This document shows positions 1 through 64,000 of a DNA stretch of 64,000 nucleotides, piece after piece. Positions within the stretch are counted from its first letter, which is position 1, and each line of letters starts with the position of its first letter. The DNA comes from an uncultured Lachnospiraceae bacterium (lineage in GTDB: Bacteria; Bacillota; Clostridia; Lachnospirales; Lachnospiraceae). The stretch spans positions 102,729 through 166,728 of the forward strand of contig CAJUMV010000001.1 in the NCBI GenBank assembly GCA_910587715.1, in the 5' to 3' direction. The position numbers were made by a program, and so were the translations under genes. Under the pieces are notes generated by a model. That model was not told the DNA's origin. It ran no database searches and worked only from the letters and a program-made list of their open reading frames with translations.

Positions 1-154
1 AAGCCTGCTCATCCTGCCATGTATAGTAGGTGATCGTCCGGCTGTCCGCCGATAAAGCAGCCTGATTGTCTGTGCCGGTGGCTTTGCCGCCGCATCCGCA
101 CAGACACAGGGCAGTAGTCAGGCTGTATAGTAAATTTTTGTATTTATTATTCAT
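1..154 (-). CDS. Lipoprotein N-terminal fragment (probable extracellular solute-binding protein); continues off the window start
   Basis: Not in the ORF track because it runs off the edge. Reverse-strand ATG at 152-154. My translation is MNNKYKNLLYSLTTALCLCGCGGKATGTDNQAALSADSRTITYYTWQDEQA: a signal peptide plus lipobox-like L-C-G-C followed by a Gly/Thr linker. Confidence 0.45.
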   Translation of the reverse strand, partial: MNNKYKNLLYSLTTALCLCGCGGKATGTDNQAALSADSRTITYYTWQDEQA

Positions 155-235
155 CTTTTCAATCCGGTGGATAAAATATCCCCCTTGCCTTTCTTCCTGT
201 TAAATAGGATAATAAATCAGTGACGAGGTATTTTC

Positions 236-1726
236 ATGTTTTATTATATATTTACATTCATTATCGTATCGTTGTTTCTGGTTTACAAGGAGAGAAACAG
301 CAAATCCATCCGGTACAGCATTCTTACCATGTGCAGCTATACGCTGGCATTGTTTATGTTTGCGCTGTATATATCGAAGGACTCTTATTACTATAACACG
401 ATTAACTATCTGTTTTCTATCCCCCTGCCAATCTGGAACAGGCTGATGTTTTTTCCGGTTTCCTTAAAGCCGGTTATCCGACTGATGAATCTGTTTATTC
501 TTGCGACGCTTTACTTTGGCACCCGGTTTGTTTTTGCTATCTGTGATCTGCCGGACAGACAGACTCGTAAATATTCCCGTATTTTTCTTGCTCTGTTCGC
601 GTTGGAATGGATACTGTATGACCCGGATCTGTTTGGTGCCGCTTATTTGTTTTTCTATCCAGATTGCTTGGATTTCCGGCAATTTAACCGTATCAAAGAT
701 GGCTTGCACGGACTCACGGTTGCTGCCAATACGGGAGTTATTCTGACAGGGCTGCTGTTATTGTACAGGAATTACAGGAAGTCTTCTCCGGTTCGTATTA
801 TTAAGGCGTATTCCGCCGGAATCGGCATTTGCCATGCATTGATTATGGGCTCTTATCTTTTTGTGTTTGGGCGCTACCCGATATGCCTTGTGAAGATATC
901 CAAGACGGCAGGTATCATGTCCTACCTGACGGCACCCCTGATTACAGATAAGTGGCTTTCCGCTTTATTCCCTTATTACCTGATATGCTCTTTTATATTG
1001 ATTTGTTTTAGCCTGTATCGCGCGGGCAGGATAGAGACTTCATTGAAAAACGAGAGTTTTACACTGTCTAAACAGATTTCGGCGGCAGATACTACATCCA
1101 AGGCGTTCTGTCATTATGTCAAGAATGAGGTGCTTGCCATCCAGTCGGAAATTGAAATCATAGATGCGACACCGGAGCAGGCGGTGTTCTTTCGAGAAAT
1201 CATAGACCGCTGCGAGCATCTTTACTTGCGCTTGGATATTCTGTACAGGAGCAGCAGAGCTTCTGTGCTCACGCTGCAGGAAACCTGTGTCAATGACGTT
1301 CTGAGAGAATTACTGTCTGATTTTTCCGGTGAACTGCGTGAATGCCGTGTACAGCTTCGGATGCCGGAAGAAACAGTGGGCGCCTTGCTCGACCGAACCT
1401 ATTTTTTCCAGGCGCTACATAATATATTGAGCAACGCGCTGGATGCAATGGACGGTATGCCGGGCGAGAAAAGACTACTCGCCGTATCTCTTGACAGCAT
1501 CAACAGGTGGACCACCATACAGATTACGGATAATGGCAGAGGAATCCCAGCGGCAGAGCTTCCCCATATATTTACGCCCTTTTACACGACCCATCCGCTG
1601 ACGAATCACTGGGGCATCGGTCTGTCTTTGACCTATAAGATTATCGAAGCGCACGAGGGGCATATTACGATAGACAGTGTGGAAAATCGGGGCACAACGG
1701 TCGAGATTCTCCTGCCGCGCATCTGA
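236..1726 (+). CDS. Multi-TM sensor histidine kinase (GHKL ATPase core); no cognate response regulator adjacent
   Basis: 496-aa ORF with GAGG about 7 nt upstream. About 8 hydrophobic helices occupy the first ~270 aa. H-box-like FCHYVKNEV is followed by N-box NILSNALDAM, G1 DNGRGIP and G2 GIGLSL. Confidence 0.8.
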   Translation: MFYYIFTFIIVSLFLVYKERNSKSIRYSILTMCSYTLALFMFALYISKDSYYYNTINYLFSIPLPIWNRLMFFPVSLKPVIRLMNLFILATLYFGTRFVFAICDLPDRQTRKYSRIFLALFALEWILYDPDLFGAAYLFFYPDCLDFRQFNRIKDGLHGLTVAANTGVILTGLLLLYRNYRKSSPVRIIKAYSAGIGICHALIMGSYLFVFGRYPICLVKISKTAGIMSYLTAPLITDKWLSALFPYYLICSFILICFSLYRAGRIETSLKNESFTLSKQISAADTTSKAFCHYVKNEVLAIQSEIEIIDATPEQAVFFREIIDRCEHLYLRLDILYRSSRASVLTLQETCVNDVLRELLSDFSGELRECRVQLRMPEETVGALLDRTYFFQALHNILSNALDAMDGMPGEKRLLAVSLDSINRWTTIQITDNGRGIPAAELPHIFTPFYTTHPLTNHWGIGLSLTYKIIEAHEGHITIDSVENRGTTVEILLPRI

Positions 1727-1744
1727 CGGGCTGCCTATGCCCGT
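1726..1744. terminator. Short hairpin between convergent genes (weak candidate bidirectional terminator)
   Basis: ACGGGC-tgcctat-GCCCGT, a 6-bp stem, lies in the 8-nt gap and overlap between the kinase stop and the GH5 stop. The flanking T-run is only short. Confidence 0.2.
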
Positions 1745-3096
1745 TTCGTCCGGCTTTGTAAAAGTGCCACATACTCCGGATAGTATTCGCAGTTTTTAAA
1801 CAGGAAAGAATCCGGCATGGTAAGCAGCTCCTCCGCGCTGTATTCCTGCAGCAGCGGTTTCAGAATGCATTCCTCCTGAAATTTGTATAAAATACCGCGC
1901 TGCCTGAACTGCATCTTATATTTTAATTCTTGGGAGGCGGCTGAAAATTCAGGCAGCTTGGTGATGGCTTTCATGAGCCGGTCTGCCTCATCCATCTCTT
2001 TATAATGTGTCCATTTTTCATGAATCCGGCTGACCAATTGCATCCACGGAGAATTGCTCTGGGGATAGCACATTCCCATAAATTGTGCGTCCTTATATGA
2101 CCAGAGTGTCCAAGAAATTGCGGCTTCATCGAATAGATCCAAAGTATCTTCCAGCAGTTCCATAGTGTGATTGATGTTTTGGCGGTCAATGTCATATCCG
2201 GCTTCACCGCACAAAATCGGTCGTCCGAACCGTTCCCGTATGGAAGCGATTTTGTTTAAGATTTCCCGGAATTTCTGTTTTCTGGCTTCCCGCTCATATG
2301 CGGGGCTGAATAGGTCTGGCTCCCACACCGTCGGATAGTAGTGGAAGGACAAGGCGGTATTGCTATCCTGTATTCTCTCGATGCAGTCGAACTGCATGGC
2401 AAAATGGTCCCCCTCCAGAAAGATGATGTGGTGAGGGTCTGCCATGCGGATATTTTCGGTCACTTCCTCATAAAAATCAGTCAGAAGATTGGGCGCATCC
2501 ATGAGGTAAGGTTCGTTTAACACATCATAGCCGAGCAGATATTCCCTGTCTGCACAACGCTCAGCTATGGCTTTCCAGAGCGAGACTATCTGGTTCCGGA
2601 ATACTTTATAAAACCAGAACTGCGGAATGCCTGTGGCATTGTCTGAATGCCAGTCGGGATTTTGCCCGCCGGGGACCGTGTGCAGGTCCGGAAGCAGATA
2701 AATTTGGTATTTGTCGCACAGATCTAGTAGATAGTCAAAATAGGAGAATCCTTTGGTCTTTAACTGTTCGGGGTGGTTGTCGTCTATAAACAGCCGGTAG
2801 TTGAACGGCACGCGGATGATGTTAACGCCGCATTTTTTCAGAAAAATGAAATCATCCTCCGTCACAAAATTACGGATGAGGGAATCGAAAAAGCGAACGC
2901 TGACCTCCTCGCCAAAAATGGCGGCAGCGGCCGCGCGGATTTGATGGTCCGGCGTAGGCAGACCAATCATAAAATGCTCCAGATTCAGGTAGCTTCCGAT
3001 GCCTACGCCCTGAAACAGCAGAGGTTTGCCGTCTTTGACAAATTGTGTGCCACTGACTTTGATAAATTTATTTTCCATCAAATATACAATCTCCAT
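1735..3096 (-). CDS. Glycoside hydrolase family 5 (cellulase/mannanase-like), no signal peptide
   Basis: 453-aa ORF with NIIRVPF, the GYDVLNEP acid/base motif and a CGEAG nucleophile-like motif. An alternative start ATG lies at 3078 (MENKF...). Confidence 0.7.
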   Translation of the reverse strand: MEIVYLMENKFIKVSGTQFVKDGKPLLFQGVGIGSYLNLEHFMIGLPTPDHQIRAAAAAIFGEEVSVRFFDSLIRNFVTEDDFIFLKKCGVNIIRVPFNYRLFIDDNHPEQLKTKGFSYFDYLLDLCDKYQIYLLPDLHTVPGGQNPDWHSDNATGIPQFWFYKVFRNQIVSLWKAIAERCADREYLLGYDVLNEPYLMDAPNLLTDFYEEVTENIRMADPHHIIFLEGDHFAMQFDCIERIQDSNTALSFHYYPTVWEPDLFSPAYEREARKQKFREILNKIASIRERFGRPILCGEAGYDIDRQNINHTMELLEDTLDLFDEAAISWTLWSYKDAQFMGMCYPQSNSPWMQLVSRIHEKWTHYKEMDEADRLMKAITKLPEFSAASQELKYKMQFRQRGILYKFQEECILKPLLQEYSAEELLTMPDSFLFKNCEYYPEYVALLQSRTKRA

Positions 3097-3210
3097 TTCT
3101 TTTTATTAAGCAGCTTGTCGCATGATACATTTATAAACAACTTACCGTATTATTTCATCTCTACCCTAATGTGACAAGGATGAAAATTTATCCTCCTCAC
3201 TCGCTAAGTT

Positions 3211-3239
3211 TTGCGCTTCCCCGCTGTTTATGCTATAAT
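3211..3239 (+). promoter_or_regulatory. SigA-type promoter TTGCGC-N17-TATAAT with TG-extended -10
   Basis: TTGCGC at 3211-3216, an exact 17-nt spacer, and TGcTATAAT ending at 3239. It sits 57 nt upstream of the first + strand gene of the glycan region. Confidence 0.5.
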
Positions 3240-3271
3240 GTTCGCGATGGCAATGAGCAGTGCGCAGACAG
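3240..3271 (+). promoter_or_regulatory. Conserved leader box, copy 1 (GTTCGCGATGGCAATGAGCAGTGCGCAGACAG)
   Basis: Near-identical to 27276-27306, with a 21-nt perfect core CGCGATGGCAATGAGCAGTGC. Both copies begin immediately after a TATAAT box. Confidence 0.5.
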
Positions 3272-3295
3272 ACAATAAGCAGAGCGGAGGAAAAT

Positions 3296-4054
3296 ATGTT
3301 TTCATTTGACGATTACAGGGAAATGATTAAAATTATAAAGTCTACGGGCAGACAGTGCGGCTACGCGGAGGCGCTAAACAGAGATTCTTTTGTTATTATG
3401 CGCCATGATGTAGAGTACAGCGTGGAGCGGGCGTGGCAGCTTGCCAAAGTGGAGCAGAGCATGGACTTTATCTCTACGTTCTTTTTCCAGTGGACAAACA
3501 ATTCCTATAATATCCTTTCCCGAAAGAATATGGATATCATCAAGGACATGCATGAGAGAGGGCAGCGTATCGGGCTTCATTTTGCGTTGAACGGCATGAC
3601 GGATATGGAACAGATCAAGAAGCGCATTCGTATGGAAATTGATATTTTAAGCGAGATGTTCGGCTTCGCCATTACGGAATTTTCTGTGCACAGACCTTCC
3701 AAGGACGTGCTTCGGGAGAATATCAAGCTGGACGGTCTGCTCAATGCGTATCAGGATGATTTTTTCACCTTTGCAGATAAAATAACAGATGATACGAAAT
3801 TGAGCGTGAAATATATGTCGGATGCAAACCATGTGTGGCGTTACGGCTACCCGGATGAGGCGAATATTACAGGTTATGATAAGGTGCAGATTCTGACGCA
3901 TCCTTTTGCGTGGAGCAAGAAAGGGTATAATAATTTTGAAAATTATCGGGCGCTGATACAGGAGAAATATGAGGAGCTGGTGCAGTCCGTGGATAATGAA
4001 TGCAAGGATTTCGGGGAATATAAGGAATATTTTATGGGTAAGGACGTAAAATAG
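3296..4054 (+). CDS. Divergent polysaccharide deacetylase-like (CE4-superfamily-like) protein
   Basis: Start moved to the ATG at 3296, which has GGAGG 6 nt upstream. The MRHDVEYS motif and an alternating beta/alpha pattern resemble the RHDVD-type deacetylase-like proteins found next to AsnB-like genes in O-antigen loci. Confidence 0.4.
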   Translation: MFSFDDYREMIKIIKSTGRQCGYAEALNRDSFVIMRHDVEYSVERAWQLAKVEQSMDFISTFFFQWTNNSYNILSRKNMDIIKDMHERGQRIGLHFALNGMTDMEQIKKRIRMEIDILSEMFGFAITEFSVHRPSKDVLRENIKLDGLLNAYQDDFFTFADKITDDTKLSVKYMSDANHVWRYGYPDEANITGYDKVQILTHPFAWSKKGYNNFENYRALIQEKYEELVQSVDNECKDFGEYKEYFMGKDVK

Positions 4055-4064
4055 GGGAGTTTAT

Positions 4065-5972
4065 ATGTGCGGGATTTGCGGGTATATCAGAAGGCGGGAG
4101 GTCACGCCCGAACAGCTGAAAAAGATGAATGATACGATGTATCACAGGGGTCCTGACGACAGCGGGGAAGAGATCTATGAGATAGCCGGAGGCTACCTTG
4201 TGGGGCTTGCGCAGAGACGGCTTTCTATTCTGGACCTTTCGGCTCTGGGGCATCAGCCCATGCATTCGGCGGATGGCAGGGTTGTTGTGGTTTATAACGG
4301 GGAAATTTATAATTTCAGAGAATTACGGGAAGAATTGGCGGACTATCCCTTCCGGTCGGACTGCGATACGGAAGTTATCATAGCCGCCTATTTAAAATGG
4401 GGGCTTTCCTGTGTGAAGCGGTTTAACGGGATGTTTGCCATCGCGCTTTTTGACAGGGAGGAAGAGGCGGTTTATCTGATTCGTGACCGCATCGGCAAGA
4501 AACCGCTCTATTATTGGTATGAGCAGGAAGAGCTCGTGTTCGCGTCGGAGTTAAAGCCGATTATGGCATGTCCGGGTTTTCAGGCTAAGATAGACAAGGG
4601 CGTGCTCTCGCGCTATCTCTTCCAGCAGTACATCAATGCGCCGGAGAGCGTTTATGAGAACGTGTATAAGCTTGCGCCCGGTGCGGTTCTCAAGTTTCGG
4701 GGCGGGCAGATTAGCACGTGGAGCTACTGGAATGTGAGGGAAGCCTATGCGGAAGCGGTGAAAGAGCCCGTGAAGAGTTATGAAGAAGCCAAAGAGCAGT
4801 TGAAAGCGCTCTTACAGCGTGCCGTGTCGCTTCGCATGATTTCGGACGTGCCGCTGGGGACCTTTTTAAGCGGCGGTTATGACTCCTCGCTGGTGACGGC
4901 AATAGCGCAGGCACATTCCGCGGAGCCTGTCAAGACTTTCTCCATCGGCTTTCAGGAGGAAAGTTATAACGAAGCGCCCTATGCCAGAGCGGTGGCGGAT
5001 TATTTGGGAACTGCCCACACGGAGCTGACGATCAGTGAGTCGGACATGCTGCGGATGGTGGAGAGTATTCCGAAGTATTATGATGAGCCTTTCGCGGATA
5101 GTTCTCAGATTCCGACGATGCTGGTATGTCAGCTGGCACGAGAGCAGGTGACGGTGGCGCTTTCCGGCGACGGCGGGGACGAGTTCTACTGTGGCTACCA
5201 TATCTATGAGAAAGTGGCGCAGGCGCAGAAGCTGGACGCGCCGGGCGCTTTTGTACATGGTTTATGTGATATGCCGGGCATAAAACGGCTTGATTTGGAG
5301 AAGAAGCTGCCCTTTAAAGTGCGGGTGATTGCCGGAAACAGAGAGCGGGAGACGAAAACACAGTTTAGTGCGGGAAACTATCCTGAGATGGCGCGCGCTA
5401 TGGTGGGCGGGATGCCTTCCGGAAAACAGGCGCTGCCGGTACATTATCCGGTGGAGAGCAGATATCCGGTCAAAGACTGGCAGGTATGCCGGATGCTTCT
5501 GGATATGGACACCTACCTGCCGGGGGACATTCTCTGCAAGATGGACCGCGCGTCCATGAAGTATTCGCTGGAAGCGAGATGCCCGATTCTTGACCCGGAT
5601 GTGATGGACTTTTCTTATCGGATTCCCCACTCCTATAAATATGCGGCGGGGGACAAAAAGCATATTTTAAAGGAGATTGCTTACGACTATATGCCGAGAG
5701 AGCTGCTGGATCGTCCGAAGAAAGGGTTTGGCGTGCCGCTTGATAAATGGCTGAGGGGGGCACTCAGAGAACAACTGTTATTTTACGCAGGACATGACTT
5801 TATGAAGCGTCAAAATCTATTCGACGAATCGTATGTGTCAAAGCTGGTGAAGAGCTACCTTGAGAAAGGAGACAGGGGGCGGGGAACGGGAGAAAATTAT
5901 TCCGGACTGATTTGGGCATTCTTTGTTTTCCAACAGTGGTACGCAAATTTCCACGAGAATCGTAACGGGTGA
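4065..5972 (+). CDS. asnB: Asparagine synthase (glutamine-hydrolysing) family amidotransferase, paralog 1
   Basis: MCGICGY provides the N-terminal Cys nucleophile and FLSGGYDSS the PP-loop. The 635-aa ORF has a GGGGAG RBS. Confidence 0.85.
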   Translation: MCGICGYIRRREVTPEQLKKMNDTMYHRGPDDSGEEIYEIAGGYLVGLAQRRLSILDLSALGHQPMHSADGRVVVVYNGEIYNFRELREELADYPFRSDCDTEVIIAAYLKWGLSCVKRFNGMFAIALFDREEEAVYLIRDRIGKKPLYYWYEQEELVFASELKPIMACPGFQAKIDKGVLSRYLFQQYINAPESVYENVYKLAPGAVLKFRGGQISTWSYWNVREAYAEAVKEPVKSYEEAKEQLKALLQRAVSLRMISDVPLGTFLSGGYDSSLVTAIAQAHSAEPVKTFSIGFQEESYNEAPYARAVADYLGTAHTELTISESDMLRMVESIPKYYDEPFADSSQIPTMLVCQLAREQVTVALSGDGGDEFYCGYHIYEKVAQAQKLDAPGAFVHGLCDMPGIKRLDLEKKLPFKVRVIAGNRERETKTQFSAGNYPEMARAMVGGMPSGKQALPVHYPVESRYPVKDWQVCRMLLDMDTYLPGDILCKMDRASMKYSLEARCPILDPDVMDFSYRIPHSYKYAAGDKKHILKEIAYDYMPRELLDRPKKGFGVPLDKWLRGALREQLLFYAGHDFMKRQNLFDESYVSKLVKSYLEKGDRGRGTGENYSGLIWAFFVFQQWYANFHENRNG

Positions 5973-6187
5973 GATTTAAAAAAACGCAAGAATTGCGAAT
6001 GTTATTTTGACGAAACTGAAAAAGAATTTTCAGAAAATAAGATGAATTATCTATACTTTCAGACAGACGAAAATAAATGAGAATTTAATTAAGAATGCAA
6101 TTTTTGACGGATTTAGGCGAAAAATGCAGGAATATTATTCGAAAACAGGTGTAATTAGTCGAAAAATGAAGGAATTTATGCAAGCCC
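5973..6187. promoter_or_regulatory. AT-rich intergenic island with two hairpins and arrayed CGAAA(A)...GAAT direct repeats; candidate promoter TTCAGA-N17-TATACT (6029-6057)
   Basis: Hairpins are CGCAA-gaa-TTGCG and CTGAAAA-agaa-TTTTCAG. Repeats CGAAAAATGCAGGAATAT (6118-6135) and CGAAAAATGAAGGAATTT (6160-6177) are flanked by degenerate copies near 6011, 6068 and 6140. TGACGAA lies at 6008-6014. Confidence 0.3.
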
Positions 6188-7297
6188 ATGAATAAGAAAA
6201 ACGAACGAAAAAAAATAGCCTTCTATATTGGCTCCCTCGCCAAAGGCGGAGCAGAACGTGTGTTTGTGAATCTGGCGGCGTACTTTCGGGAGGAAGGATA
6301 CGCTGTCGTTATGGTGACACAATATCAGAAGGAGGAGGAGTATAAACTGCCCGATGGAATGGAACGGGTTCTCTCCGATATCGAAGAAGAAAAAGTGTCC
6401 GCAAGCCGGGTAGTGAATTTCTTCAGACGGCTCAATAAATTACATGTGATATGGAAAGAACAGAAAGCGGATCTCGTGTTGTCCTGCATCGGAAAAAATA
6501 ATTTTATGGCAGTTGTCACCACGATGGGGACAAAAACGAAGGCTGTGGTTTCTGTGGTCGGGGAGACGAAGGAGGAATATCCCTCGAGGGGAATGCGGAT
6601 GCTGGCGGATTTTCTCTTTTCCCGCGCAGCAGGTGTTATTTTACAGACAGAGCGTTCCAAGAGCTTTTTTTGCAGGAAAGTGAGGGAGAAGGCTGTCATC
6701 CTGCCCAACTCCCTGAATCCAGCTTTTATCATGCCGCGGTATGAGGGCGTGCGGGAGAAGAGGATTGTGTCTGTGGGGCGTATGGATGCCAACAAGAACC
6801 ATGAGATGCAGCTTCGCGCGTTTGCGGCTTTAAAGGACAAATACCCGGATTATACGCTTGAGATTTACGGTGACGGGGAGCTGCGCTCCCATATAGAAGA
6901 AACGGCGGCACAGCTTGGCATTGCGGAACGGCTTTTTCTGCCCGGCGTGGTGCAGGACGTGGCGGCGCGGATTGAGAAAGCGTCCTTGTTTCTGCTCACT
7001 TCCTATTCGGAGGGGGTTTCCAATGCCCTGATTGAAGCGCTGGCGCTGGGACTGCCGGTGATTGCCACGGACGTGCCAAGCGGCGGCACGGAGGAGCTGA
7101 TGACGGACGGCGTGAACGGGCTGGTGATTCCCGCGGGGGATCAGACGGCGCTTACACGTGCCATGGACAGGCTTTTAGAGGAGCCGGATTATGCGGACAG
7201 GCTTGGCAGGGAAGCGGCGCGGATTCAGGAAAGTCTTGCGCCGGAGCGGGTGAATTCCATGTGGAAAGCGTATTTTGAGAAAGTTATAGATAAATAA
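6188..7297 (+). CDS. Glycosyltransferase family 4
   Basis: The C-terminal EGVSNALIEALALGLPVIATDVPSGGTEELMTDGVNGLVIP segment is an E-x7-E GT4 retaining-transferase signature. The ORF is 369 aa. Confidence 0.8.
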   Translation: MNKKNERKKIAFYIGSLAKGGAERVFVNLAAYFREEGYAVVMVTQYQKEEEYKLPDGMERVLSDIEEEKVSASRVVNFFRRLNKLHVIWKEQKADLVLSCIGKNNFMAVVTTMGTKTKAVVSVVGETKEEYPSRGMRMLADFLFSRAAGVILQTERSKSFFCRKVREKAVILPNSLNPAFIMPRYEGVREKRIVSVGRMDANKNHEMQLRAFAALKDKYPDYTLEIYGDGELRSHIEETAAQLGIAERLFLPGVVQDVAARIEKASLFLLTSYSEGVSNALIEALALGLPVIATDVPSGGTEELMTDGVNGLVIPAGDQTALTRAMDRLLEEPDYADRLGREAARIQESLAPERVNSMWKAYFEKVIDK

Positions 7298-7325
7298 CAC
7301 GCGATATTAATGAAGGAGGTTTTCT

Positions 7326-8468
7326 GTGGGAACAGGGACAGAGAACAAGGTAAATAGGGAAACGGGCGGCGGAGATTCTGCGGTCAGTGCGATACAGGCG
7401 GCGCTGCGAATTATGGTTTTTCTTGCGATATTCGTGGGTATCCTTCTGCCCGTATCTTATATGGTACGGACAAACGGCGACGTAAAGGACCGTTTTGCAG
7501 GCTTTTATGCGGAAAAGAAAGATTCGCTCGACGTTGTGATCATCGGTTCCAGCCCGGTCTTTCCTTACTATGCGGCGCCGAAGCTGTGGGGGGAGACGGG
7601 GATTGCCATGTACCCGCTTTCTACCAATGTACAGCGCCCTGCCGCCATGCGTTATCTGGCACAGGAGGCGGCGAAAAGCCAGTCGCCTGCGCTCTATATT
7701 TTCGAGATGCGCATGTTTACGATGGAAGAGGCGGGGCTGATGGAGAATATGGCATATACCCGGGGCGTAACGGATAATCTGCGCTATTCGCCTCAGCGAA
7801 TCCGCACGATACGAGGGTTGGTGCCGGAGGACGATGCGGAAGGGCGGCTAAGCTACTATTTTGATATTATGAAATATCACACGAACTGGAAAATGCTGGC
7901 GCTTCCCTCTGAGTGGGCGAACATGTTCTATCATCACAGCCATCCGCTGAAAGGCTATACTTTCCGGGACGAGGTGGGACCGCAGCCGCAGCCCGTCTGT
8001 GGCGGCGCAAAAGGCGTTTTGGCAATGCCAAAGGAGCAGGAAGCGTATTTACGGGAGCTGCTTGCTTATCTGCAGGAAAACAGGCAGGAGGCGTTGTTTA
8101 TCGCCTCTCCTTACGGGGAATCTCTGGAGGAACAACAGATGTTCAACTATATGGCGGATATTGTGGAAGAGAGCGGCTATGCCTTTTTGAATATGAACGA
8201 TTACTATGATGAGATTGGCATTGTTTTTGAGGAGGATTTCGCGGATTACGGCAGCCATACCAATGCAGTGGGGGCGGAAAAGTGTACGGATTTCCTGAAA
8301 AATTATCTGACTGCCCGCTACGCGCTCCCTGACCACCGTGGAGACGTTTCTTACGATTCGTGGGACAAAGCCTATGAGTTATGGAAAACAAGGCAGGATG
8401 AGGCTGCTAGGACGATTAGAGAGCGGATTGCGAACGGGGAGTATGCTGAAATCGCGGAAGAGGATTAG
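7326..8468 (+). CDS. Membrane-anchored SGNH/DltD/AlgJ-like protein (putative glycan O-acyl modification)
   Basis: GTG start with GAAGGAGG upstream and a single N-terminal TM. VVIIGSSPVF is a candidate Ser block. C-terminal DYGSHTNAVGA resembles the D-x-x-H(W/T) block of SGNH-like acyltransferases. Confidence 0.35.
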   Translation: MGTGTENKVNRETGGGDSAVSAIQAALRIMVFLAIFVGILLPVSYMVRTNGDVKDRFAGFYAEKKDSLDVVIIGSSPVFPYYAAPKLWGETGIAMYPLSTNVQRPAAMRYLAQEAAKSQSPALYIFEMRMFTMEEAGLMENMAYTRGVTDNLRYSPQRIRTIRGLVPEDDAEGRLSYYFDIMKYHTNWKMLALPSEWANMFYHHSHPLKGYTFRDEVGPQPQPVCGGAKGVLAMPKEQEAYLRELLAYLQENRQEALFIASPYGESLEEQQMFNYMADIVEESGYAFLNMNDYYDEIGIVFEEDFADYGSHTNAVGAEKCTDFLKNYLTARYALPDHRGDVSYDSWDKAYELWKTRQDEAARTIRERIANGEYAEIAEED

Positions 8469-8484
8469 AAAGGATAAATAACAC

Positions 8485-10437
8485 ATGTGTGGAATTGCGG
8501 GTTTTTGCAACTTTAGGGGAGACTGGCAGAAGAATATCGAGCGGATGTGCGATAAGATGAAGCATCGGGGACCGGATGCTTCGGGGGTGTGGGCTTCGGA
8601 GGACCACGGGGTAGTGCTGGGACACAGACGGCTTGCGATTGTGGATTTGTCGCCTGCGGGGGCGCAGCCCATGGTGTCCCGTGACGGCAGGTATGTGATT
8701 GCCTATAACGGGGAGATTTACAATCATACCTCCATTCGGAAAAAGCTGCTGGCGGAGAAACGGCTGCCTGCGTTCCGGGGGAGCTCCGACACAGAAACGC
8801 TTCTGGAAGCGATTGCCGCGTATGGCCTGAAAGATGCACTGAAAATGGCGAAAGGAATGTTTGTGATTGCGTTGTTTGATAGACAAGAACATGCGTTATT
8901 TCTTGCGCGGGACAGAGTCGGAGAAAAACCGTTATATTATGGAATATTAAAAGATGATATAAATAACGAGGGGAATGATGGGGGCTTTGTCTTTGCTTCC
9001 GAGCTTGGTTCGATTGCGTCGATGGATGGATTTACCAATTCGGTCAACGTAGATATTATAGGCGATTACATGCGTTATGGTTACATTTCGGCGCCATATA
9101 CCATATATCGCGGGATTTGGAAGCTGGAACCGGGAAAAATATTAAAGGTTAAAGCACCATTTGACAAACCGGAGCTTGAGAGCTATTGGTCGATGATGGA
9201 AACAGCTGTTATAGGACAAAAAAACCGCTTCCGGGGAAGTGAATCGGAAGCCGCTGAAGAGCTGGAGCGTCTTTTGCGGGAAGCCATCGCCGGACAGATG
9301 GTGGCGGACGTGCCCGTAGGCGCTTTTTTGTCCGCGGGGATTGACAGCAGTACGGTGGTGTCACTGATGCAGGAGCAGAGCGCGCAGAAGGTCAGAACGT
9401 TTACCGTGGGCATGTGGGAAGAACAGTATAACGAAGCGCCGACCGCGAAGGAGATTGCCGCGTATCTGGGAACGGAGCATACGGAGGTCTATATCACGGA
9501 AGAGGATGCGAAGAGCGTGATTCCAAAGCTGGCGGGGATGTTCGGGGAGCCGTTTGCGGATTCTTCCCAGATTCCGACTTATCTGGTGAGCCGGATGACG
9601 AGAGAGCATGTGACGGTATCTTTGAGCGGGGACGGCGGGGACGAGCTTTTCTGCGGATATAACACCTATTATTCTATCGAGCGCATCTGGAATAAGGTGA
9701 GGAAAATACCGGGTGTCCTGCGTCGTCCGGCAAGCGCTGTGCTGGGGCTTGCCGCATCCGGAAATGCTGCGCTGGCTACCCGGGCAAGGCTTCTTGGGGC
9801 GAAGAGCATAGAAGATATGTATCTGCGCTCGGAAATCGGGGAAGGGCTGGGATTGGTGAAACGCGGAAGGGCAGGCGGCGCTTCGGACTTCGGTGTCTGG
9901 GATGAGATACAGCCCCACAGGGCAGGTCAGACATGGATGAACACCTATCCAGCAGGGCTTCTGGAGGATGGGCAGCACAATCTGATGCTGATGGATTTAC
10001 TAATGTATCATCCCGACGATATTTTAAATAAGGTAGACAGGACTGCGATGGCGGTTTCCCTGGAGACGCGGGTGCCGATGTTAGATAAGGATGTGGTCGA
10101 ATTTGCATGGACGCTGCCACTGTCTTACCGGCAGGGCGGCGGGGTCAGCAAGAAGATTCTGCGGGATATTCTTTATCGTTATGTGCCCCGTGAACTGATG
10201 GAGCGTCCCAAAAAGGGGTTCTCGATTCCGCTTCATCGCTGGTTGAAGGAGAAGGAGCTGCGGGAGTGGGCGGAGAGCCTGCTGGCGCCATCCCTTTTGG
10301 AAGCGCAGGGATTGTTTGACGCGGCGGCTGTAAAGAAATTATGGGATGATTATATTATGAAAAGTGTCTGGAGACCGCAGATTTGGTACCTTCTGATGTT
10401 TCAGGAGTGGCAAAATGGAACAAAAATTAAATCTTGA
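8485..10437 (+). CDS. asnB: Asparagine synthase (glutamine-hydrolysing) family amidotransferase, paralog 2
   Basis: MCGIAGF provides the N-terminal Cys and FLSAGIDSS the PP-loop, in a 650-aa ORF. Confidence 0.85.
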   Translation: MCGIAGFCNFRGDWQKNIERMCDKMKHRGPDASGVWASEDHGVVLGHRRLAIVDLSPAGAQPMVSRDGRYVIAYNGEIYNHTSIRKKLLAEKRLPAFRGSSDTETLLEAIAAYGLKDALKMAKGMFVIALFDRQEHALFLARDRVGEKPLYYGILKDDINNEGNDGGFVFASELGSIASMDGFTNSVNVDIIGDYMRYGYISAPYTIYRGIWKLEPGKILKVKAPFDKPELESYWSMMETAVIGQKNRFRGSESEAAEELERLLREAIAGQMVADVPVGAFLSAGIDSSTVVSLMQEQSAQKVRTFTVGMWEEQYNEAPTAKEIAAYLGTEHTEVYITEEDAKSVIPKLAGMFGEPFADSSQIPTYLVSRMTREHVTVSLSGDGGDELFCGYNTYYSIERIWNKVRKIPGVLRRPASAVLGLAASGNAALATRARLLGAKSIEDMYLRSEIGEGLGLVKRGRAGGASDFGVWDEIQPHRAGQTWMNTYPAGLLEDGQHNLMLMDLLMYHPDDILNKVDRTAMAVSLETRVPMLDKDVVEFAWTLPLSYRQGGGVSKKILRDILYRYVPRELMERPKKGFSIPLHRWLKEKELREWAESLLAPSLLEAQGLFDAAAVKKLWDDYIMKSVWRPQIWYLLMFQEWQNGTKIKS

Positions 10438-10660
10438 TTTATTTTAATACCTGTTCTAAAGTTGCAGAAACGGTCGTTATGAGTGAACAGAAGCTTTTTG
10501 AGAAAAGATTTCATAACAGGTGATAAGCGTTATTTATTGCAGATAATGACGAGAAAACAAAGACGAAATAAAGGATAACGAGCGACATTTAACATGGGCG
10601 CGGGAGAATTTGGAAGCGGAGAGACAAGAGGCGGAAGAAGGAAAGGCAGGACAAACAGCC

Positions 10661-11740
10661 ATGGAAATTTTAAAGCAATATCGACCACCCAAATTGCATG
10701 AGGACAAACAGACGGAGTTGATTTCCGTGATTGTTGCCGCCTATAATATAGAGGATTATATTGAGAGAGGCATCCGCTCCATTTGTGAACAGACTTACCG
10801 CAATCTGGAAATTATCGCAGTGGATGACGGCTCGGTGGATGCCACCGGGCGGATTCTGGATGAGCTTGCCGAAAGTGACGAGCGCATACGGGTTATCCAT
10901 GAGGAGAACGGCGGTCTTGCCCATGCGAGGAATACGGGGATTGGGATGGCACGGGGAAACTATATCGGCTTTGTGGACGGGGACGACTGGATTGACTCCG
11001 ATATGTATGAGAAGCTGTTTTCCGCTTTGCAGGATAAACGAGCGGATTTGGCGGTATGCCGTTACCGACAGATTTCCCGCACGCGCACGCTGGATGGCTC
11101 GGTGGACAGGGCAGTTCTCTTTGAAGGGCAGGAAGCGCTTCAGGTTTATGTGGAGGAGCGGGAGGAATTTTCGATTCAGAATGCGGCGTGGAACAAGCTC
11201 TACCGAAGGGAACTGCTTATCGGAAACATGTTCCCTGAGGGACGCTGGTACGAAGATATTGTGTTCGCGACAGAAGCGCTGGCGCGGGCGGGACGTTGCA
11301 TTTACCTTGACATTGCCATGTATAACTATATAATAGACAGAGAGGACAGCATTATGAACTGCCGGATTAATTCCCGTACTTTTACGGACCAGATTCCGGC
11401 ATACTATGAAAAGACGGAGCTGTTACAGACTCTCGGCAGAGAGGATCTTGCGCTGACGCACGACTATTTCTTTTATAAAAGGCTGCTGTTATTTTATTGG
11501 GAGCTTTCCAAGGTGGAGGACGGAGAGACTTACATGCTGAGACTGCAGGAGATTCTTTTGAAGGACAGAAAGCGTGCGGAGGAGGCGTTCCTATCACCTA
11601 TAGCGGATGCGAGGGACCGTAAGAAGCTGAAGCTCTTTTATCGTTCGCCCCATGCCTACTGTAAAAAGCTGCGGTGGGATGAGCAGGTGGTGATTCCCTG
11701 TAAGGTGAAGGTGAAGCGGATTCTTGGTATGAATAAATAA
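10661..11740 (+). CDS. Glycosyltransferase family 2
   Basis: ISVIVAAYNIEDYIERGIRSICEQTYRNLEIIAVDDGSVDAT and FVDGDD are GT2 motifs. I prefer the ATG at 10661. The track ORF starts at TTG 10610. Confidence 0.8.
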   Translation: MEILKQYRPPKLHEDKQTELISVIVAAYNIEDYIERGIRSICEQTYRNLEIIAVDDGSVDATGRILDELAESDERIRVIHEENGGLAHARNTGIGMARGNYIGFVDGDDWIDSDMYEKLFSALQDKRADLAVCRYRQISRTRTLDGSVDRAVLFEGQEALQVYVEEREEFSIQNAAWNKLYRRELLIGNMFPEGRWYEDIVFATEALARAGRCIYLDIAMYNYIIDREDSIMNCRINSRTFTDQIPAYYEKTELLQTLGREDLALTHDYFFYKRLLLFYWELSKVEDGETYMLRLQEILLKDRKRAEEAFLSPIADARDRKKLKLFYRSPHAYCKKLRWDEQVVIPCKVKVKRILGMNK

Positions 11741-11754
11741 CGTGCGTTCTTAAA

Positions 11755-12819
11755 ATGGATGAAAAGATGGTAATCATACAACTTGCGGGCGGCTTGGGCA
11801 ACCAGATGTTCCAGTACGCCCTTTATTTGCAACTGAAAGCTCTCGGCAGAGAGGTCAAGATTGATGATGTGTCGGGATTCGCGCAGGACCCGCAGCGAAT
11901 GCCTGCCCTTTCGCCCTTTGGAATCACTTATGAGCGACCGACGAAGGAGGAACTGATTCAGATGCTCGACTCCTCCATGCTGCCGTGGAGCCGGGTGCGG
12001 CGGAAACTTTTCGGCAGGCACAAAAAGTCTTATTTTGAAGAAGGTAAGCTTTTTATTCCGGAAGTACTGACGTGGGACGACATTTATCTGGAGGGCTACT
12101 GGCAGACGGAGAAGTATTTTCAGGCTGTGGAGAAGCAGGTGCGGGAAGCCTACGATACGGATAAGCTGGTTGCGTATCTGGAACAGGCGGGGTGCCTGCG
12201 CGGCGGGAGTGACAATACAAGGCAGGCGGAAAGAGGAAAAAGCGGACGTGACGGCGACGCTCGGGGAAAAGAAACGGCGGAGCAGTATATGCGAGAAATG
12301 GATAACGGGTGTTCTGTAAGTGTCCATGTCCGCAGGGGAGATTATCTCACCCCCGAAAACCAAAAGCTGTACGGCGGTATCTGTACGGATGCCTATTATA
12401 TAGAAGGAATGCGTCAGATGCGGGAACGATTTCCGGGATGCCGGTTTTTCCTTTTTACCAATGACAGGGAGTGGGCAAGGCGGCAGTCTGGGCAGAATGC
12501 AGATGGAAAGCGGCAGACGGCGAAAGAGCGGGGCAGAGGTGAGGAACGCTCAGACTGTGCGGAGAATGCGTTTGCCGGGGCGGATATTACCTGGGTTGAT
12601 TTGTCAGGGGCTGCGGATAACGATTATATGGAGTTTATTCTGATGAGCCGCTGTAAACATCATATTCTCGCCAACAGCAGCTTTAGCTGGTGGGCATCCT
12701 ATTTGAATAAAAATCCGGAAAAGACGGTCCTCGCGCCGCAGCGCTGGCTGAACGGGGTGGATAACCGCGACTTTTACCGGGCGGATATGCATAAGGTTAC
12801 GCTTCCGCAGGAACCATGA
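11755..12819 (+). CDS. GT11 alpha-1,2-fucosyltransferase-like glycosyltransferase carrying two charged insertions
   Basis: GGLGNQMFQYA, HVRRGDY and ANSSFSWWASYL are GT11 motifs. Extra Arg/Gly/Glu-rich segments lie at about 12187-12285 and 12475-12589 relative to the paralog at 26339. Confidence 0.75.
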   Translation: MDEKMVIIQLAGGLGNQMFQYALYLQLKALGREVKIDDVSGFAQDPQRMPALSPFGITYERPTKEELIQMLDSSMLPWSRVRRKLFGRHKKSYFEEGKLFIPEVLTWDDIYLEGYWQTEKYFQAVEKQVREAYDTDKLVAYLEQAGCLRGGSDNTRQAERGKSGRDGDARGKETAEQYMREMDNGCSVSVHVRRGDYLTPENQKLYGGICTDAYYIEGMRQMRERFPGCRFFLFTNDREWARRQSGQNADGKRQTAKERGRGEERSDCAENAFAGADITWVDLSGAADNDYMEFILMSRCKHHILANSSFSWWASYLNKNPEKTVLAPQRWLNGVDNRDFYRADMHKVTLPQEP

Positions 12820-12883
12820 GTGCTGCAATGTGGCTGTGGCTTTGGCGTAATCCGTCACAGCATTTGAGAGGAACATATATAAT

Positions 12884-14668
12884 ATGAAGAAACAGAAACA
12901 GGCACAGGTGGGTCTGCTGCAAAAAATCGCATACCTTTTTGACCGAAAACAGCGCTGGCAGCTTGGCGGTCTCGCCATCCTTATTTTGATTGGCGGTATT
13001 TTGGAGACGCTGGGCGTTTCTATGATGCTCCCTGTGGCGGAGGCGGTCATGTCGCCGGATAAAGTGATGGAGAACGAGCTGGTGGGAAAGGTCGCGGCGT
13101 TTCTGGGAATCACTTCTTCGAGAAGCCTGATTGTTTGGATGCTGGGCGCGCTGATTGCCATTTTTATTTTTAAAAATGCGTATCTTCTGCTTCTGACTTT
13201 TGTGCAGAATACGTTTGTGACGAGAAACAGGAACCGGATGATAAGTCGTGTGATGCGGGAGTTTTTAAACCGTCCCTATGAGGACTATCTGGGAGCGGAC
13301 ATTCCCACGGTGTTCCGGCTGACGGACAGTGATATTCCCAATGCGTTCCAGCTGGTGCTTGTATTAATCCAGATGACGACGGAGATAGTGGTTGCGGTGT
13401 CAATCTGTATCGTACTGATGTGGATGAGTCCGCTGATTTCTATCGGCTGCGGCGTGCTGTTCCTTGGCATGACGCTGATGATCACGAAGGTGTTAAAGCC
13501 CCGGCTGAATGCCATTGGGCGTAAAAATCAGGCGATCCAATCACGGATTGCCAAGTGGAGAATCCAGTCTATCTATGGTTTAAAGGATGTGAAGGTGCTG
13601 CACAGGGAAGAATTTTTTGTGCGCAATTATTATGAGAGCGGCGCGGTCGGCGCCAATGTGGCGAGAAACTATGCGGTGATGAACAATACGCCAAGGCTTT
13701 TGATTGAGACAGTCTTTATCGCGGCAATGCTGTCCTTTATTCTTGTCTATCTGCTGGAGGACGGCGACATTACGGTACTGATGCCCCAGCTGATGGCTTT
13801 TGCGGCGGCGGCGATTCGTGTGATGCCGGCTACGAACCGTATCAATACGTATCTGTCGGAAATTGCTTACGCGCAGCCCTGCCTGGATTATTTGTACGAG
13901 AACCTGACTGAGAATATGAAGCAGGACGTGAACGGCAGCGTGACAGGGCTTACGGGAGAGACGGAGGAAGAAAAGACAGCGCTTGCGTTAACCGATAAGA
14001 TTGTGCTGGACCACATCAGCTATACTTACCCGAACACGGACAAGCCAATCTTCACGGACGCCCACATGGAAGTCAGAAAGGGGCAGTCGGTGGGCATTAT
14101 GGGACCGTCGGGTGCAGGCAAATCGACCATTGTGGATATTCTGCTGGGGCTTTTGCATGTGCAGGCGGGGACGATTACCTGCGACGGCAGGGATATCTTT
14201 GAAAACTATCCTTCGTGGCTTTCCAAAATCGGGTATATTCCGCAGTCCATTTATCTGATTGACGAATCCATCCGGGACAACATCGCCTTTGGCATCGACG
14301 CGGACAAGATTGACGATAAGCGAATCTGGGAGGTGCTGGAGGAAGCGCAGCTTAAGAGCTTTGTGGAGGAGCTGCCGGACGGCTTGGAGACAACAATAGG
14401 TGACAGGGGTGTCAGAATTTCCGGCGGACAAAGGCAGCGGCTGGGAATCGCCAGAGCGCTTTACCATAATCCCGAGATTCTGGTCTTTGACGAGGCAACC
14501 TCCGCGCTGGACGGGGATACCGAGACGGCGGTGATGGAAGCCATTAACAGCTTCCACGGCAAAAAGACGATGGTGATTATCGCCCACCGTCTGAATACCA
14601 TTGCCAAATGTGATGTGATTTATAAGGTAGAAAATGAAAAGATTACGCAGACAAGTCTGGAGGGGTAA
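12884..14668 (+). CDS. ABC exporter half-transporter (fused TMD-NBD, MsbA/PglK-like), paralog 1
   Basis: Six N-terminal TM helices, Walker A GPSGAGKST, signature LSGGQRQR, Walker B LVFDEATSALD and H-loop IIAHRL. Confidence 0.85.
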   Translation: MKKQKQAQVGLLQKIAYLFDRKQRWQLGGLAILILIGGILETLGVSMMLPVAEAVMSPDKVMENELVGKVAAFLGITSSRSLIVWMLGALIAIFIFKNAYLLLLTFVQNTFVTRNRNRMISRVMREFLNRPYEDYLGADIPTVFRLTDSDIPNAFQLVLVLIQMTTEIVVAVSICIVLMWMSPLISIGCGVLFLGMTLMITKVLKPRLNAIGRKNQAIQSRIAKWRIQSIYGLKDVKVLHREEFFVRNYYESGAVGANVARNYAVMNNTPRLLIETVFIAAMLSFILVYLLEDGDITVLMPQLMAFAAAAIRVMPATNRINTYLSEIAYAQPCLDYLYENLTENMKQDVNGSVTGLTGETEEEKTALALTDKIVLDHISYTYPNTDKPIFTDAHMEVRKGQSVGIMGPSGAGKSTIVDILLGLLHVQAGTITCDGRDIFENYPSWLSKIGYIPQSIYLIDESIRDNIAFGIDADKIDDKRIWEVLEEAQLKSFVEELPDGLETTIGDRGVRISGGQRQRLGIARALYHNPEILVFDEATSALDGDTETAVMEAINSFHGKKTMVIIAHRLNTIAKCDVIYKVENEKITQTSLEG

Positions 14669-15694
14669 ATGTTAGGAATTGAGACACAGGAAGGCTTCGG
14701 GTTGGGGAATCAGCTTTTTTTCTATGTGACGGCAAGATGTATCGCGCAGGACAAAGGATATCAGTTCAGCGTGCTTGACCCGGAGCACTTTGCCAACAAT
14801 ATGCATAGCGACTGCGGACTCTATTTTATGGACTTGGACATGGGAGTCCCTTCGAAAAAGGAGGATTACCAAAAGACTTATCATGAGAAGGAAACGCGGC
14901 TTTTTGCGGGAAATTCCAAACATGATCTGACTCACGGCGTCTATGTGACGGATGCGGACAAGCAGCTTTTCGAAGTGGAGGACGGCACGCTTCTTTACGG
15001 CAATCTGCAGGCGGAGGCATATTTTATTTCTCATAAAGAAGAGATTAAAAAATGGCTGAAAGTGAAGCCGGAGTATGACTGTAAGGAGTACAGCCGGGAC
15101 AATCTCTGTATTCTGCATCTTCGCTGCAGCGACTATATGGGCTCACCGGAGCTTTATCTGCGCAAACGCTACTGGATACAGGGGATGCGGCAGATGCGGA
15201 AGCTCAATCTGGATATGCAGTTTATGATTATTACGAATGATGTGCGGGAGGCAAACAAGTTCCTGCCCGGCATTCCGGCTTACAATTTTGATTTGGCAAC
15301 GGATTATTCTATTTTAAAAAACGCACGTTATTTATTGCTCGCAAACTCGTCGTTTGCTTACTTTCCTGCCTTTACCAGCGATACGGTGAAGTACATTCTG
15401 GCGCCAAAGTACTGGGCGAGACATAATGTGTCTGACGGCTACTGGGCTTCGGAGCAGAACATTTACGAGGGCTGGCATTATATGGACCGGAAGGGGCGGG
15501 TGTTTACGGATAAAGAGTGCAGGGAAGAGCTGGCGGCATATAAAAAGCGCTCGAAGAAGTATGCGGAAGTAAATAAAAAGCCTGTGGGCGTAAGACTGCA
15601 GATGATGAAACTGCGCGCGTGGTATCTTTATAAGAAGGCGTATCTTGGAAAAATTGGCAGAGGTGTGATGCGGCGGGTGAAGAAACTGCTGTGA
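14669..15694 (+). CDS. GT11-like glycosyltransferase (divergent)
   Basis: GFGLGNQLFFYV, HLRCSDY and LLLANSSFAYFPAF parallel the GT11 motifs. The ATG directly abuts the upstream stop, with GGAGGGG upstream. Confidence 0.6.
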   Translation: MLGIETQEGFGLGNQLFFYVTARCIAQDKGYQFSVLDPEHFANNMHSDCGLYFMDLDMGVPSKKEDYQKTYHEKETRLFAGNSKHDLTHGVYVTDADKQLFEVEDGTLLYGNLQAEAYFISHKEEIKKWLKVKPEYDCKEYSRDNLCILHLRCSDYMGSPELYLRKRYWIQGMRQMRKLNLDMQFMIITNDVREANKFLPGIPAYNFDLATDYSILKNARYLLLANSSFAYFPAFTSDTVKYILAPKYWARHNVSDGYWASEQNIYEGWHYMDRKGRVFTDKECREELAAYKKRSKKYAEVNKKPVGVRLQMMKLRAWYLYKKAYLGKIGRGVMRRVKKLL

Positions 15695-15742
15695 ACCGAA
15701 CGGGAGCAGATAGGGAGTAATCAGAGAAAAAGGCGGATTTGC

Positions 15743-17308
15743 ATGAAGGTTTGGGAAAAAGTTGAAAATTTCTTGAGCGGCAGACGGGCAGTCATTTTGG
15801 CGGCAGGGCTTTTGCTTTTGTCGTTTGTTCCCCTGCTTTGGCTGGGAAAATATAATGTGATGTGCATCGACGACTACGATTACGGCAGGCGGGTGCATGA
15901 CGTCTTTCTGGAGACGGGCTCTTTCGCGGCTTCCGTGCAGGAGGCGTGGCGGCAGAACATGGATTTTTATCAGGACTGGCAGGGAACTTATATATCCTGC
16001 TTCCTGATGGGCATGTGTCCTATGAATTTTAACTATCATATCGCGTGGGTGGTTCCGATTCTGACGATTGGCATGTTTGCCACCTCTTCCTTTGTGCTGG
16101 GACGGCATATTCTGGTTCGGTGGCTCGGCTGTGAAAAGGAGGGTGCATCCCTCTGTATGCTGCTCTTGCTGTTCGTGTTTTATCAGGTGATGGAAGCGCC
16201 TTTCGAGGGAATTTACTGGTATAACGGCTCTACCCACTATGTGCTGATGCAGTCCATATGGTTTTTTCTGCTGACGCTTATTTCGGGGAGTCTTTGGGCG
16301 GAGAAAAAAGCGCGGGCGTGTGTGTGCTGTGCGGCGGCAGCAGTCCTTTCTGTGATTGTGGGCGGTGGCAATCTGGTGACTGGTCTGCAGGCGGAGGTGC
16401 TGATGGTGTTTCTCGTCTGTTATGCTTTTTTTCAGAAAAAGGATAGAATAGCATATGTTATTGTTCCGCTTGTGACAGGAAGCGCCGGATTTCTGGTAAA
16501 TGTTCTTGCACCGGGCAACGGCAAACGGGGAAGCATCGATATGGATGAGGGATATTCCGCTGTGAAGGCGATCGCCTTGTCCTTTTACAATACGGCAGTG
16601 TTTGCAATCCGCTGGACGCCGGTATTTGTGGTGCTCTTGTGGCTTTTGCTTCTGCCAATTTTGTGGAAACGGATGAAAACATCCGGAAAAGACTTTTCCC
16701 ATCCTGTCCTCGTGACGGCGGGGGCGTACTGTGTGATTTCGGCTATGTTTACGCCGACTCTTTATGCGGTAGGTATGACGGGGCTTTCCCGGGTGGATAA
16801 TATCATTCAGATGACTTATTATCTGGCAGTGTTATTGGTCACGGCTTACTGGCTGGGATATTTTTCCCACAGGACAGAGCGGGTCGGCGCTGTGGCTGGA
16901 AGCAAGGCGGCGCAGGGCGGCGATTTCGGAAATGGCGCGGCTGCGGCGTTTGGCGTGTTTCTGGAAAGGGCGGGCGGTCGGATGACGGCGGTCTGTCTGA
17001 TTCTGCTTCTGGCAGTCTGGGTGCTTACGGCGGATAAGAACACTTACACGAGCATTTCTGCCCTGCGTTCCGTGGCAAAAGGGGAAGCGCAGACTTTTTA
17101 TCAGGAATCGATGGCGCGCTACGCGCTTTATACGGACGATAGCGTTGCAGAGGTGGAAGTGGCGCCCTACAGCGCAAGACCGGCGCTCTTTGATTTTACG
17201 GACTTGAGCGAGGATGAGGGCAACTGGATGAATCTGGCGGTTGCACGGTACTATCATAAAGACAATGTAAGAAACGCGAAAAGTACTTCTAAAGACGCCC
17301 TGCCATAG
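15743..17308 (+). CDS. Polytopic membrane protein, GT-C/GtrC-like (putative extracytoplasmic glycosyltransferase)
   Basis: 521 aa with about 12 TM helices. The first-loop acidic motif CIDDYDYG is similar to the D/E-x-D loop-1 motif of GT-C enzymes, and the C-terminal domain is soluble. Confidence 0.4.
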   Translation: MKVWEKVENFLSGRRAVILAAGLLLLSFVPLLWLGKYNVMCIDDYDYGRRVHDVFLETGSFAASVQEAWRQNMDFYQDWQGTYISCFLMGMCPMNFNYHIAWVVPILTIGMFATSSFVLGRHILVRWLGCEKEGASLCMLLLLFVFYQVMEAPFEGIYWYNGSTHYVLMQSIWFFLLTLISGSLWAEKKARACVCCAAAAVLSVIVGGGNLVTGLQAEVLMVFLVCYAFFQKKDRIAYVIVPLVTGSAGFLVNVLAPGNGKRGSIDMDEGYSAVKAIALSFYNTAVFAIRWTPVFVVLLWLLLLPILWKRMKTSGKDFSHPVLVTAGAYCVISAMFTPTLYAVGMTGLSRVDNIIQMTYYLAVLLVTAYWLGYFSHRTERVGAVAGSKAAQGGDFGNGAAAAFGVFLERAGGRMTAVCLILLLAVWVLTADKNTYTSISALRSVAKGEAQTFYQESMARYALYTDDSVAEVEVAPYSARPALFDFTDLSEDEGNWMNLAVARYYHKDNVRNAKSTSKDALP

Positions 17309-17349
17309 GACAGAGGCACAAAGTCAGCAAAGCTGACTTGGAAGTACTA
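17281..17349 (+). repeat. Intercistronic structured repeat, copy A
   Basis: Outer stem AGTACTTC (17282-17289) pairs with GAAGTACT (17341-17348). The inner hairpin is GCC-CTG[CCATAGGA]CAG-a-GGC (17297-17317), with a second hairpin GTCAGC-aaa-GCTGAC. The element overlaps the last codons and the TAG stop of the upstream ORF. Confidence 0.6.
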
Positions 17350-17360
17350 TGTTTCGCGTG

Positions 17361-17389
17361 AGAGAATGCCCAAAGAACAGGCATTCTCT
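17361..17389 (+). other. 10-bp stem hairpin without U-tract
   Basis: AGAGAATGCC (17361-17370) pairs with GGCATTCTCT (17380-17389) around a 9-nt loop. GAGTTGG follows, so it is not a canonical intrinsic terminator. Confidence 0.4.
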
Positions 17390-17412
17390 GAGTTGGTTGA
17401 GAGGAAAATGCG

Positions 17413-18174
17413 ATGAATCAAGCTGCGGAAAGAAAATTAAAGCTCCCGAATGTGACGCTGGCGGCGATGACCAGTGTGAACGTGTATGAGACAATTCGTG
17501 CGCTGGAATACAGTATGCGGGGAATCGACTTTGGCGATGTGGTGCTGATTACCCACAGAAAACCGCTCTCCCTGCCAAAAAGCATTCGATTTTCCTATAC
17601 CTCAAAACTGGATGATATCGATAAATTTAATTATAAAATGGTGTACGAATTGGGAGAGCACATCAAAACGGAGTATGCGCTGATCGTACATGCGGACGGT
17701 TTCGTAGTGCATCCCGAGAGTTGGCAGGATGCGTTTCTGGATTATGATTATATCGGTTCCCCCTGGCCGCTGCCGCAGAATGATTACTCTTACCGGGACG
17801 CCAAGGGCGAGATTGTCCGGGTGGGAAACAGTGTGTCGATCCGCAGCAAACGGCTTATGGATTACCCCGCGCGGGCAGGGCTTAAGTGGGAAAAGATTGA
17901 GGAAGAGGATGAGTATAACGAGGATATTTTTCTCTGCTGCAAATACCGTAATGTGCTCGAGGACGCGGGGATGCGCTTTGCACCCATTGAGGTAGCGAAG
18001 TATTTCGGGCACGAGCACATGATTCCCGAGATCATGGATGTGGAGAAGCCTTTTCTTTTTCATAAGTGGCGCGGCAGAAACGCGCAGTACCCGCAGTTTA
18101 AGAATCCGTGGAAGGTCAGATGGCAGAGGTGTAAGGATTTGGTTAGACCATTCCTATTCTGGAGAAAAAAGTGA
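17413..18174 (+). CDS. DUF5672-like putative glycosyltransferase
   Basis: LIVHADGFVVHPESWQDAFLDYDYIGSPWP matches my recollection of the DUF5672 core (D-G-F...W...FL-x-YDYIGAPW). Confidence 0.55.
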   Translation: MNQAAERKLKLPNVTLAAMTSVNVYETIRALEYSMRGIDFGDVVLITHRKPLSLPKSIRFSYTSKLDDIDKFNYKMVYELGEHIKTEYALIVHADGFVVHPESWQDAFLDYDYIGSPWPLPQNDYSYRDAKGEIVRVGNSVSIRSKRLMDYPARAGLKWEKIEEEDEYNEDIFLCCKYRNVLEDAGMRFAPIEVAKYFGHEHMIPEIMDVEKPFLFHKWRGRNAQYPQFKNPWKVRWQRCKDLVRPFLFWRKK

Positions 18175-18236
18175 GAAGTGCTTCTAAAGACGTCCCGCCA
18201 TAGGACGGAGACGCCAAGAAGCACTAAGTCTCACTT
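18170..18236 (+). repeat. Intercistronic structured repeat, copy B
   Basis: Outer stem AGTGCTTC (18177-18184) pairs with GAAGCACT (18218-18225) and is extended by AGTGAGA/TCTCACT. The inner hairpin is GTC-CCG[CCATAGGA]CGG-a-GAC (18192-18212). The loop is identical to copy A and the stems differ by compensatory changes. Confidence 0.6.
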
Positions 18237-18255
18237 GGAAAGGAAAAAATAACAC

Positions 18256-19197
18256 ATGATATATGACTGCGTCCCTTTTTTTAATGAACTGGATATTTTG
18301 AAGCTCAGAATGCAGATTATGGCGCCTTATGTGGATTTTTTTGTGATTGAGGAGGCTTCGGTCACGTTTTCGGGGGAGCCGAAGCGGATGATTTTTGCGG
18401 AAAACAGGCAGCTTTTTGCGGAGTTTGAGGAGAAGATACGCTATGTGGCGGTGGAAAACTCGCCCATGGAGGGGGTTACCACCCATGAGCGGGATAAATT
18501 CCAGAAGAATCAGCTGATCCGGGGGCTTTTCGACTGTAAGCCGGAGGATATCATTATTTTCAGTGATGTGGACGAAATCCCGAATCCGGAGACGCTGGTA
18601 CGTCTGCTCGAAGGGTTTGAGTCCGGGAAAGTGTATCATCTGGCGCAGCGGATGTTTTACTGCTTTTTAAATATGGAAGAGATATCGGGAAATCTTTTGT
18701 CTATCACGGGGGAATTTCCAGGCGTGGCGAGAAGACAGTGGCTCGGCACGAAGGTTTGCAGCTTTTCGGAGCTGCCCAAGGAAGGCATTGTATATTTGCG
18801 GGAGGTGCCGCCGGAAGACAGGCGCAGCGTGCGCATTGCGGACGGGGGCTGGCATTTCGGCTATATGGGCGGCGACGGCGAGCGGGATGTGGCGAAGCGC
18901 ATCGGCGTGAAGGTGCAGGCGGCGGCACATTCGGAATACAATACCAAACGTTATTTAAATGAGGCGGTGGACAGGCTGCTCTGCGGCGAGGATATTTTCG
19001 ACAGAGACGCGAAGTTTGTGCGGGTGGAGATTGACGAGAGCTTTCCGGCGTATCTGCGGGAGCACAAGGAGGAGTACGATTTTCTGACTGCTCCCAAAAT
19101 CAGTCCGGCGGGAATTTTCTGTAAGAGGACGAAGCTGGCGGGAAAGCAGTTTTTGCGCAGGATACACGGCGCGGCGACGCGGATTTTGCACAGATAA
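18256..19197 (+). CDS. Glycosyltransferase family 17-like (bacterial beta-1,4-GlcNAc-transferase III homolog)
   Basis: N-terminal MIYDCVPFFNELDILKLRM...FFVIEEASVTFSGEPK and FSDVDEIP are characteristic of bacterial GT17 homologs. Confidence 0.7.
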   Translation: MIYDCVPFFNELDILKLRMQIMAPYVDFFVIEEASVTFSGEPKRMIFAENRQLFAEFEEKIRYVAVENSPMEGVTTHERDKFQKNQLIRGLFDCKPEDIIIFSDVDEIPNPETLVRLLEGFESGKVYHLAQRMFYCFLNMEEISGNLLSITGEFPGVARRQWLGTKVCSFSELPKEGIVYLREVPPEDRRSVRIADGGWHFGYMGGDGERDVAKRIGVKVQAAAHSEYNTKRYLNEAVDRLLCGEDIFDRDAKFVRVEIDESFPAYLREHKEEYDFLTAPKISPAGIFCKRTKLAGKQFLRRIHGAATRILHR

Positions 19198-19247
19198 AAC
19201 GGAAGCGCTGCGGCTTCAGCGTAAAACGCTTCGGAATGGAAGGAACT

Positions 19248-20495
19248 ATGATGAAGGATATTTACAGGCGGCTGCGGGAGGAGAGCCCGGTTCCCCGTCT
19301 TGTTTTCTATATCGGACTGACCATAGAGCTGCTGATGGTGATTATCGACAAGAGCAATTATATCAATCCCATCGAGGGGTATTTGTTCCGCCTGACCTTT
19401 CTTCTGTTTACCTGCAAGCTCCTGCTCACGCGCTATGAGTGGCGGGAGTGGGCGCTCATTTTTGCGATGGAGGCGGTGGGTTTTCTTTCCTATCGGGTGA
19501 CGGGTGCCAACGATATCATCCGCGTGGTGACTTTTGTAGCGGCATGTAAGGGCATACCGATGCGGGAAGCCCTGAAATATACTTTTTATGTGACATTGGC
19601 AGGGTGCCTTGCCATTGTAGCGCTTGCCGTGACGGGGATTTACGGAGATATCAGCCTGACACAGGCTTTCGGGCATGAGTCTTTGGAAGATACTATCTAT
19701 ATCGGAGAGCAGGCGGCGGCGGAAACCCGCTATACGCTCGGGATGGGGCATCCGAACGCACTTTCCTGCATGTTTTTCATGCTGACTGCGCTCGGCGTTT
19801 ATGTCTGGTTTGAGCGGATGAAATGGTACAGCTATCTGTTTTTGATGCTGTTAAATGTGGGGCTTTATCTGCTGAGCCGCTCCAAGACCAGCATGTTGAT
19901 TACGGCGGCATATCTTTGCGGCGCCTGTTTCCTGACGTTTGCCAAGCGGCTGCGGAAGAAGACGGTTCTGTATGTCTGCGGTCTGCTTGTTTTTGTCCTG
20001 TGCATCGCGTTTTCCGTGGATGCGGCGGTCTGTGCCCAGCGGGTGAGGGAAGCGCAGTGGAACGAGTTTTTCTATTGCAATCCCCGGGATAATAAGCATA
20101 TCGTGCTGTTAGGGAAGATTGACCGCCATATCAGCGGCAGAATCGTTTCCCTGGCGGACTCTGACAACAATGACGGCATGATTCAGACATGGTCGGCTTT
20201 TTCCTGTGAAAATAATATGAATTACTATTTTGATATGGGCTGGGTCAAGGTTTTCTACCGCTACGGCGTGATTCCGGGGATTTTGTATGTGGCGGCGAAC
20301 CTGCTTCTGCTGTGGCGGCTTTGGCGAAGGCGCGATGCGGGCGGACTGATCCTGTTTGTCATGTTTGCGGTATACACGGTGGTGGAAGCGCATCTGATTT
20401 CCGTCTATATCGGCAGGAATTATCTGCTGCTGATGATGGGGTGTGAAGCGGCGGCGCAGAAAGCACAGGGAGATTCGACCTTATTTGCCAAATAA
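19248..20495 (+). CDS. wzy: O-antigen polymerase/ligase-like membrane protein (Wzy-like 1)
   Basis: About 10 or more TM helices. The loop motif GMGHPNALSCMFF resembles the Wzy_C/O-antigen ligase family. I prefer a start at 19248, after the GGAAGG RBS. The track start is 19236. Confidence 0.55.
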   Translation: MMKDIYRRLREESPVPRLVFYIGLTIELLMVIIDKSNYINPIEGYLFRLTFLLFTCKLLLTRYEWREWALIFAMEAVGFLSYRVTGANDIIRVVTFVAACKGIPMREALKYTFYVTLAGCLAIVALAVTGIYGDISLTQAFGHESLEDTIYIGEQAAAETRYTLGMGHPNALSCMFFMLTALGVYVWFERMKWYSYLFLMLLNVGLYLLSRSKTSMLITAAYLCGACFLTFAKRLRKKTVLYVCGLLVFVLCIAFSVDAAVCAQRVREAQWNEFFYCNPRDNKHIVLLGKIDRHISGRIVSLADSDNNDGMIQTWSAFSCENNMNYYFDMGWVKVFYRYGVIPGILYVAANLLLLWRLWRRRDAGGLILFVMFAVYTVVEAHLISVYIGRNYLLLMMGCEAAAQKAQGDSTLFAK

Positions 20496-20759
20496 ATCCG
20501 CGTGACTGCCGGTTGCTGTAGCGGAAAGTAATAGTGTATCTTCGTAGATTTGATATAGGAGCAGCCAGTCAGGTTCTATATGGCATTCTCTAAAATCTTG
20601 CAGATTGCCAACCAATGAATGATCTTTGTATTGGACAGGCAGAGGATTACCGCTGGCAAGCAGGGCAAGTACGTCGATAAGCTTATTCATGTCTTTACCG
20701 CGTTTTTTCATTAGCTTTGCATCCTTTTTCATACGATTGGTGTATTCAATCTTGTACAT
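20481..20759 (-). CDS. yafQ: Type II toxin, YafQ/RelE-family mRNA interferase
   Basis: 92 aa. KDAKLMKKRGKD...PLPVQYKDHSLVGNLQDFRECHIEPDWLLLYQI is the YafQ-type pattern. The gene lies 3 nt downstream of the antitoxin gene. Confidence 0.85.
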   Translation of the reverse strand: MYKIEYTNRMKKDAKLMKKRGKDMNKLIDVLALLASGNPLPVQYKDHSLVGNLQDFRECHIEPDWLLLYQIYEDTLLLSATATGSHADLFGK

Positions 20760-20762
20760 AGG

Positions 20763-21026
20763 CTAATCCTCCAACATAGAAGCTACGGCTTCTTCTGCAC
20801 TATTGAAGGGACCATGAAGATTATGACGGAATCTGCTGTCATAAACGGCTTCCTGAAGAGCAGCGGGAACGGGTTTATGCTGCACTGTAAAAGGAATGCC
20901 AGAATTTTCGATAGCAGCATTTAAAAAAATGCGTATTGCTGTCGAAGTATCCAATCCGAGACTTGAAAATAGGGTGTCTGCTTGTTTTTTTAATGTGTCA
21001 TCTATACGAATTTGTAATGTTGCCAT
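20763..21026 (-). CDS. dinJ: Type II antitoxin, DinJ/RelB family
   Basis: 87 aa. MATLQIRIDDTLKKQADTLFSSLGLDTSTAIRIFLNAAI is the ribbon-helix-helix DinJ/RelB N-terminus. A GGAGGTG RBS is present. Confidence 0.85.
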   Translation of the reverse strand: MATLQIRIDDTLKKQADTLFSSLGLDTSTAIRIFLNAAIENSGIPFTVQHKPVPAALQEAVYDSRFRHNLHGPFNSAEEAVASMLED

Positions 21027-21148
21027 ATTGCACCTCCATTGCTTTTGTATTAATATTGTACCATAATTGGATATATGATAATAGTTTTTTAAACAAATTA
21101 TTAGTTTTTTGAAATATTATGGTAAAATAGATACCGAGAGGTACTTTT
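21027..21148. promoter_or_regulatory. AT-rich divergent promoter region (dinJ-yafQ leftward, priming transferase rightward)
   Basis: The + strand carries an extended -10 TGgTAAAAT (21120-21128). The - strand carries an extended -10 TGGTACAAT (complement of 21055-21063), about 22 nt upstream of the dinJ RBS/ATG. Confidence 0.35.
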
Positions 21149-22561
21149 ATGAATCGTAGAATGAAACTGATCGAGAGCTACCTGCTGCTCCTCACAGACT
21201 TGTGCAGTATCGCTTTTGCCTATATCATCGCTCTTCTGATACGATACCGGAAGTTTTCCCGCGTTATGGAACCGGAGCTTCACTTCGTGGTATGTATCGG
21301 TTTTTTGCTGTTCTGCACGATTTACAGCTTCTTGTTTGACTGGAACAGGGAGTTTATCAAAAGAGGCGTGCTTGTCGAGTTTATAGCGGTTACCAAGTTC
21401 AATGTCTTTATGGAGCTGTCCGTAATGGCTTTCCTTTTTATGATGCAAAGGGGCGCGGATGTCTCCCGTCTGGTGATGGGTTATTTTGCCATTCTGAATA
21501 TCTTTATCGTATGGCTTGTGAGACTCGCCATGAAAAAGGCGCTGCGGGTCTGGTTCACCGCCAAGTCCAATATTGTCAAAATCATGATCATCACGAAGGA
21601 TGCGGCGATGGAGAAAACGTTGTCTAAGCTGAAGGATGCCATGGATATCAACTATGAGATCGTGGCGCTTGCCTGTGTGGACAAGGACAGGAAGGGCGAG
21701 ACGGTGGAGGGCGTCGAGGTCAACGCAAATCGGGAAAACGTGCTCTCCATGGCAAGGCAGATGCCGCTGGACGAGGTGTTTATCAGCCTGCCGGATGAAG
21801 ATATGGCATATGTAAAGCATATCATTTATGATTTGGAGTCCATGGGCGTGGCATGTCATTACAATATTGATATCATAGAAAGACCCAGCAAGGAAGTGCG
21901 GGTGGGAAGTTTCGCCGGGTTTACGGTGGTGACCTACTCCATCAACCATTTTGACTACAGGCGTATGGTAGTGAAGCGGCTGATTGATATTGCAGGCGGT
22001 CTGGTGGGATGTTTAATAACGATTGTTATCACTCCTTTTGTGGCGCTTGCCATCAAGCTGGATTCGCCGGGACCGGTACTCTTTGCGCAGACGAGAATCG
22101 GGAAAAACGGGCGCCGCTTTAAGATTTATAAGTTCCGCTCCATGTATACGGATGCGGAGGTGAGAAAGAAAGAGCTGGAAGCCCAGAACGAGATGCAGGG
22201 GCTTATGTTTAAGATGGAAAATGATCCGCGGATTACGAAGGTGGGGAAATTTATCAGAAAGACGAGCATCGACGAGCTGCCGCAGTTTTTTAATATTGTG
22301 AAGGGCGATATGAGTCTGGTGGGTACCAGACCGCCGACAGAGGGCGAGTTCGAACAGTATAATTCTCACTACAGGCGCAGGATTAGCATGACGCCGGGGC
22401 TCACGGGGCTTTGGCAGATCAGCGGCAGAAGTGAGATTGTGGATTTTGATGAGGTTGTGAAGCTGGATTTAGAGTATATCGACAACTGGACGCTGGGGCT
22501 GGATATCAAAATCCTGTTCCAGACGGTGTGGGTGGTGTTGACGGGCAGAGGGTCCAAATAG
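21149..22561 (+). CDS. Polyprenyl-phosphate hexose-1-phosphate transferase, large WbaP/CpsE type (priming enzyme)
   Basis: N-terminal TM bundle plus the C-terminal Bac_transf motifs KRLIDIAGGLVG, PGPVLFAQTRIGKNGRRFKIYKFRSM and DELPQFFNIVKGDMSLVGTRPP. Confidence 0.9.
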   Translation: MNRRMKLIESYLLLLTDLCSIAFAYIIALLIRYRKFSRVMEPELHFVVCIGFLLFCTIYSFLFDWNREFIKRGVLVEFIAVTKFNVFMELSVMAFLFMMQRGADVSRLVMGYFAILNIFIVWLVRLAMKKALRVWFTAKSNIVKIMIITKDAAMEKTLSKLKDAMDINYEIVALACVDKDRKGETVEGVEVNANRENVLSMARQMPLDEVFISLPDEDMAYVKHIIYDLESMGVACHYNIDIIERPSKEVRVGSFAGFTVVTYSINHFDYRRMVVKRLIDIAGGLVGCLITIVITPFVALAIKLDSPGPVLFAQTRIGKNGRRFKIYKFRSMYTDAEVRKKELEAQNEMQGLMFKMENDPRITKVGKFIRKTSIDELPQFFNIVKGDMSLVGTRPPTEGEFEQYNSHYRRRISMTPGLTGLWQISGRSEIVDFDEVVKLDLEYIDNWTLGLDIKILFQTVWVVLTGRGSK

Positions 22562-22624
22562 GGGACGACGCCCGGGACGATGAGTGAGAAATGACAGATG
22601 TGTCATGCATGAGGAGGAAAGAGC

Positions 22625-23683
22625 TTGCACGTATGTATGATTGTGCCAAATAAGGCGGTGAGGGGCGGGATCGCCTCTGTGGTGAACGGCTATCAGGGAA
22701 GTGAGCTAGAGGAACGCTGCCGCGTCACCTATATCGAATCCTATCAGGATGGCAGCAGGTGGGACAAGCTGCGAAAAGCCCTTAAGGGATATGTGGCTTT
22801 TTGCAGGCTGCTTCGGAAAGACCGTCCGGATTTGGTGCATATCCATTCGTCCTTTGGACCGAGCTTTTACCGGAAAATACCGTTTATCTATTTGAGCCGG
22901 TTCGCAAGAATTCCGGTTGTGAATCATATTCACGGAGCGGAGTTTGACACTTTTTATGAAAATGCTTCCACCTCCAAAAAGAGGAGGGTGCGCAGCGTTT
23001 ATCAAAAATGTACACGGTTCATTGTGTTGTCAAAGGAATGGAGAAAAAAAATAGCGCAGATTGTTCCGGCGGACAGAATCGATGTGATAGAGAATTATTG
23101 TGATTTGCCAAAGGAACGAAATCACGCCAAACGGAGGCAGAATCAGATATTGTTTCTCGGTGCGCTGGAAGAGAGAAAAGGATGTTATGACATACCCGTC
23201 ATTTTTGAAAGCGTGAAGCAGAAATGCCCGGATGCGCGGCTTGTTATGGCGGGGGACGGGCAGATGCAGCAGATAAAAGCGGCGTTTGCCGAAAAAAATC
23301 TCCTGTCTGACGTAAGGTTTACGGGGTGGGTGCGCGGACGGAAGAAGGAGACGCTGTTGGAGCAGAGTGCGGTCTTTCTTTTTCCGAGCTACAATGAAGG
23401 GATGCCAGTGGCGGTTTTGGAGGCTATGGGTTACGGTTTGGGCATTGTTACGACAACGGTAGGCGGCATCCCGCAATTAATCGCGCATGGAAAGAGCGGG
23501 TTTCTGGAAGCGCCCGGTGAGCTGACCGCTATGGCGGAAGATGTCAGCAGCCTTTTGCAGGATGAAGCGTTATGCCGCAATATGGGAGAGCTGGCAAGGG
23601 AAACGGTAGAGCAAAAATACAGTTTAAGGATTCATCTGCAGAAATTGGAAGAGACTTACAGAAAGGCATATTTTACGAAATGA
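22625..23683 (+). CDS. Glycosyltransferase family 4
   Basis: FPSYNEGMPVAVLEAMGYGLGIVTTTVGGIPQLIAHGKSGFL is the GT4 E-x7-E region. AGGAGGAAA lies upstream of TTG 22625, and an alternative ATG lies at 22637. Confidence 0.8.
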   Translation: MHVCMIVPNKAVRGGIASVVNGYQGSELEERCRVTYIESYQDGSRWDKLRKALKGYVAFCRLLRKDRPDLVHIHSSFGPSFYRKIPFIYLSRFARIPVVNHIHGAEFDTFYENASTSKKRRVRSVYQKCTRFIVLSKEWRKKIAQIVPADRIDVIENYCDLPKERNHAKRRQNQILFLGALEERKGCYDIPVIFESVKQKCPDARLVMAGDGQMQQIKAAFAEKNLLSDVRFTGWVRGRKKETLLEQSAVFLFPSYNEGMPVAVLEAMGYGLGIVTTTVGGIPQLIAHGKSGFLEAPGELTAMAEDVSSLLQDEALCRNMGELARETVEQKYSLRIHLQKLEETYRKAYFTK

Positions 23684-24225
23684 ATGTAAAGTTGAAGGCT
23701 GCGAAAAGTTTGTTTAAAATAGCGTATTGGAAGTGCCGTTACGGTTCCCGGCTCAAAATGCCGTGGATACAGGGATTTGACCAGGTCTATCTGGAATTGT
23801 CCAGGCACGGGCAGATGTGTTTCGGGGAGAGAAATGAGAACCGGGGCAAAATGCATTTTATCTGCGCGGGCGATGGTAGATTGGAGATAGGAAATCATGT
23901 GATTTATGCGATAGGCGGCTGCATTACATGCATGGGGCATATCAAAATAGGTGATTACTGCAGATTTGGCAATAATGTAGTCATTGTGGACCATGACCAT
24001 AATTTTAAGGGGCAGGGGGAGGAGTTCCTGATCGGGGAAATTACAATCGGCGACCGAGTCTGGATTGGCGCAAACTGCACTATCTTAAGGGGGGTGCATA
24101 TCGGGGACGACTGCGTGATTGCGGCGGGAAGTGTGATTAGAAAAGATGTGCCGCCCCATACCATTTGTTATCAGAAAAGAGAAACGGTGTATGCCCCGAT
24201 TTCATCAGAGAAAAAGGGAGTTTGA
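23680..24225 (+). CDS. Hexapeptide-repeat (LbH) sugar O-acetyltransferase
   Basis: IGDRVWIGANCTILRGVHIGDDCVIAAGSVI is a left-handed beta-helix repeat. I set the start at ATG 23680, which overlaps the upstream stop as ATGA. The track ORF extends upstream in the same frame. Confidence 0.8.
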   Translation: MNVKLKAAKSLFKIAYWKCRYGSRLKMPWIQGFDQVYLELSRHGQMCFGERNENRGKMHFICAGDGRLEIGNHVIYAIGGCITCMGHIKIGDYCRFGNNVVIVDHDHNFKGQGEEFLIGEITIGDRVWIGANCTILRGVHIGDDCVIAAGSVIRKDVPPHTICYQKRETVYAPISSEKKGV

Positions 24226-24231
24226 CGAAAA

Positions 24232-25251
24232 GTGGAACAGATCAGCGTGATTGTCCCGGTGCACAACGGGGCGTCTTATCTGGAAGCGTGCATTGACAGC
24301 ATTCTAGCGCAGGATTACGAAGCGCTGGAAGTGCTTATCATCAACGACGGCTCTACGGACGATACGGCGGCGCTCTGCGAGCGGCTGTGCGGGCAGTATG
24401 CCTGTCTGCGGGTGATTACGCTGCCGGATTTGGGCGTTTCGTCAGCGCGTAACCGCGGGCTGGAGCAGGCGAAGGGCGCATATATTATGTTTGTGGACGC
24501 CGACGACAGGCTGCGCCCGGGAGTGCTTAAGAGTCTGCACGGGCTGTTATGCCGGACGGACAGTGATATGGCAGGCTGCTGCTTTGCTGTATGGGGAACG
24601 CCGGAAGGATGGGAAAAGCTGCGTACAGGGAAAACAATGCCGGAAGAGCTGACAGGCGAACAGGCAGGGAAAATATATAATAGTGACTGCTACTTAAAAG
24701 AGAACATACTGCGGGGGAATACGCGCTGCTGGAGTAAGCTCTACAGGCGGGAGCTTATCGGACAGGTACGGTTTCGAGAGGGACTGACCATCGGTGAAGA
24801 TATGCTGTTTCTTGTGGAGCTTTTGCCGCGTATGCGGCAGGCGGTGGAGACGTCTTATCCCGGTTACGGATATTATCAGAATCCAAAAGGGGCGATGCAC
24901 AGACCTTTTACTCCGTCTTATATGGATCAGATTTACTGCTGGGAGATGGCGCGTGAGCTGATTGTGAAGCGGGATTCCACGCTGTCGGTGCAGGCAGACG
25001 CCCAGATTATGGTGGCGGTCATGCTGACGGCGGGAAAGATTGCCCTGCTGTCCGGGAAGGAGCGCAGGCGGGCAAAAGAGTATGTGCGGGTGTGCCACAG
25101 GAAAATGAAGGATATGGCCGATAAAGGGGCGTGTTACCCCTATCTGCCGGCGGGTTATGGCGTGAAGGTGCGGTTGTTTGAGCGTCTGCCGTGGCTTTAT
25201 GTATGGCTGTACGGATGCCGTAAATTCTTTCAGAATGGAGAAAGCAAATGA
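24232..25251 (+). CDS. Glycosyltransferase family 2
   Basis: ISVIVPVHNGASYLEACIDSILAQDYEALEVLIINDGSTDDT and FVDADD motifs, with a GTG start. Confidence 0.8.
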   Translation: MEQISVIVPVHNGASYLEACIDSILAQDYEALEVLIINDGSTDDTAALCERLCGQYACLRVITLPDLGVSSARNRGLEQAKGAYIMFVDADDRLRPGVLKSLHGLLCRTDSDMAGCCFAVWGTPEGWEKLRTGKTMPEELTGEQAGKIYNSDCYLKENILRGNTRCWSKLYRRELIGQVRFREGLTIGEDMLFLVELLPRMRQAVETSYPGYGYYQNPKGAMHRPFTPSYMDQIYCWEMARELIVKRDSTLSVQADAQIMVAVMLTAGKIALLSGKERRRAKEYVRVCHRKMKDMADKGACYPYLPAGYGVKVRLFERLPWLYVWLYGCRKFFQNGESK

Positions 25252-26270
25252 AGAGGACAAATCCGTTAATCAGTATCATTGTGCCTGTATACAACAAAGA
25301 GGCGTACTTGCGGGAATGTGTGGACAGTGTTCTGGAGCAGACTTATCGGCGCATCGAGGTAATTCTGGTGGACGACGAGTCCACGGACAAGAGCGGCGCG
25401 GTCTGCGACGAATTTGGGCGGGCGGATGTGAGGGTGCGCGTCATCCATCAGAAGAACGGCGGTCCCACCGCGGCGTGTGTGACGGGCATGAAGGCGGCGT
25501 CCGGCGGGTATTATATGTTTGTGGACAGCGACGACTATCTGGAGCCGGAGATGCTTGCGCAGATGGTCGAGCGTCTGGCGGGCGTGCCCGGAGAGCTTGT
25601 CTGCTGCAATCATGTGGTGGAGAAGCAGCGGGGGACGGAGAAGATGAAGAGCGCAGCGGAGCCCGGCATTTACGAGGGAGACAGGCTGCGGGAACAGATT
25701 AAGGCAAAGCTGATTGGGGAGGAGAAAAAGGTCGTTCCCCTCTCAAGGTGCATGAAGCTGTGCGAAAAATCCCTGTTTGAAGGGAATGAAACATATTATG
25801 ACTACAGTCTCCGCTTTGGGGATGACACGAACCTGATGTATCCCGCTCTGCTTGCAAGCCGCCGGGTCGTCATCATGAAGGGCGCTTATTACTATCATTA
25901 CCGCTATGTGGAAGGTTCTTTGGTGCATGGCTACGACGAGGGGCTTTTTGTGGGTGTGGAGCGGCTGATGGAGGCGGTGAAGCGGACGGCGGAGGAGAAA
26001 AAGGCGCCGGATGCCGAGGGTGCCGCTGCACGGGAACACTGCTACATGCTTATGTATGTGATGAAAAACGAACTGCGAAGCCCCGGAAAGGGTTACAGGA
26101 AGCGGATTCAGTCGATTTTCGGGGATGAGCAAATCAGGGCGATGCTGCAGAACACACCGATTACGGTGACGGAGCGCGCGAACCAGCTTCTGTATCTGGG
26201 CATGATGTATCCCGGCGGTGTGCTGCTGCGGGTGCTGCGGCTCGTCCTTCGCATCTATGACCGGAAGTAA
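25248..26270 (+). CDS. Glycosyltransferase family 2
   Basis: ISIIVPVYNKEAYLRECVDSVLEQTYRRIEVILVDDESTDKS and FVDSDD motifs. The start overlaps the upstream stop by 4 nt. Confidence 0.8.
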   Translation: MKRTNPLISIIVPVYNKEAYLRECVDSVLEQTYRRIEVILVDDESTDKSGAVCDEFGRADVRVRVIHQKNGGPTAACVTGMKAASGGYYMFVDSDDYLEPEMLAQMVERLAGVPGELVCCNHVVEKQRGTEKMKSAAEPGIYEGDRLREQIKAKLIGEEKKVVPLSRCMKLCEKSLFEGNETYYDYSLRFGDDTNLMYPALLASRRVVIMKGAYYYHYRYVEGSLVHGYDEGLFVGVERLMEAVKRTAEEKKAPDAEGAAAREHCYMLMYVMKNELRSPGKGYRKRIQSIFGDEQIRAMLQNTPITVTERANQLLYLGMMYPGGVLLRVLRLVLRIYDRK

Positions 26271-26338
26271 GCCGGCAGGGGATGCGATACGGCAGCGCGT
26301 TTTACGGGGAAATCACAGGGAAGCGGGATGGAGACGGC

Positions 26339-27250
26339 ATGATTATCATAAGAGTGATGGGCGGGCTGGGCAATCAACTGCAGCAGTACGCCCTGTGTAG
26401 AAAATTTCAGAGTCTCGGCGTCGAAACAAAGCTGGACCTTTCCTGGTTTTCGAGGAGAAGTCAGCAGTCGGCGGCGGCGCCCAGAAAGCTGGCTCTCGCC
26501 GACTTTGAAGGGCTTTCTCTGGAAACGGCTTCCGAAGAGGAAGTGCGGGCGCTTCTCGGGAGAGCCTATGAGGAAAAGGCGGGTCTGGCGGAAAAAATGA
26601 AGAAACGGCTTGCGCCGGAAAAGATGCCGCTGTTTGAGGAATCGGAAATGTACCATCCGCAGATTTTCTCATGGCGGGAGCGTTATCTGGTCGGCTATTG
26701 GGCTTGTGAAGCATATTATGCGGATATTTTAGACAGGCTTCGGGAGGAAATCCGATTTCCCGAAAGCGGCGATGCCCGAAACCGGGAGGCGATGGCAGAG
26801 ATGTCGGCGCAGCCTTCCGTCAGCATCCATGTCCGCAGAGGGGATTATCTGGACGCTGCCAATGTATCCATGTTTGGCGGTATCTGTACGGAAGCATATT
26901 ATGACGCATGTGTCAAGCTTATAAAAGAAAAGTGTCCCGACGCGGTTTTCTATGTCTTTTCGGATGACGCGGATTATGTGCGCGCGCATTTTAAAGGCGG
27001 AGAGTTTCATATCGTGGACTGGAACCGGGAAGAGAACAGCTTTTACGACATGCAGCTGATGAGCTGCTGTCAGCACAATATCTGCGCGAACAGCACATTC
27101 AGTTTCTGGGGAGCGCGCCTAAACGGCAATCCCGAAAAAATCATGCTCCGCCCTTCCATCCACAAAAATACCCAGACCTGTGTTCCGGAAGAAATGCAAA
27201 AGCTGTGGGCAGGCTGGACCCTCGTAACCCCGCAGGGGACGCTCATTTGA
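26339..27250 (+). CDS. GT11 alpha-1,2-fucosyltransferase-like glycosyltransferase (compact form)
   Basis: MIIIRVMGGLGNQLQQYA, HVRRGDY and ANSTFSFWGARL motifs. I set the start at ATG 26339, after GGAGA. Confidence 0.8.
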   Translation: MIIIRVMGGLGNQLQQYALCRKFQSLGVETKLDLSWFSRRSQQSAAAPRKLALADFEGLSLETASEEEVRALLGRAYEEKAGLAEKMKKRLAPEKMPLFEESEMYHPQIFSWRERYLVGYWACEAYYADILDRLREEIRFPESGDARNREAMAEMSAQPSVSIHVRRGDYLDAANVSMFGGICTEAYYDACVKLIKEKCPDAVFYVFSDDADYVRAHFKGGEFHIVDWNREENSFYDMQLMSCCQHNICANSTFSFWGARLNGNPEKIMLRPSIHKNTQTCVPEEMQKLWAGWTLVTPQGTLI

Positions 27251-27275
27251 TATGAAAGGAAAATGATGGTATAAT
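27247..27275 (+). promoter_or_regulatory. SigA-type promoter TTGATA-N17-TATAAT with TG-extended -10
   Basis: TTGATA at 27247-27252 overlaps the stop of the upstream gene. An exact 17-nt spacer precedes TGgTATAAT, which ends at 27275. Confidence 0.55.
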
Positions 27276-27306
27276 GTCCGCGATGGCAATGAGCAGTGCC
27301 AGACGG
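27276..27306 (+). promoter_or_regulatory. Conserved leader box, copy 2 (GTCCGCGATGGCAATGAGCAGTGCCAGACGG)
   Basis: Same sequence as 3240-3271 apart from 1 mismatch, 1 indel and one distal change. It occupies the same position relative to the -10 box. Confidence 0.5.
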
Positions 27307-27311
27307 TAAGA

Positions 27312-27344
27312 TGACAAAATGGCTGCTTGCAGACAATTTTGTCA
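27312..27344 (+). other. Leader hairpin in the ~155-nt 5' UTR
   Basis: TGACAAAAT (27312-27320) pairs with ATTTTGTCA (27336-27344) around a 15-nt loop. The loop segment CTGCTTGC can alternatively pair with GCA-atg-AGCAG inside the conserved box. Confidence 0.35.
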
Positions 27345-27431
27345 GATTAGCGGATGATAGGGCGAAGCCCGCGAGCGAGGAAAACCGCAGGTTTTTCGAG
27401 CTTACACTGCGGAGTTAGGAAAGGCAACACT

Positions 27432-28637
27432 ATGAACTACAGCAATGACAAAATGGTAATGTATTTACACGGCGGCAGCGGCAATCACGGCTGTGAGGCG
27501 ATTGTCAACAGCACCTGCCATATGATAGAAGAGATTCCCAAGCTTCTTGTGACCAACAGCGAGCAGGAGGACAGACATTATTCGGTGGAACCGCTCTGCG
27601 AGATTCTTGAGGAGCGCAAGATTGCAGAGCATTTTTTTGCCCATGTGTGGTATTACGTCTGGCGCAAGGTGTTTCGTGACCCCGAATCCTTTATGCGCTA
27701 TCGTTTTCGTGATGTGATGGGGAAAAATCTGGCGCCCCTCTACCTCTCCATCGGCGGGGATATGTACTGTTACGAGCTGTCAAAGAAGGAAGCGATTACC
27801 GCCAACAGCGCGTTTAACAGGGCGGGGGCGAAGACCGTCCTCTGGGGCTGTTCTCTGGAGCCAGAGCTTCTGCAGGAGCCGGAGGTGGTGGAGGACATGA
27901 AGCGGTATGCGCTGATTACGCCGAGGGAGTCGATTACGACACAGGCGCTCGCGGCGGCAGGAGTGACGGAAAACGTGAAGCAGTTTCCTGACCCAGCCTT
28001 TGCGCTGGAGCCGGAGAAAACGAAGCTGCCCTTTGGATTCAGCGAAGGAAACACCATCGGCATCAACATCAGCCCGATGATTCTGAAATATGAAGAAAAG
28101 AATGGAATTACGATAGAAAATTACCGCAAACTAATTGACCATATTCTGGAGACGACGGACTGCCATATCGCGCTGATTCCCCATGTGATGTGGAAAAATA
28201 ATGACGACAGACTGACCATACATGAGCTTTACGGCGTCTATCAGGGAAATGACAGGGTGGTGAAGTTTGAGGACATGTCCTGTCAGAAGCTTAAATATGT
28301 GATTTCCAAATGCCGCGCCTTTATCGGGGCGAGGACACACGCAACTATCGCCGCCTACTCATCCATGGTTCCCACGCTGGTGGTGGGGTATTCCGTGAAG
28401 GCGAGGGGAATCGCGCAGGATTTGTTTGGCGATTCGGCGCATTATGTGCTTCCCGTGCAGACTCTCTCCGACTCGGAGGAGCTGATTGGCGCTTTTGAGT
28501 GGATGATGGAGAGAGAGGATGAGATCCGGGGACGATTGCGGGAGATTATGCCGGATTACTGCAAAAAGGCGGCTGCGGCGGGAGAAGAGCTGCGCAGGCT
28601 GTGGCGGGACCTGCATGAGAGCAGGGCGGAGCAGTAA
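27432..28637 (+). CDS. Polysaccharide pyruvyl transferase family protein (WcaK/CsaB-like)
   Basis: MYLHGGSGNHGCEAIVNST N-terminal motif and C-terminal GARTHATIAAYSSMVPTLVVGYSVKARG. I set the start at ATG 27432, after AGGAAAGG. The track ORF starts upstream inside the leader. Confidence 0.7.
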   Translation: MNYSNDKMVMYLHGGSGNHGCEAIVNSTCHMIEEIPKLLVTNSEQEDRHYSVEPLCEILEERKIAEHFFAHVWYYVWRKVFRDPESFMRYRFRDVMGKNLAPLYLSIGGDMYCYELSKKEAITANSAFNRAGAKTVLWGCSLEPELLQEPEVVEDMKRYALITPRESITTQALAAAGVTENVKQFPDPAFALEPEKTKLPFGFSEGNTIGINISPMILKYEEKNGITIENYRKLIDHILETTDCHIALIPHVMWKNNDDRLTIHELYGVYQGNDRVVKFEDMSCQKLKYVISKCRAFIGARTHATIAAYSSMVPTLVVGYSVKARGIAQDLFGDSAHYVLPVQTLSDSEELIGAFEWMMEREDEIRGRLREIMPDYCKKAAAAGEELRRLWRDLHESRAEQ

Positions 28638-28679
28638 ACCGTTCCCTGGCTGCGGGAGACAGGCTGAAGGTAAAGGAAC

Positions 28680-30242
28680 ATGGGTAGAATACAGAAAGCC
28701 GGAAAAAATATCATATTCGGATACATCAGCAATCTGGTGATTCTGCTGGTGAATTTTATTCAGAGGACCGTTTTTATCTATGTGCTCGGCAGGACACTGT
28801 CAGGGGTAAACGGCGTCTATACTGATGTATTAAGCGTCCTGTCACTGACGGAGCTCGGAATCGGCACAGCATTAAATTACAGCCTGTATAAGCCGGTGGC
28901 GGAGCACGATATTGAGAAGATTAAATCCTACATGCGCTTCTACAAGAAGGCGTATCTGACGATTGCAGGTGTAATCGCGGTTTTGGGGATAGGTATTTCC
29001 CCATTTTTAAAGTATATTTTAAAGAATCCGGGTAATCTGACAGTAAGGGAATTGACCCTGTACTATTATCTGTTCCTTTTTAACACGGTGATTAGTTATT
29101 TCGTTACTTATAAATACAGCCTGGTAAACGCGGAGCAGAAAAATTATATTCAAACTAATATTACCACCCTGACGAAGCTGGCGACGGCAACGGTGCAGAT
29201 TGCGGTTTTGCTGCTTTTCAGGAATTTTTTATTTTATCTGCTGGCACAGTCCATCGTGGAGCTTTTACAGAAAATATTTGTGACGGTTTATCTGAACAGG
29301 CTCTACCCTTATCTTCGCGATAAGGATGTAAAGAAGCTTACAGCAGAGGAAACGCAGGTGGTCGCCACCAAGACGAAGGCGTTGATCTGCCATAAGATTG
29401 GTGATGTGGCAAGGCTGCAGACGGATAAAATTATCATTTCGTCCTTTGTCAACGTGGATACGGCGGCCGTTGTAGACAACTATGTCTATATCATTACTTA
29501 TGTGGGAAATTTTGTAAATATTATTTTCGATTCGGCGATTTCCGGCTTTGGCAATGTGGTGGCAACGGAGTCAAAGGAGAGACAGTATCTGCTTTTTAAG
29601 GTATACCGCTTTTTTGCCTGCTGGCTTTTCGGATTCGGCGCAGTGGGCTTTTTCCATCTGCTCACTCCTTTTATCGGCGGGGTGTGGCTGCGGGACGCCG
29701 GTTGGACGCTGCCGCAGGTGACGGTGACGCTTCTGGTAATGGATTTCTATCTGAAGGGGGGGCGCACGGTGCTCCTGAATTTTAAGATTGCGTCAGGGCT
29801 TTTCGAGCAGGACCGTTTTCTTCCGCTGATACAGGGCGCCGTCAATCTGGTGGTTTCGATTGCGCTGGTAATAAAAATCGGCGTGGTGGGCGTTTATGTG
29901 GGGACGTTAGTGTCCGGCATTCTTGCGAACCTGATTCGTCCCGGCATTATCTACCGGGTCTGCTTTGAGAAAAAGGCGGGCGCCTATTTTAAAGATTCTC
30001 TCAAATATATAGGCGTGATTGTGGCGGTGGGGGCGGTGATTACACCAATTCGTCATGTGGTTATGGGGGAGGTTACGATGCTTACCTTTGCCCTGATGGT
30101 GGTTTTGATTACGATGCTTTACAATTTGGTATTTCTGGCGGTGTTCCACAGGACGGAGGAGTTTTCTTACCTGTGGGATGCGGTGGCAGCAAGGGTTCCG
30201 GCATTGGGGAGAATATCCCGGAAGGGAGGTTCGCATGAATAA
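28680..30242 (+). CDS. wzx: Wzx-type oligosaccharide flippase (MOP superfamily)
   Basis: 520 aa with about 12-14 TM helices. The composition and length are typical of polysaccharide biosynthesis/flippase proteins, and local GC is lower. Confidence 0.7.
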   Translation: MGRIQKAGKNIIFGYISNLVILLVNFIQRTVFIYVLGRTLSGVNGVYTDVLSVLSLTELGIGTALNYSLYKPVAEHDIEKIKSYMRFYKKAYLTIAGVIAVLGIGISPFLKYILKNPGNLTVRELTLYYYLFLFNTVISYFVTYKYSLVNAEQKNYIQTNITTLTKLATATVQIAVLLLFRNFLFYLLAQSIVELLQKIFVTVYLNRLYPYLRDKDVKKLTAEETQVVATKTKALICHKIGDVARLQTDKIIISSFVNVDTAAVVDNYVYIITYVGNFVNIIFDSAISGFGNVVATESKERQYLLFKVYRFFACWLFGFGAVGFFHLLTPFIGGVWLRDAGWTLPQVTVTLLVMDFYLKGGRTVLLNFKIASGLFEQDRFLPLIQGAVNLVVSIALVIKIGVVGVYVGTLVSGILANLIRPGIIYRVCFEKKAGAYFKDSLKYIGVIVAVGAVITPIRHVVMGEVTMLTFALMVVLITMLYNLVFLAVFHRTEEFSYLWDAVAARVPALGRISRKGGSHE

Positions 30243-31347
30243 GATTCCTCTGATAGAGAATGCTTGTAAAGAACTGATGGAATACGGCGTCCGCGGCAGG
30301 CGGGAAAAGGGTAAAGATTTGGTGAAAGGATTGCTTCTTAGACGAAGGATTCCGAAAGAAGACCCTATTTTCTGGCATACGGGACTTCTGGCGGCGGGAC
30401 TTTGGACATGCCGTGAAGAGGGGGAGTATTCTCAGAATACCGAAAATACCACTGCCCTGATTGACCGGTCGCTTGCGGCATATTATGAGAGATGGATGAA
30501 AAAAGGTATGCCCTTGGCGGTTTTAGACGATTTGCTTGCCGGGGAAACTTTGTTAAATATATATCAAAGAGTGTGCGATAAATCGGTGGACTTTGGAGGG
30601 AAGCTGTCCGAAGCGCAGCTTAAGAATGCGGTGGATAAAATGGCTTCTTATGCCGCAGAGCATCCCACGGACGCCACAGGCAGCTTCCTCTATCGTCCCG
30701 CTAACGGGGAGACGACGGTCTTTGTGGACGGCATTGGGCTGGCGTGCCCGTTCCTCTACCGGTATGGAGAAATTTTTGATAAACAGGAATACAGAGAATT
30801 GGCGCTCAGACAGATTGTGAATTTTTTGTCTTATGGTATGGACGGCGGTAAGGGACTGCCTTACCACGGTTATGATATGAGTGACGGCTGCAAATACGGG
30901 ATTATCGGCTGGGGAAGGGCTGTCGGCTGGCTGCTTCGGGGTATGACCGGCTGTATGGCATCCGATTATGGCAGGGAGCGGCTGCGTGCGCCGTTTACCG
31001 CGCTTGTGGATGCAGCGCTTTTCTTTCAGAGGCAGGATGGCTATTTCGCCTGGCAGCTTGAGGCAGTGGAAGGACCTGCGGACACCTCCGCTACAGGCAT
31101 GATTTGTAGCTGTATCAAACAGGGGATGGCACAAGACGTTCTTGCGGGTGAGACATATGAGAACGCTTTGGCGGCGGGAATGCATGCGCTGGAGCGGTCG
31201 GTTAAGGACGGTCGGGTGTATCATTGTTCAGGGGAGTGCGAGGGCTTTTCCCGGTATCCCCAGCGTTACGGCGCCTATCCGTGGTCGCTCGGTCCGGCGT
31301 TAGAGACGCTTTGCTCTGATGCGGACAAAGAAACTATCAGGAAATGA
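30235..31347 (+). CDS. GH88/GH105-like unsaturated glycuronyl hydrolase family protein, no signal peptide
   Basis: I set the start at ATG 30235, after GGGAGG, overlapping the wzx end by 8 nt. Motifs are DGIGLACPFL, YHGYD and GWGRAVGW (compare WARGNGW of YteR/UGL-type enzymes). Confidence 0.5.
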   Translation: MNKIPLIENACKELMEYGVRGRREKGKDLVKGLLLRRRIPKEDPIFWHTGLLAAGLWTCREEGEYSQNTENTTALIDRSLAAYYERWMKKGMPLAVLDDLLAGETLLNIYQRVCDKSVDFGGKLSEAQLKNAVDKMASYAAEHPTDATGSFLYRPANGETTVFVDGIGLACPFLYRYGEIFDKQEYRELALRQIVNFLSYGMDGGKGLPYHGYDMSDGCKYGIIGWGRAVGWLLRGMTGCMASDYGRERLRAPFTALVDAALFFQRQDGYFAWQLEAVEGPADTSATGMICSCIKQGMAQDVLAGETYENALAAGMHALERSVKDGRVYHCSGECEGFSRYPQRYGAYPWSLGPALETLCSDADKETIRK

Positions 31348-31377
31348 TGCCGCAAAGGGAAAGGGCTGGACGGGAAT

Positions 31378-32991
31378 ATGGAACGATTGAAAAAATATGA
31401 AAAAACGATTACCCTGCAGGAAGCGTGTTATTATGGCTTTTTTATCCTCCTGTCTCTGGCGAAGGGGTTGGGCTTTTACGAGGGGCAGAAGCTCTTTTAT
31501 CTGCTTGCTTGTCCTGCGCTTGTCTTAGGCTTTTTGAAAATCCTGTTGACGCCTTATACGAAAAGGCAGGCGGTTTTACAGGTTTTGTTTTTGGCTCTTA
31601 CGGCGGTGATTTATTATGAGTCGCGGCAGATTGCCATTTTTTTTGTGGTATTCACGATACTTGGTATGAAGGGTATTCCGGTGAAAAAAGTTCTTTCTAT
31701 TGCTCTTTGGATATGGTCTGTCTGTGCGGTTGTATTGTCTGCGGTCTCCTTTTTCCTGATAGAGCATACGGTTTACCGGGTACACGCGAAGATGGGGTTA
31801 GGCCATATTTTCCGTTGGAGCTTGGGTTTTACGCATCCGAATATTCTGCATATCACATATCTGATGCTCTGTGCATTGATTATTCTCGTGATGGAGGAAA
31901 GATACGGGATTCAGGCGTTTCTTCTTTTAATGCTCGGTAATATTCTGGTGTTTTTCTATTCTGTCAGCTATACGGGTTTTGGCATTGTGGCGGTGCTGCT
32001 AGCGGGATGCTTCTATGTGAAATTCCGCCCCCGTTTCTGCGTCGTGGAAAAGCTGCTGGCAAATCTGGTGCTGCCTGTTTGTCTGATTTTGACCTTTGTA
32101 CTGCCGTTTTATATCAATTATCATCGGATCAGCCCTATGGTACAGAAGTTGAATTTCCTGTTAAATACGAGAATCTGGCTGGCGGAACAGTTTTTGAAAT
32201 CGGAATACCGCAGTCTGTTTGGTGCGGACATTTCCAAAATCGTCAAGTCCTCCATGACGCTGGATAATTCTTATGTCTGGTGTTACATCAATTATGGTTT
32301 GGTTTTCACGGTCATTATTCTGATGGGCTATTTTGCCTTGTTGTTTTATGATACGCACAAGCAGCGCACAAGGGAGCTCGTCATTCTGGTATGTTTTCTG
32401 GGCGCGGGGTGGACGGAGCAGTTACTGTTTAACACCTCTTTCAAAAATATTACCCTGCTGTTCCTGGGGGCGCTTCTGTTTTTACAGAAAGAGGGGGAGC
32501 GGGAATATTGTCTGTTTTCGCGCGTATCCGGGCGGTGGAGCCGGGTGAGGATTCCTCTGGCGGGGCTGCCGGATCGGGTGCTTCTTCGCGTGCGGGCAGT
32601 CTGCCGGGTGAACCGGGGAAAAGTTTTGTGTGCGGCGGCAGCGGGCGTGTTATTGGGCGGACTTTTATGTGCGCTGTTGTACCGGGAGCCGGAAGGATAT
32701 GTGGTACAGCGGTTTTATACGGACGGTTTGGAGGACATAGAAGATGCCGTCTATCTGGAGAGCGAGGACGATCCGGTATATGAGGGTTACCGGGTTATGA
32801 ATTATGCGGATGCGCAGACGCCCATGCAGGTCGTGTCGGGCAAGGCGGTAAAACTGGAGACGGCGCGCTACGTTGTGGGAAGTATGCTGCTTGGCGGATT
32901 GTTCGGGGGTGCTGCCGCAACCCTGTGGAATATGGGAAAACGAAAAAAATTGGCTGTGGCTGTGACGGAGATTTCGGGATATGAAAAATGA
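31378..32991 (+). CDS. wzy: O-antigen polymerase/ligase-like membrane protein (Wzy-like 2) with ~170-aa C-terminal extension
   Basis: About 10 or more TM helices. The loop motif GLGHIFRWSLGFTHPNILH parallels the HPN motif of the first Wzy-like protein. Confidence 0.5.
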   Translation: MERLKKYEKTITLQEACYYGFFILLSLAKGLGFYEGQKLFYLLACPALVLGFLKILLTPYTKRQAVLQVLFLALTAVIYYESRQIAIFFVVFTILGMKGIPVKKVLSIALWIWSVCAVVLSAVSFFLIEHTVYRVHAKMGLGHIFRWSLGFTHPNILHITYLMLCALIILVMEERYGIQAFLLLMLGNILVFFYSVSYTGFGIVAVLLAGCFYVKFRPRFCVVEKLLANLVLPVCLILTFVLPFYINYHRISPMVQKLNFLLNTRIWLAEQFLKSEYRSLFGADISKIVKSSMTLDNSYVWCYINYGLVFTVIILMGYFALLFYDTHKQRTRELVILVCFLGAGWTEQLLFNTSFKNITLLFLGALLFLQKEGEREYCLFSRVSGRWSRVRIPLAGLPDRVLLRVRAVCRVNRGKVLCAAAAGVLLGGLLCALLYREPEGYVVQRFYTDGLEDIEDAVYLESEDDPVYEGYRVMNYADAQTPMQVVSGKAVKLETARYVVGSMLLGGLFGGAAATLWNMGKRKKLAVAVTEISGYEK

Positions 32992-34903
32992 ACTGACTTA
33001 CTGCAAAATTTTGGGGACAAACATTAATGTCACGAATATGGGGGACACCATCTCTTACATTACGGACAATCTGGAGGAATTGAAGGGAGACTACATCTGC
33101 GTTTCCAATGTGCACACAACGGTGATTGCCTACCGTGACAAAGCGTACCGCAATGTGCAAAACAGCGGGGCGATGGCGCTCCCTGACGGACAGCCCCTGT
33201 CCATCGTCAGCAGAAAAAGAGGCTTTTCGCAGGCAAGACGGGTGCCGGGACCGGATTTGATGCCTGCGATTCTTGAATTGTCGCAAAAGACGGGATACCG
33301 ACATTATTTTTATGGCAGTACGCAGGCTACGCTGGAAGCGCTGCGGGCGGTTCTGCTGCGGCGGTATCCGAAGCTGCAGATTGCGGGTATGTATTCTCCG
33401 CCGTTTCGAGAGCTGACAAAGGAAGAGGATGAGGAGATTGTCCGGCAGATTAATGACAGCGGCGCCGATTTTGTGTGGGTGGCGCTTGGCGCGCCGAAGC
33501 AGGAGTGGTGGATGTACGAGCACCGTCACAGAATCAGGGCGTTGATGCTTGGCGTGGGTGCGGCGTTTGATTTTACGGCGGGCACGACCAAACGTGCGCC
33601 TATGTGGATGCAGAAGCTGTGTATGGAATGGGTGTTTCGCATTCTGCGGGATCCGAAACGTATGCTGCCCAGATATTTAAGTACGAATTTTTCTTTTTTG
33701 TATCATGTGTACCGTGAGGGAAGGAAAATCAGGCAGGCGGCGAAAAAGGGAATGCACATCGCCATGATTGGGCACAAGCGGATTCCGTCCAGAGAAGGCG
33801 GCGTGGAGGTGGTGGTGGAAGAACTCTCCGTGCGCATGGCGGCAAAGGGGCACCGTGTGGACGCGTATAATCGTTTCGGGCACCATGTTTCCGGTAAAAA
33901 ATACGATGACGAGTACGGCTGGAAGGGACGGAAATATTACAAGGGCATCCGTGTTTATATCGTGCCCACTTTTCGTAGCAGCAGCCTGAATGCGATTGTA
34001 TATACCTTTTTTGCAACGATTATGGCGCTTTTTCATCACTATGATGTCATTCATTATCATGCGGAGGGTCCCTGCGCCATGCTCTGGCTGCCGCACTTTC
34101 TGAAAAGGAAGGTTGTGGTGACCATTCACGGTCTGGACTGGCAGCGTGCCAAATGGGGGAATTTTGCATCCTTTGTAATCAAATTCGGCGAGCGGATGGC
34201 GGCGAAATATGCGGACGAGATTATCGTGCTGTCGGAAAACGTAAAGCAGTATTTTTTGGACACATACAACAGAAAGACAATATATATTCCCAACGGGATT
34301 AACAGACCGGACGCGCAGGGGCAGACCGTGATTCGTGAAAAATATGGTTTGGAAAAGGACGGTTATTTCCTGTTCCTTGCGCGGATTGTGCCGGAAAAGG
34401 GACTGCACTATCTGATAAAAGCGTTTTCCGGGCTGGATACGGATAAAAAACTGGTAATTGCGGGGGGCAGCTCTCAGGCGGTCGGCTACATGGAAGAGAT
34501 TCACCGGATGGCGGCGAAGGATGAGAGAATCCTTATGACGGATTTTGTGCAGGGACAGGTTCTGGAAGAGCTTTATGCCAATGCGTACGCCTTTGTGCTG
34601 CCGAGCGATGTGGAGGGTATGGCGCTTACGCTGTTAGAGGCAATGAGCTACGGAGACTGCTGTCTGGTCAGCGACATCCGCGAGAATACGGAAGTGGTGG
34701 AGGATAAGGCGCTGACCTTTAAAAAGGGCGACGTGGAAGATTTGAGAAGACAGCTTGCGTGGATGCTCTCACACCCCGACGAGGTGCGCCGCATGGGGGA
34801 AGAGAGCGTGGACTTTATCTGCGGCAAGTACGAGTGGGATGATGTGACGGAGCGGACGATTTTTGTATATAAGAAGGCGGCAGGGAAAAAGGAGAAGGTT
34901 TGA
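32981..34903 (+). CDS. Bifunctional fusion: GT26 (WecB/TagA/CpsF family) N-domain plus GT4 (DUF1972-type, RgpA/WchF-like) C-domain
   Basis: The N-half has ILGTNINVTNM, PDGQPLSIVSR and VWVALGAPKQEWWM. The C-half has MHIAMIGHKRIPSREGGVEVVVEEL and LPSDVEGMALTLLEAMSYGDCCLVSDIREN. Confidence 0.75.
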   Translation: MKNELTYCKILGTNINVTNMGDTISYITDNLEELKGDYICVSNVHTTVIAYRDKAYRNVQNSGAMALPDGQPLSIVSRKRGFSQARRVPGPDLMPAILELSQKTGYRHYFYGSTQATLEALRAVLLRRYPKLQIAGMYSPPFRELTKEEDEEIVRQINDSGADFVWVALGAPKQEWWMYEHRHRIRALMLGVGAAFDFTAGTTKRAPMWMQKLCMEWVFRILRDPKRMLPRYLSTNFSFLYHVYREGRKIRQAAKKGMHIAMIGHKRIPSREGGVEVVVEELSVRMAAKGHRVDAYNRFGHHVSGKKYDDEYGWKGRKYYKGIRVYIVPTFRSSSLNAIVYTFFATIMALFHHYDVIHYHAEGPCAMLWLPHFLKRKVVVTIHGLDWQRAKWGNFASFVIKFGERMAAKYADEIIVLSENVKQYFLDTYNRKTIYIPNGINRPDAQGQTVIREKYGLEKDGYFLFLARIVPEKGLHYLIKAFSGLDTDKKLVIAGGSSQAVGYMEEIHRMAAKDERILMTDFVQGQVLEELYANAYAFVLPSDVEGMALTLLEAMSYGDCCLVSDIRENTEVVEDKALTFKKGDVEDLRRQLAWMLSHPDEVRRMGEESVDFICGKYEWDDVTERTIFVYKKAAGKKEKV

Positions 34904-36792
34904 TGCACAAAAGAATTGATATGGGTATCATGCTGGTTGTGGCAGTTCTGGCGGCGCTGGTTTTCTTATATGCCACCGGACAGAATAATGTGATACTGGA
35001 AACGGACAAGGAAGAGGGAAATGCTCTCTATGTCCGTGTCGGGACCGCGCAGAGCGAAAACAGAGTGCTTCTGTGGCAGGATGGGAATGCGGAGGAAGGA
35101 CCGACAGGATACTTTTTTCTGCCATCCTGCGTCAATCATCATAAAATCCGTCTGGGTGATACGGGTGAAAGCAGCGTGAGAATCGACGGAAGGCTCTATG
35201 AGGAGGGAGACATCTTTACCTGGGAGGAGAATCGCATATACGGGTTTCAGATTACGGACGCTTCCTACGAGTCGCATACCTATGAGGTCTGTTTTATGAA
35301 GTCAGGGCACATCCCAGCCATGTTTATAGATACGGCGAGCGGCAGTCTGGATTATCTGCATGAGGATAAGGAGAACGAAGAGCCGGGAAAGATTTGTGTG
35401 GTGCAGGAAAACGGCGTTACGGAATATCAGGACGAGCTGCTTCGCATTTCAGGAAGGGGAAATTCGACATGGGAGTTTGCGAAAAAGCCCTATGCGCTTA
35501 AGCTAAAGGAGGACCAGCCCCTCTGCGGTCTGCGGGAGAGTGACCGGTGGCGGCTTTTGGCGCTCTGGAATGAGGGCAGCAGGCTGGGGGATAAGATAGC
35601 CATGGATCTGGCGCAGGAACTGGGGCTTTCTTACAGTACACAGGGAACCTGGGTAGATTTGTATTTGAACGGGGAGTACAGAGGTATTTATCTTCTGACA
35701 GAGTCTGTGACGGTCGGAGAAGGCCGGATTAATATCAATGATATGGAAAAGGACAACAAACGAAAAAACGCATCCATAGAAGCGGGGACGGCACAAAAGT
35801 ATGTGGAGGAAGACAGCAAAGGTTTCCTGTTGGAGAACGGAACGGAGACAGACGGCGGTTATCTGATCGAGAAAGATCATCCGAAACATTGGGAAGCGGA
35901 GGAAAGCGGCTTTCGCCTTTCCCGGGGCGATCTCTTTACGATTAATGCGCCGCGCCATGCGTCGAAGGAGCAGGTGGCTTATATCCGGAATTATGTGGAG
36001 GAAATCGACGCTCTCGTGCAGAATGCGGATCCTGCGGTCTGGGAGAAGCTGGATCTGACAAGCTTTGCCCAAAGGTTTTTGGTGGACGAGATTGCGCTGG
36101 AAATGGACACGGGTTCTACCAGCATGTATTTTTATAAGGACAGAGGAGAGGAAAAGCTCTATTCTGGTCCTGCATGGGATTATGATAACGCGTTCGGCGA
36201 GGATAGCGACAGCGACGGCTTCTTTGTGAATTATGGGGAAACGATCGTGAACAATAATGAGCGGCTGGCAATCGCAATCAACTGGTATCAGAAACTCTAT
36301 GAGACACCGGCGCTTTATCAGTGCATTGTGGAGGAGTATGCGGGAACGCTGCCGTTTTTCGAGAAACTTTTAAGTACGGATATCGACAGGTATGCGGACC
36401 GGATCAGGGCTTCCGTTCGGATGGATGACGCCCGGTGGGAAAGTGTCAGGGCTTCTGAGGGCGACCAGCCGCGGTATGCAAGTTATGACGCGAATGTCAA
36501 TTATACCAAATTCTTTCTCGCAAACCGTCTGAATTGTCTGTGCGCAAGATGGAATGTGCCTCATGAAGCGTTTACCGCGCCTGCAAGCGGAGAAATGCAT
36601 CAGGTTACCTTTTCGGTTTACGAGGGCGTGGTGGAGACGGTGGAAGCGTCGGACGGAGAGCCGCTTTCCTACACGCCGGACTATGACAGCGGCGTGTACC
36701 AGGGATGGGTATACCGGCGCAGCGGCGAGCCTTACAGCAGTTATATTCCTGTTTATGAGGATATGGAAATGTACAATGCAAAATGGGAGTAG
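34903..36792 (+). CDS. CotH kinase-family protein, N-terminally membrane-anchored (paralog 1)
   Basis: MHKRID plus a hydrophobic anchor. RISGRGNSTWEFAKKPYALKL, DRWRLLALWNEGS and WVDLYLNGEYRGIYLLTE are CotH-family motifs. The ATG at 34903 overlaps the upstream TGA. Confidence 0.75.
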   Translation: MHKRIDMGIMLVVAVLAALVFLYATGQNNVILETDKEEGNALYVRVGTAQSENRVLLWQDGNAEEGPTGYFFLPSCVNHHKIRLGDTGESSVRIDGRLYEEGDIFTWEENRIYGFQITDASYESHTYEVCFMKSGHIPAMFIDTASGSLDYLHEDKENEEPGKICVVQENGVTEYQDELLRISGRGNSTWEFAKKPYALKLKEDQPLCGLRESDRWRLLALWNEGSRLGDKIAMDLAQELGLSYSTQGTWVDLYLNGEYRGIYLLTESVTVGEGRININDMEKDNKRKNASIEAGTAQKYVEEDSKGFLLENGTETDGGYLIEKDHPKHWEAEESGFRLSRGDLFTINAPRHASKEQVAYIRNYVEEIDALVQNADPAVWEKLDLTSFAQRFLVDEIALEMDTGSTSMYFYKDRGEEKLYSGPAWDYDNAFGEDSDSDGFFVNYGETIVNNNERLAIAINWYQKLYETPALYQCIVEEYAGTLPFFEKLLSTDIDRYADRIRASVRMDDARWESVRASEGDQPRYASYDANVNYTKFFLANRLNCLCARWNVPHEAFTAPASGEMHQVTFSVYEGVVETVEASDGEPLSYTPDYDSGVYQGWVYRRSGEPYSSYIPVYEDMEMYNAKWE

Positions 36793-36830
36793 CCGTATTT
36801 TCTGTAGAAATGGGCGGTCAGGGAGACATT

Positions 36831-38063
36831 ATGAGAATTTTAATGGTCAATAAATTTTTACATCCTAACGGCGGGTCGGAGACTTATATTTTCCAGTTGG
36901 GGGAAGAATTACAGAAGAGGGGACATGAGGTACAGTATTTCGGTATGGAACACGAGGGACGCATCGTGGGAAACCGGATGAACTGTTATACGTCCGATAT
37001 GGATTTCCATACGGGAAAGCTGCAAAAGCTGTGCTATCCCTTTAAAATTATTTATTCCATGGAAGCAAAGCGCGGGATGGGCAGGGTACTGCAGGATATG
37101 GCTCCCGATGTGGTGCATCTCAACAACATCAACTTTCAGCTTACGCCTTCCGTAATCTACGCGGTGCGCGCGTATGAAAAGAAAACCGGGAGAAAAGTGA
37201 GGGTTGTGTACACGGCGCACGATTACCAGTGGGTGTGCCCCAATCATATGATGCGCATTCCTTCCACGGGAAAAATCTGTTTTGCCTGCAGGGGCGGGTA
37301 TTTCGGCGCGTGCACGAAAAACCGCTGTATCCACAATTCGCGGGTAAAGAGTCTGCTGGGGACAATGGAAGCAAAATTTTATATGTGGCGCAGGACTTAC
37401 GGTATGGTCGACGTCATTATCTGTCCCAGCGAGTTCATGAAAAGACAGCTTGACAGCAATCCGCTTTTGGAGGAGAAAACCGTGATGATGTGCAATTTTG
37501 TGGAGCGGGCGGCGGATGTGATACAAAAAGATGGAAAGCTGGAAAGCGCACAGCAGGGGGATTATGTACTCTACTTTGGACGATTTTCCGAGGAGAAGGG
37601 AATCGGTACGCTGTTAGCGGCTTGTGAAGCGCTGCCGGATATCCCCTTCATTTTCGCCGGAACAGGACCGCTGGCGGAGCAGGTATCGAAAGTCAAAAAT
37701 GTGGAGAACAAAGGTTTTGTGACAGGAAAAGAGCTGCACAGGCTGATTGCGGGCGCACGGTTTTCCGTTTATCCTTCCGAGTGGTACGAGAACTGTCCGT
37801 TTTCCGTGATGGAATCGCAGATGTACGGCACCCCTGTGCTTGTTTCCGATCTTGGTGGCGCGCCGGAGCTGGTGCAGGCGGGCAGGACGGGAGAGCTTTT
37901 CCGGGGCGGAGACGCGCAGGAGTTGACCGCGCATATCAGGGAGCTGTGGGAACAGCCGGAGCTGTGTCGGGTGTATCGGGAGAACTGCCGGAGTATAAAT
38001 TTTGACACAATAGAAGAATACTGTGATAAAATAGAAAAGAATGTATATAAGACAGGAGAATAG
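36831..38063 (+). CDS. Glycosyltransferase family 4
   Basis: MRILMVNKFLHPNGGSETYIF and YPSEWYENCPFSVMESQMYGTPVLVSDLGGAPELV motifs. I set the start at ATG 36831, after GGGAGA. Confidence 0.8.
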   Translation: MRILMVNKFLHPNGGSETYIFQLGEELQKRGHEVQYFGMEHEGRIVGNRMNCYTSDMDFHTGKLQKLCYPFKIIYSMEAKRGMGRVLQDMAPDVVHLNNINFQLTPSVIYAVRAYEKKTGRKVRVVYTAHDYQWVCPNHMMRIPSTGKICFACRGGYFGACTKNRCIHNSRVKSLLGTMEAKFYMWRRTYGMVDVIICPSEFMKRQLDSNPLLEEKTVMMCNFVERAADVIQKDGKLESAQQGDYVLYFGRFSEEKGIGTLLAACEALPDIPFIFAGTGPLAEQVSKVKNVENKGFVTGKELHRLIAGARFSVYPSEWYENCPFSVMESQMYGTPVLVSDLGGAPELVQAGRTGELFRGGDAQELTAHIRELWEQPELCRVYRENCRSINFDTIEEYCDKIEKNVYKTGE

Positions 38064-38068
38064 ACGGA

Positions 38069-39076
38069 ATGGCAAGACGAACGCTTTATGGGACTGTGAT
38101 AGTAACATACAGATGCAACGCCCGCTGCAACATGTGCGACTGCTTCCGGGATCCGACGAGACCGGACGAGGAGATTACGCTCGAGGATATTAAGAAACTG
38201 CCGGAGATGGCGTTTACGAATATCACGGGCGGGGAGCCTTTTATCAGGCAGGACATTCCGGATATCGTGCGGGAGCTTTACAAGAAATCTGACAGGATTG
38301 TCATATCAACGAACGGTTATTTTACAGAGCGCATTATTGCTCTTTGCAGGGAGTTCCCGAAGGTGGGCATCCGCATCAGCATTGAAGGATTGCAGGAGAC
38401 CAACGATAAAATACGCGGGATTCCCGACGGCTTTAACAGGGGCTATAAGACGCTTAAAACGCTGGTGGAGATGGGGCATCCTGACGTGGGCTTCGGTATG
38501 ACGGTGCAGGATATGAACTGCGAGGATTTGGTGCCGCTCTACCATATTGCCAATGATATGGGGATGGAGTTCGCCACGGCGACGCTGCACAATTCCTTTT
38601 ATTTCCGCAAGACGGACAATAAGATTGACGACAAATACAAGGTAGCGCAGAATTTTGAAAAGCTGATCAACGAGCTGTTAAAGAGCAAATCGCCGAAAAA
38701 GTGGTTCCGCGCTTACTTTAATCATGGGCTTATCAACTATATTTACGGCAATAAGCGGCTTCTGCCCTGCGATATGTCGAAGAACGCCTTTTTTATCGAT
38801 CCTTTCTGCGATGTGATTCCGTGTAACGGGATGGAGAAGAAGGCGGTCATGGGAAATCTCAGAGAGCAGAGCTGGGAGGAACTGTGGCATTCCGAGCAGG
38901 CGGAGAAGGTGCGGGAGTGCACGAAAAAGTGCGGAAGGAACTGCTGGATGATTGGTTCCGCGTCCCCGGCGATGCATAAGTATATCTGGGTTCCAGGCTG
39001 GTGGGTGGTTAAACACAAATTTTTAAAGGGCGGTAAGTACAGCCTGAAAGAAAATGACTATATCAAGCAGAAATAA
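38069..39076 (+). CDS. Radical SAM enzyme with C-terminal Cys-rich (SPASM/twitch-like) region
   Basis: VTYRCNARCNMCDC contains the CxxxCxxC cluster motif, and GGEPF is a SAM-binding motif. The C-terminal cysteines are in LLPCDMS, DPFCDVIPCNG and CTKKCGRNCW. It is flanked by GT4 genes with gaps of 5 and 14 nt. Confidence 0.75.
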   Translation: MARRTLYGTVIVTYRCNARCNMCDCFRDPTRPDEEITLEDIKKLPEMAFTNITGGEPFIRQDIPDIVRELYKKSDRIVISTNGYFTERIIALCREFPKVGIRISIEGLQETNDKIRGIPDGFNRGYKTLKTLVEMGHPDVGFGMTVQDMNCEDLVPLYHIANDMGMEFATATLHNSFYFRKTDNKIDDKYKVAQNFEKLINELLKSKSPKKWFRAYFNHGLINYIYGNKRLLPCDMSKNAFFIDPFCDVIPCNGMEKKAVMGNLREQSWEELWHSEQAEKVRECTKKCGRNCWMIGSASPAMHKYIWVPGWWVVKHKFLKGGKYSLKENDYIKQK

Positions 39077-39090
39077 TTGGGGAGGACTGC

Positions 39091-40263
39091 ATGAAATTCC
39101 TGTATGTGGCACCGCGCTACCATACCAACCAGATGGATATTATGAAGGGACTCACGGAAAACGGGCATGAGGTGCGTTTTATCAGCCACTATGCCGCCAT
39201 GATTGAAGATTATTCCTGTGTGACGCCTATTGTGCTGGGGTATTCGCGGCTTTACAAGCTCATTGATTTTCTGTATGTGAAGGTGATTCACAGGAAAGAC
39301 CCGACGGCGATCGTGTTTAAAATACAGCACGGGTTTCCGCCGCTTCGGAAACTGAAAAAGCTGATTTGCGGATTTGAGCCGGATTTGGTTATTCTGCGTG
39401 AGCGTTCGGTGTATTCCATGGCGGCTTACCGCGTCTGCAAAAAGAAAGGCTATCCCTGCATCCTTTACAACCAGAATCCGCTCTGGTCGGAGCCTGCAAA
39501 GACAGACCTAAAGCATCGTCTGGTAGACTGCATGACGCCGCCGCTTCGCATGACGCCCGTGATGGGTGAAAAAAAGCCGGGGACGGTTGTGAGGGAGAAC
39601 GATTATTTTGTACCCTTTGTGGTGGAACCGCAGAAAGCGCCGAAGGAGCGAACCTATTTTGAGGGCGGCAGGATACATATCCTCTGCATAGGGAAGTATG
39701 AAATCAGGAAACATCATCTGGAGCTTCTGCGCGCCGTTAAGCAGCTTCAGGATCACTACGAGCTCTATGTGACGCTGGTGGGCGAAGCCACGAATCATTT
39801 TCAGAAGGCATACTGTGAACAGGTAAAAAAATATGTGCGGGAGCAGCACATGGAAAAGCTGGTTACGGTGAAAACAAACGTGCCGAAGCGGGGGATGGAG
39901 CGGGAGTATCTGGCGGCGGATCTGTATGTGATTCCGAGCACGCTGGAGATGGCGTCAGTGTCGCAGCTTGAGGCAATGAGTTATTCCCTTCCTGTAATCT
40001 GCAGCGATACGAACGGTACGTCCTGCTATGTGGAGGATGGCGTGACAGGGTATCTTTTTCGGGACTGCGACGAAGCGGATTTACTCGCGAAGTTGGACGC
40101 TATGCTGTCGGATAGAGAACGGATGTTAAAGATGGGGGCGGCGGGTTACCGCGCGGTGGTGGAAAAGTATAATTTTAAGAATTATTTTGATACGGTTATG
40201 GGGATGCGGGAGAAAATACAACGGGAAGGGAAAGCATGTGGAGGAAAGCGCAGCAATGCATGA
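39091..40263 (+). CDS. Glycosyltransferase family 4
   Basis: IPSTLEMASVSQLEAMSYSLPVICSDTNGTSCYVEDGVTGYLF is the E-x7-E region, in a 390-aa ORF. Confidence 0.75.
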   Translation: MKFLYVAPRYHTNQMDIMKGLTENGHEVRFISHYAAMIEDYSCVTPIVLGYSRLYKLIDFLYVKVIHRKDPTAIVFKIQHGFPPLRKLKKLICGFEPDLVILRERSVYSMAAYRVCKKKGYPCILYNQNPLWSEPAKTDLKHRLVDCMTPPLRMTPVMGEKKPGTVVRENDYFVPFVVEPQKAPKERTYFEGGRIHILCIGKYEIRKHHLELLRAVKQLQDHYELYVTLVGEATNHFQKAYCEQVKKYVREQHMEKLVTVKTNVPKRGMEREYLAADLYVIPSTLEMASVSQLEAMSYSLPVICSDTNGTSCYVEDGVTGYLFRDCDEADLLAKLDAMLSDRERMLKMGAAGYRAVVEKYNFKNYFDTVMGMREKIQREGKACGGKRSNA

Positions 40264-41239
40264 TAAGATATATTCGTTTGCTAAAGTTGTTTGGCATGCC
40301 ACCTATATTCGATGCAGAGACCGGTTTCACGATTGGAAATACAGAAAATATTGGAGTGAGCACAGAGTCTGTAATGGTCATGAGTACGCCGACAAAACCT
40401 TTTATATAGTCAGGCGCAGGGAGGTATATACGGGGCTGTTTTCAGATTTTATCGCTTATGTGTATAAGACGAAGCTGGCGTTAGACAAAGGATATATTCC
40501 GATAGTTGATATGCAGACGTCGCAAAATATGTATTTGAAGGAAGAACAGATTGGGAAGGTGAATGCGTGGGAATATTTTTTCAGGCAGCCGGGCGGATAT
40601 TCGCTGGAAAATACGCTGAAAGCTAAAAATGTAATCTGGGGTTCAGGGTACACAGAAGAACTTTTTCCATATATGGATGTAAAATATTTATTGGACGAAA
40701 AGAGCGGATTCAGCCTGTATCAACAGATTGCACAACAATACTTTAATTTGAGCGTTGAGGCGCAGGAAATGGTGGAGCGCTTTTTTGATTCTGTATTGAA
40801 GGGGCATAAAGTGCTCGGCGTTTTGTGCAGAGGAACAGACTATACAAGCAATAAGCCAACGGGACATCCGATACAGCCGGATATAGAGCAGATGTTTGCA
40901 AAGCTGGATGATGTGATGGAAAAGTATCAGTGCACAAAGATATTTTTGGGTACTGAAGATAAAGAGATTTATTCACGGTTTTTAGAAAAGTATGGGGAAA
41001 AAGTAACAACAAGCCGGAAACAGTTTATTACTTACAATGGAGAGACTGCGATAGGAAAGTTAATTCGGGAGAATGTGAAGGACCTCAAGGCAGAGGGGAT
41101 GGAGTACCTCGTAACGATTGCGCTGCTTGCCAGATGCGACTGCTTTGTCGGAGGCCATACCTCAGGCACTGTGGGCGTGATGCTCATGAACGATCGCTTT
41201 GAGTACAAATATATTTTTGATTTGGGAGTGTATCCGTAG
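40256..41239 (+). CDS. Uncharacterised Rossmann-like putative glycosyltransferase (R-G-T-D-Y motif); paralog of the ORF at 63411
   Basis: I set the start at ATG 40256, after GGAGGAAAG. Motifs are FYIVRRREVYTGLFSDF...DKGYIPIVDM, WEYFFRQP and VLGVLCRGTDY. The layout parallels GT11/O-FucT-type enzymes, but I do not recognise the family. Confidence 0.3.
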   Translation: MHDKIYSFAKVVWHATYIRCRDRFHDWKYRKYWSEHRVCNGHEYADKTFYIVRRREVYTGLFSDFIAYVYKTKLALDKGYIPIVDMQTSQNMYLKEEQIGKVNAWEYFFRQPGGYSLENTLKAKNVIWGSGYTEELFPYMDVKYLLDEKSGFSLYQQIAQQYFNLSVEAQEMVERFFDSVLKGHKVLGVLCRGTDYTSNKPTGHPIQPDIEQMFAKLDDVMEKYQCTKIFLGTEDKEIYSRFLEKYGEKVTTSRKQFITYNGETAIGKLIRENVKDLKAEGMEYLVTIALLARCDCFVGGHTSGTVGVMLMNDRFEYKYIFDLGVYP

Positions 41240-41243
41240 AACA

Positions 41244-42107
41244 ATGAAGCAGAAAATAAAAGATATCTTGGCGGCGATTGCCTATTTTTTATATGAAAAG
41301 GGCATCCTGCACAATCGAATAAAGGTTCACGATATCGACGAGACCATTGACGAGCTTCTGCATACCGAAAAGAGCATGGTGCGTTTCGGGGACGGGGAGA
41401 TTGTGATGATTAAGGGCGGCAGTCTGATGCTGCAGAAGGCAAGCCCCGAGATTGCGCAGGGACTTCAAAAAATTTTGGCATACCCCGATGAAAAGCTGAT
41501 GGTGACGATTCCCGATATTTTTGAAACCTTGTCGGATCATCACAGCGCCAGCAGACAGTTTTGGAGAGAACATCTGCTTTTTTGCAGAAAAACATACGAG
41601 AAGTACTGTGATCCCAGGCGGCGTTATTACAGCACCTTTGTCTCGCGCGGCTATTATTATGCAAAGGATCGCAGCGTCTGCGGTGCACAATTTGCTAAAA
41701 TCCGAAAAATATGGGAGAATAGAGATGTTGTTATTGTGGAGGGGGAGAGAACGCACAATGGCGTCGGCAACGATCTGCTCGATACGGCGCGCAGCATAGA
41801 GCGTATCATTTGTCCGCCAAGCGACGCCTACGGGGCGGTTCCCGCTATTCTGGAAGCCTGTACGGCATACGATAAGGACAGGCTGTTTTTATTGTCGGTA
41901 GGTGTGGCGGCGAAGTTTTTGGCGGTGAAATTGTTTGAGCGTGGATACCGTGCGCTGGATATCGGGAATCTTGATATGGAATATGAGTGGTTTGTGAGAA
42001 GCGCTCCTGGTAAGATGAAACTGGAGAAGCATGATTGCATCAGTGAGGAAGCGAATCGGGCGGCGGGGTATACGGCGTATCTGGAGCAGATTAAGGTGAG
42101 GATATGA
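41244..42107 (+). CDS. GT-D fold glycosyltransferase (DUF1792 family)
   Basis: SMVRFGDGEIVMIKGG, MVTIPDIF and LLSVGVAAKFLAVKLFERGYRALDIG match my recollection of DUF1792. I set the start at ATG 41244. Confidence 0.65.
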   Translation: MKQKIKDILAAIAYFLYEKGILHNRIKVHDIDETIDELLHTEKSMVRFGDGEIVMIKGGSLMLQKASPEIAQGLQKILAYPDEKLMVTIPDIFETLSDHHSASRQFWREHLLFCRKTYEKYCDPRRRYYSTFVSRGYYYAKDRSVCGAQFAKIRKIWENRDVVIVEGERTHNGVGNDLLDTARSIERIICPPSDAYGAVPAILEACTAYDKDRLFLLSVGVAAKFLAVKLFERGYRALDIGNLDMEYEWFVRSAPGKMKLEKHDCISEEANRAAGYTAYLEQIKVRI

Positions 42108-42679
42108 TAAATAGTAAGGAGACATATCAGCAATATATAGAGCAGGACAAACTTGCCCTCGGGCGGCAGCAGGACGTGCGTCCCCGGTTGTTCGGGGATG
42201 AGATTTGGAAGTTTGAGATTCTGCTTCGCAAGGTGGAGTTCGACATAAACTGTCGTCAAAAAGTGGTGGGAAAACTAATCGGGAAATGGCATAAAATGCG
42301 GTTTCACCGCTTGAGTGTGCGTCTCGGGTTTACGATTCCGCCGAACGTGTTCGGTCCGGGACTTTCCATCCCGCATTACGGGACGATTGTAGTACATGGA
42401 AATGTGCGTGCCGGGAAAAACTGCCGCTTACAGGAGGGCGTGACCATCGGCGCAACGAACGGAAGCCATGAGGCGGCGGTGATTGGGGATAACTGTTATT
42501 TTGGGAGCGGCGCGAAGGTAATCGGCGCTGTCCGTATAGCGGATGATGTGGCTGTGGGAGCGAACGCTGTGGTGACAAAGGACATTGTAGAGTCCGGGAC
42601 TACGTGGGCTGGCATACCGGCGAGGAAGATAAGCGAACAGGATTCACACAGCAATCTGTGCGGCGCGCTGTTTGCGTGA
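42104..42679 (+). CDS. Hexapeptide-repeat acetyltransferase (serine acetyltransferase-like, polysaccharide type)
   Basis: GFTIPPNVFGPGLSIPHYGTIVVHGNVRAGKNCRLQEGVTIG...IGDNCYFGSGAKVIGAVRIADDVAVGANAVV contains LbH repeats. The start overlaps the upstream stop as ATGA. Confidence 0.75.
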   Translation: MINSKETYQQYIEQDKLALGRQQDVRPRLFGDEIWKFEILLRKVEFDINCRQKVVGKLIGKWHKMRFHRLSVRLGFTIPPNVFGPGLSIPHYGTIVVHGNVRAGKNCRLQEGVTIGATNGSHEAAVIGDNCYFGSGAKVIGAVRIADDVAVGANAVVTKDIVESGTTWAGIPARKISEQDSHSNLCGALFA

Positions 42680-42720
42680 GGCGGATATTTAAGGAACAGA
42701 ACAGAAAGGCAAATGGCAGT

Positions 42721-44511
42721 ATGAGAGAAACAGGAGAAAAAAAGCAGGTGTCCCTGCTTTCCAAACTGGGATATATCTTTGATCAACGAGATAAGTGGAA
42801 ACTTGTCCTTCTCACGGCAGCTATTGTAGTCGGCAGTTTTCTGGAGCTTTTGGCGGTCATGGTGTTTGTGCCTTTTATTGAGGTACTGCAAAACCAGAAC
42901 ACCATTCAGGACAGATGGTATCTGAAAGCAGTTTTTGATTTCTTTGGCTTTCGTTCCAACAAGAGCTTTATCATTTTGCTTGCCGTCGGTATTATCGGAA
43001 TCTATGTGGTTAAGAATGTTTATCTGATTCTGGAGAAGGATTATATTTTCCGTTTTTCTTATAATACGCAGATGAAGCTTTCCACAAGACTGCTCGCTGC
43101 CTATATGAAAGAGCCTTACACGTTTCATCTGAACCATAATATTGCGATTTTACAACGAAGCCTGCATGAAGACACGTCGCGGTTTATGCAGGTCATTCTC
43201 TATGCGCTGGAGCTGGGCGCCGAGTTTGCGGTGTCCGGAGCGCTGGTGATTTACCTGCTGGTTATCAGCAAGTCCATTACCATCATCGTGTTGGGATTTC
43301 TGGCAGTTTTTGTGGGCATTTTTTTGATAGTAAGCCGGAAATACAGCCGGCGGCTTGGGTTTGAAAATCAAGGCTATCAGGGTAAAATTTTTCAGTGGAT
43401 GAACCAGGCGCTGGGCGGAATCAAAGAGATAAAGATTCTGGAGCGTGAGGCTTATTTTACCGATGAATTCCGGAAATACTGGGGAAAATATGCCAGAGGG
43501 CTGCGCATAGCCAGAACCATTTCGATTCTGCCCAAATATACCGTAGAAGCCGTCTCCATGACCGGACTTCTGGTTGCCGTGATTGTGAAGCTTCTTTTTG
43601 GTGAGGCGGATTCGGTCTACTTTATCTCTCAGCTTGCGGCATTTGCGGTGGCTGCTATGCGGCTGATGCCAAGTGTCGGGCGGATCAATGAACATGCTTC
43701 AAACATGCTTTATGCCCTTCCGTCCGTGGATCTTGTGTATCACGATTTGGTGGGGATAGAGGGCTTGCGCACCAATGAGGAAGGCGAGAGGGAAGCGGAC
43801 TGGCAGTCGGACTGGAGACTGCAAAGGGGAATTTGTGTGCAGGACGTGTCTTACCATTATCCGGACACGGAAGAGTGGGTATTAAAGGATGTAAAATTTA
43901 CGATTAAAAAGGGAACGACCGTGGCGTTTATCGGGTCTACCGGGTCAGGGAAAACGACGATGGTGGACATTATATTGGGACTTTTGACGCCTGTAAAAGG
44001 TGTGGTGATGGCGGATGAGGTCAATATCCATGAGCAGCCTAAGACGTTTCATGCACAGGTGGGTTATATTCCACAGACAATTTATCTTTCCGACGATACG
44101 ATCCGTAATAATATTGCTTTCGGTGTGCAGGAGGGACAGATTGATGAGGCGGCGGTGAGCGCGGCGTTGGAAAAGGCGCAGTTGAAAGAGTTTATTGACA
44201 GTCTGCCGCACGGGTTGGATACGATTGTCGGTGACAGAGGTGTCAGATTATCCGGCGGGCAGAGACAGCGCATCGGTATCGCGAGAGCGCTCTACCACGA
44301 TCCGGAAATCCTGGTGCTGGACGAGGCGACTTCCGCACTGGATAATGAGACGGAGGCGGCGGTCATGGAGGCGATTGAACATCTGCAGGGTATGAAAACC
44401 ATGATAATCATTGCCCACAGGCTGACTACCATCCGAAGCGTGGATGTGATTTATGAAGTGGGAGACGGTAAGGTAACAGAGAAGAGCAAGGACGAGGTCT
44501 TTGGGGAATAG
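42721..44511 (+). CDS. ABC exporter half-transporter (fused TMD-NBD, MsbA/PglK-like), paralog 2
   Basis: I set the start at ATG 42721. The N-terminus aligns with the 12884 protein (QVSLLSKLGYIFDQRDKWKL versus QVGLLQKIAYLFDRKQRWQL). Walker A GSTGSGKTT, LSGGQRQR, LVLDEATSALD and IIAHRL are present. Confidence 0.85.
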   Translation: MRETGEKKQVSLLSKLGYIFDQRDKWKLVLLTAAIVVGSFLELLAVMVFVPFIEVLQNQNTIQDRWYLKAVFDFFGFRSNKSFIILLAVGIIGIYVVKNVYLILEKDYIFRFSYNTQMKLSTRLLAAYMKEPYTFHLNHNIAILQRSLHEDTSRFMQVILYALELGAEFAVSGALVIYLLVISKSITIIVLGFLAVFVGIFLIVSRKYSRRLGFENQGYQGKIFQWMNQALGGIKEIKILEREAYFTDEFRKYWGKYARGLRIARTISILPKYTVEAVSMTGLLVAVIVKLLFGEADSVYFISQLAAFAVAAMRLMPSVGRINEHASNMLYALPSVDLVYHDLVGIEGLRTNEEGEREADWQSDWRLQRGICVQDVSYHYPDTEEWVLKDVKFTIKKGTTVAFIGSTGSGKTTMVDIILGLLTPVKGVVMADEVNIHEQPKTFHAQVGYIPQTIYLSDDTIRNNIAFGVQEGQIDEAAVSAALEKAQLKEFIDSLPHGLDTIVGDRGVRLSGGQRQRIGIARALYHDPEILVLDEATSALDNETEAAVMEAIEHLQGMKTMIIIAHRLTTIRSVDVIYEVGDGKVTEKSKDEVFGE

Positions 44512-44522
44512 AGAAGGAAACG

Positions 44523-46166
44523 ATGCGCATGGCTGAAAACAGGAAACGAAGCCAATTGGATACAAGGCAGAAGAATCGGTTGTTTTATGGTTCTCTGGTC
44601 TTGCTTGCTCTTTTTGTTTTTATGTTTGTCGGTTCGAGAGAGCCGGTTTTGTTTGACGACAGCGATTCCTATATGCTGCTGCAGCGTGCGGAGGGTGTCA
44701 TGCCGCTTTATCCGCTTTTTTTGTTTTTGAATCAGTATTTGTTTGGTCTGGAGAGATATTTGGATTTTGTGATTGTAGAGCAGGCGGTTTTTGCGGCAGT
44801 CTGTACAATCCTGTTTGTGAGGGTAATCATAAATAAATATTCTATGCGGTATTGGGAAGGATATTTTCTCTTTTTGCTGACACTGATTCCTTTTACGGTG
44901 GAATTACCGCAGGCGATGATGACACAGACAATCCTTACGGAAGGGCTGGCGTATGCGGCGTTTTATCTGCTAATGCTGTTCTTTCTTCGTGCAGTCTGGG
45001 AGAAGCGCATCAGGTGGGTAGTGGTTTCCTATGTGGTCGTATTTTTGCTGACGATGCTGCGCTCCCAGCTTCAAATTTTATTTGGCGTATGTGGTATCGT
45101 ATTTTTGTATGTGATGTGGAGAGGGGGAAATACGAAGAAAAAACGTCTGGTAAGATTTATGGCTGGACTTGCGGGATGTGTCCTGCTCAGCCTTTTCGGT
45201 ATCTGGATCAGCGCCCGGACGTTGGCAGGGTACAATGATATGATTAGAAATAACCTGCGGTTCAACGCGTTTGCCATGAAAGTGCAGGATCCGGAATATT
45301 ATGATAAGCTGAGTACGGATGAGAATGGAGCAACGAGGGAAGGCGAGACATTAGAGGAAGCGATACGGAAGGATCAGGAAGAGGAGACAACAGCCAGAAG
45401 ACCTGTTGTGACAAGCCAGTTCACGTCGCTTATTTTGTCCAGAGGAATGTATGAAGCGGACGCGGAGGATAGATGGCTTTTTGAGGATGAGATGGTTCGC
45501 GGTCTGTATGAGACTCTCTATGAGGCGGTAGATCAGGAACAGCAGAGATACAGCTATGAGCAAAAAGGACTCTGGATGTGGAAAGATATTGTCGGCGGTA
45601 TCGGGCAGGCGGGCAAGACCTGCCTGTATGCGGGGGTACCGTATTATCAGGAGAATTATCCGGAAATTTATGGAGGCGATGAATTTAACGAAGTCTGGAA
45701 CCGCAGTCTGCAGACAATCGGGATCAAGCTGCTGCAGGCGCATTTCGCGCGTTTCCTTTATCATACGCTGATGTTGCTGCCACAGGCATTTATCTGTACC
45801 GTCTTTTTCCAGATTGCGCCGATTTATCTTCTGTGTCATCTGGTGACGCTTTTCCTTTATTTATCAGCGGCGGCGTTGATGATATGGGGTTATATGGACA
45901 GGAAGGTTTCAGAAAGCAGCGCGGAGTTCATGGCTCTTATTCTGGGGACGAACCTGGTACTTGTGATTGTCATATCTCTTGTGTTTTTCGGGCAGCAGCG
46001 GTATCTGATATATGCCTTTGGCATGTTCTATATCGCCTATTATGTACTTCTGCGGAAACTGTGGAATCTTTATCTTCGCGGCAAAATACGGCAAGTGTGG
46101 GAAGGGATCCGAAAAGATAATGGTGCGCAGCGGGGAAAGGTAAAAGCGGGAAAGGGCAGTAGATAA
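44523..46166 (+). CDS. Polytopic membrane protein, GT-C-like (putative extracytoplasmic glycosyltransferase)
   Basis: 547 aa with about 11-13 TM helices. The first-loop acidic motif is EPVLFDDSDSY and there is a large central soluble loop. It lies immediately upstream of a GtrB-like GT2. Confidence 0.4.
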   Translation: MRMAENRKRSQLDTRQKNRLFYGSLVLLALFVFMFVGSREPVLFDDSDSYMLLQRAEGVMPLYPLFLFLNQYLFGLERYLDFVIVEQAVFAAVCTILFVRVIINKYSMRYWEGYFLFLLTLIPFTVELPQAMMTQTILTEGLAYAAFYLLMLFFLRAVWEKRIRWVVVSYVVVFLLTMLRSQLQILFGVCGIVFLYVMWRGGNTKKKRLVRFMAGLAGCVLLSLFGIWISARTLAGYNDMIRNNLRFNAFAMKVQDPEYYDKLSTDENGATREGETLEEAIRKDQEEETTARRPVVTSQFTSLILSRGMYEADAEDRWLFEDEMVRGLYETLYEAVDQEQQRYSYEQKGLWMWKDIVGGIGQAGKTCLYAGVPYYQENYPEIYGGDEFNEVWNRSLQTIGIKLLQAHFARFLYHTLMLLPQAFICTVFFQIAPIYLLCHLVTLFLYLSAAALMIWGYMDRKVSESSAEFMALILGTNLVLVIVISLVFFGQQRYLIYAFGMFYIAYYVLLRKLWNLYLRGKIRQVWEGIRKDNGAQRGKVKAGKGSR

Positions 46167-46176
46167 GGAAATAAGG

Positions 46177-46926
46177 TTGAAAACGGACATGAGACGAGAG
46201 GAAAATAATAAAGTTTTAGTTATTATACCGGCGTTTAACGAGGCGGAGAACATCGTGCATGTGGTAAGGCACATGATGGAGGAGGCGCCGCAGTATGATT
46301 ATCTGGTGATCAATGACGGCTCCACAGACAATACGCCTGATCTCTGCAGGGAGGAGGGGTTTCATTATCTGGATCTCCCTATCAATATGGGGATTGGCGG
46401 CGCAGTGCAGGCGGGATATATTTATGCGAGAAAGAACAATTACGATATCGCCGTGCAGATGGACGGGGACGGGCAGCATGATATCGCCTATCTGGATAAG
46501 CTGTTAGAGCCAATTATATGTGGCGAGGCAGATATTGCCATCGGCTCCCGTTTTCTGGAAAAAGAAGGCTTTCAGTCCTCGGCGACCCGCAGGATGGGAA
46601 TTAATATTCTGAGCGGACTAATTTGGCTGGTGACCGGAAAAAGGGTTATGGACGTGACCAGCGGGTACCGTGCGGTGAACAGGATGTTTATTGAGATATA
46701 CAGCAAGGACTTTCCGATGGATTATTCGGAGCCGGAGGCAATAGTCTCGGCGGTCATGCATAGGGGCAGGATTAAGGAGATTCCGGTGCAGATGCGTGCC
46801 AGAGAGGGCGGCGTCAGCTCCATTACCTTTAAGAAATCTATTTACTATATGATCAAAGTGTCGTTGGCGATATTAATCTGCAGAATGGGTTATGGGGTGC
46901 GAAGGGTCAAAAGGGAAAACGGATAG
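46177..46926 (+). CDS. GT2 polyprenyl-phosphate glycosyltransferase (GtrB/CsbB/DPM1-like)
   Basis: VLVIIPAFNEAENIVHVVRHM...YLVINDGSTDNT and QMDGDGQHD motifs. Its short length and lack of a TM domain are typical of Und-P-sugar synthases paired with DUF2304. An alternative start ATG lies at 46189. Confidence 0.7.
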   Translation: MKTDMRREENNKVLVIIPAFNEAENIVHVVRHMMEEAPQYDYLVINDGSTDNTPDLCREEGFHYLDLPINMGIGGAVQAGYIYARKNNYDIAVQMDGDGQHDIAYLDKLLEPIICGEADIAIGSRFLEKEGFQSSATRRMGINILSGLIWLVTGKRVMDVTSGYRAVNRMFIEIYSKDFPMDYSEPEAIVSAVMHRGRIKEIPVQMRAREGGVSSITFKKSIYYMIKVSLAILICRMGYGVRRVKRENG

Positions 46927-46949
46927 GAGCCGGAAGGGGGCGGATATTT

Positions 46950-47312
46950 ATGATACCTGCTACACTCAGAGTGACGCTGATTGTTGCGGTGGTCTGCTAT
47001 TTTATTATTATTCTGTATTTTCTGAAAAATAAGGCGTTGAATTTAAAATATACGCTGTTATGGCTGGTAGCCGGTCTGGTTATGGGCATTTTGGTTGCCG
47101 TGCCGGAACTTTTAGTGAAAATTATCCGTATATTCGGTATACAGGATAATATGAACGGTCTGTTTATCTTTGCTATCGGGTTTATGATTATGATCCTGCT
47201 TTCCCTGACGTCGATTGCATCGAGACAGAACCAGAAGATCAGGACACTGACGCAGGAGCTGGCAATTTTAGAGAAGCGGGTGCGCGATCTGGAGAAGAAA
47301 GATGCGGACTGA
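46950..47312 (+). CDS. Small membrane protein, DUF2304-like
   Basis: 120 aa with 3-4 TM helices and a C-terminal amphipathic tail LTQELAILEKRVRDLEKK. The GT2+DUF2304 gene pair is a recurrent arrangement. Confidence 0.55.
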   Translation: MIPATLRVTLIVAVVCYFIIILYFLKNKALNLKYTLLWLVAGLVMGILVAVPELLVKIIRIFGIQDNMNGLFIFAIGFMIMILLSLTSIASRQNQKIRTLTQELAILEKRVRDLEKKDAD

Positions 47313-49257
47313 CAGGTATGGATTCCGGCAAGGGATAATGGGGCGTGATATGGGATACAGAACGAAACGGCGCGGGATACTTGTTTTTTTGGCTGTTTTT
47401 TTGATGTTGATCGTGGTATTTATGCAGAAGCGGGAATACAGCCAAATACAGAAAGACGGCGCTTATATAGAAAATCTCTGCTTTGTCCTGAGTAATTCCG
47501 CATCGGAACAGGAAATATTTTGTTTTACGGATAAGGCAGCACAGGTAAATTATTTGTTTCTCCCGTCCTATGCGAAGATGGAGGAAGTGCGGATTTCCTT
47601 TGCGGGGGCCACAACCGTGGTCTTTGCGGGGACGCAGGGGGAGGTTTCGCTGGTAAACGGCGAGTCTGTCGGGGCGCTTTGCTGCGGCGAAAAATACGAA
47701 CTGTTTTTTTGTGGCAAAAAAGGAGAAAAGCTGGAAAAACAAGAAATGGTTATTATGCATTCCGCCGGGCTGCCGGCTGTTTTTCTGGAAACGGACAGCG
47801 GTTCCCTGAATCAGTTAAACGCAGATAAAAATTATGCGGAAAAGGGAAGGATTGTCCTGTTTGACGCAGCGGGAAACGTAGTGTGTGCGGATAAGCTGGA
47901 CCGCATTTCCGGGCGGGGAAATTCCACCTGGGCTTACCCGAAGAAGTCCTACGGTATCCGGTTGAAAAGCAGGGCGGATCTCTTTGATATGGGAAGCGCC
48001 GATAAATGGATTCTTTTGAGCAATGTGGAAGACCGCACTTATATCCGCAATAAGATTACCTACGATATGGGCGTGGCGGCGGGAATGACGGGATCGCCGC
48101 AGTCGCAGTATATCGATCTCTATGTCAATCACAGATATCACGGCATGTACCAGCTCTGCGAGAAGGTGGAGATTGACCCGGAGAGGGTGCCGATAACCGA
48201 TTTAGAGGCGGAGAACGAAAATCTGAACAGGGATATAGAAAACTGCGGGCGCTTCGGGACGGAGAGAAAAAAGGGTGTGGTGCTTCCTGCCGAGCCGCGT
48301 GACCTGACAGGGGGATATCTCCTTGAGAGGGATGTGGTTGAGAAATTCAACGAGGAGGTCAGCGGGTTTTATACGGAAACGCTGAAAGACTTGTATACGA
48401 TTAAAGAGCCTGCATATGCTTCGGAAGCGCAGGTGGATTATATCAGTGGGCTTGTGAATGCATTGGAGCTGGCTGTGGTTTCGGAGGATGGCGTGAATCC
48501 GGAAAGCGGGATGCACTACTCGGAGTACATAGATATGCGCTCTTTTGCACAAAAATATATTGTGGAGGAGCTGACGAAAAACAATGGCGGCGGCGCGACC
48601 AGTTCTTTTTTCTATAAACCGGAAGATGAGGTCAGCCGGGAACTCTTCGCCGGACCGGTTTGGGATTATGATAAGGCATATGCCAACCTGACGGGTATTA
48701 ACGAATCAACGGATGACCTGTGCTATCTGATGCAGCGGGGCACGGATCCTACAACGCTCTTTTGGCATCTCAATGAGCACCCGGATTTTCGCCGGATGGT
48801 TTCCTCGTGTTATGGGGAATTTTTTGCCGATTATATGCAGACGATTCAGGAGGAAAAGATTGAAGAATATATAGCGGAAATCAATGCCGCCAAAGACATG
48901 GATTTAATCAGGTGGAAAGAAATTTACGGGGAATCAGTGGATTATGAGGGTGAGGTACAGAGGATTCGGGATTTCCTGTCTGCGCGCAAGCTGTTTTTGG
49001 ACAAGGTATGGAAAGAGCAGCGGGAGATATGTACGGTAAGTTTCGTTTCGGAAGACGGCGGAATCCACAATTATATGAGTGTGTTAAAAGGCGATTGCCT
49101 TGAGCGGATGCCGGGAGAGGAATCCGGAACGGTAAGCGGGGACAGAGTATTCGACGGCTGGTATACGGAGGGCGGTATGTTGTTTGATGGGACGGCGCCT
49201 GTTTTGGAGGATGTTGTAGTATATGAAAGGAGCCATGATGCTTCATATTGCAGTTGA
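47302..49257 (+). CDS. CotH kinase-family protein, N-terminally membrane-anchored (paralog 2)
   Basis: TKRRGILVFLAVFLMLIVVF is the anchor. RISGRGNSTWAYPKKSYGIRL, DKWILLSNVEDRT and YIDLYVNHRYHGMYQLCE are CotH motifs. Confidence 0.75.
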   Translation: MRTDRYGFRQGIMGRDMGYRTKRRGILVFLAVFLMLIVVFMQKREYSQIQKDGAYIENLCFVLSNSASEQEIFCFTDKAAQVNYLFLPSYAKMEEVRISFAGATTVVFAGTQGEVSLVNGESVGALCCGEKYELFFCGKKGEKLEKQEMVIMHSAGLPAVFLETDSGSLNQLNADKNYAEKGRIVLFDAAGNVVCADKLDRISGRGNSTWAYPKKSYGIRLKSRADLFDMGSADKWILLSNVEDRTYIRNKITYDMGVAAGMTGSPQSQYIDLYVNHRYHGMYQLCEKVEIDPERVPITDLEAENENLNRDIENCGRFGTERKKGVVLPAEPRDLTGGYLLERDVVEKFNEEVSGFYTETLKDLYTIKEPAYASEAQVDYISGLVNALELAVVSEDGVNPESGMHYSEYIDMRSFAQKYIVEELTKNNGGGATSSFFYKPEDEVSRELFAGPVWDYDKAYANLTGINESTDDLCYLMQRGTDPTTLFWHLNEHPDFRRMVSSCYGEFFADYMQTIQEEKIEEYIAEINAAKDMDLIRWKEIYGESVDYEGEVQRIRDFLSARKLFLDKVWKEQREICTVSFVSEDGGIHNYMSVLKGDCLERMPGEESGTVSGDRVFDGWYTEGGMLFDGTAPVLEDVVVYERSHDASYCS

Positions 49258-50353
49258 TTTATTGTGGCTCCGCCCCAAAAAGGTGGGGGGCACCGAATTT
49301 TATATCAGAAATCTGTTGGACGGTTTTCTGCAGCTTGAGGAGCCTTTCCGTCTCTGGTTGTTGGTATCAAAGGATAATAAGGAAACTTTCCGCCACTATA
49401 CGCAGGATAAACGGATTGAACTTCTGGAGACGGAGGTGGTTTCCGCCAATATAGCGGGGCGGATTTTGTGGAATTTTTTCTGCCAAAACCGTTTCCTCAG
49501 GAAAAAAGGAATCCGCAAGTGTTTTATTCCGGTGTACTGCCGTCCGCTGTTTAACGGCGGTATTACTTATGTCAATGTGATTCATGATCTGCAGGCGGCG
49601 CATTATCCGGAGTACCATCCGTTTCACGAAATTGCTTATTCCCGACTATGTTGGTGGCTGGATGCGCATTTTTCCAGGCATTTGGTGGCGATATCCGACT
49701 GGGTGAGGAACGATGTCAGAGAAAAATATCATGTGAAGAGCGGGAAGATTACAACCATCTACAATCCGATTACGGTAGACAAAGAGGAGCTTGTTTCTTT
49801 TGAGCAGCTTGCGGAAAAATATCATGTGGCGGAAAACGAATTTTATTATACGGTGGCGCAGCTCATTCCCCATAAGAATCTGCATACACTGATTGCCGTG
49901 ATGGAACGGATTAAAAATACAGATGTAGGGCTGCCGTGCAGACTGCTGATTTCCGGAGTGAACGGGGAGAGCAGGGATAAATTGGAAAGCCAGATTCGAA
50001 AGCGGGGTCTGGAGCGGGAAGTGACGCTTACGGGGTTTGTGGAAAATGCCGAGAGGAACGCACTGTACAAGTATTGCCGCGCCTTTCTTTTTTCCAGCGT
50101 ATTTGAAGGCTTTGGGATGCCGCCGATTGAGGCAATGCTTTTCGGCACGACGGTGATAGCCACGGACAGGGCATGTGTTCCGGAGGTGACGCAGGGGAAG
50201 GCGAACTATGTGAAAGACCCTTATGATGTGGAGGAATGGATCAGGGTGATGCAAAATCCGGTGGACAGGATAGCGGAGATGGATTTTGCTCAATATGACC
50301 AGATGAAATTAAGCCGGAAATACTTCGAACTTTTACGAAAATATCTGGAATAG
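49238..50353 (+). CDS. Glycosyltransferase family 4
   Basis: FSSVFEGFGMPPIEAMLFGTTVIATDRACVPEV is the E-x7-E region. I prefer ATG 49238, after GAAAGGAG. Confidence 0.75.
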   Translation: MLHIAVDLLWLRPKKVGGTEFYIRNLLDGFLQLEEPFRLWLLVSKDNKETFRHYTQDKRIELLETEVVSANIAGRILWNFFCQNRFLRKKGIRKCFIPVYCRPLFNGGITYVNVIHDLQAAHYPEYHPFHEIAYSRLCWWLDAHFSRHLVAISDWVRNDVREKYHVKSGKITTIYNPITVDKEELVSFEQLAEKYHVAENEFYYTVAQLIPHKNLHTLIAVMERIKNTDVGLPCRLLISGVNGESRDKLESQIRKRGLEREVTLTGFVENAERNALYKYCRAFLFSSVFEGFGMPPIEAMLFGTTVIATDRACVPEVTQGKANYVKDPYDVEEWIRVMQNPVDRIAEMDFAQYDQMKLSRKYFELLRKYLE

Positions 50354-50369
50354 AAAAGGCAGTGCAAAC

Positions 50370-51275
50370 ATGAAACTTGGGATAATACTGGTAAACTATA
50401 ATGGCAAAAATTATAATAAGGCGTGCATTGAATCCATACTTGCGAGCAGCGGCATGGAGGAAGTGAACATCATTGTTGTGGACAATGCTTCGCAAGATGA
50501 GTCCATGCGAATGCTGGAAGAACAGTATGCGGGGGATGGGCGGCTGGAACTTGTCAGGCTGGACGATAACTATGGCTTCTCCTACGCGAACAATGTAGGA
50601 ATCCGCCGTGCCGGGGAGCGGGGGGCGGATAATGTGCTGCTTTTAAATAACGATACGGAGATTGCGTCAGATATGCTGTCTCAGCTATGGGTGTGCGCGA
50701 AAAGACATCCGGGCAGCGTGGTTGTGCCGAAGATTTATTACAGTGACGACAGAAAACGGCTCTGGTCAGCCGGGGGAAGCTTTTCGACCGTGATAAAAAA
50801 GGCACGGCATACCGGGCTTGACGAGAGGGATGAAGGGCAGTATGATGAGGAGCGCGCGGTTGATTTTGCAACGGGATGCTGTCTGTGGATTCCGATGGAG
50901 ATAATCAGGAAGGCGGGGATGCTGGATGAGCGGTTTTTTCTTTACTATGAAGATACCGAGTACAGCTTACGTCTGCATAGGAAAGATATCCCAATTTATT
51001 ACTGTCCGGACGCGGTGATGTACCATAAAGTGGGAGCCAGTACGAAAGGGGCAGACAGTGCGTTGTGTGCCTATTATATCGCCCGCAACTGGCTGTTGTG
51101 CGGCAGGATCCATCTGGGACGGCGCTATCCGCTGTTTCTCGCCTACTATGTATTGAATCGAACAGCCTGCTGTTTACTGTGGCTGGTGCGTGGAAAACGT
51201 GCGCTTATCCGGGCTACCTGGCGGGGAATCGCGGATTATCACAGGGGACGCCTGGGAAGGGCGGAGCGTTATTGA
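50370..51275 (+). CDS. Glycosyltransferase family 2 (rhamnosyltransferase-like subgroup)
   Basis: LGIILVNYNGKNYNKACIESIL...IIVVDNASQDES, LLLNNDTE and FFLYYEDTEYSLR motifs. Confidence 0.75.
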   Translation: MKLGIILVNYNGKNYNKACIESILASSGMEEVNIIVVDNASQDESMRMLEEQYAGDGRLELVRLDDNYGFSYANNVGIRRAGERGADNVLLLNNDTEIASDMLSQLWVCAKRHPGSVVVPKIYYSDDRKRLWSAGGSFSTVIKKARHTGLDERDEGQYDEERAVDFATGCCLWIPMEIIRKAGMLDERFFLYYEDTEYSLRLHRKDIPIYYCPDAVMYHKVGASTKGADSALCAYYIARNWLLCGRIHLGRRYPLFLAYYVLNRTACCLLWLVRGKRALIRATWRGIADYHRGRLGRAERY

Positions 51276-51303
51276 ATCATTTACATTAAATAGGGAGTAT
51301 GCT

Positions 51304-52425
51304 ATGATGAAAAAAGGGTATTATATCCATTTTCAGGGGCGGCAGTCCATCGGTGTCAGCAAGAAGATTGATATGCAGATGGAAGAGCTTCGGAAGTTTT
51401 ACGATATGCGTGAAATAGAGGTTGGGACGCCTTCCCGCCCGCTTGCTGCGCGTGTGCTCGGACTTTTTCCAACAGCCTCTATCAAAAGAGATTACGAGGA
51501 AGCCTTTGCGAAGCTGGAGAACCCTGATTTTCTTTATGTCAGGAGAACCGTTGCGGACAGGGCTTATTTCCATTTTTGGAAGAAGATAAAAGAGCGCTAT
51601 CCGAAATGCCTGATTGTGGTAGAGCTTTTTACTTATCCTTATGACAGGGACGATTTCGGTAAGTGGAATGCGTGGCCTTTTTATGTAAAGGAGCTGCTCT
51701 ATCGCCCCAGACTGAAAAAATATATCGATCGTTTCGTGACTTACACGGAGGATGATGTGATCTTCGGCATCCCCACAATCCACTCCTCCAATGGCATCCG
51801 CGTGGAGAGCATTCCCCAGATTGGGGGAGAGTTTCGGGAGAAACAGATCAATATCATCGGCGTCGCCTTTATGCAGCGGCATCATGGCTACGAGCGTATC
51901 ATAGAGGGACTGCGGGCATACTATAGCGGGGCAGGAACGCCTGAGTGGCGGGTAGAGCTTCATCTGGTGGGAGACGGACCGGAGAAACCGCTTTATCAGG
52001 AATTGACGGAGAAATATCATCTGGAAGAGTATGTGCATTTTTACCCTACGCTCTCAGGGGCGGAGCTGGACAGGCTGTATGATATCTGTGATATTGCGCT
52101 GGTATCTTTTGGTATGTACAAGGCGAAATTTTACGGAAAGATGGGCGCGTTAAAATCCAGAGAGTGTCTGGCGAAGGGAATGCCGTTAATCACCGGCTGC
52201 GCCATTGATGTTCTGCCGGAGGATTACCCTTACGCGAAGGTGTTCCCGAATGACGAAAGCCCGGTGGATACCCGGGAAATCGTGGCGTTTTATGAGCAGG
52301 TCAGATATCTGGCAGACAGCAAGAAAGAGTTGTCAGACGCCATCAGGCAGTTTGCGCTTGCGCATGTCAGCATGGAGGCGGTCATGCGCCCGGTGGTATC
52401 CTATATTGAGTCGGCGGGAGAGTAA
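51304..52425 (+). CDS. GT-B (GT1/GT4-like) glycosyltransferase
   Basis: I set the start at ATG 51304, after AGGGAG. The C-half HLVGDGPEKPLYQELTEKYHLEEYVHFYPTLSGAELDRLY has a GT-B donor-domain layout. Confidence 0.5.
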   Translation: MMKKGYYIHFQGRQSIGVSKKIDMQMEELRKFYDMREIEVGTPSRPLAARVLGLFPTASIKRDYEEAFAKLENPDFLYVRRTVADRAYFHFWKKIKERYPKCLIVVELFTYPYDRDDFGKWNAWPFYVKELLYRPRLKKYIDRFVTYTEDDVIFGIPTIHSSNGIRVESIPQIGGEFREKQINIIGVAFMQRHHGYERIIEGLRAYYSGAGTPEWRVELHLVGDGPEKPLYQELTEKYHLEEYVHFYPTLSGAELDRLYDICDIALVSFGMYKAKFYGKMGALKSRECLAKGMPLITGCAIDVLPEDYPYAKVFPNDESPVDTREIVAFYEQVRYLADSKKELSDAIRQFALAHVSMEAVMRPVVSYIESAGE

Positions 52426-52452
52426 GCGCCACAGTTATGCGGAAAGGACTAT

Positions 52453-53526
52453 ATGATTACACATATTGTAGGTAACAGACCTCAGTTTATCAAGCTGGCT
52501 CCTCTGTACCATGAGCTGGAAAAGGCGGGGTATGAACAGAATATTATTCATAGCGGACAGCATTATGATGAGAATATGTCCGATGTTTTTTTTGAGGAAC
52601 TGGGGATTCCGGCTCCCTGCACCAACCTTCTTGCGGGCGGAGGCAGCCATGCGCAGATGACGGCGAAAGCTATGACAGGTCTGGAGGAGGTTCTTCTGGA
52701 TGGTAAGCCGGATCTCGTAATCCTGTACGGCGATACCAACACGACGCTGGCGGGAGCTGTAGTCGCGGCGAAGCTGTGTATTCCGGCAGCCCATGTGGAA
52801 GCGGGACCGCGGGTGCATGACAAGGCAAATCCGGAAGAATGCAACAGGATTGTGACGGATCATCTGGCGGATATTTTGTTTTGTCCGGACGCTGTTTCTT
52901 TGGAAAATCTGCGAAGGGAAGGTCTGGGACAGGAGGCGCATATTACAGGGGATATCATGTACGACACATATTTGTCCATTGCAAAAAAAGCTTCTGCCGG
53001 ACAGGCGGCGCAGGATGAAATTGTCGTGATGACCTGGCACCGGCAGGAGAACACGGCGGACAGGGAGCGGATGGAGAGCATTCTTCGCCTGGTAGAACGG
53101 CTGGAAAGCAGGGTGGTCTGCCCCCTGCATCCACGTACCAGAAAATGCCTGGAAAATTACGGGCTGATGGAGCGTGCGGCGGCGATTCCCAATTTTGAAA
53201 TCATAGAGCCGGTCGGGTATGTAGAGATGGTGACGCTGATGAACAGGGCGAAGCTTATTCTGACGGATTCCGGCGGCGTTTCCAAGGAATCCTCCTATGC
53301 CGGGGCGAAATGTCTTTTCATGCTGGAGCTTGACGTGTGGGAAGATTTGGCACGGGACGGATGGATTCATAAATTTAACCCGCAGGATGAGGGGAGCGTG
53401 GCGGAAGCGCTTCGTTTCGCGTCTCTGGCAGAGCGTGTGCCGCCGGAGGAAAGACCCCGCTACTATGGGGACGGACATGCGGCGGAAAAGATCGTGCGGG
53501 CGCTGGAAGCGGCGAAGCTGCTCTGA
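52453..53526 (+). CDS. UDP-N-acetylglucosamine 2-epimerase family (WecB/NeuC-like)
   Basis: MITHIVGNRPQFIKLAPLYHEL, HSGQHYDENMSDVFFEELGIP, ILYGDTNTTLAGA and ILTDSGGVSKES motifs. Confidence 0.8.
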   Translation: MITHIVGNRPQFIKLAPLYHELEKAGYEQNIIHSGQHYDENMSDVFFEELGIPAPCTNLLAGGGSHAQMTAKAMTGLEEVLLDGKPDLVILYGDTNTTLAGAVVAAKLCIPAAHVEAGPRVHDKANPEECNRIVTDHLADILFCPDAVSLENLRREGLGQEAHITGDIMYDTYLSIAKKASAGQAAQDEIVVMTWHRQENTADRERMESILRLVERLESRVVCPLHPRTRKCLENYGLMERAAAIPNFEIIEPVGYVEMVTLMNRAKLILTDSGGVSKESSYAGAKCLFMLELDVWEDLARDGWIHKFNPQDEGSVAEALRFASLAERVPPEERPRYYGDGHAAEKIVRALEAAKLL

Positions 53527-53539
53527 CATGGAGGAAATC

Positions 53540-54664
53540 ATGGAATTTCGGGATTTAAAAAGACAATATCAAGTTCATAAACAGGAAATTGATCATGCGG
53601 TGCGGGAGGTTATTGACGGCGCGCATTTTATCAGCGGTCCCCAGGTGACACAGTTGGAAAGGGAACTGGCGGCATATGTCGGAGTAGGAGACTGCATCGC
53701 CTGCGCCAACGGCACGGATGCCCTGCAGCTTGCGCTGATGGCGTGGGAAATCGGAGCGGGGGATGCGGTCTTTGTGCCGGATTTCACCTTTTTTTCCAGC
53801 GGTGAGGTCGTTCCGCTGGTGGGTGCCGTTCCCGTATTTGTGGATATCGATAAGGACACCTATAATATCAGCGCGGACAGTCTGCGGGAAGCCATAGAGT
53901 ATGTGCTCCATCATACGGATTTAAATCCGAGGGCAGTGGTGGCGGTGGACCTGTTTGGACAGCCCGCGGACTATGAGGCGGTGCGACAGGTTGCCGACAA
54001 GTATGGGCTGCTTGTTCTTGAGGATGCGGCGCAGGGTTTTGGCGGCATGACAGAGGAGAAAAAGGCATGCAGCTTCGGGGATATTTCCATTACTTCCTTT
54101 TTCCCGGCAAAGCCGCTCGGATGCTACGGGGATGGCGGCGCTGTTTTCACTGACAATGAGGAATGGGCGCAGAGGTTAAAATCCCTGCATGTGCATGGCA
54201 AGGGAAGCGATAAATATGATAATGTCCGCATTGGATTAAATTCCCGGCTGGACACGCTGCAGGCGGCGGTGCTTTTACAGAAGGTGCGGTTTTTCGAGGA
54301 AGAGATAGCGGCGTGTGAGCGTGTGGCGGCTGAATATGACGAACGCTTGCGGGAAATCGTGAAAACGCCGGTTATTTTGGACGGTATGCGTTCGAGCTGG
54401 GCGCAGTATACCATCTGTTTAAGAGATGCGCAGGAGAGAGAGCATGTGATGGCGCAGATGAAGGCGGACGGCATACCAAGTGCAGTCTATTATAGGAAAC
54501 CGATGCACAGGCAGGAGGCATTTGCAGGGATGCTCTGCGGGGCGGAGCGCTGTGAGAATACGGCGTATATTTGTGACAGATGTCTGTCTTTGCCGATGCA
54601 TCCTTATATGGAAGAGGCGGAGCTCCGGGCGGTGTGTGAGAGCCTGAAGAAAGCTGTGGGATGA
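53540..54664 (+). CDS. DegT/DnrJ/EryC1/StrS-family PLP sugar aminotransferase
   Basis: I set the start at ATG 53540, after GGAGGAAAT. Motifs are ISGPQVTQLERELAAYVG, CANGTDALQLAL and SFFPAKPLGCYGDGGAV (the PLP-Lys region). Confidence 0.85.
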   Translation: MEFRDLKRQYQVHKQEIDHAVREVIDGAHFISGPQVTQLERELAAYVGVGDCIACANGTDALQLALMAWEIGAGDAVFVPDFTFFSSGEVVPLVGAVPVFVDIDKDTYNISADSLREAIEYVLHHTDLNPRAVVAVDLFGQPADYEAVRQVADKYGLLVLEDAAQGFGGMTEEKKACSFGDISITSFFPAKPLGCYGDGGAVFTDNEEWAQRLKSLHVHGKGSDKYDNVRIGLNSRLDTLQAAVLLQKVRFFEEEIAACERVAAEYDERLREIVKTPVILDGMRSSWAQYTICLRDAQEREHVMAQMKADGIPSAVYYRKPMHRQEAFAGMLCGAERCENTAYICDRCLSLPMHPYMEEAELRAVCESLKKAVG

Positions 54665-54720
54665 GGAAGAACGCATTTTGAGGGCAGGAAGCATGCCTGC
54701 CTGACGGCAGAGAAGAGGAT

Positions 54721-56436
54721 ATGGACGAGAAGATAGAACTGCGGGGCTGGCTTGCCGCCAGCCGGGATATGAAAATCACCTGTCTTGGTGAATATATGGA
54801 TTTGGGCGTCTGCGTGCAGTATCGGAATCTGCTAAATAAATTTCCGCAGGATCAGATTTTTTTGTCGGATGCGGATCAGGTCTGCTTTTTGGACGGCTAT
54901 GTGCACAATAAGGAGGAGTTCCTCTGCCCCGAAGGGTTCGGACAGTGGCAGGAATCTTTTGCCAGCTCTTTTTTGAAAGACCGGACAGCTCATTTTCGAA
55001 AACTGAGAGGAGCCTTTTGCGGGTATTTCTATGATAAGGAAACGAATCAGATTACCGCTTATACGGATCATGTTTCCAATAAGGCGCTATACTATTATGT
55101 GGATGGCGACAGATGGATTTTTTCCAATTACGTGGATTTTATCGTGCGCGTTCTGCGGGCGAACGGCATTGCCTTCCACTTCGATGAGACTGCCGCCAAA
55201 TATATGTTGTCTTATGGGTACATGCTGGATGACAGTACCTATGTGAAAGAAATCCGCCGCCTGCTTCCGGGCTGTTATATGACGGTCGCCGGGGACGGGG
55301 CGGAAATAACGCAGTATTATAAGCTGTGCTGTCACGAACAGTCCATGACGGAGGACGAAGCGCTGGAGAGACTGGATGTATCGTTCCGGCAGGCAGTGGC
55401 AAGGGAGTTTGAGAAGGATAAGGAGTACGGCTATCAACATCTGGTTGATTTAAGCGCCGGGCTGGACAGCCGCATGGTCTGCTGGGTGGCGCATGATATG
55501 GGCTATACGGAACAGACGAATCTGTCTTACAGTAAGCTTGGCTATCGTGATGACCTTATTTCGGGAAAAATTGCGACGCATCTGGGGCACGAATATCTTT
55601 TCCGGGCGCTTGATGATGTGCGGTGGATGTATGATGTGGATGAGATGACCCTGAAAAATAACGGCGCGGCGATTTGTCATGGCATGACCGGCGGCAACCG
55701 GATGCTCAAATCCGTCAATATGGAACGATATGGGATAGAGCATACGGGAATTATCGGCGGACCGACTATGGCGAGCTACTACAAGGACCGGGCGACAGCG
55801 TACGCGAAACCGCGGTATGGGCTGAATACTTACTCTACAAAACTCGGATATACTTTTGATGAAAAAGTGCTTGCGCAGCATGAGACGCAGGAAGCGTTTG
55901 CTATGAATACGCGCGGACTTCTGGGGATGCAGGTTTCTTATATGACCAGACAGAACTATATCGAGTGCGCGTCTCCCTTTGCGGATGTGGACATGCTGGA
56001 GACAGCCTTTTCCATCCCTTATGAATACCGTGTGGACGATAAATTATATCTGCGCTGGATTGCGGAAAAGTATCCCGGCGCGGCGGAGTTCGGCTGGGAA
56101 AAATGGGGCGGGGTAAAGCCCAAAAAGAGCCATATTTTTTTCAGAAAGGTAAAGACAACGCAGCGCCTGGCAAATAGTTTTTGTCACGGACTGCTGCATA
56201 AGCCGGATGCTGATTCCATGAACCCTATGGATTATTGGTACAGCCGGGAGGAAAAGGTCAGGACGTATCTGGACAGCATGTATGCGGAGCGGATGAAAAG
56301 CGCAGTGCTGCCCCGGGAGCTGGCGGATGATATGCGCGGGCTTTACGAGAAGGGAAATTTTGTTGAGAAAAGTCTGGTGCTGACGGTGCTTAGCGCAGTG
56401 CATCTGTATTTGGAAGGCGGTACGGTAAACGGATAG
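54721..56436 (+). CDS. Asparagine-synthase-domain protein lacking the N-terminal Cys nucleophile (PseA-like amidoligase candidate)
   Basis: The PP-loop DLSAGLDSRMV is present, but the N-terminus is MDEKIELRG with no Cys2. Confidence 0.55.
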   Translation: MDEKIELRGWLAASRDMKITCLGEYMDLGVCVQYRNLLNKFPQDQIFLSDADQVCFLDGYVHNKEEFLCPEGFGQWQESFASSFLKDRTAHFRKLRGAFCGYFYDKETNQITAYTDHVSNKALYYYVDGDRWIFSNYVDFIVRVLRANGIAFHFDETAAKYMLSYGYMLDDSTYVKEIRRLLPGCYMTVAGDGAEITQYYKLCCHEQSMTEDEALERLDVSFRQAVAREFEKDKEYGYQHLVDLSAGLDSRMVCWVAHDMGYTEQTNLSYSKLGYRDDLISGKIATHLGHEYLFRALDDVRWMYDVDEMTLKNNGAAICHGMTGGNRMLKSVNMERYGIEHTGIIGGPTMASYYKDRATAYAKPRYGLNTYSTKLGYTFDEKVLAQHETQEAFAMNTRGLLGMQVSYMTRQNYIECASPFADVDMLETAFSIPYEYRVDDKLYLRWIAEKYPGAAEFGWEKWGGVKPKKSHIFFRKVKTTQRLANSFCHGLLHKPDADSMNPMDYWYSREEKVRTYLDSMYAERMKSAVLPRELADDMRGLYEKGNFVEKSLVLTVLSAVHLYLEGGTVNG

Positions 56437-56471
56437 CGTATGGCGGTATGCTCTGACATGGAGGAGTGAGT

Positions 56472-57851
56472 ATGAAGAAACAGGTGGAAGAAGTAGATTT
56501 TCTTATGATTTACGAGCATAAGGTAAGGGAATTGGAAAACCTGTGCCTGATTAAATATGAGCTGGAGAGACGGGGATATAAGGTCGTCATCAAGCATATC
56601 GAGGACGAGGAGGCGCTCGATGCGGTCAAGCCTGTCTATCACGCGAAGGTGGTCACTACGATGGCATGTTACCAGAACGCGTCTTTAGAATGGCATACCA
56701 AAGACTTTGTATCCTTCGACAAAGTGATAGACATGCAGTGGGAGAACATCGTTTATCCGAAGGACGAGCGGGCGGGCGTCTTCAAAAATTATACGGGAAT
56801 CGGCAGAGAGGTCGTGCGTGTGTCCTGGGGAGAAGCCAACAAACGGCGGCTTTTGAAGGCGGCGCATATGGACGAGCGCAATATCAAAGTAGTAGGGCAT
56901 GTGGGAATGGACTTTTTGAGAAGCAGTCTCAGAGGATATTATCTGAGCCGGGAGGAGCTTTTTAAGCAGTATGACCTGCCTGTGGATAAAAAGGTACTGT
57001 TGTTTGCATCGCCTTTCTATGCGGACAATCTTACTGAGCAGTATATCGCCGGTATGTGTAAAAGGCACGGGGATGACTGGCGCGATTACTATGCGTTTAT
57101 GATGCGGTCCGAAAAAGCCATTTTAGAGTGGATGGAAAAGCTGTGCAACGAGCGGGATGATATGATAGTGATTTACAGACCTCATCCCGGTCACATCGGG
57201 AAGCATATGTCTGAGGTGGCCAAGAGATGCCCGAATTTTAAAGTAATCAGCGAGAAGTCCGTCAAACAGTGGATTTTAGCTTCCGACGTCATATACACGG
57301 GCAACAGCTCTACAATCGTGGAAGCGTTTTTTGCGGACAAAATGTGCTACCTTCTTTTTCCTTATGAAGTGACGGACGGGTATGAGTTGAAGCTGATCAG
57401 CAAAGGGGAAAAGATTCGGGACTATGAGTCGTTTTACAGGTCGGCTGTAGGGGAGGGCGGACCGTTCCCGATTTCGCGGGAGGCGATCAACGACATTTAT
57501 CTTGTGGATGATGTGCCGAGTTATGTGAAATTCGCGGATATGGCAGAGGAGGTGCTGCGCGACCCGTCCTACGCGCTGACGGCGGAGCAGTTAAAATCCT
57601 ATCGGAGAAAGCAGCCGGTGACCGTGAAAATTCAGAAAATGCTCCAGCGGCAGGATTGGTTTTATGATAAATACCGCAAAATGCTGGCGGATGAGAACTG
57701 TCACAATAAATGGATTGAAAAACAGCGCGCCCTGCGGCGGCAGAAGGCGGAGCGGAACAAGCGGTTTGCCATCGAGAGCACGAGCGAGCAGGAGATTGCG
57801 GCGATTGTGCGAAAGATCGCGGCGCAGTTGGAAGGAAACAGTAAGCAGTAG
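56472..57851 (+). CDS. Surface-carbohydrate biosynthesis protein-like (putative CMP-sugar-dependent glycosyltransferase)
   Basis: I set the start at ATG 56472, after GGAGGAG. Motifs are DFLMIYEHKVRELENLCLIKYEL and YRPHPGH...SDVIYTGNSSTIVEAFF. It lies between nonulosonic-acid-type genes. The family assignment is tentative. Confidence 0.35.
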   Translation: MKKQVEEVDFLMIYEHKVRELENLCLIKYELERRGYKVVIKHIEDEEALDAVKPVYHAKVVTTMACYQNASLEWHTKDFVSFDKVIDMQWENIVYPKDERAGVFKNYTGIGREVVRVSWGEANKRRLLKAAHMDERNIKVVGHVGMDFLRSSLRGYYLSREELFKQYDLPVDKKVLLFASPFYADNLTEQYIAGMCKRHGDDWRDYYAFMMRSEKAILEWMEKLCNERDDMIVIYRPHPGHIGKHMSEVAKRCPNFKVISEKSVKQWILASDVIYTGNSSTIVEAFFADKMCYLLFPYEVTDGYELKLISKGEKIRDYESFYRSAVGEGGPFPISREAINDIYLVDDVPSYVKFADMAEEVLRDPSYALTAEQLKSYRRKQPVTVKIQKMLQRQDWFYDKYRKMLADENCHNKWIEKQRALRRQKAERNKRFAIESTSEQEIAAIVRKIAAQLEGNSKQ

Positions 57852-57895
57852 ACGATTGAAAATAAAATGTAATTGCTGAAACGGAGGAAAAGAAT

Positions 57896-58576
57896 ATGAG
57901 CGATAAGATTACAGCAGTAGTACCGGTAAAGGGAAACAGCACGAGGCTGCCCAACAAAAACATTTTACCTTTTGGGGACTCCAATTTATTGCAGCACAAG
58001 ATTGAGCAGCTGAAGCAGGTGAAGGGGCTTCACGAGATTATCGTGTCCTCCGATTCCGATGAGATGCTTGCCATTGGTGAAAAATGCGGGGTGAAGGCTA
58101 TCAAAAGACCGGAGCAGTATGCCAATGAATCCGTGCCTTTCGGTATGTTTCTGGAGTATTTGTGCGATACGATCGAGGGCGACCACCTTCTCTACGCCTG
58201 CGCGACTTCGCCCTGCGTGGAGCCTTATCTGTATGAAAAGGCAATCAAGGTATATTTCGAAAAGCTGAAGGAGGGGTATGATTCCCTGATTACGGTTTCT
58301 CCTTACCAGACGTATCTGATGGACGATAACGGTCCTTTGAATTTTAAGATGGGGCTGGAGCATAAAAATTCCGAGCAGCTTCCGATGATGTATCATTTTA
58401 CAAACGGCATCGATCTGGCGCCTACCGAGAAAGTGCGGGAGTGGCATTACAATTACGGTCCGAAATATTATCAGCTAGTTATCAATAAGCGCGAGGCGGC
58501 GGATATCGACGATTTGTACGACTATGAGATGGCAAAGGCGCTGTATGCTATGAAGGATCCGAATCCGACGGTGTAA
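57896..58576 (+). CDS. Acylneuraminate (ulosonic-acid) cytidylyltransferase family protein
   Basis: ITAVVPVKGNSTRLPNKNILPFGDSNLL is the CTP_transf_3 N-terminal motif, in a 226-aa ORF with a GGAGGAAAA RBS. Confidence 0.8.
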   Translation: MSDKITAVVPVKGNSTRLPNKNILPFGDSNLLQHKIEQLKQVKGLHEIIVSSDSDEMLAIGEKCGVKAIKRPEQYANESVPFGMFLEYLCDTIEGDHLLYACATSPCVEPYLYEKAIKVYFEKLKEGYDSLITVSPYQTYLMDDNGPLNFKMGLEHKNSEQLPMMYHFTNGIDLAPTEKVREWHYNYGPKYYQLVINKREAADIDDLYDYEMAKALYAMKDPNPTV

Positions 58577-58603
58577 TTTTTTCGGGACAGAGGAGATAAT
58601 GTT

Positions 58604-61166
58604 ATGGAAAAACGTGCCGCAGAGAGCAGAAAGACGGTATATCTGCTTTATACGCTAGGATTCTGTGTGTTGTCAGGAATTATCGTATTTTTTCAGGTTA
58701 TAAACGGAAGATCCTTTATCCACGTAGTGGATATATTGGATCAGGATTATTCGGTTTTTTTATATCTGGGCAGACAGCTCAGGCAGGCACTCAGCTCAGG
58801 GACGCTGCATTTTTATGATTTTTCTATCGGTCTGGGTGCAGATTTGATTTCATATCTGAATAATAATGGACTTGGAGATCCGCTCAATCTGCTTTCTGTC
58901 TTTGCAGTTGGGAAAGCGGCGCCGCAGGTCTATGCCTTGGCTCTGTTTCTGCGGATGTATCTGGCAGGGATTGGCTTATTGATGTATTGCCGCAGTCATG
59001 GGAAGGATAAAGGCTTATGTATTCTGGCTGGTCTTTCTTATGCGTTTTCACTTTTTGCGATTACTTATGGTTTACAATATTATCAAACGATGAACGCGGC
59101 GTACCTGTTTCCGTTTCTGTTGCTTCAACTGGAGAGGCTGATACAACGAAAAGAGTCGGATGTCAGCGCAGGGATAAAATTTGCTCTGCTGATTGCGGTT
59201 CAGGCGTGCTGCAGCTACTATTTTCTCTATATGCAGACTATCATGCTGCTTGTATATGCGGTAGTCGATTTCTTTACCACATATAAGAACGACTGGCTTC
59301 TGTTCGGGAAAAAGGTCATTTCTGTCGGCATGTATTATTTGCTGGGAATTATGGCCTCGGCGGTCGTGATTTTTCCGGCGGTCAGCGGTTTCCTGACAAG
59401 CGCGAGAGCCGGGGTGGGAATCGGCGGAAGGATGCGGCTGCTTTGGACTGCGGATGAGTTGATACCTATGGCCGCAGATTTATTTGTACCCATGTTAACG
59501 AGCTGGGATCAGGCGTCTTTGGGAATTTCCATGATTAGTTTACTGGCGTTTTTGACATGCATTGTCAGTAAGAGAGCAAAAGAGAGGAGTCTTGCGATTT
59601 TGCTTGCCTTCGCCTATATCTGTCCGGTCGCATGGAGTATATTTAACGGGTTTTCCTATCCATCGCATCGTTGGATGTATGTGGTCCATTTTGCGATTGC
59701 ATACAGCACGATTCTATTTATAGAACATGTGAGCGATGGGGGGGGGGCAAAACAGATGGCTCGAGCTTGCAGGATGCATTCTGTTCCTCGTATCCATGTG
59801 CATGCATTTTTATACCTGTGGGGATAAGATAAGAACCCTTTGCTATACAGGAATAGCGTTTTTAGGACTGTATCTTTTAAAAGCAGACAAGAAAATAAGA
59901 TTACGGGCGCTGACGCTGTTGTGTATGGGAAATTTACTGATAAATATTATTTTTTTGACAGCGCCTTATCAGATATGCGGGCAGGATATGTGGAAGCGGT
60001 TTCATACCCTGGATAGAGTAGAAAAAGCCGCGTCTGATATGTGCATGTCCGAAGTGACGGAAGATGAATGGTATAGAATAGACTGCGAGGGCAGCACGCG
60101 GGCGGAAAGTATCATACAAAATTATAAGGGCTGCGAAGCATATTACAGCGCAATGAATGAAAATATCTGGTCCTTTTATGATATGCTGCAAATTTCTCCC
60201 GGTATTTGCGGAGCGGTACACATCTTGATTGGACTGGATGAACGGGCAGTATTGCGGTCTCTGCTCAGCGTGAAATACTTTGATAATATGGAAACAGAGC
60301 CAAACGACTACATGCTTCCGTTTGGTTTTGAATACGCCGAAGCAATTTCGGAGGATGAATGGAAGCGGATGCCCCCGTTGGAGAGGCAGGATAGCATACT
60401 TAACAAAATGGTGTTGGAGGAGACGGATGTATCTGAAAGCCCGGAAGACACGAGCGGGTCGGGACTTCGGGAGCTGTCGTATACAATACAGTACAAAAAC
60501 GCGGTAAAGCAGGGAAGTACGATTGTTCCCGGGGAAAATGCAGAAATGCGCATACGGATTTCTGAGGAGCTGCCGCCTGCGGAGGAAGCGGAGCTGTACG
60601 TTTGGCTAAAAGGTTTTCAGGGGCATCATTCTATGGGGAGTCAGGGTGTTATTGTAGGAGATAAATTTTTGTATGTGGATAGTCACGACCTTGAAAATGT
60701 GTATTCGACCGGGCAAACAGATTATCTGGTTAAAGTGAATGCCGATGGGCAGGATATAACGATAAAACTGCCGAAGGACAATCCATATACCCTGGAGGAT
60801 ATACAGATATATCTGTATTCGCTTGACGGGCTGGACGAAACCGTCAGGAGGCGGAAGGAACACAGCCTTGAAAATTTGCAGTACAGTAACGATGCAATCG
60901 AGGGAGATATTTCGTCGGCGGGCGGTTATCTGTTCCTGAGCATTCCCTATGATAAGTTTTGGAGAGCTTACGTGGATGATGTGCAGATGCCAATTTACAG
61001 GGCAAATGTAGGATTTATGGCGGTTAAGCTGATCGAGGGCAGGCATCACGTTCGCCTCGTGTATGAGCCGACTCTCGAAAAGGCGGGTTTTGCGGTAACA
61101 TTTTTGGGAATTGTAATATTATGTGGCATGCTGGTATGGGATAAAAGGCGATCTCATTTGCACTGA
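58604..61166 (+). pseudogene. yfhO: YfhO-family GT-C membrane glycosyltransferase, split into two frames at a G10 tract (OFF state or homopolymer sequencing error)
   Basis: ORF 58604-59827 carries the YfhO-like N-terminus and TM core. ORF 59736-61166 carries the remaining TMs plus the C-terminal domain (RAYVDDVQMPIYRANVGFMAVKLIEGRHHVRLVYEP). The frames meet at 59738-59747. A G9 tract would give one ORF of ~853 aa reading ...FIEHVSDGGGQNRWLELAG... Confidence 0.7.
59738..59747 (+). repeat. Poly-G homopolymer (10 G), candidate slipped-strand mispairing site
   Basis: Counted directly as gat-gggggggggg-caa. It is the longest G/C run I found in the window. The others are 7 or shorter. Confidence 0.9.
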
Positions 61167-61186
61167 GTTTTTCCAGATGCTATACT
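61158..61186 (+). promoter_or_regulatory. Candidate internal SigA-type promoter TTGCAC-N17-TATACT
   Basis: TTGCAC at 61158-61163 overlaps the end of the YfhO gene. A 17-nt spacer precedes TATACT at 61181-61186, 64 nt upstream of the aldolase-fusion ATG. Confidence 0.35.
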
Positions 61187-61249
61187 ATCTTAGGTATGGA
61201 AGATGCGTGTCTGCAGCGGTGTGCAGATATGACAGGTAAAAGGAGCGTT

Positions 61250-62842
61250 ATGTCAGAGATTAAACTATTAGACTGTACCCTCCGCGACGGCGGGTATATC
61301 AACGACTGGAATTTCGGAGAATATACAATCCGGGACATCCTGTCGAAATTAATTGAGTCCGGCGTGGACTATATCGAAGTGGGGTTTCTGCGCGACTGTG
61401 TGTATGACAGGAACAAAGCCCTCTACAATAACTGTGCCGAAATTGCTCACATTTTGCCGGAGAAGCGCGGCAGCGCGAAGTTTACCGCCATGTCCCTGCA
61501 CAATAAATACAGCATCGACAAGCTGGAGCCTTATGACGGGAAAACGATAGATGCGCTGCGGGTGACCTTTCACGACTATGACATCGACGAGGGGCTGGAA
61601 TACATCCGAAAAGTGAAGGATAAGGGCTACAAGGTGTTTGCCAATCCCATCAATATCATGGGCTATTCGGATGAAATGATTCTGCGTCTGTTACAGAAAA
61701 TCAACGAGATACAGCCCTATGCCTTTTCTATCGTTGACACCTTCGGTTCCATGATGAAGGACGATCTGCAGCGGATTTATTCCCTGATTGAGCACAATCT
61801 GCGCAAGGATATTGTGATTGGTCTGCATCTGCATGAGAATCTGGCGCTGTCCTACTCGCTGGCGCAGGATTTCATCGGCATGAAGGCGAGCGACAGGGAT
61901 TGTGTGATTGACGCGTCCATGCTCGGTATGGGGCGTTCGCCGGGCAATCTTTGCATGGAGCTTATCATGGATTATATGAATAAGCGCCAGTCCGGGCACT
62001 ATGATGTGAATCCCGTATTGGACGGCATCGACGATCATATCGCAAGGCTGAAGCAGATAGAGCCCTGGGGCTACAACACGGCGTATGCACTGTCGGCGAA
62101 GTATAATCTCCACCGCAACTATGCGGAGTTTCTGCTAGACAAGGGCAGGCTTCGCGCAAAGCAGATTAACCAGATTCTCGGGAGTATCGAGGAACACAAG
62201 AAAACCGCTTATGATGAGACATATATAGAGGGGTTGTATCAGGACTTCCAGAATAAGGCGGTTGACGATGCGCAGACGCTTAAGGACTTGGCAGGAAAAC
62301 TGGCGGGAAAGAAATGTCTGATTCTGGCGCCGGGTTCGAGCATCCTTGGGGAAAAGGAGCGGATTGACCACTATATTGCGGAGGAAAATCCGATTGTATT
62401 CTCGGCAAATTTCGTGCCGGAGACATATGAGGCGGATTATGTTTTCTGTTGTAACGCCATGCGGTTTGAGATGCTGCTTGGCAAAAAGACGATGCCGGCG
62501 CTTGTGGTTACATCTAATCTGCTGGAGATGTGCGAGGATGAAAGACTTGGCGGCAGGCAGCCCTTGATTGTGAATTATACAGATTTGCATTTTGACGAGG
62601 AAAGACCATATGACAATAGTGTCATAATGCTGCTGCGGCTTTTAAAGAAGCTGGAAGTGTCCGATGTGGCGCTTGCCGGATTTGACGGATATCGGGCGGG
62701 CAGCAGGGAGAACTATGTAGCGGACTACATGGCGAGCCAGCATACGAAGGGCGATGAAGAAAATAAGCGGATTAAGGAGCGTATGGGGCAGATGGAGAAG
62801 CAGATGAACATCTGCTATCTGACGAAATCGCTATATCATTAA
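61250..62842 (+). CDS. Fusion protein: HMGL-like (DRE-TIM) aldolase domain plus MptE-like/DUF115 (Maf-like) domain
   Basis: I set the start at ATG 61250, after AAAGGAG. The N-half has LLDCTLRDGGY...GVDYIEVGF and GLHLHENLALSYSLAQ. The C-half has CLILAPGSSI, VFSANF, DYVFCCN and VALAGFDGY. Confidence 0.65.
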   Translation: MSEIKLLDCTLRDGGYINDWNFGEYTIRDILSKLIESGVDYIEVGFLRDCVYDRNKALYNNCAEIAHILPEKRGSAKFTAMSLHNKYSIDKLEPYDGKTIDALRVTFHDYDIDEGLEYIRKVKDKGYKVFANPINIMGYSDEMILRLLQKINEIQPYAFSIVDTFGSMMKDDLQRIYSLIEHNLRKDIVIGLHLHENLALSYSLAQDFIGMKASDRDCVIDASMLGMGRSPGNLCMELIMDYMNKRQSGHYDVNPVLDGIDDHIARLKQIEPWGYNTAYALSAKYNLHRNYAEFLLDKGRLRAKQINQILGSIEEHKKTAYDETYIEGLYQDFQNKAVDDAQTLKDLAGKLAGKKCLILAPGSSILGEKERIDHYIAEENPIVFSANFVPETYEADYVFCCNAMRFEMLLGKKTMPALVVTSNLLEMCEDERLGGRQPLIVNYTDLHFDEERPYDNSVIMLLRLLKKLEVSDVALAGFDGYRAGSRENYVADYMASQHTKGDEENKRIKERMGQMEKQMNICYLTKSLYH

Positions 62843-62866
62843 AGCGAAAAAGAAAGGAAACGGAAC

Positions 62867-63388
62867 GTGGGAGACTGGCAAAAGATTAAATATCTTGTGA
62901 TTGACGTGGACGGCACCATGACGGACGCGGGGATTTTCTATGATGAGCACGGCAATGAACTGAAAAAATTCTGCACCAAGGATGCGGCGGGATTTTTCGC
63001 GGCACGCAGGGCGGGGATTAAAATTCTTGTCCTGACGGGACGGGAGTGCGCCGCCACGACGAGACGCATGGGTGAGATGAAGGTAGATTTTCTTGTGCAG
63101 AACTGTAAGGATAAAGTGCCTTATCTGGAAAAATTTCTGTGTGAACAGGGCGTTTCCTGGGAAGAAATGGGGTATTTGGGAGATGACTTAAACGACTTGC
63201 CGGGCATGAGCCGCTGCGGATTTGCGGGATGCCCTGAAGATGCCTGCGCGGAGGTAAAAGCCCGTGCGGATTATGTGTCCACGATTAAGGGCGGTTACGG
63301 TGCGGTGCGGGATATTGTGGAGCATCTGCTGCGCGCGCGGGGCGAATGGGAAAAAGTCACGGCGGAGATTTACGGAATTGGCGTGTAG
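62867..63388 (+). CDS. HAD-IIIA phosphatase, KdsC/YrbI family (ulosonate-phosphate phosphatase-like)
   Basis: VIDVDGTMTD is HAD motif I. VLTGR and YLGDDLNDLP (motif IV) are also present. The 173-aa ORF has a GTG start after AAAGGAAA. Confidence 0.8.
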   Translation: MGDWQKIKYLVIDVDGTMTDAGIFYDEHGNELKKFCTKDAAGFFAARRAGIKILVLTGRECAATTRRMGEMKVDFLVQNCKDKVPYLEKFLCEQGVSWEEMGYLGDDLNDLPGMSRCGFAGCPEDACAEVKARADYVSTIKGGYGAVRDIVEHLLRARGEWEKVTAEIYGIGV

Positions 63389-63410
63389 AAAACGGGAAGG
63401 ACATGCGTTC

Positions 63411-64000
63411 ATGGGTCTGATGGATTTTTTAAAAAAATCGGAGAAGCTTGTATTCTGGAATCGGTGCAGAATACACAGCGGGAAGGCTGATTTTAGGGAA
63501 ATGGTGTTAAACGGGTATCACAATCCGGATTATTTGGAGGTGCGCCATTTCGGAGAGGAATATAAGGGCTGTATCATCTATGCCGCCAATGAGACAGGGA
63601 ACGGCATAGGTTTTTTTGCTGAATTGGGGATGACGCTGATTAAGCTCCACTTTGCGGATGAAAGAGGGCTTACACCTTATATCCATTGGGGGAAAAACTA
63701 TGTCTATTATGAGCCGGAGGGTATAGACGGGGAGAAGAACGCGTTTCTGCATTATTTTAAACCGGCTTCTGAAATCGCATCCATCAAACATGCCGCTCAT
63801 GTGATTTACCAGACGCCGTGGCAATGCAATCAGGTCAAGGCGCTGTACGGCGCAGTAAGCTATGACGTGTCGCAGGGTTATATCGACGCTATGGCGCGGA
63901 TGCTTAAAAAGTATATCAGGTATAATGAAAAGACGCAGAAGTATCTGGCGGATGAGTTTACGAAACTTCTCGGCAGGAAAAAGACAATAGCAGTGCATTA
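63411..64000 (+). CDS. Uncharacterised putative glycosyltransferase, N-terminal part (runs off window end); paralog of 40256-41239
   Basis: Not in the ORF track because the frame stays open to the edge. The ATG at 63411 follows GGGAAGG. My translation is MGLMDFLKKSEKLVFWNRCRIHSGK...GIGFFAELGMTLIKLHFADERGLTPYIHWGKNYVYYEP...NAFLHYFKP...KKTIAVH, with no stop in 196 codons. It supersedes the antisense track ORF 63507-63998. Confidence 0.55.
   Translation, partial: MGLMDFLKKSEKLVFWNRCRIHSGKADFREMVLNGYHNPDYLEVRHFGEEYKGCIIYAANETGNGIGFFAELGMTLIKLHFADERGLTPYIHWGKNYVYYEPEGIDGEKNAFLHYFKPASEIASIKHAAHVIYQTPWQCNQVKALYGAVSYDVSQGYIDAMARMLKKYIRYNEKTQKYLADEFTKLLGRKKTIAVH

Follow-up and report, generated by a model that had tools for sequence, protein, structure and literature searches.

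The 21-mer CGCGATGGCAATGAGCAGTGC, which follows two promoters in the window (the whole 64-kb stretch of DNA analysed here), is with high confidence the 5' part of an RNA module of ~135-150 nt that occurs at dispersed sites. Transcribed in the same direction as its host operon, this module folds into a four-helix junction with a pseudoknot, termed P0. Of the two copies in the window, one (copy 2) is a complete module carrying its own strong internal promoter, whereas the other (copy 1) has no more than the promoter and the first ~30 nt of the module, which run directly into the ribosome-binding site of the following gene (Table 1). Judging from its anatomy and genomic context, we tentatively regard the module as a generic transcript-boundary element, which would sequester the 5' end and protect the downstream RNA, and not as a glycan-specific regulator.

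Table 1. Features of the two module copies and of their surroundings in the window
Feature	Position	Strand	Remarks
Copy 1, weak -35-like TTGCGC	3211..3216	+	17-nt spacer to the -10; read from the sequence
Copy 1, extended -10 TGcTATAAT	3231..3239	+	same motif and same 3-nt spacing in 75 distinct related copies
Copy 1, P0 5' strand CGCG	3243..3246	+	partner missing in the truncated copy
Copy 1, variable 5-nt linker AUGGC and family-invariant AAUGA	3247..3256	+	
Copy 1, P1 5' strand GCAGUGC	3257..3263	+	closing helix
Copy 1, P2-base remnant (GCAGACAGACAAUAAG), then degenerate P1 3' strand GCAGAGC fused to GGAGG	3264..3290	+	
First gene behind copy 1	3296..4054	+	252 aa, without Pfam family
Copy 2, promoter TTGATA-N17-TGgTATAAT	27247..27275	+	11/12 consensus positions, TG present; extended -10 at 27267-27275
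Copy 2, P0 5' strand CGCG	27279..27282	+	
Copy 2, linker AUGGC and invariant AAUGA	27283..27292	+	
Copy 2, P1 5' strand GCAGUGC	27293..27299	+	
Copy 2, P2, 57-nt hairpin	27300..27356	+	base CAGAC/GGAUG with tandem G.A, then second G.A motif AAGAU/AGAUU
Copy 2, P2 apex G(CUUG)C	27325-27330	+	
Copy 2, junction AUA and P3 hairpin GGGC-GAA-GCCC	27357..27370	+	nearly invariant family-wide
Copy 2, P0 3' strand CGCG	27370..27373	+	compensatory pairs in relatives
Copy 2, P4 hairpin GCGAG-GAAAACC-GCA-GGUUUUU-CGAGC	27375..27401	+	tandem G.A near base
Copy 2, P1 3' strand ACACUGC and conserved purine tail GGAG	27404..27414	+	
First gene behind copy 2, polysaccharide pyruvyl transferase	27432..28637	+	401 aa; own ribosome-binding site ~27417-27424

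On the + strand, exact occurrences of the 21-mer lie at 3243-3263 and at 27279-27299, each 3 nt after TGnTATAAT, with 0 occurrences expected by chance from 100 shuffles. From TATAAT (3234-3239 and 27270-27275) through CAGAC, the two copies differ by one T/C mismatch and one 1-nt indel; the sequences upstream of the -10 and the downstream genes are unrelated. The earlier note had thus correctly described a -10 and leader box that recur 24 kb apart beside unrelated -35 regions and genes, but had taken the box as a self-contained unit of ~30 nt, which is actually the 5' end of a ~140-nt module. The similarity of the two copies ends after ~36 nt because copy 1 is truncated; copy 2 goes on to 27414. 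The window holds no further match to the 21-mer at ≤3 mismatches, no inverted copy of the box, and no module copy in addition to copies 1 and 2.

Further analysis of the promoters revealed a consistent organization across the family. In 75 distinct related copies, TGnTAnnnT lies exactly 3 nt ahead of P0; the -10 reads TATAAT in 59 and another TAnnnT in 16 of them, with T1, A2 and T6 conserved, and TG is present at -15/-14 in 63. A -35 with at least 4/6 matches precedes 49% of the 75 copies, compared to 12.6% in shuffles. These sequence patterns, TGnTAnnnT together with the enriched -35 matches, are those of sigma-A extended -10 promoters, and the promoters proposed in the earlier note look real. 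The TTGCGC of copy 1 agrees with only 3/6 consensus positions and falls under the scan threshold; a promoter is needed at this site, because the upstream gene (1735-3096) is divergent. At copy 2, the -35 shares nucleotides with the stop codon that ends the preceding GT11 gene (26282-27250), and no terminator was found on the + strand between this gene and the gene behind copy 2.

The fold comprises four helices and the pseudoknot. P1 (GCAGUGC/GCACUGC) closes the module, P2 is long, variable in sequence and capped by G(CUUG)C, P3 is the hairpin GGGC-GAA-GCCC, and P4 contains tandem G.A pairs. P0 is formed by the 3-4 nt just 5' of GAUGG, which pair with CRCG between P3 and P4 and thereby cross P1. 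In an alignment of 48 distinct copies, 93.3% of the cells are paired, compared to 29-46% for slid controls, and 173 cells carry double changes, a value reached by none of 500 shuffles. All three pairs of P0 show compensatory changes (CACG/CGUG, CGUG/CACG and UGCG/CGCA in relatives) and 97% are paired; this complementarity is kept in promoter-type and other copies alike. At the base of P2, 7/7 pairs covary, and P1 covaries in the unbiased metagenome set. The excess of G.U/U.G pairs (54) over A.C/C.A pairs (18) points to a fold of the sense strand. The conserved stretch therefore belongs to an RNA fold with compensatory changes, in line with the transcript-level signal suggested earlier. The junction (AAUGA, AUAGGGCGAAGCCC and GCGAG/CGAGC) is nearly invariant while the helices vary freely; the module contains three to four tandem G.A motifs, and P2 keeps its length in addition to its apical G(CUUG)C. 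For the variable 5-nt linker, the mutual information with any junction or tail position never exceeds 0.2 bit, and no pairing partner was found.

Covariance-model scores separate the two window copies clearly. Copy 2 (27276-27414) scores 132.8 bits and ends in a purine tail that is conserved across the family (G 89%, G 72%). Copy 1 scores 34.6 bits, with its 3' half aligned through non-canonical pairs; its fold is no better than that of shuffles (z = 0.62) and lacks a stable hairpin. Its GCAGAGC departs from the canonical P1 3' strand GCACUGC, and the terminal GGAGG serves the gene starting at 3296 as its ribosome-binding site. Compared with the box-less context L001, the shared part of copy 1 begins at CAGAGCGGAGG.

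Two scans, covering 119 genome and 120 metagenome stretches in a sample biased by the seeds used, yielded at least about 100 distinct full-length copies, nearly all from Lachnospiraceae MAGs and gut metagenomes. The genome search for further box copies that the earlier note had recommended found an 18-mer together with the conserved downstream structure at no fewer than about 80 loci; these are spread over 38 or more Lachnospiraceae/Clostridia assemblies, with a maximum of 3 copies per assembly. The orientation is always sense, with a co-oriented gene or rRNA behind the module wherever the downstream sequence suffices; its own ribosome-binding site lies 20-40 nt past P1. The downstream genes include trkA, ackA, fabH, pyrK, argH, leuD, hpf, rng, mecA, a relQ-type synthetase, hydrogenase genes and 23S rRNA, and the module heads such genes in dozens of genomes and contigs, from Lachnospiraceae species and gut metagenomes respectively. 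Consequently, the idea that the box co-ordinates two glycan transcription units does not hold, as the same module precedes genes of such different functions. No match was found in phage and plasmid collections, and a literature search on module sequence strings returned nothing relevant.

The 5' edge of the module follows an exact-boundary rule, lying always at an extended -10 promoter, an upstream stop codon, the U-tract of a T-box leader terminator, or the 3' end of tRNA-Ala in rRNA operons. In 10 copies, from at least five upstream gene families, upstream ORFs of 160-503 codons end exactly at the UGA inside GCGUGAUGG, and one copy sits directly 3' of a T-box terminator. In rRNA operons of the order 16S-5S-tRNA-element-23S, the module directly follows tRNA-Ala and lies just upstream of a boxA-like CCUUGAAAACUA. 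About a quarter of the copies have no promoter at all.

Taking the module as a transcript-boundary element, P0 would pull its first nucleotides into the junction, burying the 5' end of the downstream RNA. The buried end would physically obstruct decay that depends on the 5' end (RppH, the 5'-to-3' exonuclease RNase J, and RNase Y entry), and the downstream cistron or pre-23S rRNA would gain a defined and stable 5' end, as with Firmicute 5' stabilisers and viral exoribonuclease-resistant RNAs (xrRNAs). A further, STAB-SD-like contribution may come from the purine tail GGRG that follows P1. Two separately started and stabilised transcripts would result in the window, though the remnant at copy 1 has probably lost most or all of the boundary function. 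Several points speak against such a role. A simple hairpin would suffice as a roadblock, and the near-invariant junction may instead bind a protein or ligand. Truncated and decayed copies are tolerated, as in copy 1 of the window and in the pta-ackA spacers of L253-L260. Moreover, were transcription to begin at the canonical distance of 7 nt from the -10, the P0 5' strand would stay untranscribed, despite the P0 complementarity in promoter-type copies; for P0 to form in these copies, transcripts would have to begin at the 5th nt or read through from upstream.

That junction leads to a less likely reading, in which the module is the binding site of a trans-acting factor for a broad regulon, either a global RNA-binding protein (e.g. 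an L7Ae-type binder of G.A/K-turn-like motifs) or a small ligand that would be sensed, riboswitch-like, as a global signal. Its near-invariance amid freely varying helices, the tandem G.A motifs, and the conserved length and apex of P2 are consistent with such a site, as is the richness of the downstream genes in central-metabolism and growth-state functions (ackA, fabH, pyrK, argH, leuD, hpf, the relQ-type synthetase and trkA). However, an expression platform, be it a terminator/antiterminator or a sequestered ribosome-binding site, is lacking: no terminator-like site was found on the + strand in the leaders 3240-3296 and 27276-27432, and the ribosome-binding site, 10-25 nt past P1, is unpaired. 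The gene set is functionally incoherent for any one ligand, the positions in the rRNA spacer and behind a T-box are odd for a riboswitch, and minimal copies keeping only the box and P1 persist.

Processive antitermination, a generalised form of what the earlier note had suggested, appears improbable. The nascent module would bind its RNA polymerase, or recruit Nus factors or, from another locus, a NusG paralog, and terminators and Rho would be resisted across long or untranslated units. Pseudoknotted RNAs that act in cis in this process have precedents in EAR and put; EAR and HK022 put resemble the module as cis-acting structured RNAs, and processive antitermination signals, like the module, occupy leaders or the gaps between cistrons of long polysaccharide operons. 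In the window, very long runs of co-directional genes begin behind both copies, and the module is found promoter-proximal, between cistrons, after the conditional T-box terminator and upstream of CCUUGAAAACUA, all of which would suit an antitermination signal. On the other hand, many copies stand before single short genes or in tight two-gene operons (pta-ackA, leuC-leuD), the leaders have no terminator inside or just after them, the rRNA spacer already has its own boxA-like sequence, and the mechanism does not require the exact-boundary rule. The features of the established systems are also absent. The 12-nt ops consensus GGCGGTAGnnTG of the ops/JUMPstart-RfaH system has 0 exact matches in the 64 kb and six with one mismatch (3.8 expected, i.e. 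chance level), none of them in either leader. As the earlier note had reported for the window, no NusG paralog (NusG_N or KOW) is present among the 30 ORFs scanned, which include all non-overlapped ORFs of 120-260 aa. LoaP-dependent 5' leaders carry a hairpin with a UNCG tetraloop (PMC12691694), and also a read-through intrinsic terminator in a long leader and a loaP gene beside the cluster, whereas the loops of copy 2 are CUUG, GAA and GCA, and no terminator lies in the leader. The first two genes of Bacteroides UpxY/UpxZ loci are a NusG paralog and its inhibitor, unlike the first genes here, which encode the protein without Pfam family and the pyruvyl transferase. EAR (epsC RNA, RF01735) gave no gathering hit in the window and none at E≤10 on 27230-27460. 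Furthermore, unlike ops, LoaP, UpxY, EAR and put, the module is not confined to polysaccharide or polyketide loci. What survives of the antitermination proposal is a generic, factor-independent role, to which no result specifically points.

Equally improbable is a selfish or neutral dispersed repeat of the BOX, ERIC or MITE kind, whose RNA-level constraint would aid its own spread or harmlessness at no gain to the host. BOX (pneumococcal), ERIC (enterobacterial), Correia (Neisseria) and bcr (Bacillus cereus) elements are intergenic, multi-copy, modular and RNA-folding, and can carry or abut promoters. The module is similar to them in being intergenic and multi-copy, with a variable number of units, in folding as RNA and in abutting promoters. 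Its repeat-like features include tandem arrays (one box, then up to 4 modules), five 24-nt units in L109, partial duplication of the 5' half of the box in L049 and L064, a duplicated TGATATAAT on both sides of a minority of copies, truncated and decayed copies, P2 types swapped at orthologous sites, and assemblies that break inside P2. A search for empty sites at pta-ackA found full or decayed copies only. Yet different species carry the module at the same sites (trkA, pta-ackA, fabH). Orthologous copies with the same P2 type differ by 1.5-9.5%, compared to 9-37% at the 4-fold sites of the adjacent gene, so that the module evolves 2-25 times slower; given the swapped P2 types, gene conversion among copies could account for part of this low divergence. 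P2 sequences that are completely different yet compensated argue against recent amplification. No terminal inverted repeats were seen and no target-site duplication was demonstrated; the strictly sense orientation with a gene behind, as well as the lack of a match in the phage and plasmid collections, also stands against a selfish element. Thus the module differs from BOX, ERIC, Correia and bcr in its strict orientation, same-site occupancy, strong constraint and deep covariation, and has a pseudoknotted junction instead of a simple long palindrome.

A DNA-level site, namely a transcription-factor operator over the promoter or recombinase sites of an invertible or shuffled promoter, is largely refuted: conservation does begin beside the -10, and a weak 19-nt inverted repeat (79% complementary) surrounds the copy 1 promoter, but this repeat is rich in A and T and belongs to a set of hits, at chance level, that all involve one ribosome-binding-site region, the window is free of an inverted box, about a quarter of the copies are promoterless, and the structure is strand-specific with G.U pairs and compensatory changes between sites ~100 nt apart. 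A leader peptide from a leaderless or translationally coupled mini-ORF (MAMSSA...) is ruled out, since the AUG inside GAUGG, despite lying ~8 nt after the -10 and overlapping the upstream stop codon as UGAUG, is missing from most subtypes (GAAAGC, GUAGGC, GCAGGC, GUAAGC, GUAUUA) once the box is not forced in the scan, and neither the length nor the sequence of the peptide is conserved.

Whatever its role, the module acts on a sizeable share of transcripts, with 5'-end protection, elongation control and global-factor binding as the candidates. It is a strongly constrained structured RNA with several copies per genome, and absent at threshold from Rfam 15, in Lachnospiraceae, a dominant family of the gut whose RNA biology has hardly been defined by experiment. 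In the annotation of glycan loci, such boxes should not be counted as locus-specific regulatory signals. The clash between promoter spacing and P0 pairing bears on the choice of start site in the organisms that carry the module. In addition, the unit of promoter plus module is a natural expression cassette, which could serve as a genetic part for the hard-to-engineer Lachnospiraceae.

A search of the window and 45 related loci against Rfam 15 revealed no family at the gathering threshold. The only family aligning end to end is Clostridiales-1 (RF01699), with 18.8 bits and E = 0.046 in a 231-nt search of the copy 2 region, compared to a gathering score of 48; the 45 other related loci gave no hit to it at E≤1 or gathering. 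Clostridiales-1 is an orphan motif of Clostridiales and the human gut, which was rated probably not cis-regulatory (Weinberg et al. 2010, PMC2864571). It shares with the module the same taxa and habitat, a 7-bp closing helix, a multi-helix junction, a long hairpin with GCUUGC at its tip, plus additional hairpins; the module variants L017, L023 and L100 have the distal hairpin GGAG...CGGA of its Rfam consensus. However, this consensus lacks the invariant AAUGA, AUAGGGCGAAGCCC and the 5' pseudoknot, and the module, always sense and just upstream of a gene, differs from a motif that is probably not cis-regulatory. The match is a resemblance only. Self-cleaving ribozymes were rejected after a comparison by eye of strand order and core strings with the HDV-like, hammerhead and twister types. 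The order of strands is similar in the HDV-like type, but P0 is no longer than 3-4 bp, the core nucleotides do not match, and Rfam gave no hit. A tRNA-like RNase P substrate, prompted by the 7-bp closing helix and the four-way junction, was dropped as the 5' "leader" is the most conserved part.

With Firmicute 5' stabilisers (5'-terminal structures, cryIIIA STAB-SD and the processed thrS T-box leader) and viral xrRNAs, the module has in common the position at the 5' end or cistron head and the orientation dependence. As a group, these RNAs also resemble it in the 5' nucleotides paired into a junction closed by a downstream helix, an SD-like purine tail and tandem copies. They have no sequence or family relation to the module, and its junction is four-helix compared to three-helix. 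The stabilisers known from bacteria consist of simple hairpins or of SD-like sites, and are not known to include a conserved multi-copy family. xrRNA folds of the junction-plus-5'-pseudoknot type block bacterial RNase J1 in vitro (PMC5760640). By analogy, the Lachnospiraceae module might, although we consider this rather doubtful, be a cellular counterpart of viral xrRNAs, whose conserved pseudoknotted four-helix fold would thread the 5' end of the transcript into its junction; it would then be a genome-wide cap at cistron heads, including those of rRNA operons, that would stop RNase J and fix stable 5' ends, and the first bacterial family of this kind.

The repeated box 3' of an extended -10 that the earlier note described was confirmed: the 21-mer CGCGATGGCAATGAGCAGTGC occurs exactly, on the forward strand, in both copy 1 and copy 2, and no further match was found in the window with up to three mismatches allowed, none being expected by chance. 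A single substitution and a 1-nt indel are all that separate the two copies between TATAAT and CAGAC; beyond CAGAC they no longer align. Both lie in a very large polysaccharide locus encoding glycosyltransferases, two asparagine-synthase paralogs, a pyruvyl transferase, a WecG-type transferase and CotH. The promoter of copy 2 is internal, strong and near-consensus (TTGATA-N17-TATAAT, 11 of 12 positions matching); it begins 31 nt past the stop of a GT11 gene, with no terminator found between the two. Copy 1, next to a divergent upstream GH5 gene, has only a weak -35.

Positions of the window features and of those in retrieved loci (L numbers)
Feature	Position	Strand	Remark
Copy 1 extended -10	window 3231-3239	+	TGcTATAAT, 3 nt before box
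Copy 1 21-mer	window 3243-3263	+	
Copy 1 3' flank	window 3264-3295		compared with L001 5930-6000
Inverted repeat at copy 1	window 3180-3198 / 3287-3305		19 nt, 79% complementary
Copy 2 extended -10	window 27267-27275	+	TGgTATAAT, 3 nt before box
Copy 2 21-mer	window 27279-27299	+	
Copy 2 full architecture	window 27276-27414		
ATGACAAAATGG, P2 5' arm	window 27311-27322		12-mer
ATGACAAAATGG, second occurrence	window 27445-27456		codons 5-9, pyruvyl transferase gene
Assembly breaks in copy 2 P2	window 27333-27345		L008-L011
Copy 2 linker in L006	~5856		GATGGC to GATGGG
T-box and module, L135	~1950-2400	-	
rRNA operon, L161	1-2094	-	
rRNA operon, L068	1-1500	+	
tRNA-Ala-module-tRNA-Ile, L114	1-834	+	short contig
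3' duplications, L109	~7300-7440	-	
3' duplications, L088	4786-5320	+	
Box duplication, L049	~1520-1565	+	
Box duplication, L064	~6650-6700	-	

Further copies, for which the earlier note proposed a genome search, are plentiful. Searching one genome per species with the exact string GATGGCAATGAGCAGTGC returned at least 119 stretches; among the matches listed, about 80 come from Lachnospiraceae or other Clostridia MAGs, with up to three per assembly, and the remainder are chance matches in membrane-protein genes of unrelated phyla. A metagenome scan of contigs with the exact mid-element string ATAGGGCGAAGCCCRYGARCGAG, which does not force the box, gave listed matches mostly from human and animal gut samples; the sequences analysed are mostly MAGs or metagenome contigs. 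Downstream of the box, the true hits share a conserved architecture: a long variable hairpin (apex GCUUGC), then AUAGGGCGAAGCCCGCGAGCGAG, another hairpin, CGAGC and lastly GCACUGCGG, complementary to the box's GCAGUGC. Copy 2 carries this full architecture as a single complete module, so the box of ~30 nt is not a self-contained signal but the beginning of a longer element. Folded in isolation, copy 2 reaches -51.7 kcal/mol (z = -3.6), whereas copy 1 holds only the first ~30 nt, with a predicted fold no better than shuffles.

RNAalifold on an alignment of 48 distinct full-length copies recovered the closing helix P1, the base of the long hairpin P2, and the short hairpins P3 and P4; the pseudoknot P0, in which nucleotides just 5' of GAUGG pair with CRCG after P3, was added to the structure for counting. 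In total, 93.3% of cells are paired, versus 29-46% for slid partners, and 173 cells changed on both sides; none of 500 shuffles reached the observed values, a statistic that overstates significance because related copies are non-independent. Compensatory changes occur in all three P0 pairs (CACG/CGUG, CGUG/CACG, UGCG/CGCA) and covariation in all seven pairs of the P2 base, while P4 covaries around a conserved tandem G.A and P1 varies as GCCGUGC/GCACGGC, GCGGUGC/GCACCGC and GAAGUGC/GCACUUC in the metagenome set. There are 54 G.U/U.G pairs against 18 A.C/C.A, the excess that a sense-strand RNA fold would produce. A covariance model built from this alignment, with rough E-values after a short calibration, gave 132.8 bits for copy 2 and 34.6 bits for copy 1; the range is 26-47 bits for other truncated copies and 20-25 bits for chance 18-mer matches.

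The 5' part in the metagenome set reads CRYG-N5-AAUGAGCAGUGC, in which GAUGGC is one linker subtype among several (GAAAGC, GUAGGC, GCAGGC, GUAAGC, GUAUUA). With these subtypes, the AUG of GAUGG drops out as the start of a leader peptide, and no pairing partner for the linker was detectable. A single linker substitution in copy 2 of another assembly of the same species (GCA_948722125.1) fits the family-wide variability at that position. Past P1, the 3' tail consists of a stretch of purines (G 89%, G 72%, then R).

Copy 1 retains the promoter, the P0 5' strand, the linker, AAUGA, the P1 5' strand and ~16 nt of the P2 base, followed by a degenerate P1 3' strand, GCAGAGC; this is joined to GGAGG, which serves a 252-aa gene as ribosome-binding site. 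The same gene in other strains follows a GT_STM0557_N-family gene without the box, and the common sequence starts at CAGAGCGGAGG, a recombination joint resembling the module's own 3' tail. The AT-rich, imperfect inverted repeat flanking the promoter and box shares positions with the ribosome-binding site and start codon and is probably a chance feature; an invertible promoter here is improbable. At copy 2, a 12-mer of the P2 5' arm recurs in the pyruvyl transferase gene, which could allow the P2 3' arm to pair with the beginning of that coding region; only 8 nt of the 12-mer are present in orthologs. The P2 hairpin is where four short-read assemblies of the window's species break, as expected for a multi-copy repeat; their contigs begin 88-100 nt upstream of the pyruvyl transferase gene.

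The module is in sense orientation in all copies, and wherever the flank is long enough, a co-oriented gene with its own ribosome-binding site lies 20-40 nt past P1. Its 5' edge falls on one of four kinds of boundary. The first is an extended -10 exactly 3 nt upstream (75 distinct copies), varying as TAnnnT, with TG in 63 of 75 and a -35 of at least 4/6 matches in 49%, versus 12.6% in shuffles. The second is a stop codon: in 10 copies, from at least five gene families, the UGA inside GCGUGAUGG closes a preceding ORF of 160-503 codons; in three more copies the ORF extends a few codons into the box. The third is the U-tract of a leader terminator, as in L135, where it belongs to a T-box leader (95 bits). 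There the module begins on the nucleotide right after the U-tract, placing two structured leader elements in series ahead of one gene; several human gut samples contain this locus too (L154, L155, L201, L239, L246). The fourth is tRNA-Ala in rRNA operons of the unusual order 16S-5S-tRNA-Ala-module-23S, and on one contig the module sits between tRNA-Ala and tRNA-Ile. In L161, a boxA-like CCTTGAAAACTA lies between module and 23S.

The genes behind the module are diverse: trkA and ackA (pta-ackA spacer) in five species each, fabH, pyrK, an RNase G/E family gene, argH, leuD (leuC-leuD spacer), hpf, gmd, and those for a RelQ-type synthetase, [FeFe] hydrogenase, flavodiiron protein, malic enzyme, mecA and lipid kinase. 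Polysaccharide loci are thus only one of its settings, and the notion of a signal particular to the glycan region does not hold.

Tentatively, we favour a boundary module: the first nucleotides of the RNA would be drawn into the junction, and the end so buried would be shielded from 5'-end-dependent decay. Three features suggest this reading: the 5' edge falls exactly on RNA boundaries, the very first nucleotides pair into the junction across P1, and the module keeps a constant place at the head of a cistron or pre-23S rRNA. A canonical start 7 nt past the -10 would leave the P0 5' strand untranscribed. P0 complementarity is nevertheless kept in promoter-type copies (61 of 74 fully paired, shuffle maximum 57; CACG never together with CGCG), and the fifth nucleotide after the -10 is always a purine preceded by C; either transcription starts at this nucleotide or read-through transcripts matter. 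The module has no terminator, sequestered ribosome-binding site or coherent regulon, which makes a classical riboswitch or locus-specific attenuator unlikely; a site bound by a global protein or ligand is an unlikely reading. An antitermination RNA that modifies the polymerase, akin to the function first suggested, is quite improbable, as is a selfish repeat; the testable defining features of ops/RfaH, LoaP, UpxY and EAR were not found.

Tandem arrays are common, with one box and up to four further modules, and deletion variants shrink to the box and P1 hairpin only. Orthologous copies of the same P2 type differ by 1.5-9.5%, versus 9-37% at 4-fold degenerate sites of the adjacent gene, and different P2 types in other orthologous pairs point to exchange among copies. 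In a further species group, the pta-ackA spacer holds a decayed copy that keeps P3, P4 and the P1 3' strand, with the box 3' half and P2 replaced. Module 3' parts are duplicated in tandem in four loci, including L022: L109 has five 24-nt units, each with GCACUGC, L126 three P4-P1' units, and L088 four modules after a single box, so that its pta-ackA spacer measures 554 nt. In two loci the box 5' half is partly duplicated in tandem (GCGTGATGGCAATG then NNCGCGATGGCAATGAGCAG), the second copy apparently joined inside the first. A second TGATATAAT-like -10 motif, duplicating the pre-box one, directly follows the P1 3' strand in L014, L039, L055, L069, L070, L031 and L053, the last two repeating ~15 nt on both sides of the module; the motif may represent either a target-site duplication or an additional outward promoter.

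No Rfam 15 family reached its gathering score in the window and 45 related loci. The sole full-length weak alignment was to the orphan motif Clostridiales-1 (18.8 bits versus 48), for which a cis-regulatory role was rated improbable by Weinberg et al. (PMC2864571). Both have a closing helix and a long GCUUGC-capped hairpin, and some variants of the module share a GGAG...CGGA hairpin with it; Clostridiales-1 is without the invariant junction strings and 5' pseudoknot. Analogues of the proposed boundary module would be Firmicute 5' stabilisers and viral exoribonuclease-resistant RNAs, whose junction-plus-5'-pseudoknot fold halts bacterial RNase J1 in vitro (PMC5760640).

Follow-up and report, generated by a model that had tools for sequence, protein, structure and literature searches.

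The 64,000-nt stretch of Lachnospiraceae DNA analysed here (the window) carries two copies of a structured repeat. Copy A lies at the end of a DUF6056/GT_STM0557_N gene, and copy B at the next junction, between a DUF5672 gene and a GT17 gene (Table 1). Both were found where an earlier reading, made from the sequence only, had placed them. The two copies share a 32-nt core, CTTCTAAAGACGYCCYGCCATAGGACRGAGRC, at 17286-17317 (A) and 18181-18212 (B), with no third occurrence in the window and none expected from 100 shuffles. The copies are on the same strand, 895 nt apart. A covariance model scored copy A at 57.5 bits (E 4.7e-11) and copy B at 73.1 bits (E 1.3e-14). When searched with filters off, this model detected no further copy in the window, the next matches reaching at most 12.6 bits.

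Table 1. Repeat elements and adjoining gene features at junctions A and B of the window.
Feature	Position	Strand	Remarks
TAG stop of DUF6056/GT_STM0557_N gene (15743-17308)	17306-17308	+	in P3 loop of copy A; ORF list, Pfam
Solo 5' arm GTAAGAA, relic of a previous M1 copy	17267-17273	+	inside last codons of upstream gene
Copy A, module M1, composite hairpin	17274-17359	+	sequence, fold including P1, covariance model
Copy A, P1	17274-17281/17352-17359		
Copy A, P2	17282-17289/17341-17348		AGTACTTC/GAAGTACT
Copy A, internal loop			TAAAGAC / CTTG
Copy A, P3	17297-17302/17311-17317		GCCCTG..CAG-A-GGC; loop CCATAGGA 17303-17310, bulged A17314
Copy A, inserted hairpin	17321-17339		AAGTCAGC-AAA-GCTGACTT
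Copy A, module M2, 10-bp hairpin	17361-17389	+	AGAGAATGCC-CAAAGAACA-GGCATTCTCT
DUF5672 gene (Pfam PF18922)	17413-18174	+	between copies; context, outside element
TGA stop of DUF5672 gene	18172-18174	+	inside GTGA of P1 5' arm, copy B; ORF list
Copy B, module M1 only	18169-18236	+	sequence, fold, covariance model
Copy B, P1	18169-18176/18229-18236		
Copy B, P2	18177-18184/18218-18225		AGTGCTTC/GAAGCACT
Copy B, P3	18191-18197/18206-18213		GTCCCG..CGG-A-GAC; loop CCATAGGA, bulged A18209
3' tail GGAAAGGAAAAAATAACAC with Shine-Dalgarno-like GGAAAGGA	18237-18255	+	upstream of GT17 start codon (18256)

Both copies contain module M1, a long composite hairpin in which the arms P1 and P2 surround a swappable inner hairpin, P3. 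Stems P2 and P3 pair as described in the sequence-only reading, and three pair-preserving double changes distinguish the stems of A from those of B. The same reading had attributed an extension of the outer stem to copy B only; it is also present in copy A, as P1. Likewise, the 10-bp hairpin following copy A is not an accessory of that copy but a regular module of the family, M2. Copy B lacks M2, whose only match in the window is at copy A, and it also lacks the inserted hairpin. The fold energy was -29.3 kcal/mol for copy A (z -4.4 against shuffles) and -34.1 kcal/mol for copy B (z -6.6). A 126-nt fold at copy A, with P1 included, reached -53 kcal/mol (z -6.7). The minus strands folded at least as well as the plus strands (-30.3 and -39.8 kcal/mol).

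The relic arm before copy A corresponds to the 5' arm of P1 in the orthologous element of locus L058 (ATGTAAGAAG), its partner 3' arm being gone, and a contig of the same species as the window (L121) has GTGAGAA at this position. The pattern GTGARAA-NNGCGAAAAG..., as seen at this relic arm, recurs in many family members. The 3' tail of junction B is present in the window, L076 and L058, all of which have an element or a relic there, and is missing in L075. The tail GAAAGGAnAAATAACAC was considered as a family module and rejected, its recurrence being confined to the present gene cluster.

An exact-motif scan showed that the repeat is not restricted to this locus: at least 115 genome blocks were matched, nearly all from Lachnospiraceae of the rodent gut. 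Many copies are found per genome: MGBC123502 has at least 18 blocks, while MGBC158728 and SC1186_S39_bin.15 have at least 12 each. The covariance model recovered 140 copies in 776 kb of loci. These loci were retrieved with the motif of one subfamily, and therefore the conservation of the loops is partly by construction. Short-read contigs of the species of the window break inside copy B.

The full unit consists of M1 followed by M2 and sometimes by M3. In M1, the arms P1 and P2 represent 16 nt, inverted about a spacer of about 33 nt and 96% paired, and the 5' end has the consensus (T)AG-N-GYGARAAG. M2, with the consensus GGAGAATGCC-N8-GGCATTCTCC, is the most sequence-conserved module of the family and follows M1 in 80 of the 123 motif-bearing copies. 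M3 is an optional third hairpin with a Shine-Dalgarno-like GGAGG at its end. Variants include inserted hairpins, an alternative inner hairpin, forms with no bulge, P1-only and M2-only remnants, and nested copies. Thus, the 8-nt loop and the bulged A, described earlier as invariant, are indeed common to A and B but are subfamily features, other family members having a different inner hairpin or no bulge. Head-to-tail arrays with a period of 137-147 nt, all on one strand, were also observed (L005, L010, L077). M2 is palindromic and matches both strands, so that a search for solo M2 next to genes is uninformative. One viral contig only was matched by M2.

Some resemblances of M1 to known motifs did not hold. 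The AGTGCT/AGCACT arms recall the CIRCE operator, but their order is inverted and they vary between copies. A K-turn in the internal loop was rejected by inspection, there being no tandem G·A pairs beside the stem. A mini-ORF running GTG...TAG through M1 (about 10 aa) was also discarded, as GCG subfamilies have no start codon.

The position of the copies relative to genes is highly constrained. Over 123 copies, the flanking co-directional genes shared the strand of the element in 75 cases, against 2 with the genes on the other strand, and in 93 (76%) a long same-strand ORF ended inside the element or no more than 15 nt from P1. The stop codon of this ORF is the P3-loop TAG in 14 of the 93 copies, the arrangement already recognised for copy A in the sequence-only reading, and the P1 TGA in 15 others. 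In 33 of the 93 sampled, the element supplies the last codons and the stop of the upstream gene. In the canonical M1-M2-M3 consensus, each of the three frames meets a stop codon in the first 37 nt, and some copies supply the Shine-Dalgarno sequence of the downstream gene. Surviving copies nearly all have the same orientation and lie between the upstream stop codon and the next ribosome-binding site. Such strict orientation relative to genes, together with the stop-codon contact, points to plausible consequences for transcripts or translation.

The presence of strong GC-containing hairpins at gene ends could suggest transcription terminators or attenuators inside the operon, a role proposed for BIMEs and SPRITE repeats (PMC3049150). 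Such a role is very unlikely here. As noted earlier from the sequence, the copies are not intrinsic terminators: no T-run (U-tract in the RNA) follows M1 or M2, and a terminator scan calls neither copy. Moreover, the majority of copies separate co-directional genes with tight spacing, and one operon has the element at four successive junctions. Efficient termination at such places would silence the downstream genes.

Family members are scattered over ordinary operons, including groES-groEL, ABC transporters and two-component systems. To survey the neighbours, 750 ORFs of 115 loci were clustered and the ten largest recurrent clusters were scanned against Pfam. The recurrent neighbours were all ordinary and functionally unrelated (ABC transporters, histidine kinases, chemoreceptors, RelA/SpoT, Rnf). 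No transposase or RAYT gene was found beside copies, either in 8-kb blocks around the motif matches or among the recurrent neighbours, and the 0.9 Mb of loci revealed no related autonomous IS with matching ends.

Pairing is very well preserved in the family. Across 136 copies, 95.9% of stem positions were paired, against 33-52% in slid controls, and double changes were found in 32 of the 35 pairs. Covariation is strong: the outer arms covary, while unpaired bases are conserved. The hundreds of further copies and this covariation clearly run counter to the refuting condition of the sequence-only reading (no further copies and no covariation support). The covariation could also be expected from a dedicated cis-acting RNA selected at each locus (an intercistronic processing, stability or translation-control module, or a protein-binding site), and a structure-selected cis-RNA was the headline of the sequence-only reading. 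The very stable folds, the strict orientation with transcription (75 vs 2) and the proximity of a stop codon in 93 of 123 copies are in line with this, and translation regulation has been reported for REP hairpins near stop codons (PMC12306157). However, several observations speak against it. Mismatches in the copies are as often G:T (74) as A:C (75) and G:U intermediates are rare; as the two types are equal, nothing marks an RNA strand. The minus strand folds equally or better, and the neighbouring genes share no common function. Finally, Rfam 15 gave no match in the window at the gathering threshold; even with E up to 10, the region 17230-18280 gave only a chance match to GcvB (11.7 bits, opposite strand).

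The comparison of the same junctions in close relatives adds to these objections. Junction B is filled in the window and in L076, holds a relic in L058 and is empty in L075, where a plain ATGA gene overlap replaces the 81 nt that separate the genes in the window. Junction A is filled in three genomes and holds a relic in L076. The DUF5672 gene is kept in relatives with or without the element at either junction. Eight more filled/empty pairs were identified, and in two of them the window is the empty site. Truncated, nested and arrayed copies are common, copy B itself being devoid of M2.

Orthologous copies also behave in a way that does not fit selection for an RNA at each locus. The M2 of copy A is orthologous to that of L058 and L075, with few changes. 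Between L058 and L075, M2 is nearly unchanged and M1 displays 6 double and 0 single changes. In contrast, closer orthologous pairs show 11 single and 0 double changes, i.e. uncompensated drift. Elements can also be swapped wholesale: the flanks of L022 and L041 are 98-99.5% identical, yet a whole inserted module differs. In favour of an RNA, the elements of three orthologous pairs are identical although their flanks are just 90-94% identical (6-10% divergence), which could result from purifying selection rather than recent conversion. Altogether, the cis-RNA proposal is not established and we consider it unlikely; selfish REP-like DNA is more likely than a dedicated regulatory RNA.

The proximity of A and B on one strand might result from a recent local duplication of one intergenic segment in the gene cluster. 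The probability of this is negligible. A and B are identical at 54 of 65 positions (about 83%), whereas each is 93-100% like copies in other genomes: the nearest relatives of copy A, at unrelated loci elsewhere, share its inserted hairpin and 68 of 73 positions, and copy B is identical to its L076 orthologue at all 68 aligned positions. The module content of the two copies differs (inserted hairpin, M2), and the two junctions are filled independently of each other in related species. A and B are thus independent occupants belonging to two subfamilies, which excludes local duplication, and the "compensatory" differences between them are subfamily differences.

These comparisons show that sites gain and lose units and exchange them with one another, and that units occur truncated, nested or in head-to-tail arrays. 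The unit differing between filled and empty sites is M1+M2(+tail), the ends of which are not inverted repeats; M1 alone is bounded by inverted arms. No consistent target-site duplication was found in at least eight filled/empty comparisons (at most an ambiguous 2-nt AG in one), and no target motif emerged from them. Therefore, mobility is deduced from presence and absence and was not observed as an event. A scheme in which the 5' P1 arm is a pre-existing target and the 3' arm is templated was rejected, since a relic 3' arm exists in L093 and the 5' arms have only a few sequence forms.

The flanking of a single gene by two direct copies led us to consider attC-like cassette recombination sites, bracketing the DUF5672 gene for excision or exchange in a polysaccharide locus. 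The orientation of integron attC sites is fixed relative to the preceding ORF, and they often adjoin its stop codon. The repeats resemble attC in this fixed orientation and stop-codon adjacency, in structure being kept more than stem sequence, and in conserved unpaired or extrahelical bases. Nevertheless, the DUF5672 gene is present in relatives with only one filled junction (L058, L075, L076), the R/L core boxes (RYYYAAC ... GTTRRRY) are absent, no integrase was among the recurrent neighbours, and no cassette array was seen. The distribution of the family, scattered over housekeeping operons, largely refutes this reading, which is extremely improbable.

No description of the present family was found in the literature; it is apparently undescribed, and apparently of the REPIN/BIME/BOX-like kind. 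As with the REPIN and REP-BIME elements of Proteobacteria, the repeats are high-copy, non-coding and extragenic, and form a long hairpin of two inverted arms and a spacer. In REPINs, compensatory changes have been described, together with footprints of asymmetric excision, in which one arm is partly kept, and with insertions into copies already present (PMC3116915). Here too, compensatory changes are common, insertion occurs in or beside existing copies, tandem arrays are formed, and the relic arms are comparable to such footprints. REPs located within 15 nt of a stop codon, which represent about 11% of those predicted in E. coli, stall ribosomes (PMC12306157); many copies of the present family likewise lie near stop codons, the position for which these effects on translation were reported in REPs. 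Unlike REPs, they display near-absolute co-orientation with the upstream gene, and 76% touch the stop codon. The hairpin has no GTAG-type head at its foot, whichever strand is read, and no RAYT gene was detected beside copies. The host is a Firmicute family, and the arrays run head-to-tail on one strand, not in alternating orientation as in BIMEs. Finally, a conserved second hairpin (M2) and an optional Shine-Dalgarno-like tail travel with the main hairpin, which is not the case for REPINs.

Other modular repeats were also compared. Correia (NEMIS) elements are characterised by terminal inverted repeats of 26 bp and by a TA duplication. Like these and ERIC/IRU, the repeats are imperfect palindromes of about 100-150 nt that are co-transcribed with operons. 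Unlike them, they have a nearly fixed orientation instead of both, and their outer arms covary rather than being conserved. In the case of ERIC/IRU and Correia elements, the effects on the cleavage and stability of the mRNA depend on orientation (summarised in PMC3049150). The BOX elements of Streptococcus pneumoniae have a modular boxA-boxB(n)-boxC organisation, form 5' or 3' extensions of operon transcripts, and have an uncertain mobilising enzyme (PMC3049150). The present family shares with BOX a Firmicute host, modules variable in number, extensive folding and the uncertainty on the enzyme. There is no sequence similarity to BOX, and BOX has terminal inverted repeats and target-site duplications, whereas no duplication was seen in the Lachnospiraceae. 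Pneumococcal repeats are over-represented between convergent genes (PMC3049150), whereas the present family is mainly located between co-directional genes (75 of 123).

Taken together, A and B are probably members of a large, modular and non-autonomous family of palindromic repeats, similar to REPIN/BIME, BOX and ERIC, in a clade of rodent-gut Lachnospiraceae. The miniature mobile repeat, third among the explanations offered in the sequence-only reading, is therefore the one favoured by the evidence. The maintenance of the hairpin would follow from a copying process that uses a folded single strand as its substrate, together with the wholesale replacement of hairpins by those of other copies, and would not require RNA selection locus by locus. 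By analogy with known systems, the mobilising enzyme would act in trans; a single-strand transposase of the IS200/RAYT kind that recognises hairpins is the probable candidate. In the operon mRNA, hairpins starting within 15 nt of the stop codon probably uncouple the translation of neighbouring cistrons. They probably also slow termination and shield the RNA on their upstream side against decay from the 3' end, effects that have been reported for REP elements. Such effects on the host would be side effects and not the reason for the existence of the element.

The 75:2 orientation bias and the stop-codon contact exceed what is reported for REP or BOX, and a true RNA-level function would also yield both. 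It is conceivable, but not probable, that the repeat is a self-spreading "stop codon - hairpin - Shine-Dalgarno" cassette, adapted or domesticated for co-transcribed junctions, which sets the relative expression of neighbouring cistrons and moves in a strand-specific or transcript-linked, RAYT-free manner. Such movement would account for the near-absolute co-orientation and the relic arms, and for M1 being replaced at fixed sites. If true, many Lachnospiraceae operons would be tuned by the cassette, and its mode of movement would be unlike known REPIN or MITE transposition.

Lachnospiraceae are dominant gut bacteria and their non-coding DNA is almost unexplored. A high-copy hairpin repeat of this type breaks short-read assemblies, and its provision of last codons and stops to about a third of the sampled upstream genes matters for gene calls. 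The family is also a cautionary example of covariation as evidence: a mobile palindrome gives the same signal as a functional RNA, and strong covariation alone therefore did not identify one. The element adds as much as about 140 nt of highly stable structure between genes that are otherwise translationally coupled, and the junctions with and without the element form a natural set for studying the effects of intercistronic hairpins on operon expression in Firmicutes. Should the mobilising enzyme be identified, a new phylum would be added to the range of REPIN-like biology.

The 32-nt degenerate core shared by copies A and B occurred twice in the 64-kb window, both times on the plus strand (17286-17317 and 18181-18212), and no occurrence was expected from 100 shuffles of the window. 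Both sites were also paired by a repeat finder (52 nt, 81% identity, family D12). The sequence was confirmed, as were the loop CCATAGGA common to both copies, the bulged A, the additional GTCAGC hairpin of copy A and the three double changes between A and B that preserve pairing. Both copies were far more stable than shuffled controls, copy A at -29.3 kcal/mol (z -4.4) and copy B at -34.1 kcal/mol (z -6.6); together with the hairpin after it, copy A reached -53 kcal/mol (z -6.7). Reverse-strand folds were no weaker (-30.3 kcal/mol for A and -39.8 kcal/mol for B). The two copies occupy consecutive junctions of one plus-strand polysaccharide operon. In copy A, the composite hairpin M1 carries an inserted hairpin and is followed by the hairpin M2; copy B has no module other than M1, after which comes a short tail containing GGAAAGGA. 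The outer stem P1 had been correctly described in B and missed in A, where it is also present, and the hairpin previously regarded as an extra following copy A is instead a regular module of the element. Both copies were unchanged in contigs of the same species. Of eight short-read (Logan) contigs of this species, five (L119-L123) stop within copy B, all precisely at ...GCCATAGGA (window 18200-18205); this is an assembly break due to the repeat, of the kind that repeated DNA is expected to produce.

Positions of the two copies, their modules and the surrounding genes in the window
Feature	Position	Strand	Remark
DUF6056 / GT_STM0557_N gene	15743-17308	+	upstream of copy A, polysaccharide operon
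Copy A outermost stem (P1)	17274-17281 with 17352-17359	+	same stem as in B
TAG stop of DUF6056 / GT_STM0557_N gene	17306-17308	+	in copy A loop
M2 of copy A, 10-bp hairpin	17361-17389	+	regular part of element
DUF5672 gene	17413-18174	+	between copies A and B
TGA stop of DUF5672 gene	18172-18174	+	in copy B outer stem
GT17 gene	18256-19197	+	downstream of copy B

Other repeats were observed on the plus strand of the window. A near-identical repeat of ~40 nt, ATG[C/G]TATAATGT[T/C]CGCGATGGCAATGAGCAGTGC..CAGAC with a TATAAT box within, lies at 3227-3270 and 27263-27305, each copy just 5' of a gene block on the plus strand (3260.. and 27354..); two operons of the polysaccharide locus may share it as a promoter or leader. 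At 8468-8484, GAAAGGATAAATAACAC-ATG precedes the gene at 8485 and is close to the tail of copy B, GAAAGGAAAAAATAACAC-ATG (18238-18255). The chance expectation for such a match is ~0.02, and the tail-like sequence recurs in this gene cluster only, not family-wide. The ORFs 4065-5972 and 8485-10437 share the start ATGTG[T/C]GG[A/G]ATT... and each contain one copy of a 123-nt direct repeat (5085-5207 and 9547-9669, 72% identity); judging from these sequences, they are probably paralogous genes.

Scanning one genome per bacterial species for the motif TCTAAAGAC-N5-GCCATAGGAC returned at least 115 genome blocks, and nearly all of those listed came from Lachnospiraceae of the mouse or vole gut. The cultured strains COE1, 1xD42-87 and B79_4_CH_BP were among the carriers, and single genomes held at least 18 blocks (MGBC123502) or at least 12 (MGBC158728 and SC1186_S39_bin.15, each). 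The sequence-only reading had proposed a covariance-model search for more copies. Such a model, seeded on 33 simple copies, recovered no copies in the window beyond A and B; in the fetched loci (776 kb) it recovered 140, of which 38 lack the exact motif. No similar family was present in Rfam 15 (E up to 10 included), no description of this repeat family was found in the literature searched, and just one of 2.9 million scanned viral contigs contained an M2-like hairpin (L124:9632-9659).

The full unit extends beyond the element first noted and comprises M1, M2 and an optional M3. M1 consists of two stems, the outer P1 (GYGARAAG paired with its complement) and P2, together with a conserved internal loop in which TAAAGA faces CCAA, and the inner hairpin P3. 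P3 reads CGTCCCG[CCATAGGA]CGGGACG in the subfamily of A and B; another large subfamily has a different inner hairpin, GCTCAGCAGC-AAAG-GCTGCTTCGC, and in some copies it is missing altogether. Additional hairpins may be present as inserts, one being AAGTCAGC..GCTGACTT (copy A) and another AGGAGTTGC..GCAACTCC. M2 (GGAGAATGCC-N8-GGCATTCTCC) shows the highest sequence conservation of the family and lies downstream of M1 in 80 of 123 motif-bearing copies. M3, GCAYTGATTTGAGATTCCGC-aga-GCGGAATCATGGnGGTTAG, ends in a Shine-Dalgarno-like GGAGG, located 5-10 nt ahead of the next gene's start codon in several loci. Head-to-tail M1-M2-M3 arrays with a 137-nt period were found in the fetched loci L005 and L010, and a similar pair, 147 nt apart, in L077. 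At L062:3400-3500, two members of different subfamilies stand head-to-head on opposite strands. Past the element at 1383-1500 of L020 (reverse strand) lies a tandem array of four ~33-nt units that each join the 3' half of M2 to GTAAATGAAGGG.

Covariation was recovered in these homologs, with both-side changes in 32 of 35 pairs among 136 distinct copies. Standard pairs filled 95.9% of cells, versus 33-52% with partners slid; no shuffle reached the observed pairing statistics, and the seed alignment agrees. Pairing so far above the slid and shuffled controls indicates that the hairpin is maintained. Selection at the RNA level on a transcript should tolerate G:U and not A:C. The non-Watson-Crick cells were 74 for G:T plus T:G and 75 for A:C plus C:A, an even split that is the pattern of unselected mutational decay and is also compatible with constrained DNA complementarity. 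The original observation was confirmed and its interpretation is partly supported: the evidence favors a mobile repeat, one of the readings offered, over a structure-selected RNA. A dedicated cis-acting RNA is unlikely, although the orientation bias of the family and the existence of identical orthologs speak in its favor.

Comparison of orthologs revealed how the modules change. In three moderately diverged pairs, all 11 changes were single and uncompensated; double changes were absent. Between L058 and L075, M1 differs by six double and no single changes, with hardly any change in M2 and the tail; a swap of M1 for a copy of another subfamily explains this best. L022 and L041 are set apart by one whole inserted module despite flanks that are 98-99.5% identical. 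Three ortholog pairs have identical elements within flanks of 90-94% identity, reflecting either recent conversion or constraint. In the window, a solo arm GTAAGAA (17267-17273) equals the P1 arm of the L058 ortholog, has lost its partner and is followed by a complete M1 of another subfamily; the same module turnover is visible here. Given this turnover across orthologs and in the window, the "compensatory substitutions" that separate A from B are differences between subfamilies. A local duplication of one intergenic segment is excluded as the origin of their similarity: identity is 83% between A and B and 93% between A and copies at unrelated loci of other genomes, and B agrees with its L076 ortholog wherever the two align.

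Both junctions are polymorphic among relatives. The junction holding copy B is filled in the window and L076; GTGAGAA plus the tail is left in L058, and in L075 the element is absent and the genes overlap as ATGA. The junction holding copy A is filled in the window, L058 and L075; in L076 the 5' arm is left and the reading frame continues to an ATGA overlap. A flank-based search yielded eight further filled/empty pairs, including the groES-groEL spacer. In two of the eight, the window is empty and a relative filled, at 8468/8485 (versus L071, MGBC123502) and at 4054/4065 (versus L103, MGBC108897); the window spans compared were 8453-8497 and 4044-4096. In filled/empty pairs, the inserted unit was M1+M2 with or without tail, always located between the upstream stop codon and the downstream ribosome-binding site, and neither a target-site duplication nor a target motif was found. 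The relics, 5' arms and in one case a 3' arm, are reminiscent of the asymmetric footprints that REPIN excision is reported to leave (PMC3116915).

Co-directional flanking genes shared the element's strand in 75 cases and had the opposite one in 2. This skew is too strong for a by-product of leading-strand gene bias, since a binomial estimate gives P ~4e-4 even if lagging-strand genes made up 15%. For 93 of the 123 copies, the end of a long same-strand ORF falls inside the element or no more than 15 nt ahead of P1; among these 93, the stop was TAG 4 nt before P1 (18 copies), TGA inside P1 (15), TAG in the P3 loop (14) or TAA in the internal loop (4). All three forward frames of the canonical M1-M2-M3 consensus are stopped within 37 nt; in reverse, two of three stay open until 75-82 nt. 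A single operon of MGBC123502 (L005:4214-7699) carries five co-oriented elements spread over four junctions in a row, one of which has a tandem pair. Neighboring genes are ordinary and without common function, and no transposase was among the recurrent neighbors of fetched copies.

The family is most likely a non-autonomous palindromic repeat of the REPIN/BIME, BOX and ERIC kind. It combines high copy number, modularity, maintained hairpins, species-level presence/absence polymorphism, module turnover, fixed orientation and stop-codon contact. An attC-like recombination site and a transcription terminator both failed direct tests. REPINs are closest in way of working, but their GTAG head is absent here, as is the alternating orientation of BIMEs. 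As regards MITEs, no target-site duplication turned up, and the inserted unit does not have inverted repeats at its ends. Pneumococcal BOX, RUP and SPRITE repeats are over-represented between convergent genes (PMC3049150), whereas this family is concentrated between co-directional genes. The family is new but of a known kind, and its orientation and stop-codon association are unusually strict.

Such a repeat would spread via a folded single-strand intermediate and a trans-acting enzyme, by analogy a putative RAYT or IS200-type transposase, of which none was found in the fetched loci. The spreading process and whole-hairpin replacement would together keep the hairpin complementary, and the survivors would be copies in harmless orientation, confined to the stretch from stop codon to ribosome-binding site. 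By analogy with E. coli REPs, for which ribosome impediment and shielding of upstream RNA are reported (PMC12306157), a transcribed hairpin starting within 15 nt of a stop should hinder terminating ribosomes and shield the upstream RNA. It should also uncouple adjacent cistrons, and these host effects as a whole are plausible.

Follow-up and report, generated by a model that had tools for sequence, protein, structure and literature searches.

Phase-variable poly-G/C glycosyltransferase genes have been described in Campylobacter jejuni (LOS, capsule and flagellin glycosylation), Neisseria (lgtA/C/G and pgtA), Haemophilus and Helicobacter, and the yfhO-type gene considered here resembles them in being a surface-glycan gene with an intragenic G/C homopolymer in the range of 8–12. 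A further form of switching is found in the gtrABC O-antigen glucosylation operons of Salmonella and Shigella, which are phase-variable through Dam/OxyR epigenetic switching. In these operons, too, an extracytoplasmic glycan decoration that depends on a lipid carrier and is made by a polytopic membrane transferase is stochastically turned ON or OFF, but the epigenetic switch acts on the promoter and not on a repeat in the coding sequence, and GtrC is not known to belong to the YfhO family. In Clostridioides difficile, invertible switches have been reported (cwpV, flagellar and cmrRST; PMC11868660), and in that 2025 review repeat-mediated phase variation is not listed for either Clostridia or Lachnospiraceae (PMC11868660). 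Among YfhO proteins, Listeria has the homologue Lmo1079, an enzyme that attaches GlcNAc to wall teichoic acid (PMC8035078). An earlier reading of the present DNA from its letters (hereafter the sequence-only reading) had counted Listeria GtlB in this family, an assignment to be corrected, as GtlB is a PMT-2-type GT-C according to Table 2 of the same paper (PMC8035078). The poly-G switch mechanism is well known in pathogens, and a description of it for the YfhO family or for Lachnospiraceae was not found: the literature searched held no paper linking YfhO enzymes or Lachnospiraceae with repeat-mediated phase variation, and no report of phase variation in the characterised YfhO-family systems was found in the literature search.

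Reading frames at the poly-G tract

The gene lies in an uncultured Lachnospiraceae bacterium, within a 64-kb stretch of DNA that was analysed as a whole and is referred to below as the window. Its parts are as follows.

58604..61166, + strand: yfhO-type GT-C glycosyltransferase gene, in the frameshifted (OFF) G10 state in the window
58604..59827, + strand: upstream ORF, corresponding to the OFF-state product of 407 aa (378 native residues, three Gly and 26 out-of-frame residues)
59736..61166, + strand: downstream ORF of 476 aa
59738..59747, + strand: hypervariable poly-G tract (G10), encoding Gly379-381 in the ON frame
59748..61166, + strand: downstream half of yfhO, residues 382-853 of the ON protein, open but untranslated in the G10 state

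The sequence-only reading had described two overlapping ORFs that change frame at a run of ten G, and the window sequence confirms both the position of the run (59738-59747, + strand) and its place exactly at the frame junction. It had also anticipated that G9 or G12 would restore a single ORF of about 853 aa. In-silico editing of the window gene bears this out, with 853 aa for G9 (minus one G) and 854 aa for G12 (plus two G), each with a single terminal stop. In the G10 frame the stop is the 27th codon past the Gly codons, where that reading had placed it, and the G11 frame gives a frameshifted product of 409 aa.

The tract was rightly taken for the longest G/C run, being the only one of at least 8 in the window, but its rarity had been overstated: against an estimate of about 0.1 such runs in 64 kb by chance under equal base frequencies, dinucleotide-preserving shuffles give 0.31 G10 runs per window, with at least one in 22 of 100 shuffles. 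With 30% G on the + strand, and with shuffles that yield such runs, the G10 is therefore not improbable by composition alone. Its significance lies elsewhere, because it stands out from the actual run-length distribution, which is depleted (8 G/C runs of at least 6 observed in the window where composition predicts 35.6, and 2 of at least 7, with a G7 run at 29756-29762), because it falls exactly at the frame junction and because its length varies between samples.

Length polymorphism across public assemblies

The sequence-only reading had pointed to tract length in relatives and metagenome bins as informative. For this comparison, about 28 loci were fetched from independent assemblies, with length variants in L001-L024, L110 and L111, and G8 to G12 were found on otherwise identical DNA. 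The same gene occurs with G9, G10, G11 or G12, each length in several independent samples, and a haplotype with a T-to-G variant has runs of G8, G9 and G11. On haplotype A, which is identical over 2553 nt outside the tract, G9 (4 samples), G10 and G11 (5 samples) are all present. Haplotype B, that of the window, has G10 in the window and in five whole-gene loci and is also found with G9, while haplotype C has G10 and G11, and a variant 11 nt away from it has G12. Intact G9 or G12 alleles stand on three haplotype backgrounds, and switches on three backgrounds imply that such events have been repeated, though they give no rate. A pattern scan of the JGI metagenomes gave a single match.

Since metagenomes hold 8–12 G on otherwise identical DNA, the tract is very probably a real mutational on/off switch. 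Judged from its sequence, yfhO is a gene with a repeat in the reading frame whose length switches the frame, and both ON and OFF lengths occur in nature. The OFF lengths dominate, with at least about 104 contigs of G10 and 18 of G11 against about 10 ON, counts that come from non-independent samples. As a control, in homologue clusters that lack the tract (866, 852, 847 and 839 aa) nearly every contig of the same databases has the gene at full length, whereas the tract-bearing cluster is split in about 90% of the contigs listed.

Of all homopolymers, long G runs suffer most from Illumina error, and the lengths might accordingly be consensus noise around one fixed, in-frame tract. Coverage is low (2.7-5.5x) in several contigs with ON or G11 lengths, and at the homologous tract in L025/L068 one MAG assembly breaks exactly at the run and carries a 51-nt poly-C artefact there. 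Such an error is nevertheless very unlikely to account for the data. The exact 407-aa G10 product and haplotype of the window have been recovered in an NCBI MAG and in five Logan assemblies, every length recurs over several independent projects and assemblers, and lengths agree within sample series (SRR225268xx, 4/4 G10; SRR333881xx, 2/2 G12; ERZ2843679x, 2/2 G11). The first two series consist of SRR22526855/60/74/76 and SRR33388177/181; elsewhere, SRR10090105 has G10 and SRR10090100 G11, and SRR20792799 and SRR24718838 have G9. Between near-identical loci the tract is the sole real indel in 3-14 kb per comparison, other runs included. L024 and the window differ over 8397 nt by 5 mismatches and 1 gap, and SRR29503498 (G10) and SRR29503532 (G11) have 0 mismatches over 5324 nt. 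Noise around a true in-frame length would moreover make ON the commonest state, whereas OFF accounts for about 90% among the contigs listed. A uniform in-frame tract hidden by assembly error, which the sequence-only reading had named as one outcome that would overturn it, is thus not what the assemblies show, as G10 is reproduced and several lengths are recurrent.

The same allele distribution bears on whether the G10 allele could itself be functional, through ribosomal +1 frameshifting, RNA-polymerase slippage or a split enzyme starting at ATG 59736. G10 is the commonest natural allele among the contigs listed, a run of identical bases permits re-pairing after a shift, and the ATG at 59736-59738, which overlaps the tract, opens the 476-aa C-terminal ORF in G10. 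The site is not fixed, however: G9, G11 and G12 also rank as major alleles, a shift in the other direction would be required for G11, and the existence of in-frame alleles sets it apart from obligate recoding sites. The T-to-G variant has lost the ATG, no Shine-Dalgarno-like sequence lies 5' of it, and inspection of the region 3' of the run revealed no stimulatory stop or rare codon. With lengths of 8–12, the tract does not appear to be a programmed recoding site, which would have a fixed slippery sequence that is out of frame in all members, within a conserved stimulatory context, and a functional G10 allele is very unlikely.

Family and predicted structure of the enzyme

The protein repaired to G9 gives one continuous Pfam YfhO (PF09586) match of 300.1 bits (cut-off 28.5; E 5.3e-89), spanning residues 26-832 against profile positions 10-835 of 835. 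This end-to-end match upholds the earlier view that the two ORFs are the N- and C-terminal parts of one YfhO-like protein. An intact match of 853 aa (P0001) shows 97% identity. An AlphaFold model of the ON protein (pLDDT 82, pTM 0.84) places about 13 helices in the residues up to 452, followed by a beta-rich domain (460-820) and one last helix (823-852), and its top Foldseek matches in the PDB are AftD, EmbC, PglB, STT3, ArnT and AftA (probability 1.00, E 1e-6 to 1e-3). The repaired product is therefore predicted to have a GT-C fold, with a helix bundle and an extracytoplasmic domain; a sequence search of the PDB with the yfhO protein found no relative. Three aspartates, D43, D72 and D92 (the last in a G-D-P motif), are invariant in 20 homologues and fall in the long loop that leads from helix 1 (9-33) to helix 2 (103-131) of the model, which makes them candidates for the conserved acidic (DxD-like) residues expected in the first extracytoplasmic loop. 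Of the curated NCBIfam models, those that come nearest, PgfM1/PgfM2, give only 66-68 bits against cut-offs of 1400-1500, and the putative biochemical role of the protein is assigned from family and fold only.

The Gly tract occupies a short loop in the model, between predicted membrane helices 358-377 and 384-405. Compared with this model, the OFF product is without three membrane helices, the extracytoplasmic domain of about 370 residues and the last helix, and the truncated form would be expected to have lost its activity.

Genetic context

The conserved, CMP-ulosonic-acid-like cassette of cytidylyltransferase, YfhO, HMGL-like aldolase and KdsC-like phosphatase sits in a cell-envelope glycan locus of more than 55 kb. 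The genes around yfhO are the following.

54721..56436, + strand: AsnB-like amidotransferase, cassette member (profile match, synteny)
56466..57851, + strand: TIGR04396 "surface carbohydrate biosynthesis protein", cassette member (148.8 bits, cut-off 125; synteny)
57896..58576, + strand: acylneuraminate/PseF-like cytidylyltransferase (CTP_transf_3), directly 5' of yfhO
61250..62842, + strand: HMGL-like (DRE-TIM) aldolase-family protein, directly 3' of yfhO
62867..63388, + strand: KdsC/KDN-9-phosphatase-like HAD-IIIA phosphatase, cassette member (TIGR01670, 123 bits, cut-off 107; synteny)

The ORF of the HMGL-like gene opens at 61196; its likely start is the ATG at 61250, which follows an AAAGGAG ribosome-binding site, and related loci have the gene annotated with 530 aa. 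The cytidylyltransferase keeps an identity of 97-99% in cassettes where that of yfhO is just 40-54%. The idea that yfhO is a uniquely divergent slot between conserved flanks was rejected, as the cytidylyltransferase is the only conserved flank; the cassette is simply mosaic, because divergence in the AsnB-like and TIGR04396 genes equals that of yfhO (50-55%).

Among the genes of the 64-kb window, none was recognised as a CsbB/GtrB-type lipid-sugar synthase or as a GtrA flippase; its GT2 proteins fall far short of the cut-offs, with 24-41 bits on PgfS and 23-34 on ArnC-type models. Such partners may be unlinked, as has been reported for multi-component transmembrane glycosylation in Listeria (PMC8035078). 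A promoter and terminator scan around yfhO performed no better than shuffles. Other apparent frame disruptions were set aside: a split GT1 gene in L005 (16967-18230), considered as a second switch, contains an N-gap instead, and short members of the ABC-exporter and WecG-GT4-fusion clusters, considered as frameshift variants, turned out to be an unrelated protein and a gene call shortened at its N terminus.

Selection on the gene and tracts in its homologues

Between haplotypes, dN/dS amounts to 0.09-0.24 for the whole gene and to 0.09-0.34 downstream of the tract, and binomial tests of the downstream half against neutrality give p values of 4e-6, 2e-3 and 5e-10 in three comparisons. No second inactivating lesion was found in the approximately 28 loci, and every haplotype is free of additional stop codons; what looked like further lesions in L014 and L020, with many stops, are scaffold N-gaps and not mutations. 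Simple decay with additional lesions, the other outcome that the sequence-only reading had set against itself, is contradicted by the lack of a second lesion, by purifying selection past the tract and by the intact alleles on three backgrounds. By these sequence measures, yfhO appears to be otherwise intact and under purifying selection, and not a decaying pseudogene.

A non-adaptive origin of the pattern has also been considered, in which a hypermutable tract drifts in length within a gene that can be spared in the gut and is mostly inactivated, so that ON alleles would be passing by-products and not a selected bet-hedging switch. OFF lengths prevail on all haplotypes, and a usually dispensable gene with a hypermutable site would look alike. 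It would not, however, be expected to show clear purifying selection on an untranslated downstream half between haplotypes that are mostly OFF, nor to remain free of second lesions. The tract has, in addition, been kept, or lengthened by the T-to-G change, over haplotypes with dS of about 0.1.

Homologues of the gene add to this comparison. A recurrence survey covered 80 species-representative loci (936 kb). Of the 9 G/C runs of at least 8 in them, 6 lie inside yfhO homologues, which make up 24% of the bases (p 0.008, a value for 6 of 9; there are 9 runs only, two of them orthologous, and counting these once leaves 5 of 8 inside). Four further tract sites in five loci have G/C runs of 9-11 at different codons, and at three of these sites the frame breaks at the tract. 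In L026, a G10 lies at about codon 190 and G9 or G12 restores about 910 aa; L068/L025 have G11 at the same tract site, in genes only 81% identical in DNA. L097 has a C9, where C7 or C10 restores about 912 aa, and L043 is shifted in frame at a G6 run and not at its G10. In L086, which has a G10 at about codon 579, a further frameshift that has nothing to do with a tract suggests real decay in that species' homologue, as the non-adaptive origin would allow. In a scan of species-representative genomes, the best match to the window yfhO was about 40% identical, and the species' own gene was not returned.

Retention of a homologous tract in two species whose genes are 81% identical, together with enriched long G/C runs at different codons, is hard to explain without selection for mutability, and a hypermutable site of no adaptive value is considered unlikely. 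The homologues may further indicate that in many gut Lachnospiraceae the YfhO-type GT-C genes acquired poly-G/C contingency tracts on repeated occasions and at different codons, with some kept across species, so that repeat slippage would be a general and so far unrecognised way of diversifying the surface of commensal Clostridia; this wider proposal is put forward tentatively.

Proposed switch and its implications

The most satisfactory explanation is that yfhO is a slipped-strand simple-sequence-repeat contingency locus caught OFF in the window, and it is considered probable. The sequence-only reading had proposed such an ON/OFF locus, and length polymorphism on identical backgrounds, purifying selection and intact alleles all support it. 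The tract inside the coding sequence would gain or lose G by slipped-strand mispairing in replication, the presumed cause of the length changes. With 9 or 12 G the whole enzyme of 853/854 aa would be in frame (ON), and with 10 G, as in the window, or 11 G translation would end 27-29 codons past the tract (OFF). Such switching, presumably reversible within one clone, would turn a single glycosylation step, extracytoplasmic and dependent on a lipid carrier, on or off for a putative substrate, either a wall polymer or a surface protein. Surface-glycan heterogeneity would result, with phage or host antibodies as plausible selective agents.

Lachnospiraceae are prominent members of the gut microbiota, and the host organism considered here is known solely from metagenomes, hence little is known of its surface. 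If the switch is real, stochastic variation of a cell-wall glycan in these commensals comes about by the cheapest mechanism known, with a bearing on phage predation, IgA recognition and strain persistence. YfhO genes called as "split" or "pseudogene" in MAGs would then be read as switch states and not as errors. The tract also offers a marker whose state can be read straight off sequencing reads that already exist, making repeat-mediated phase variation in gut Firmicutes testable without culturing.

Comparison with known systems

The locus shares with the switches of Campylobacter, Neisseria, Haemophilus and Helicobacter an ON/OFF state set by length modulo 3, several lengths on identical backgrounds and a gene that is otherwise intact. 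Unlike those Gram-negative pathogens, its host is an uncultured gut commensal of Gram-positive type, and in place of their cytoplasmic GT-A/GT-B enzymes the window encodes a predicted polytopic YfhO-family GT-C that would act outside the membrane on lipid-linked donors. With the characterised YfhO-family systems it has in common the Pfam YfhO match, the predicted GT-C fold, a large predicted C-terminal extracytoplasmic domain and a position among cell-wall glycopolymer genes, but it differs from them in having no adjacent CsbB-like GT-A or GtrA flippase and in its CMP-ulosonic-acid-like cassette. A parallel among gut anaerobes is with the invertons of Bacteroides (capsular polysaccharide loci) and the switches of C. 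difficile, where surface heterogeneity also arises from heritable, stochastic DNA change; those systems depend on site-specific recombination, whereas the yfhO gene of the window would depend on repeat slippage. If tracts did arise repeatedly in these genes, they would be a counterpart of the Bacteroides invertible promoters, readable from metagenomes as tract-length mixtures.

Reading frames and predicted product

Inspection of the window places a run of ten G residues at 59738-59747, at the junction of two open reading frames (ORFs):

58604-59827, + strand, upstream ORF, 407 aa
59736-61166, + strand, downstream ORF, 476 aa, overlapping the upstream ORF at the tract in a different frame

A sequence-only reading had held that a tract of nine (G9) or twelve (G12) would repair the gene to about 853 aa, and recomputation of the frames bore this out: removal of one G restores a single ORF of 853 aa and addition of two one of 854 aa, while translation of G10 stops, as claimed, at the 27th codon past the glycine codons and G11 has a predicted product of 409 aa. 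The accompanying estimate of about 0.1 such runs by chance has to be raised, since the + strand is 30% G, to 0.31 G10 runs per window, and because 22 of 100 dinucleotide-preserving shuffles contained one, base composition by itself is weak evidence against chance. The tract is nonetheless an outlier relative to the genome's own G/C run-length distribution: runs of at least 6 are strongly depleted in the window (8 observed, 35.6 expected), two reach at least 7, and the tract, rightly singled out as the longest, is the sole run of at least 8. The last two bases of an Asp codon and the tract's first G form an ATG at 59736-59738, which shares the frame of the C-terminal half in the G10 state only; no ribosome-binding site is visible before it on inspection, and its overlap with the tract is probably a coincidence.

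The assignment to YfhO-type GT-C glycosyltransferases is sustained by an uninterrupted match of the repaired protein (residues 26-832) to positions 10-835 of the 835-position Pfam YfhO profile (E 5.3e-89). A confident AlphaFold model made from 20 homologues (pLDDT 82, pTM 0.84) has as its best PDB matches AftD, EmbC, PglB, STT3, ArnT and AftA (E 1e-6 to 1e-3), all of them GT-C glycosyltransferases. Asp43, Asp72 and Asp92, invariant among homologues, lie in the long loop following the first helix of the model. The tract-encoded Gly379-381 fall within a six-residue turn joining predicted helices 358-377 and 384-405, and this placement may account for the extra glycine of the G12 form being tolerable. 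The frameshifted product is predicted to lack three helices, a beta-rich outer domain of ~370 residues and the final helix.

Tract length across assemblies

Protein databases hold an intact form (P0001, 853 aa, 97% identical), and the same 90% clusters contain shortened versions of two discrete lengths, 407 and 409 aa, as well as a 456-aa C-terminal piece. About 28 loci, drawn from independent assemblies in ENA, Logan, NCBI and JGI, were compared as DNA and gave G9 in 5, G10 in 11 besides the window, G11 in 8 and G12 in 2, with unbroken runs of G8, G9 and G11 where the T preceding the tract reads G. The gene occurs as three haplotypes, 70-92 substitutions apart, inside each of which the 2553 nt beyond the tract are identical and the tract length differs.

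Tract lengths within haplotypes
Haplotype A: G9, G10, G11
Haplotype B (that of the window): G10, G9
Haplotype C: G10, G11; G12 on a variant 11 nt away

The near-identical DNA around the tract, compared over 3-14 kb, contains no other real indel. SRR29503498 (G10) and SRR29503532 (G11), from one sequencing project, show 0 mismatches in 5324 nt, and SRR10090105 (G10) and SRR10090100 (G11), also from one project, likewise differ at the tract alone over 3339 nt.

Assembly or sequencing error is one conceivable explanation for these lengths, and the sequence-only reading had anticipated that a uniform in-frame tract would betray it; several lengths instead recur in independent assemblies. They are also reproducible within series (SRR225268xx, 4/4 G10; SRR333881xx, 2/2 G12; ERZ2843679x, 2/2 G11), clusters of tract-free homologues used as a control are essentially always full length over their contigs, and the commonest call is frameshifted (OFF) rather than in frame (ON). 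The length pattern is unlike the product of random assembly error, which is very unlikely to be the explanation. Recoding, or a split enzyme, that renders G10 functional is less probable still, given that tract length is variable, that G11 requires the opposite shift, and that the overlapping ATG, which stands without a ribosome-binding site, is gone on the T-to-G variant.

Selection and a candidate contingency locus

Simple decay, the other outcome foreseen, is contradicted by the absence of a second inactivating lesion in any allele among the about 28 loci. Apparent extra lesions in two alleles were rejected, both being scaffold N-gaps. Whole-gene dN/dS between haplotypes is 0.09-0.24, and in the half downstream of the tract, untranslated when OFF, it is 0.09-0.34, with non-synonymous changes far below the neutral expectation (p 4e-6, 2e-3 and 5e-10). 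Every haplotype is found mostly OFF, and purifying selection under these circumstances implies that the ON state comes into use with a frequency that matters.

A hypermutable site of no adaptive value, in a gene that the organism can usually do without, would accord with the excess of OFF over ON contigs, roughly 12:1, but is rather unlikely in view of the purifying selection, the retention of the tract and the convergent tracts in homologues. With length polymorphism on identical backgrounds added to this selection, it is likely, as had been proposed, that yfhO is a slipped-strand contingency locus toggling one extracytoplasmic glycosylation step, which the window has caught OFF. Slippage would alter tract length and set the yfhO frame ON or OFF, whereby that step would be gained or lost.

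Runs in other YfhO homologues

A scan of one genome per species left 80 loci, 936 kb in all, that carry a YfhO homologue. Six of their nine G/C runs of at least 8 lie inside the yfhO homologue, which makes up 24% of bases (binomial p 0.008); the p value belongs to this count, and with an orthologous tract pair counted once the figure is 5/8. The runs within homologues, which come from other Lachnospiraceae MAGs, are 8-11 long at differing codon positions, and most of the genes are frameshifted exactly at the run (positions within each fetched locus):

L026, 6569-6578, G10 near codon 190; frame changes right there, G9 or G12 giving about 910 aa
L068/L025, L068 6566-6576, G11; same site as L026 in another species, gene 81% identical in DNA
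L097, 7913-7921, C9; C7 or C10 giving about 912 aa
L086, 7736-7745, G10 near codon 579; second frameshift elsewhere, unrelated to any tract
L077, 6666-6673, G8, in frame
L043, 45-54, G10, in frame at the run; shifted at a nearby G6 run

The L068/L025 assembly is broken at the tract, and L025 opens with a 51-nt poly-C artefact (1-51) in its place. Small in number, these runs hint that such tracts may be a repeated feature of YfhO genes in gut Lachnospiraceae.

The surrounding glycan locus

The window, from an organism known from MAGs only and assigned to Lachnospiraceae by the names that sister proteins bear, is one glycan locus of >55 kb with about twenty glycosyltransferases, a WecG-GT4 fusion and two ABC exporters. 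Individual genes include:

236-1726, histidine kinase
1735-3096, - strand, GH5 cellulase-family gene
21149-22561, priming sugar transferase
34900-36792, CotH-like kinase, 630 aa
47302-49257, CotH-like kinase, 651 aa
57896-58576, PseF-like cytidylyltransferase

The histidine kinase and the GH5 gene, the latter on the opposite strand to the locus, lie on either side of nothing else than its beginning and may mark its left boundary. CotH-kinase-domain proteins, here amid glycosyltransferases, are unusual companions in a polysaccharide cluster. GC skew is strongly positive over the whole window (1-64000; about +0.2 from 4 kb on) and nearly all long ORFs between 3260 and 63388 are on the + strand, a layout to be expected of a single long array of co-oriented leading-strand genes.

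A conserved cassette (AsnB-like amidotransferase, TIGR04396 surface-carbohydrate protein, PseF-like cytidylyltransferase, YfhO, HMGL-like aldolase, KdsC-like phosphatase) keeps its gene order around YfhO homologues of 44-49% identity; neither a CsbB/GtrB-like lipid-sugar synthase nor a GtrA flippase was recognised among the genes of the 64-kb window. The cytidylyltransferase is 97-99% identical as protein between the cassettes of the window, L026, L068, L105 and L106, where the remaining genes are 40-86% identical, which points to a mosaic cassette or a recent exchange of that gene among lineages. Two other small differences distinguish near-identical loci: the cytidylyltransferase gene of L014 is shortened in frame by 36 bp (214 against 226 aa; relative to L001 position 9718), and L005 has a 5-bp deletion in the aldolase-phosphatase spacer (relative to window 62859). 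Haplotype A has a 2-kb insertion just after yfhO and before the aldolase gene (L001 12638-14552), missing from the window (site 61167-61249), which codes for a 353-aa AbiEi_2-domain protein (Pfam E 4e-12), along with one of 280 aa that matches nothing in Pfam, and may represent an AbiE-type abortive-infection or toxin-antitoxin pair beside the switch gene.

Relation to known systems

The enzyme class is shared with YfhO of B. subtilis and S. aureus and with Listeria Lmo1079 (PMC5836110, PMC8035078); Listeria GtlB, previously named as a family example, is of the PMT-2 rather than the YfhO type. In the literature searched, no paper linking YfhO to phase variation of its gene and no description of repeat-mediated phase variation in Lachnospiraceae was found, and a 2025 review mentions invertible elements alone for Clostridia (PMC11868660). 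These observations are of value mainly for their strong evidence from natural populations and for the hint of recurring tracts in gut Lachnospiraceae YfhO genes. The classical switching mechanism proposed for the window's yfhO is the same as that of Campylobacter, Neisseria, Haemophilus and Helicobacter glycosyltransferases; it is already known, while the enzyme family and bacterial group appear, as far as the literature searched extends, to be new for it.
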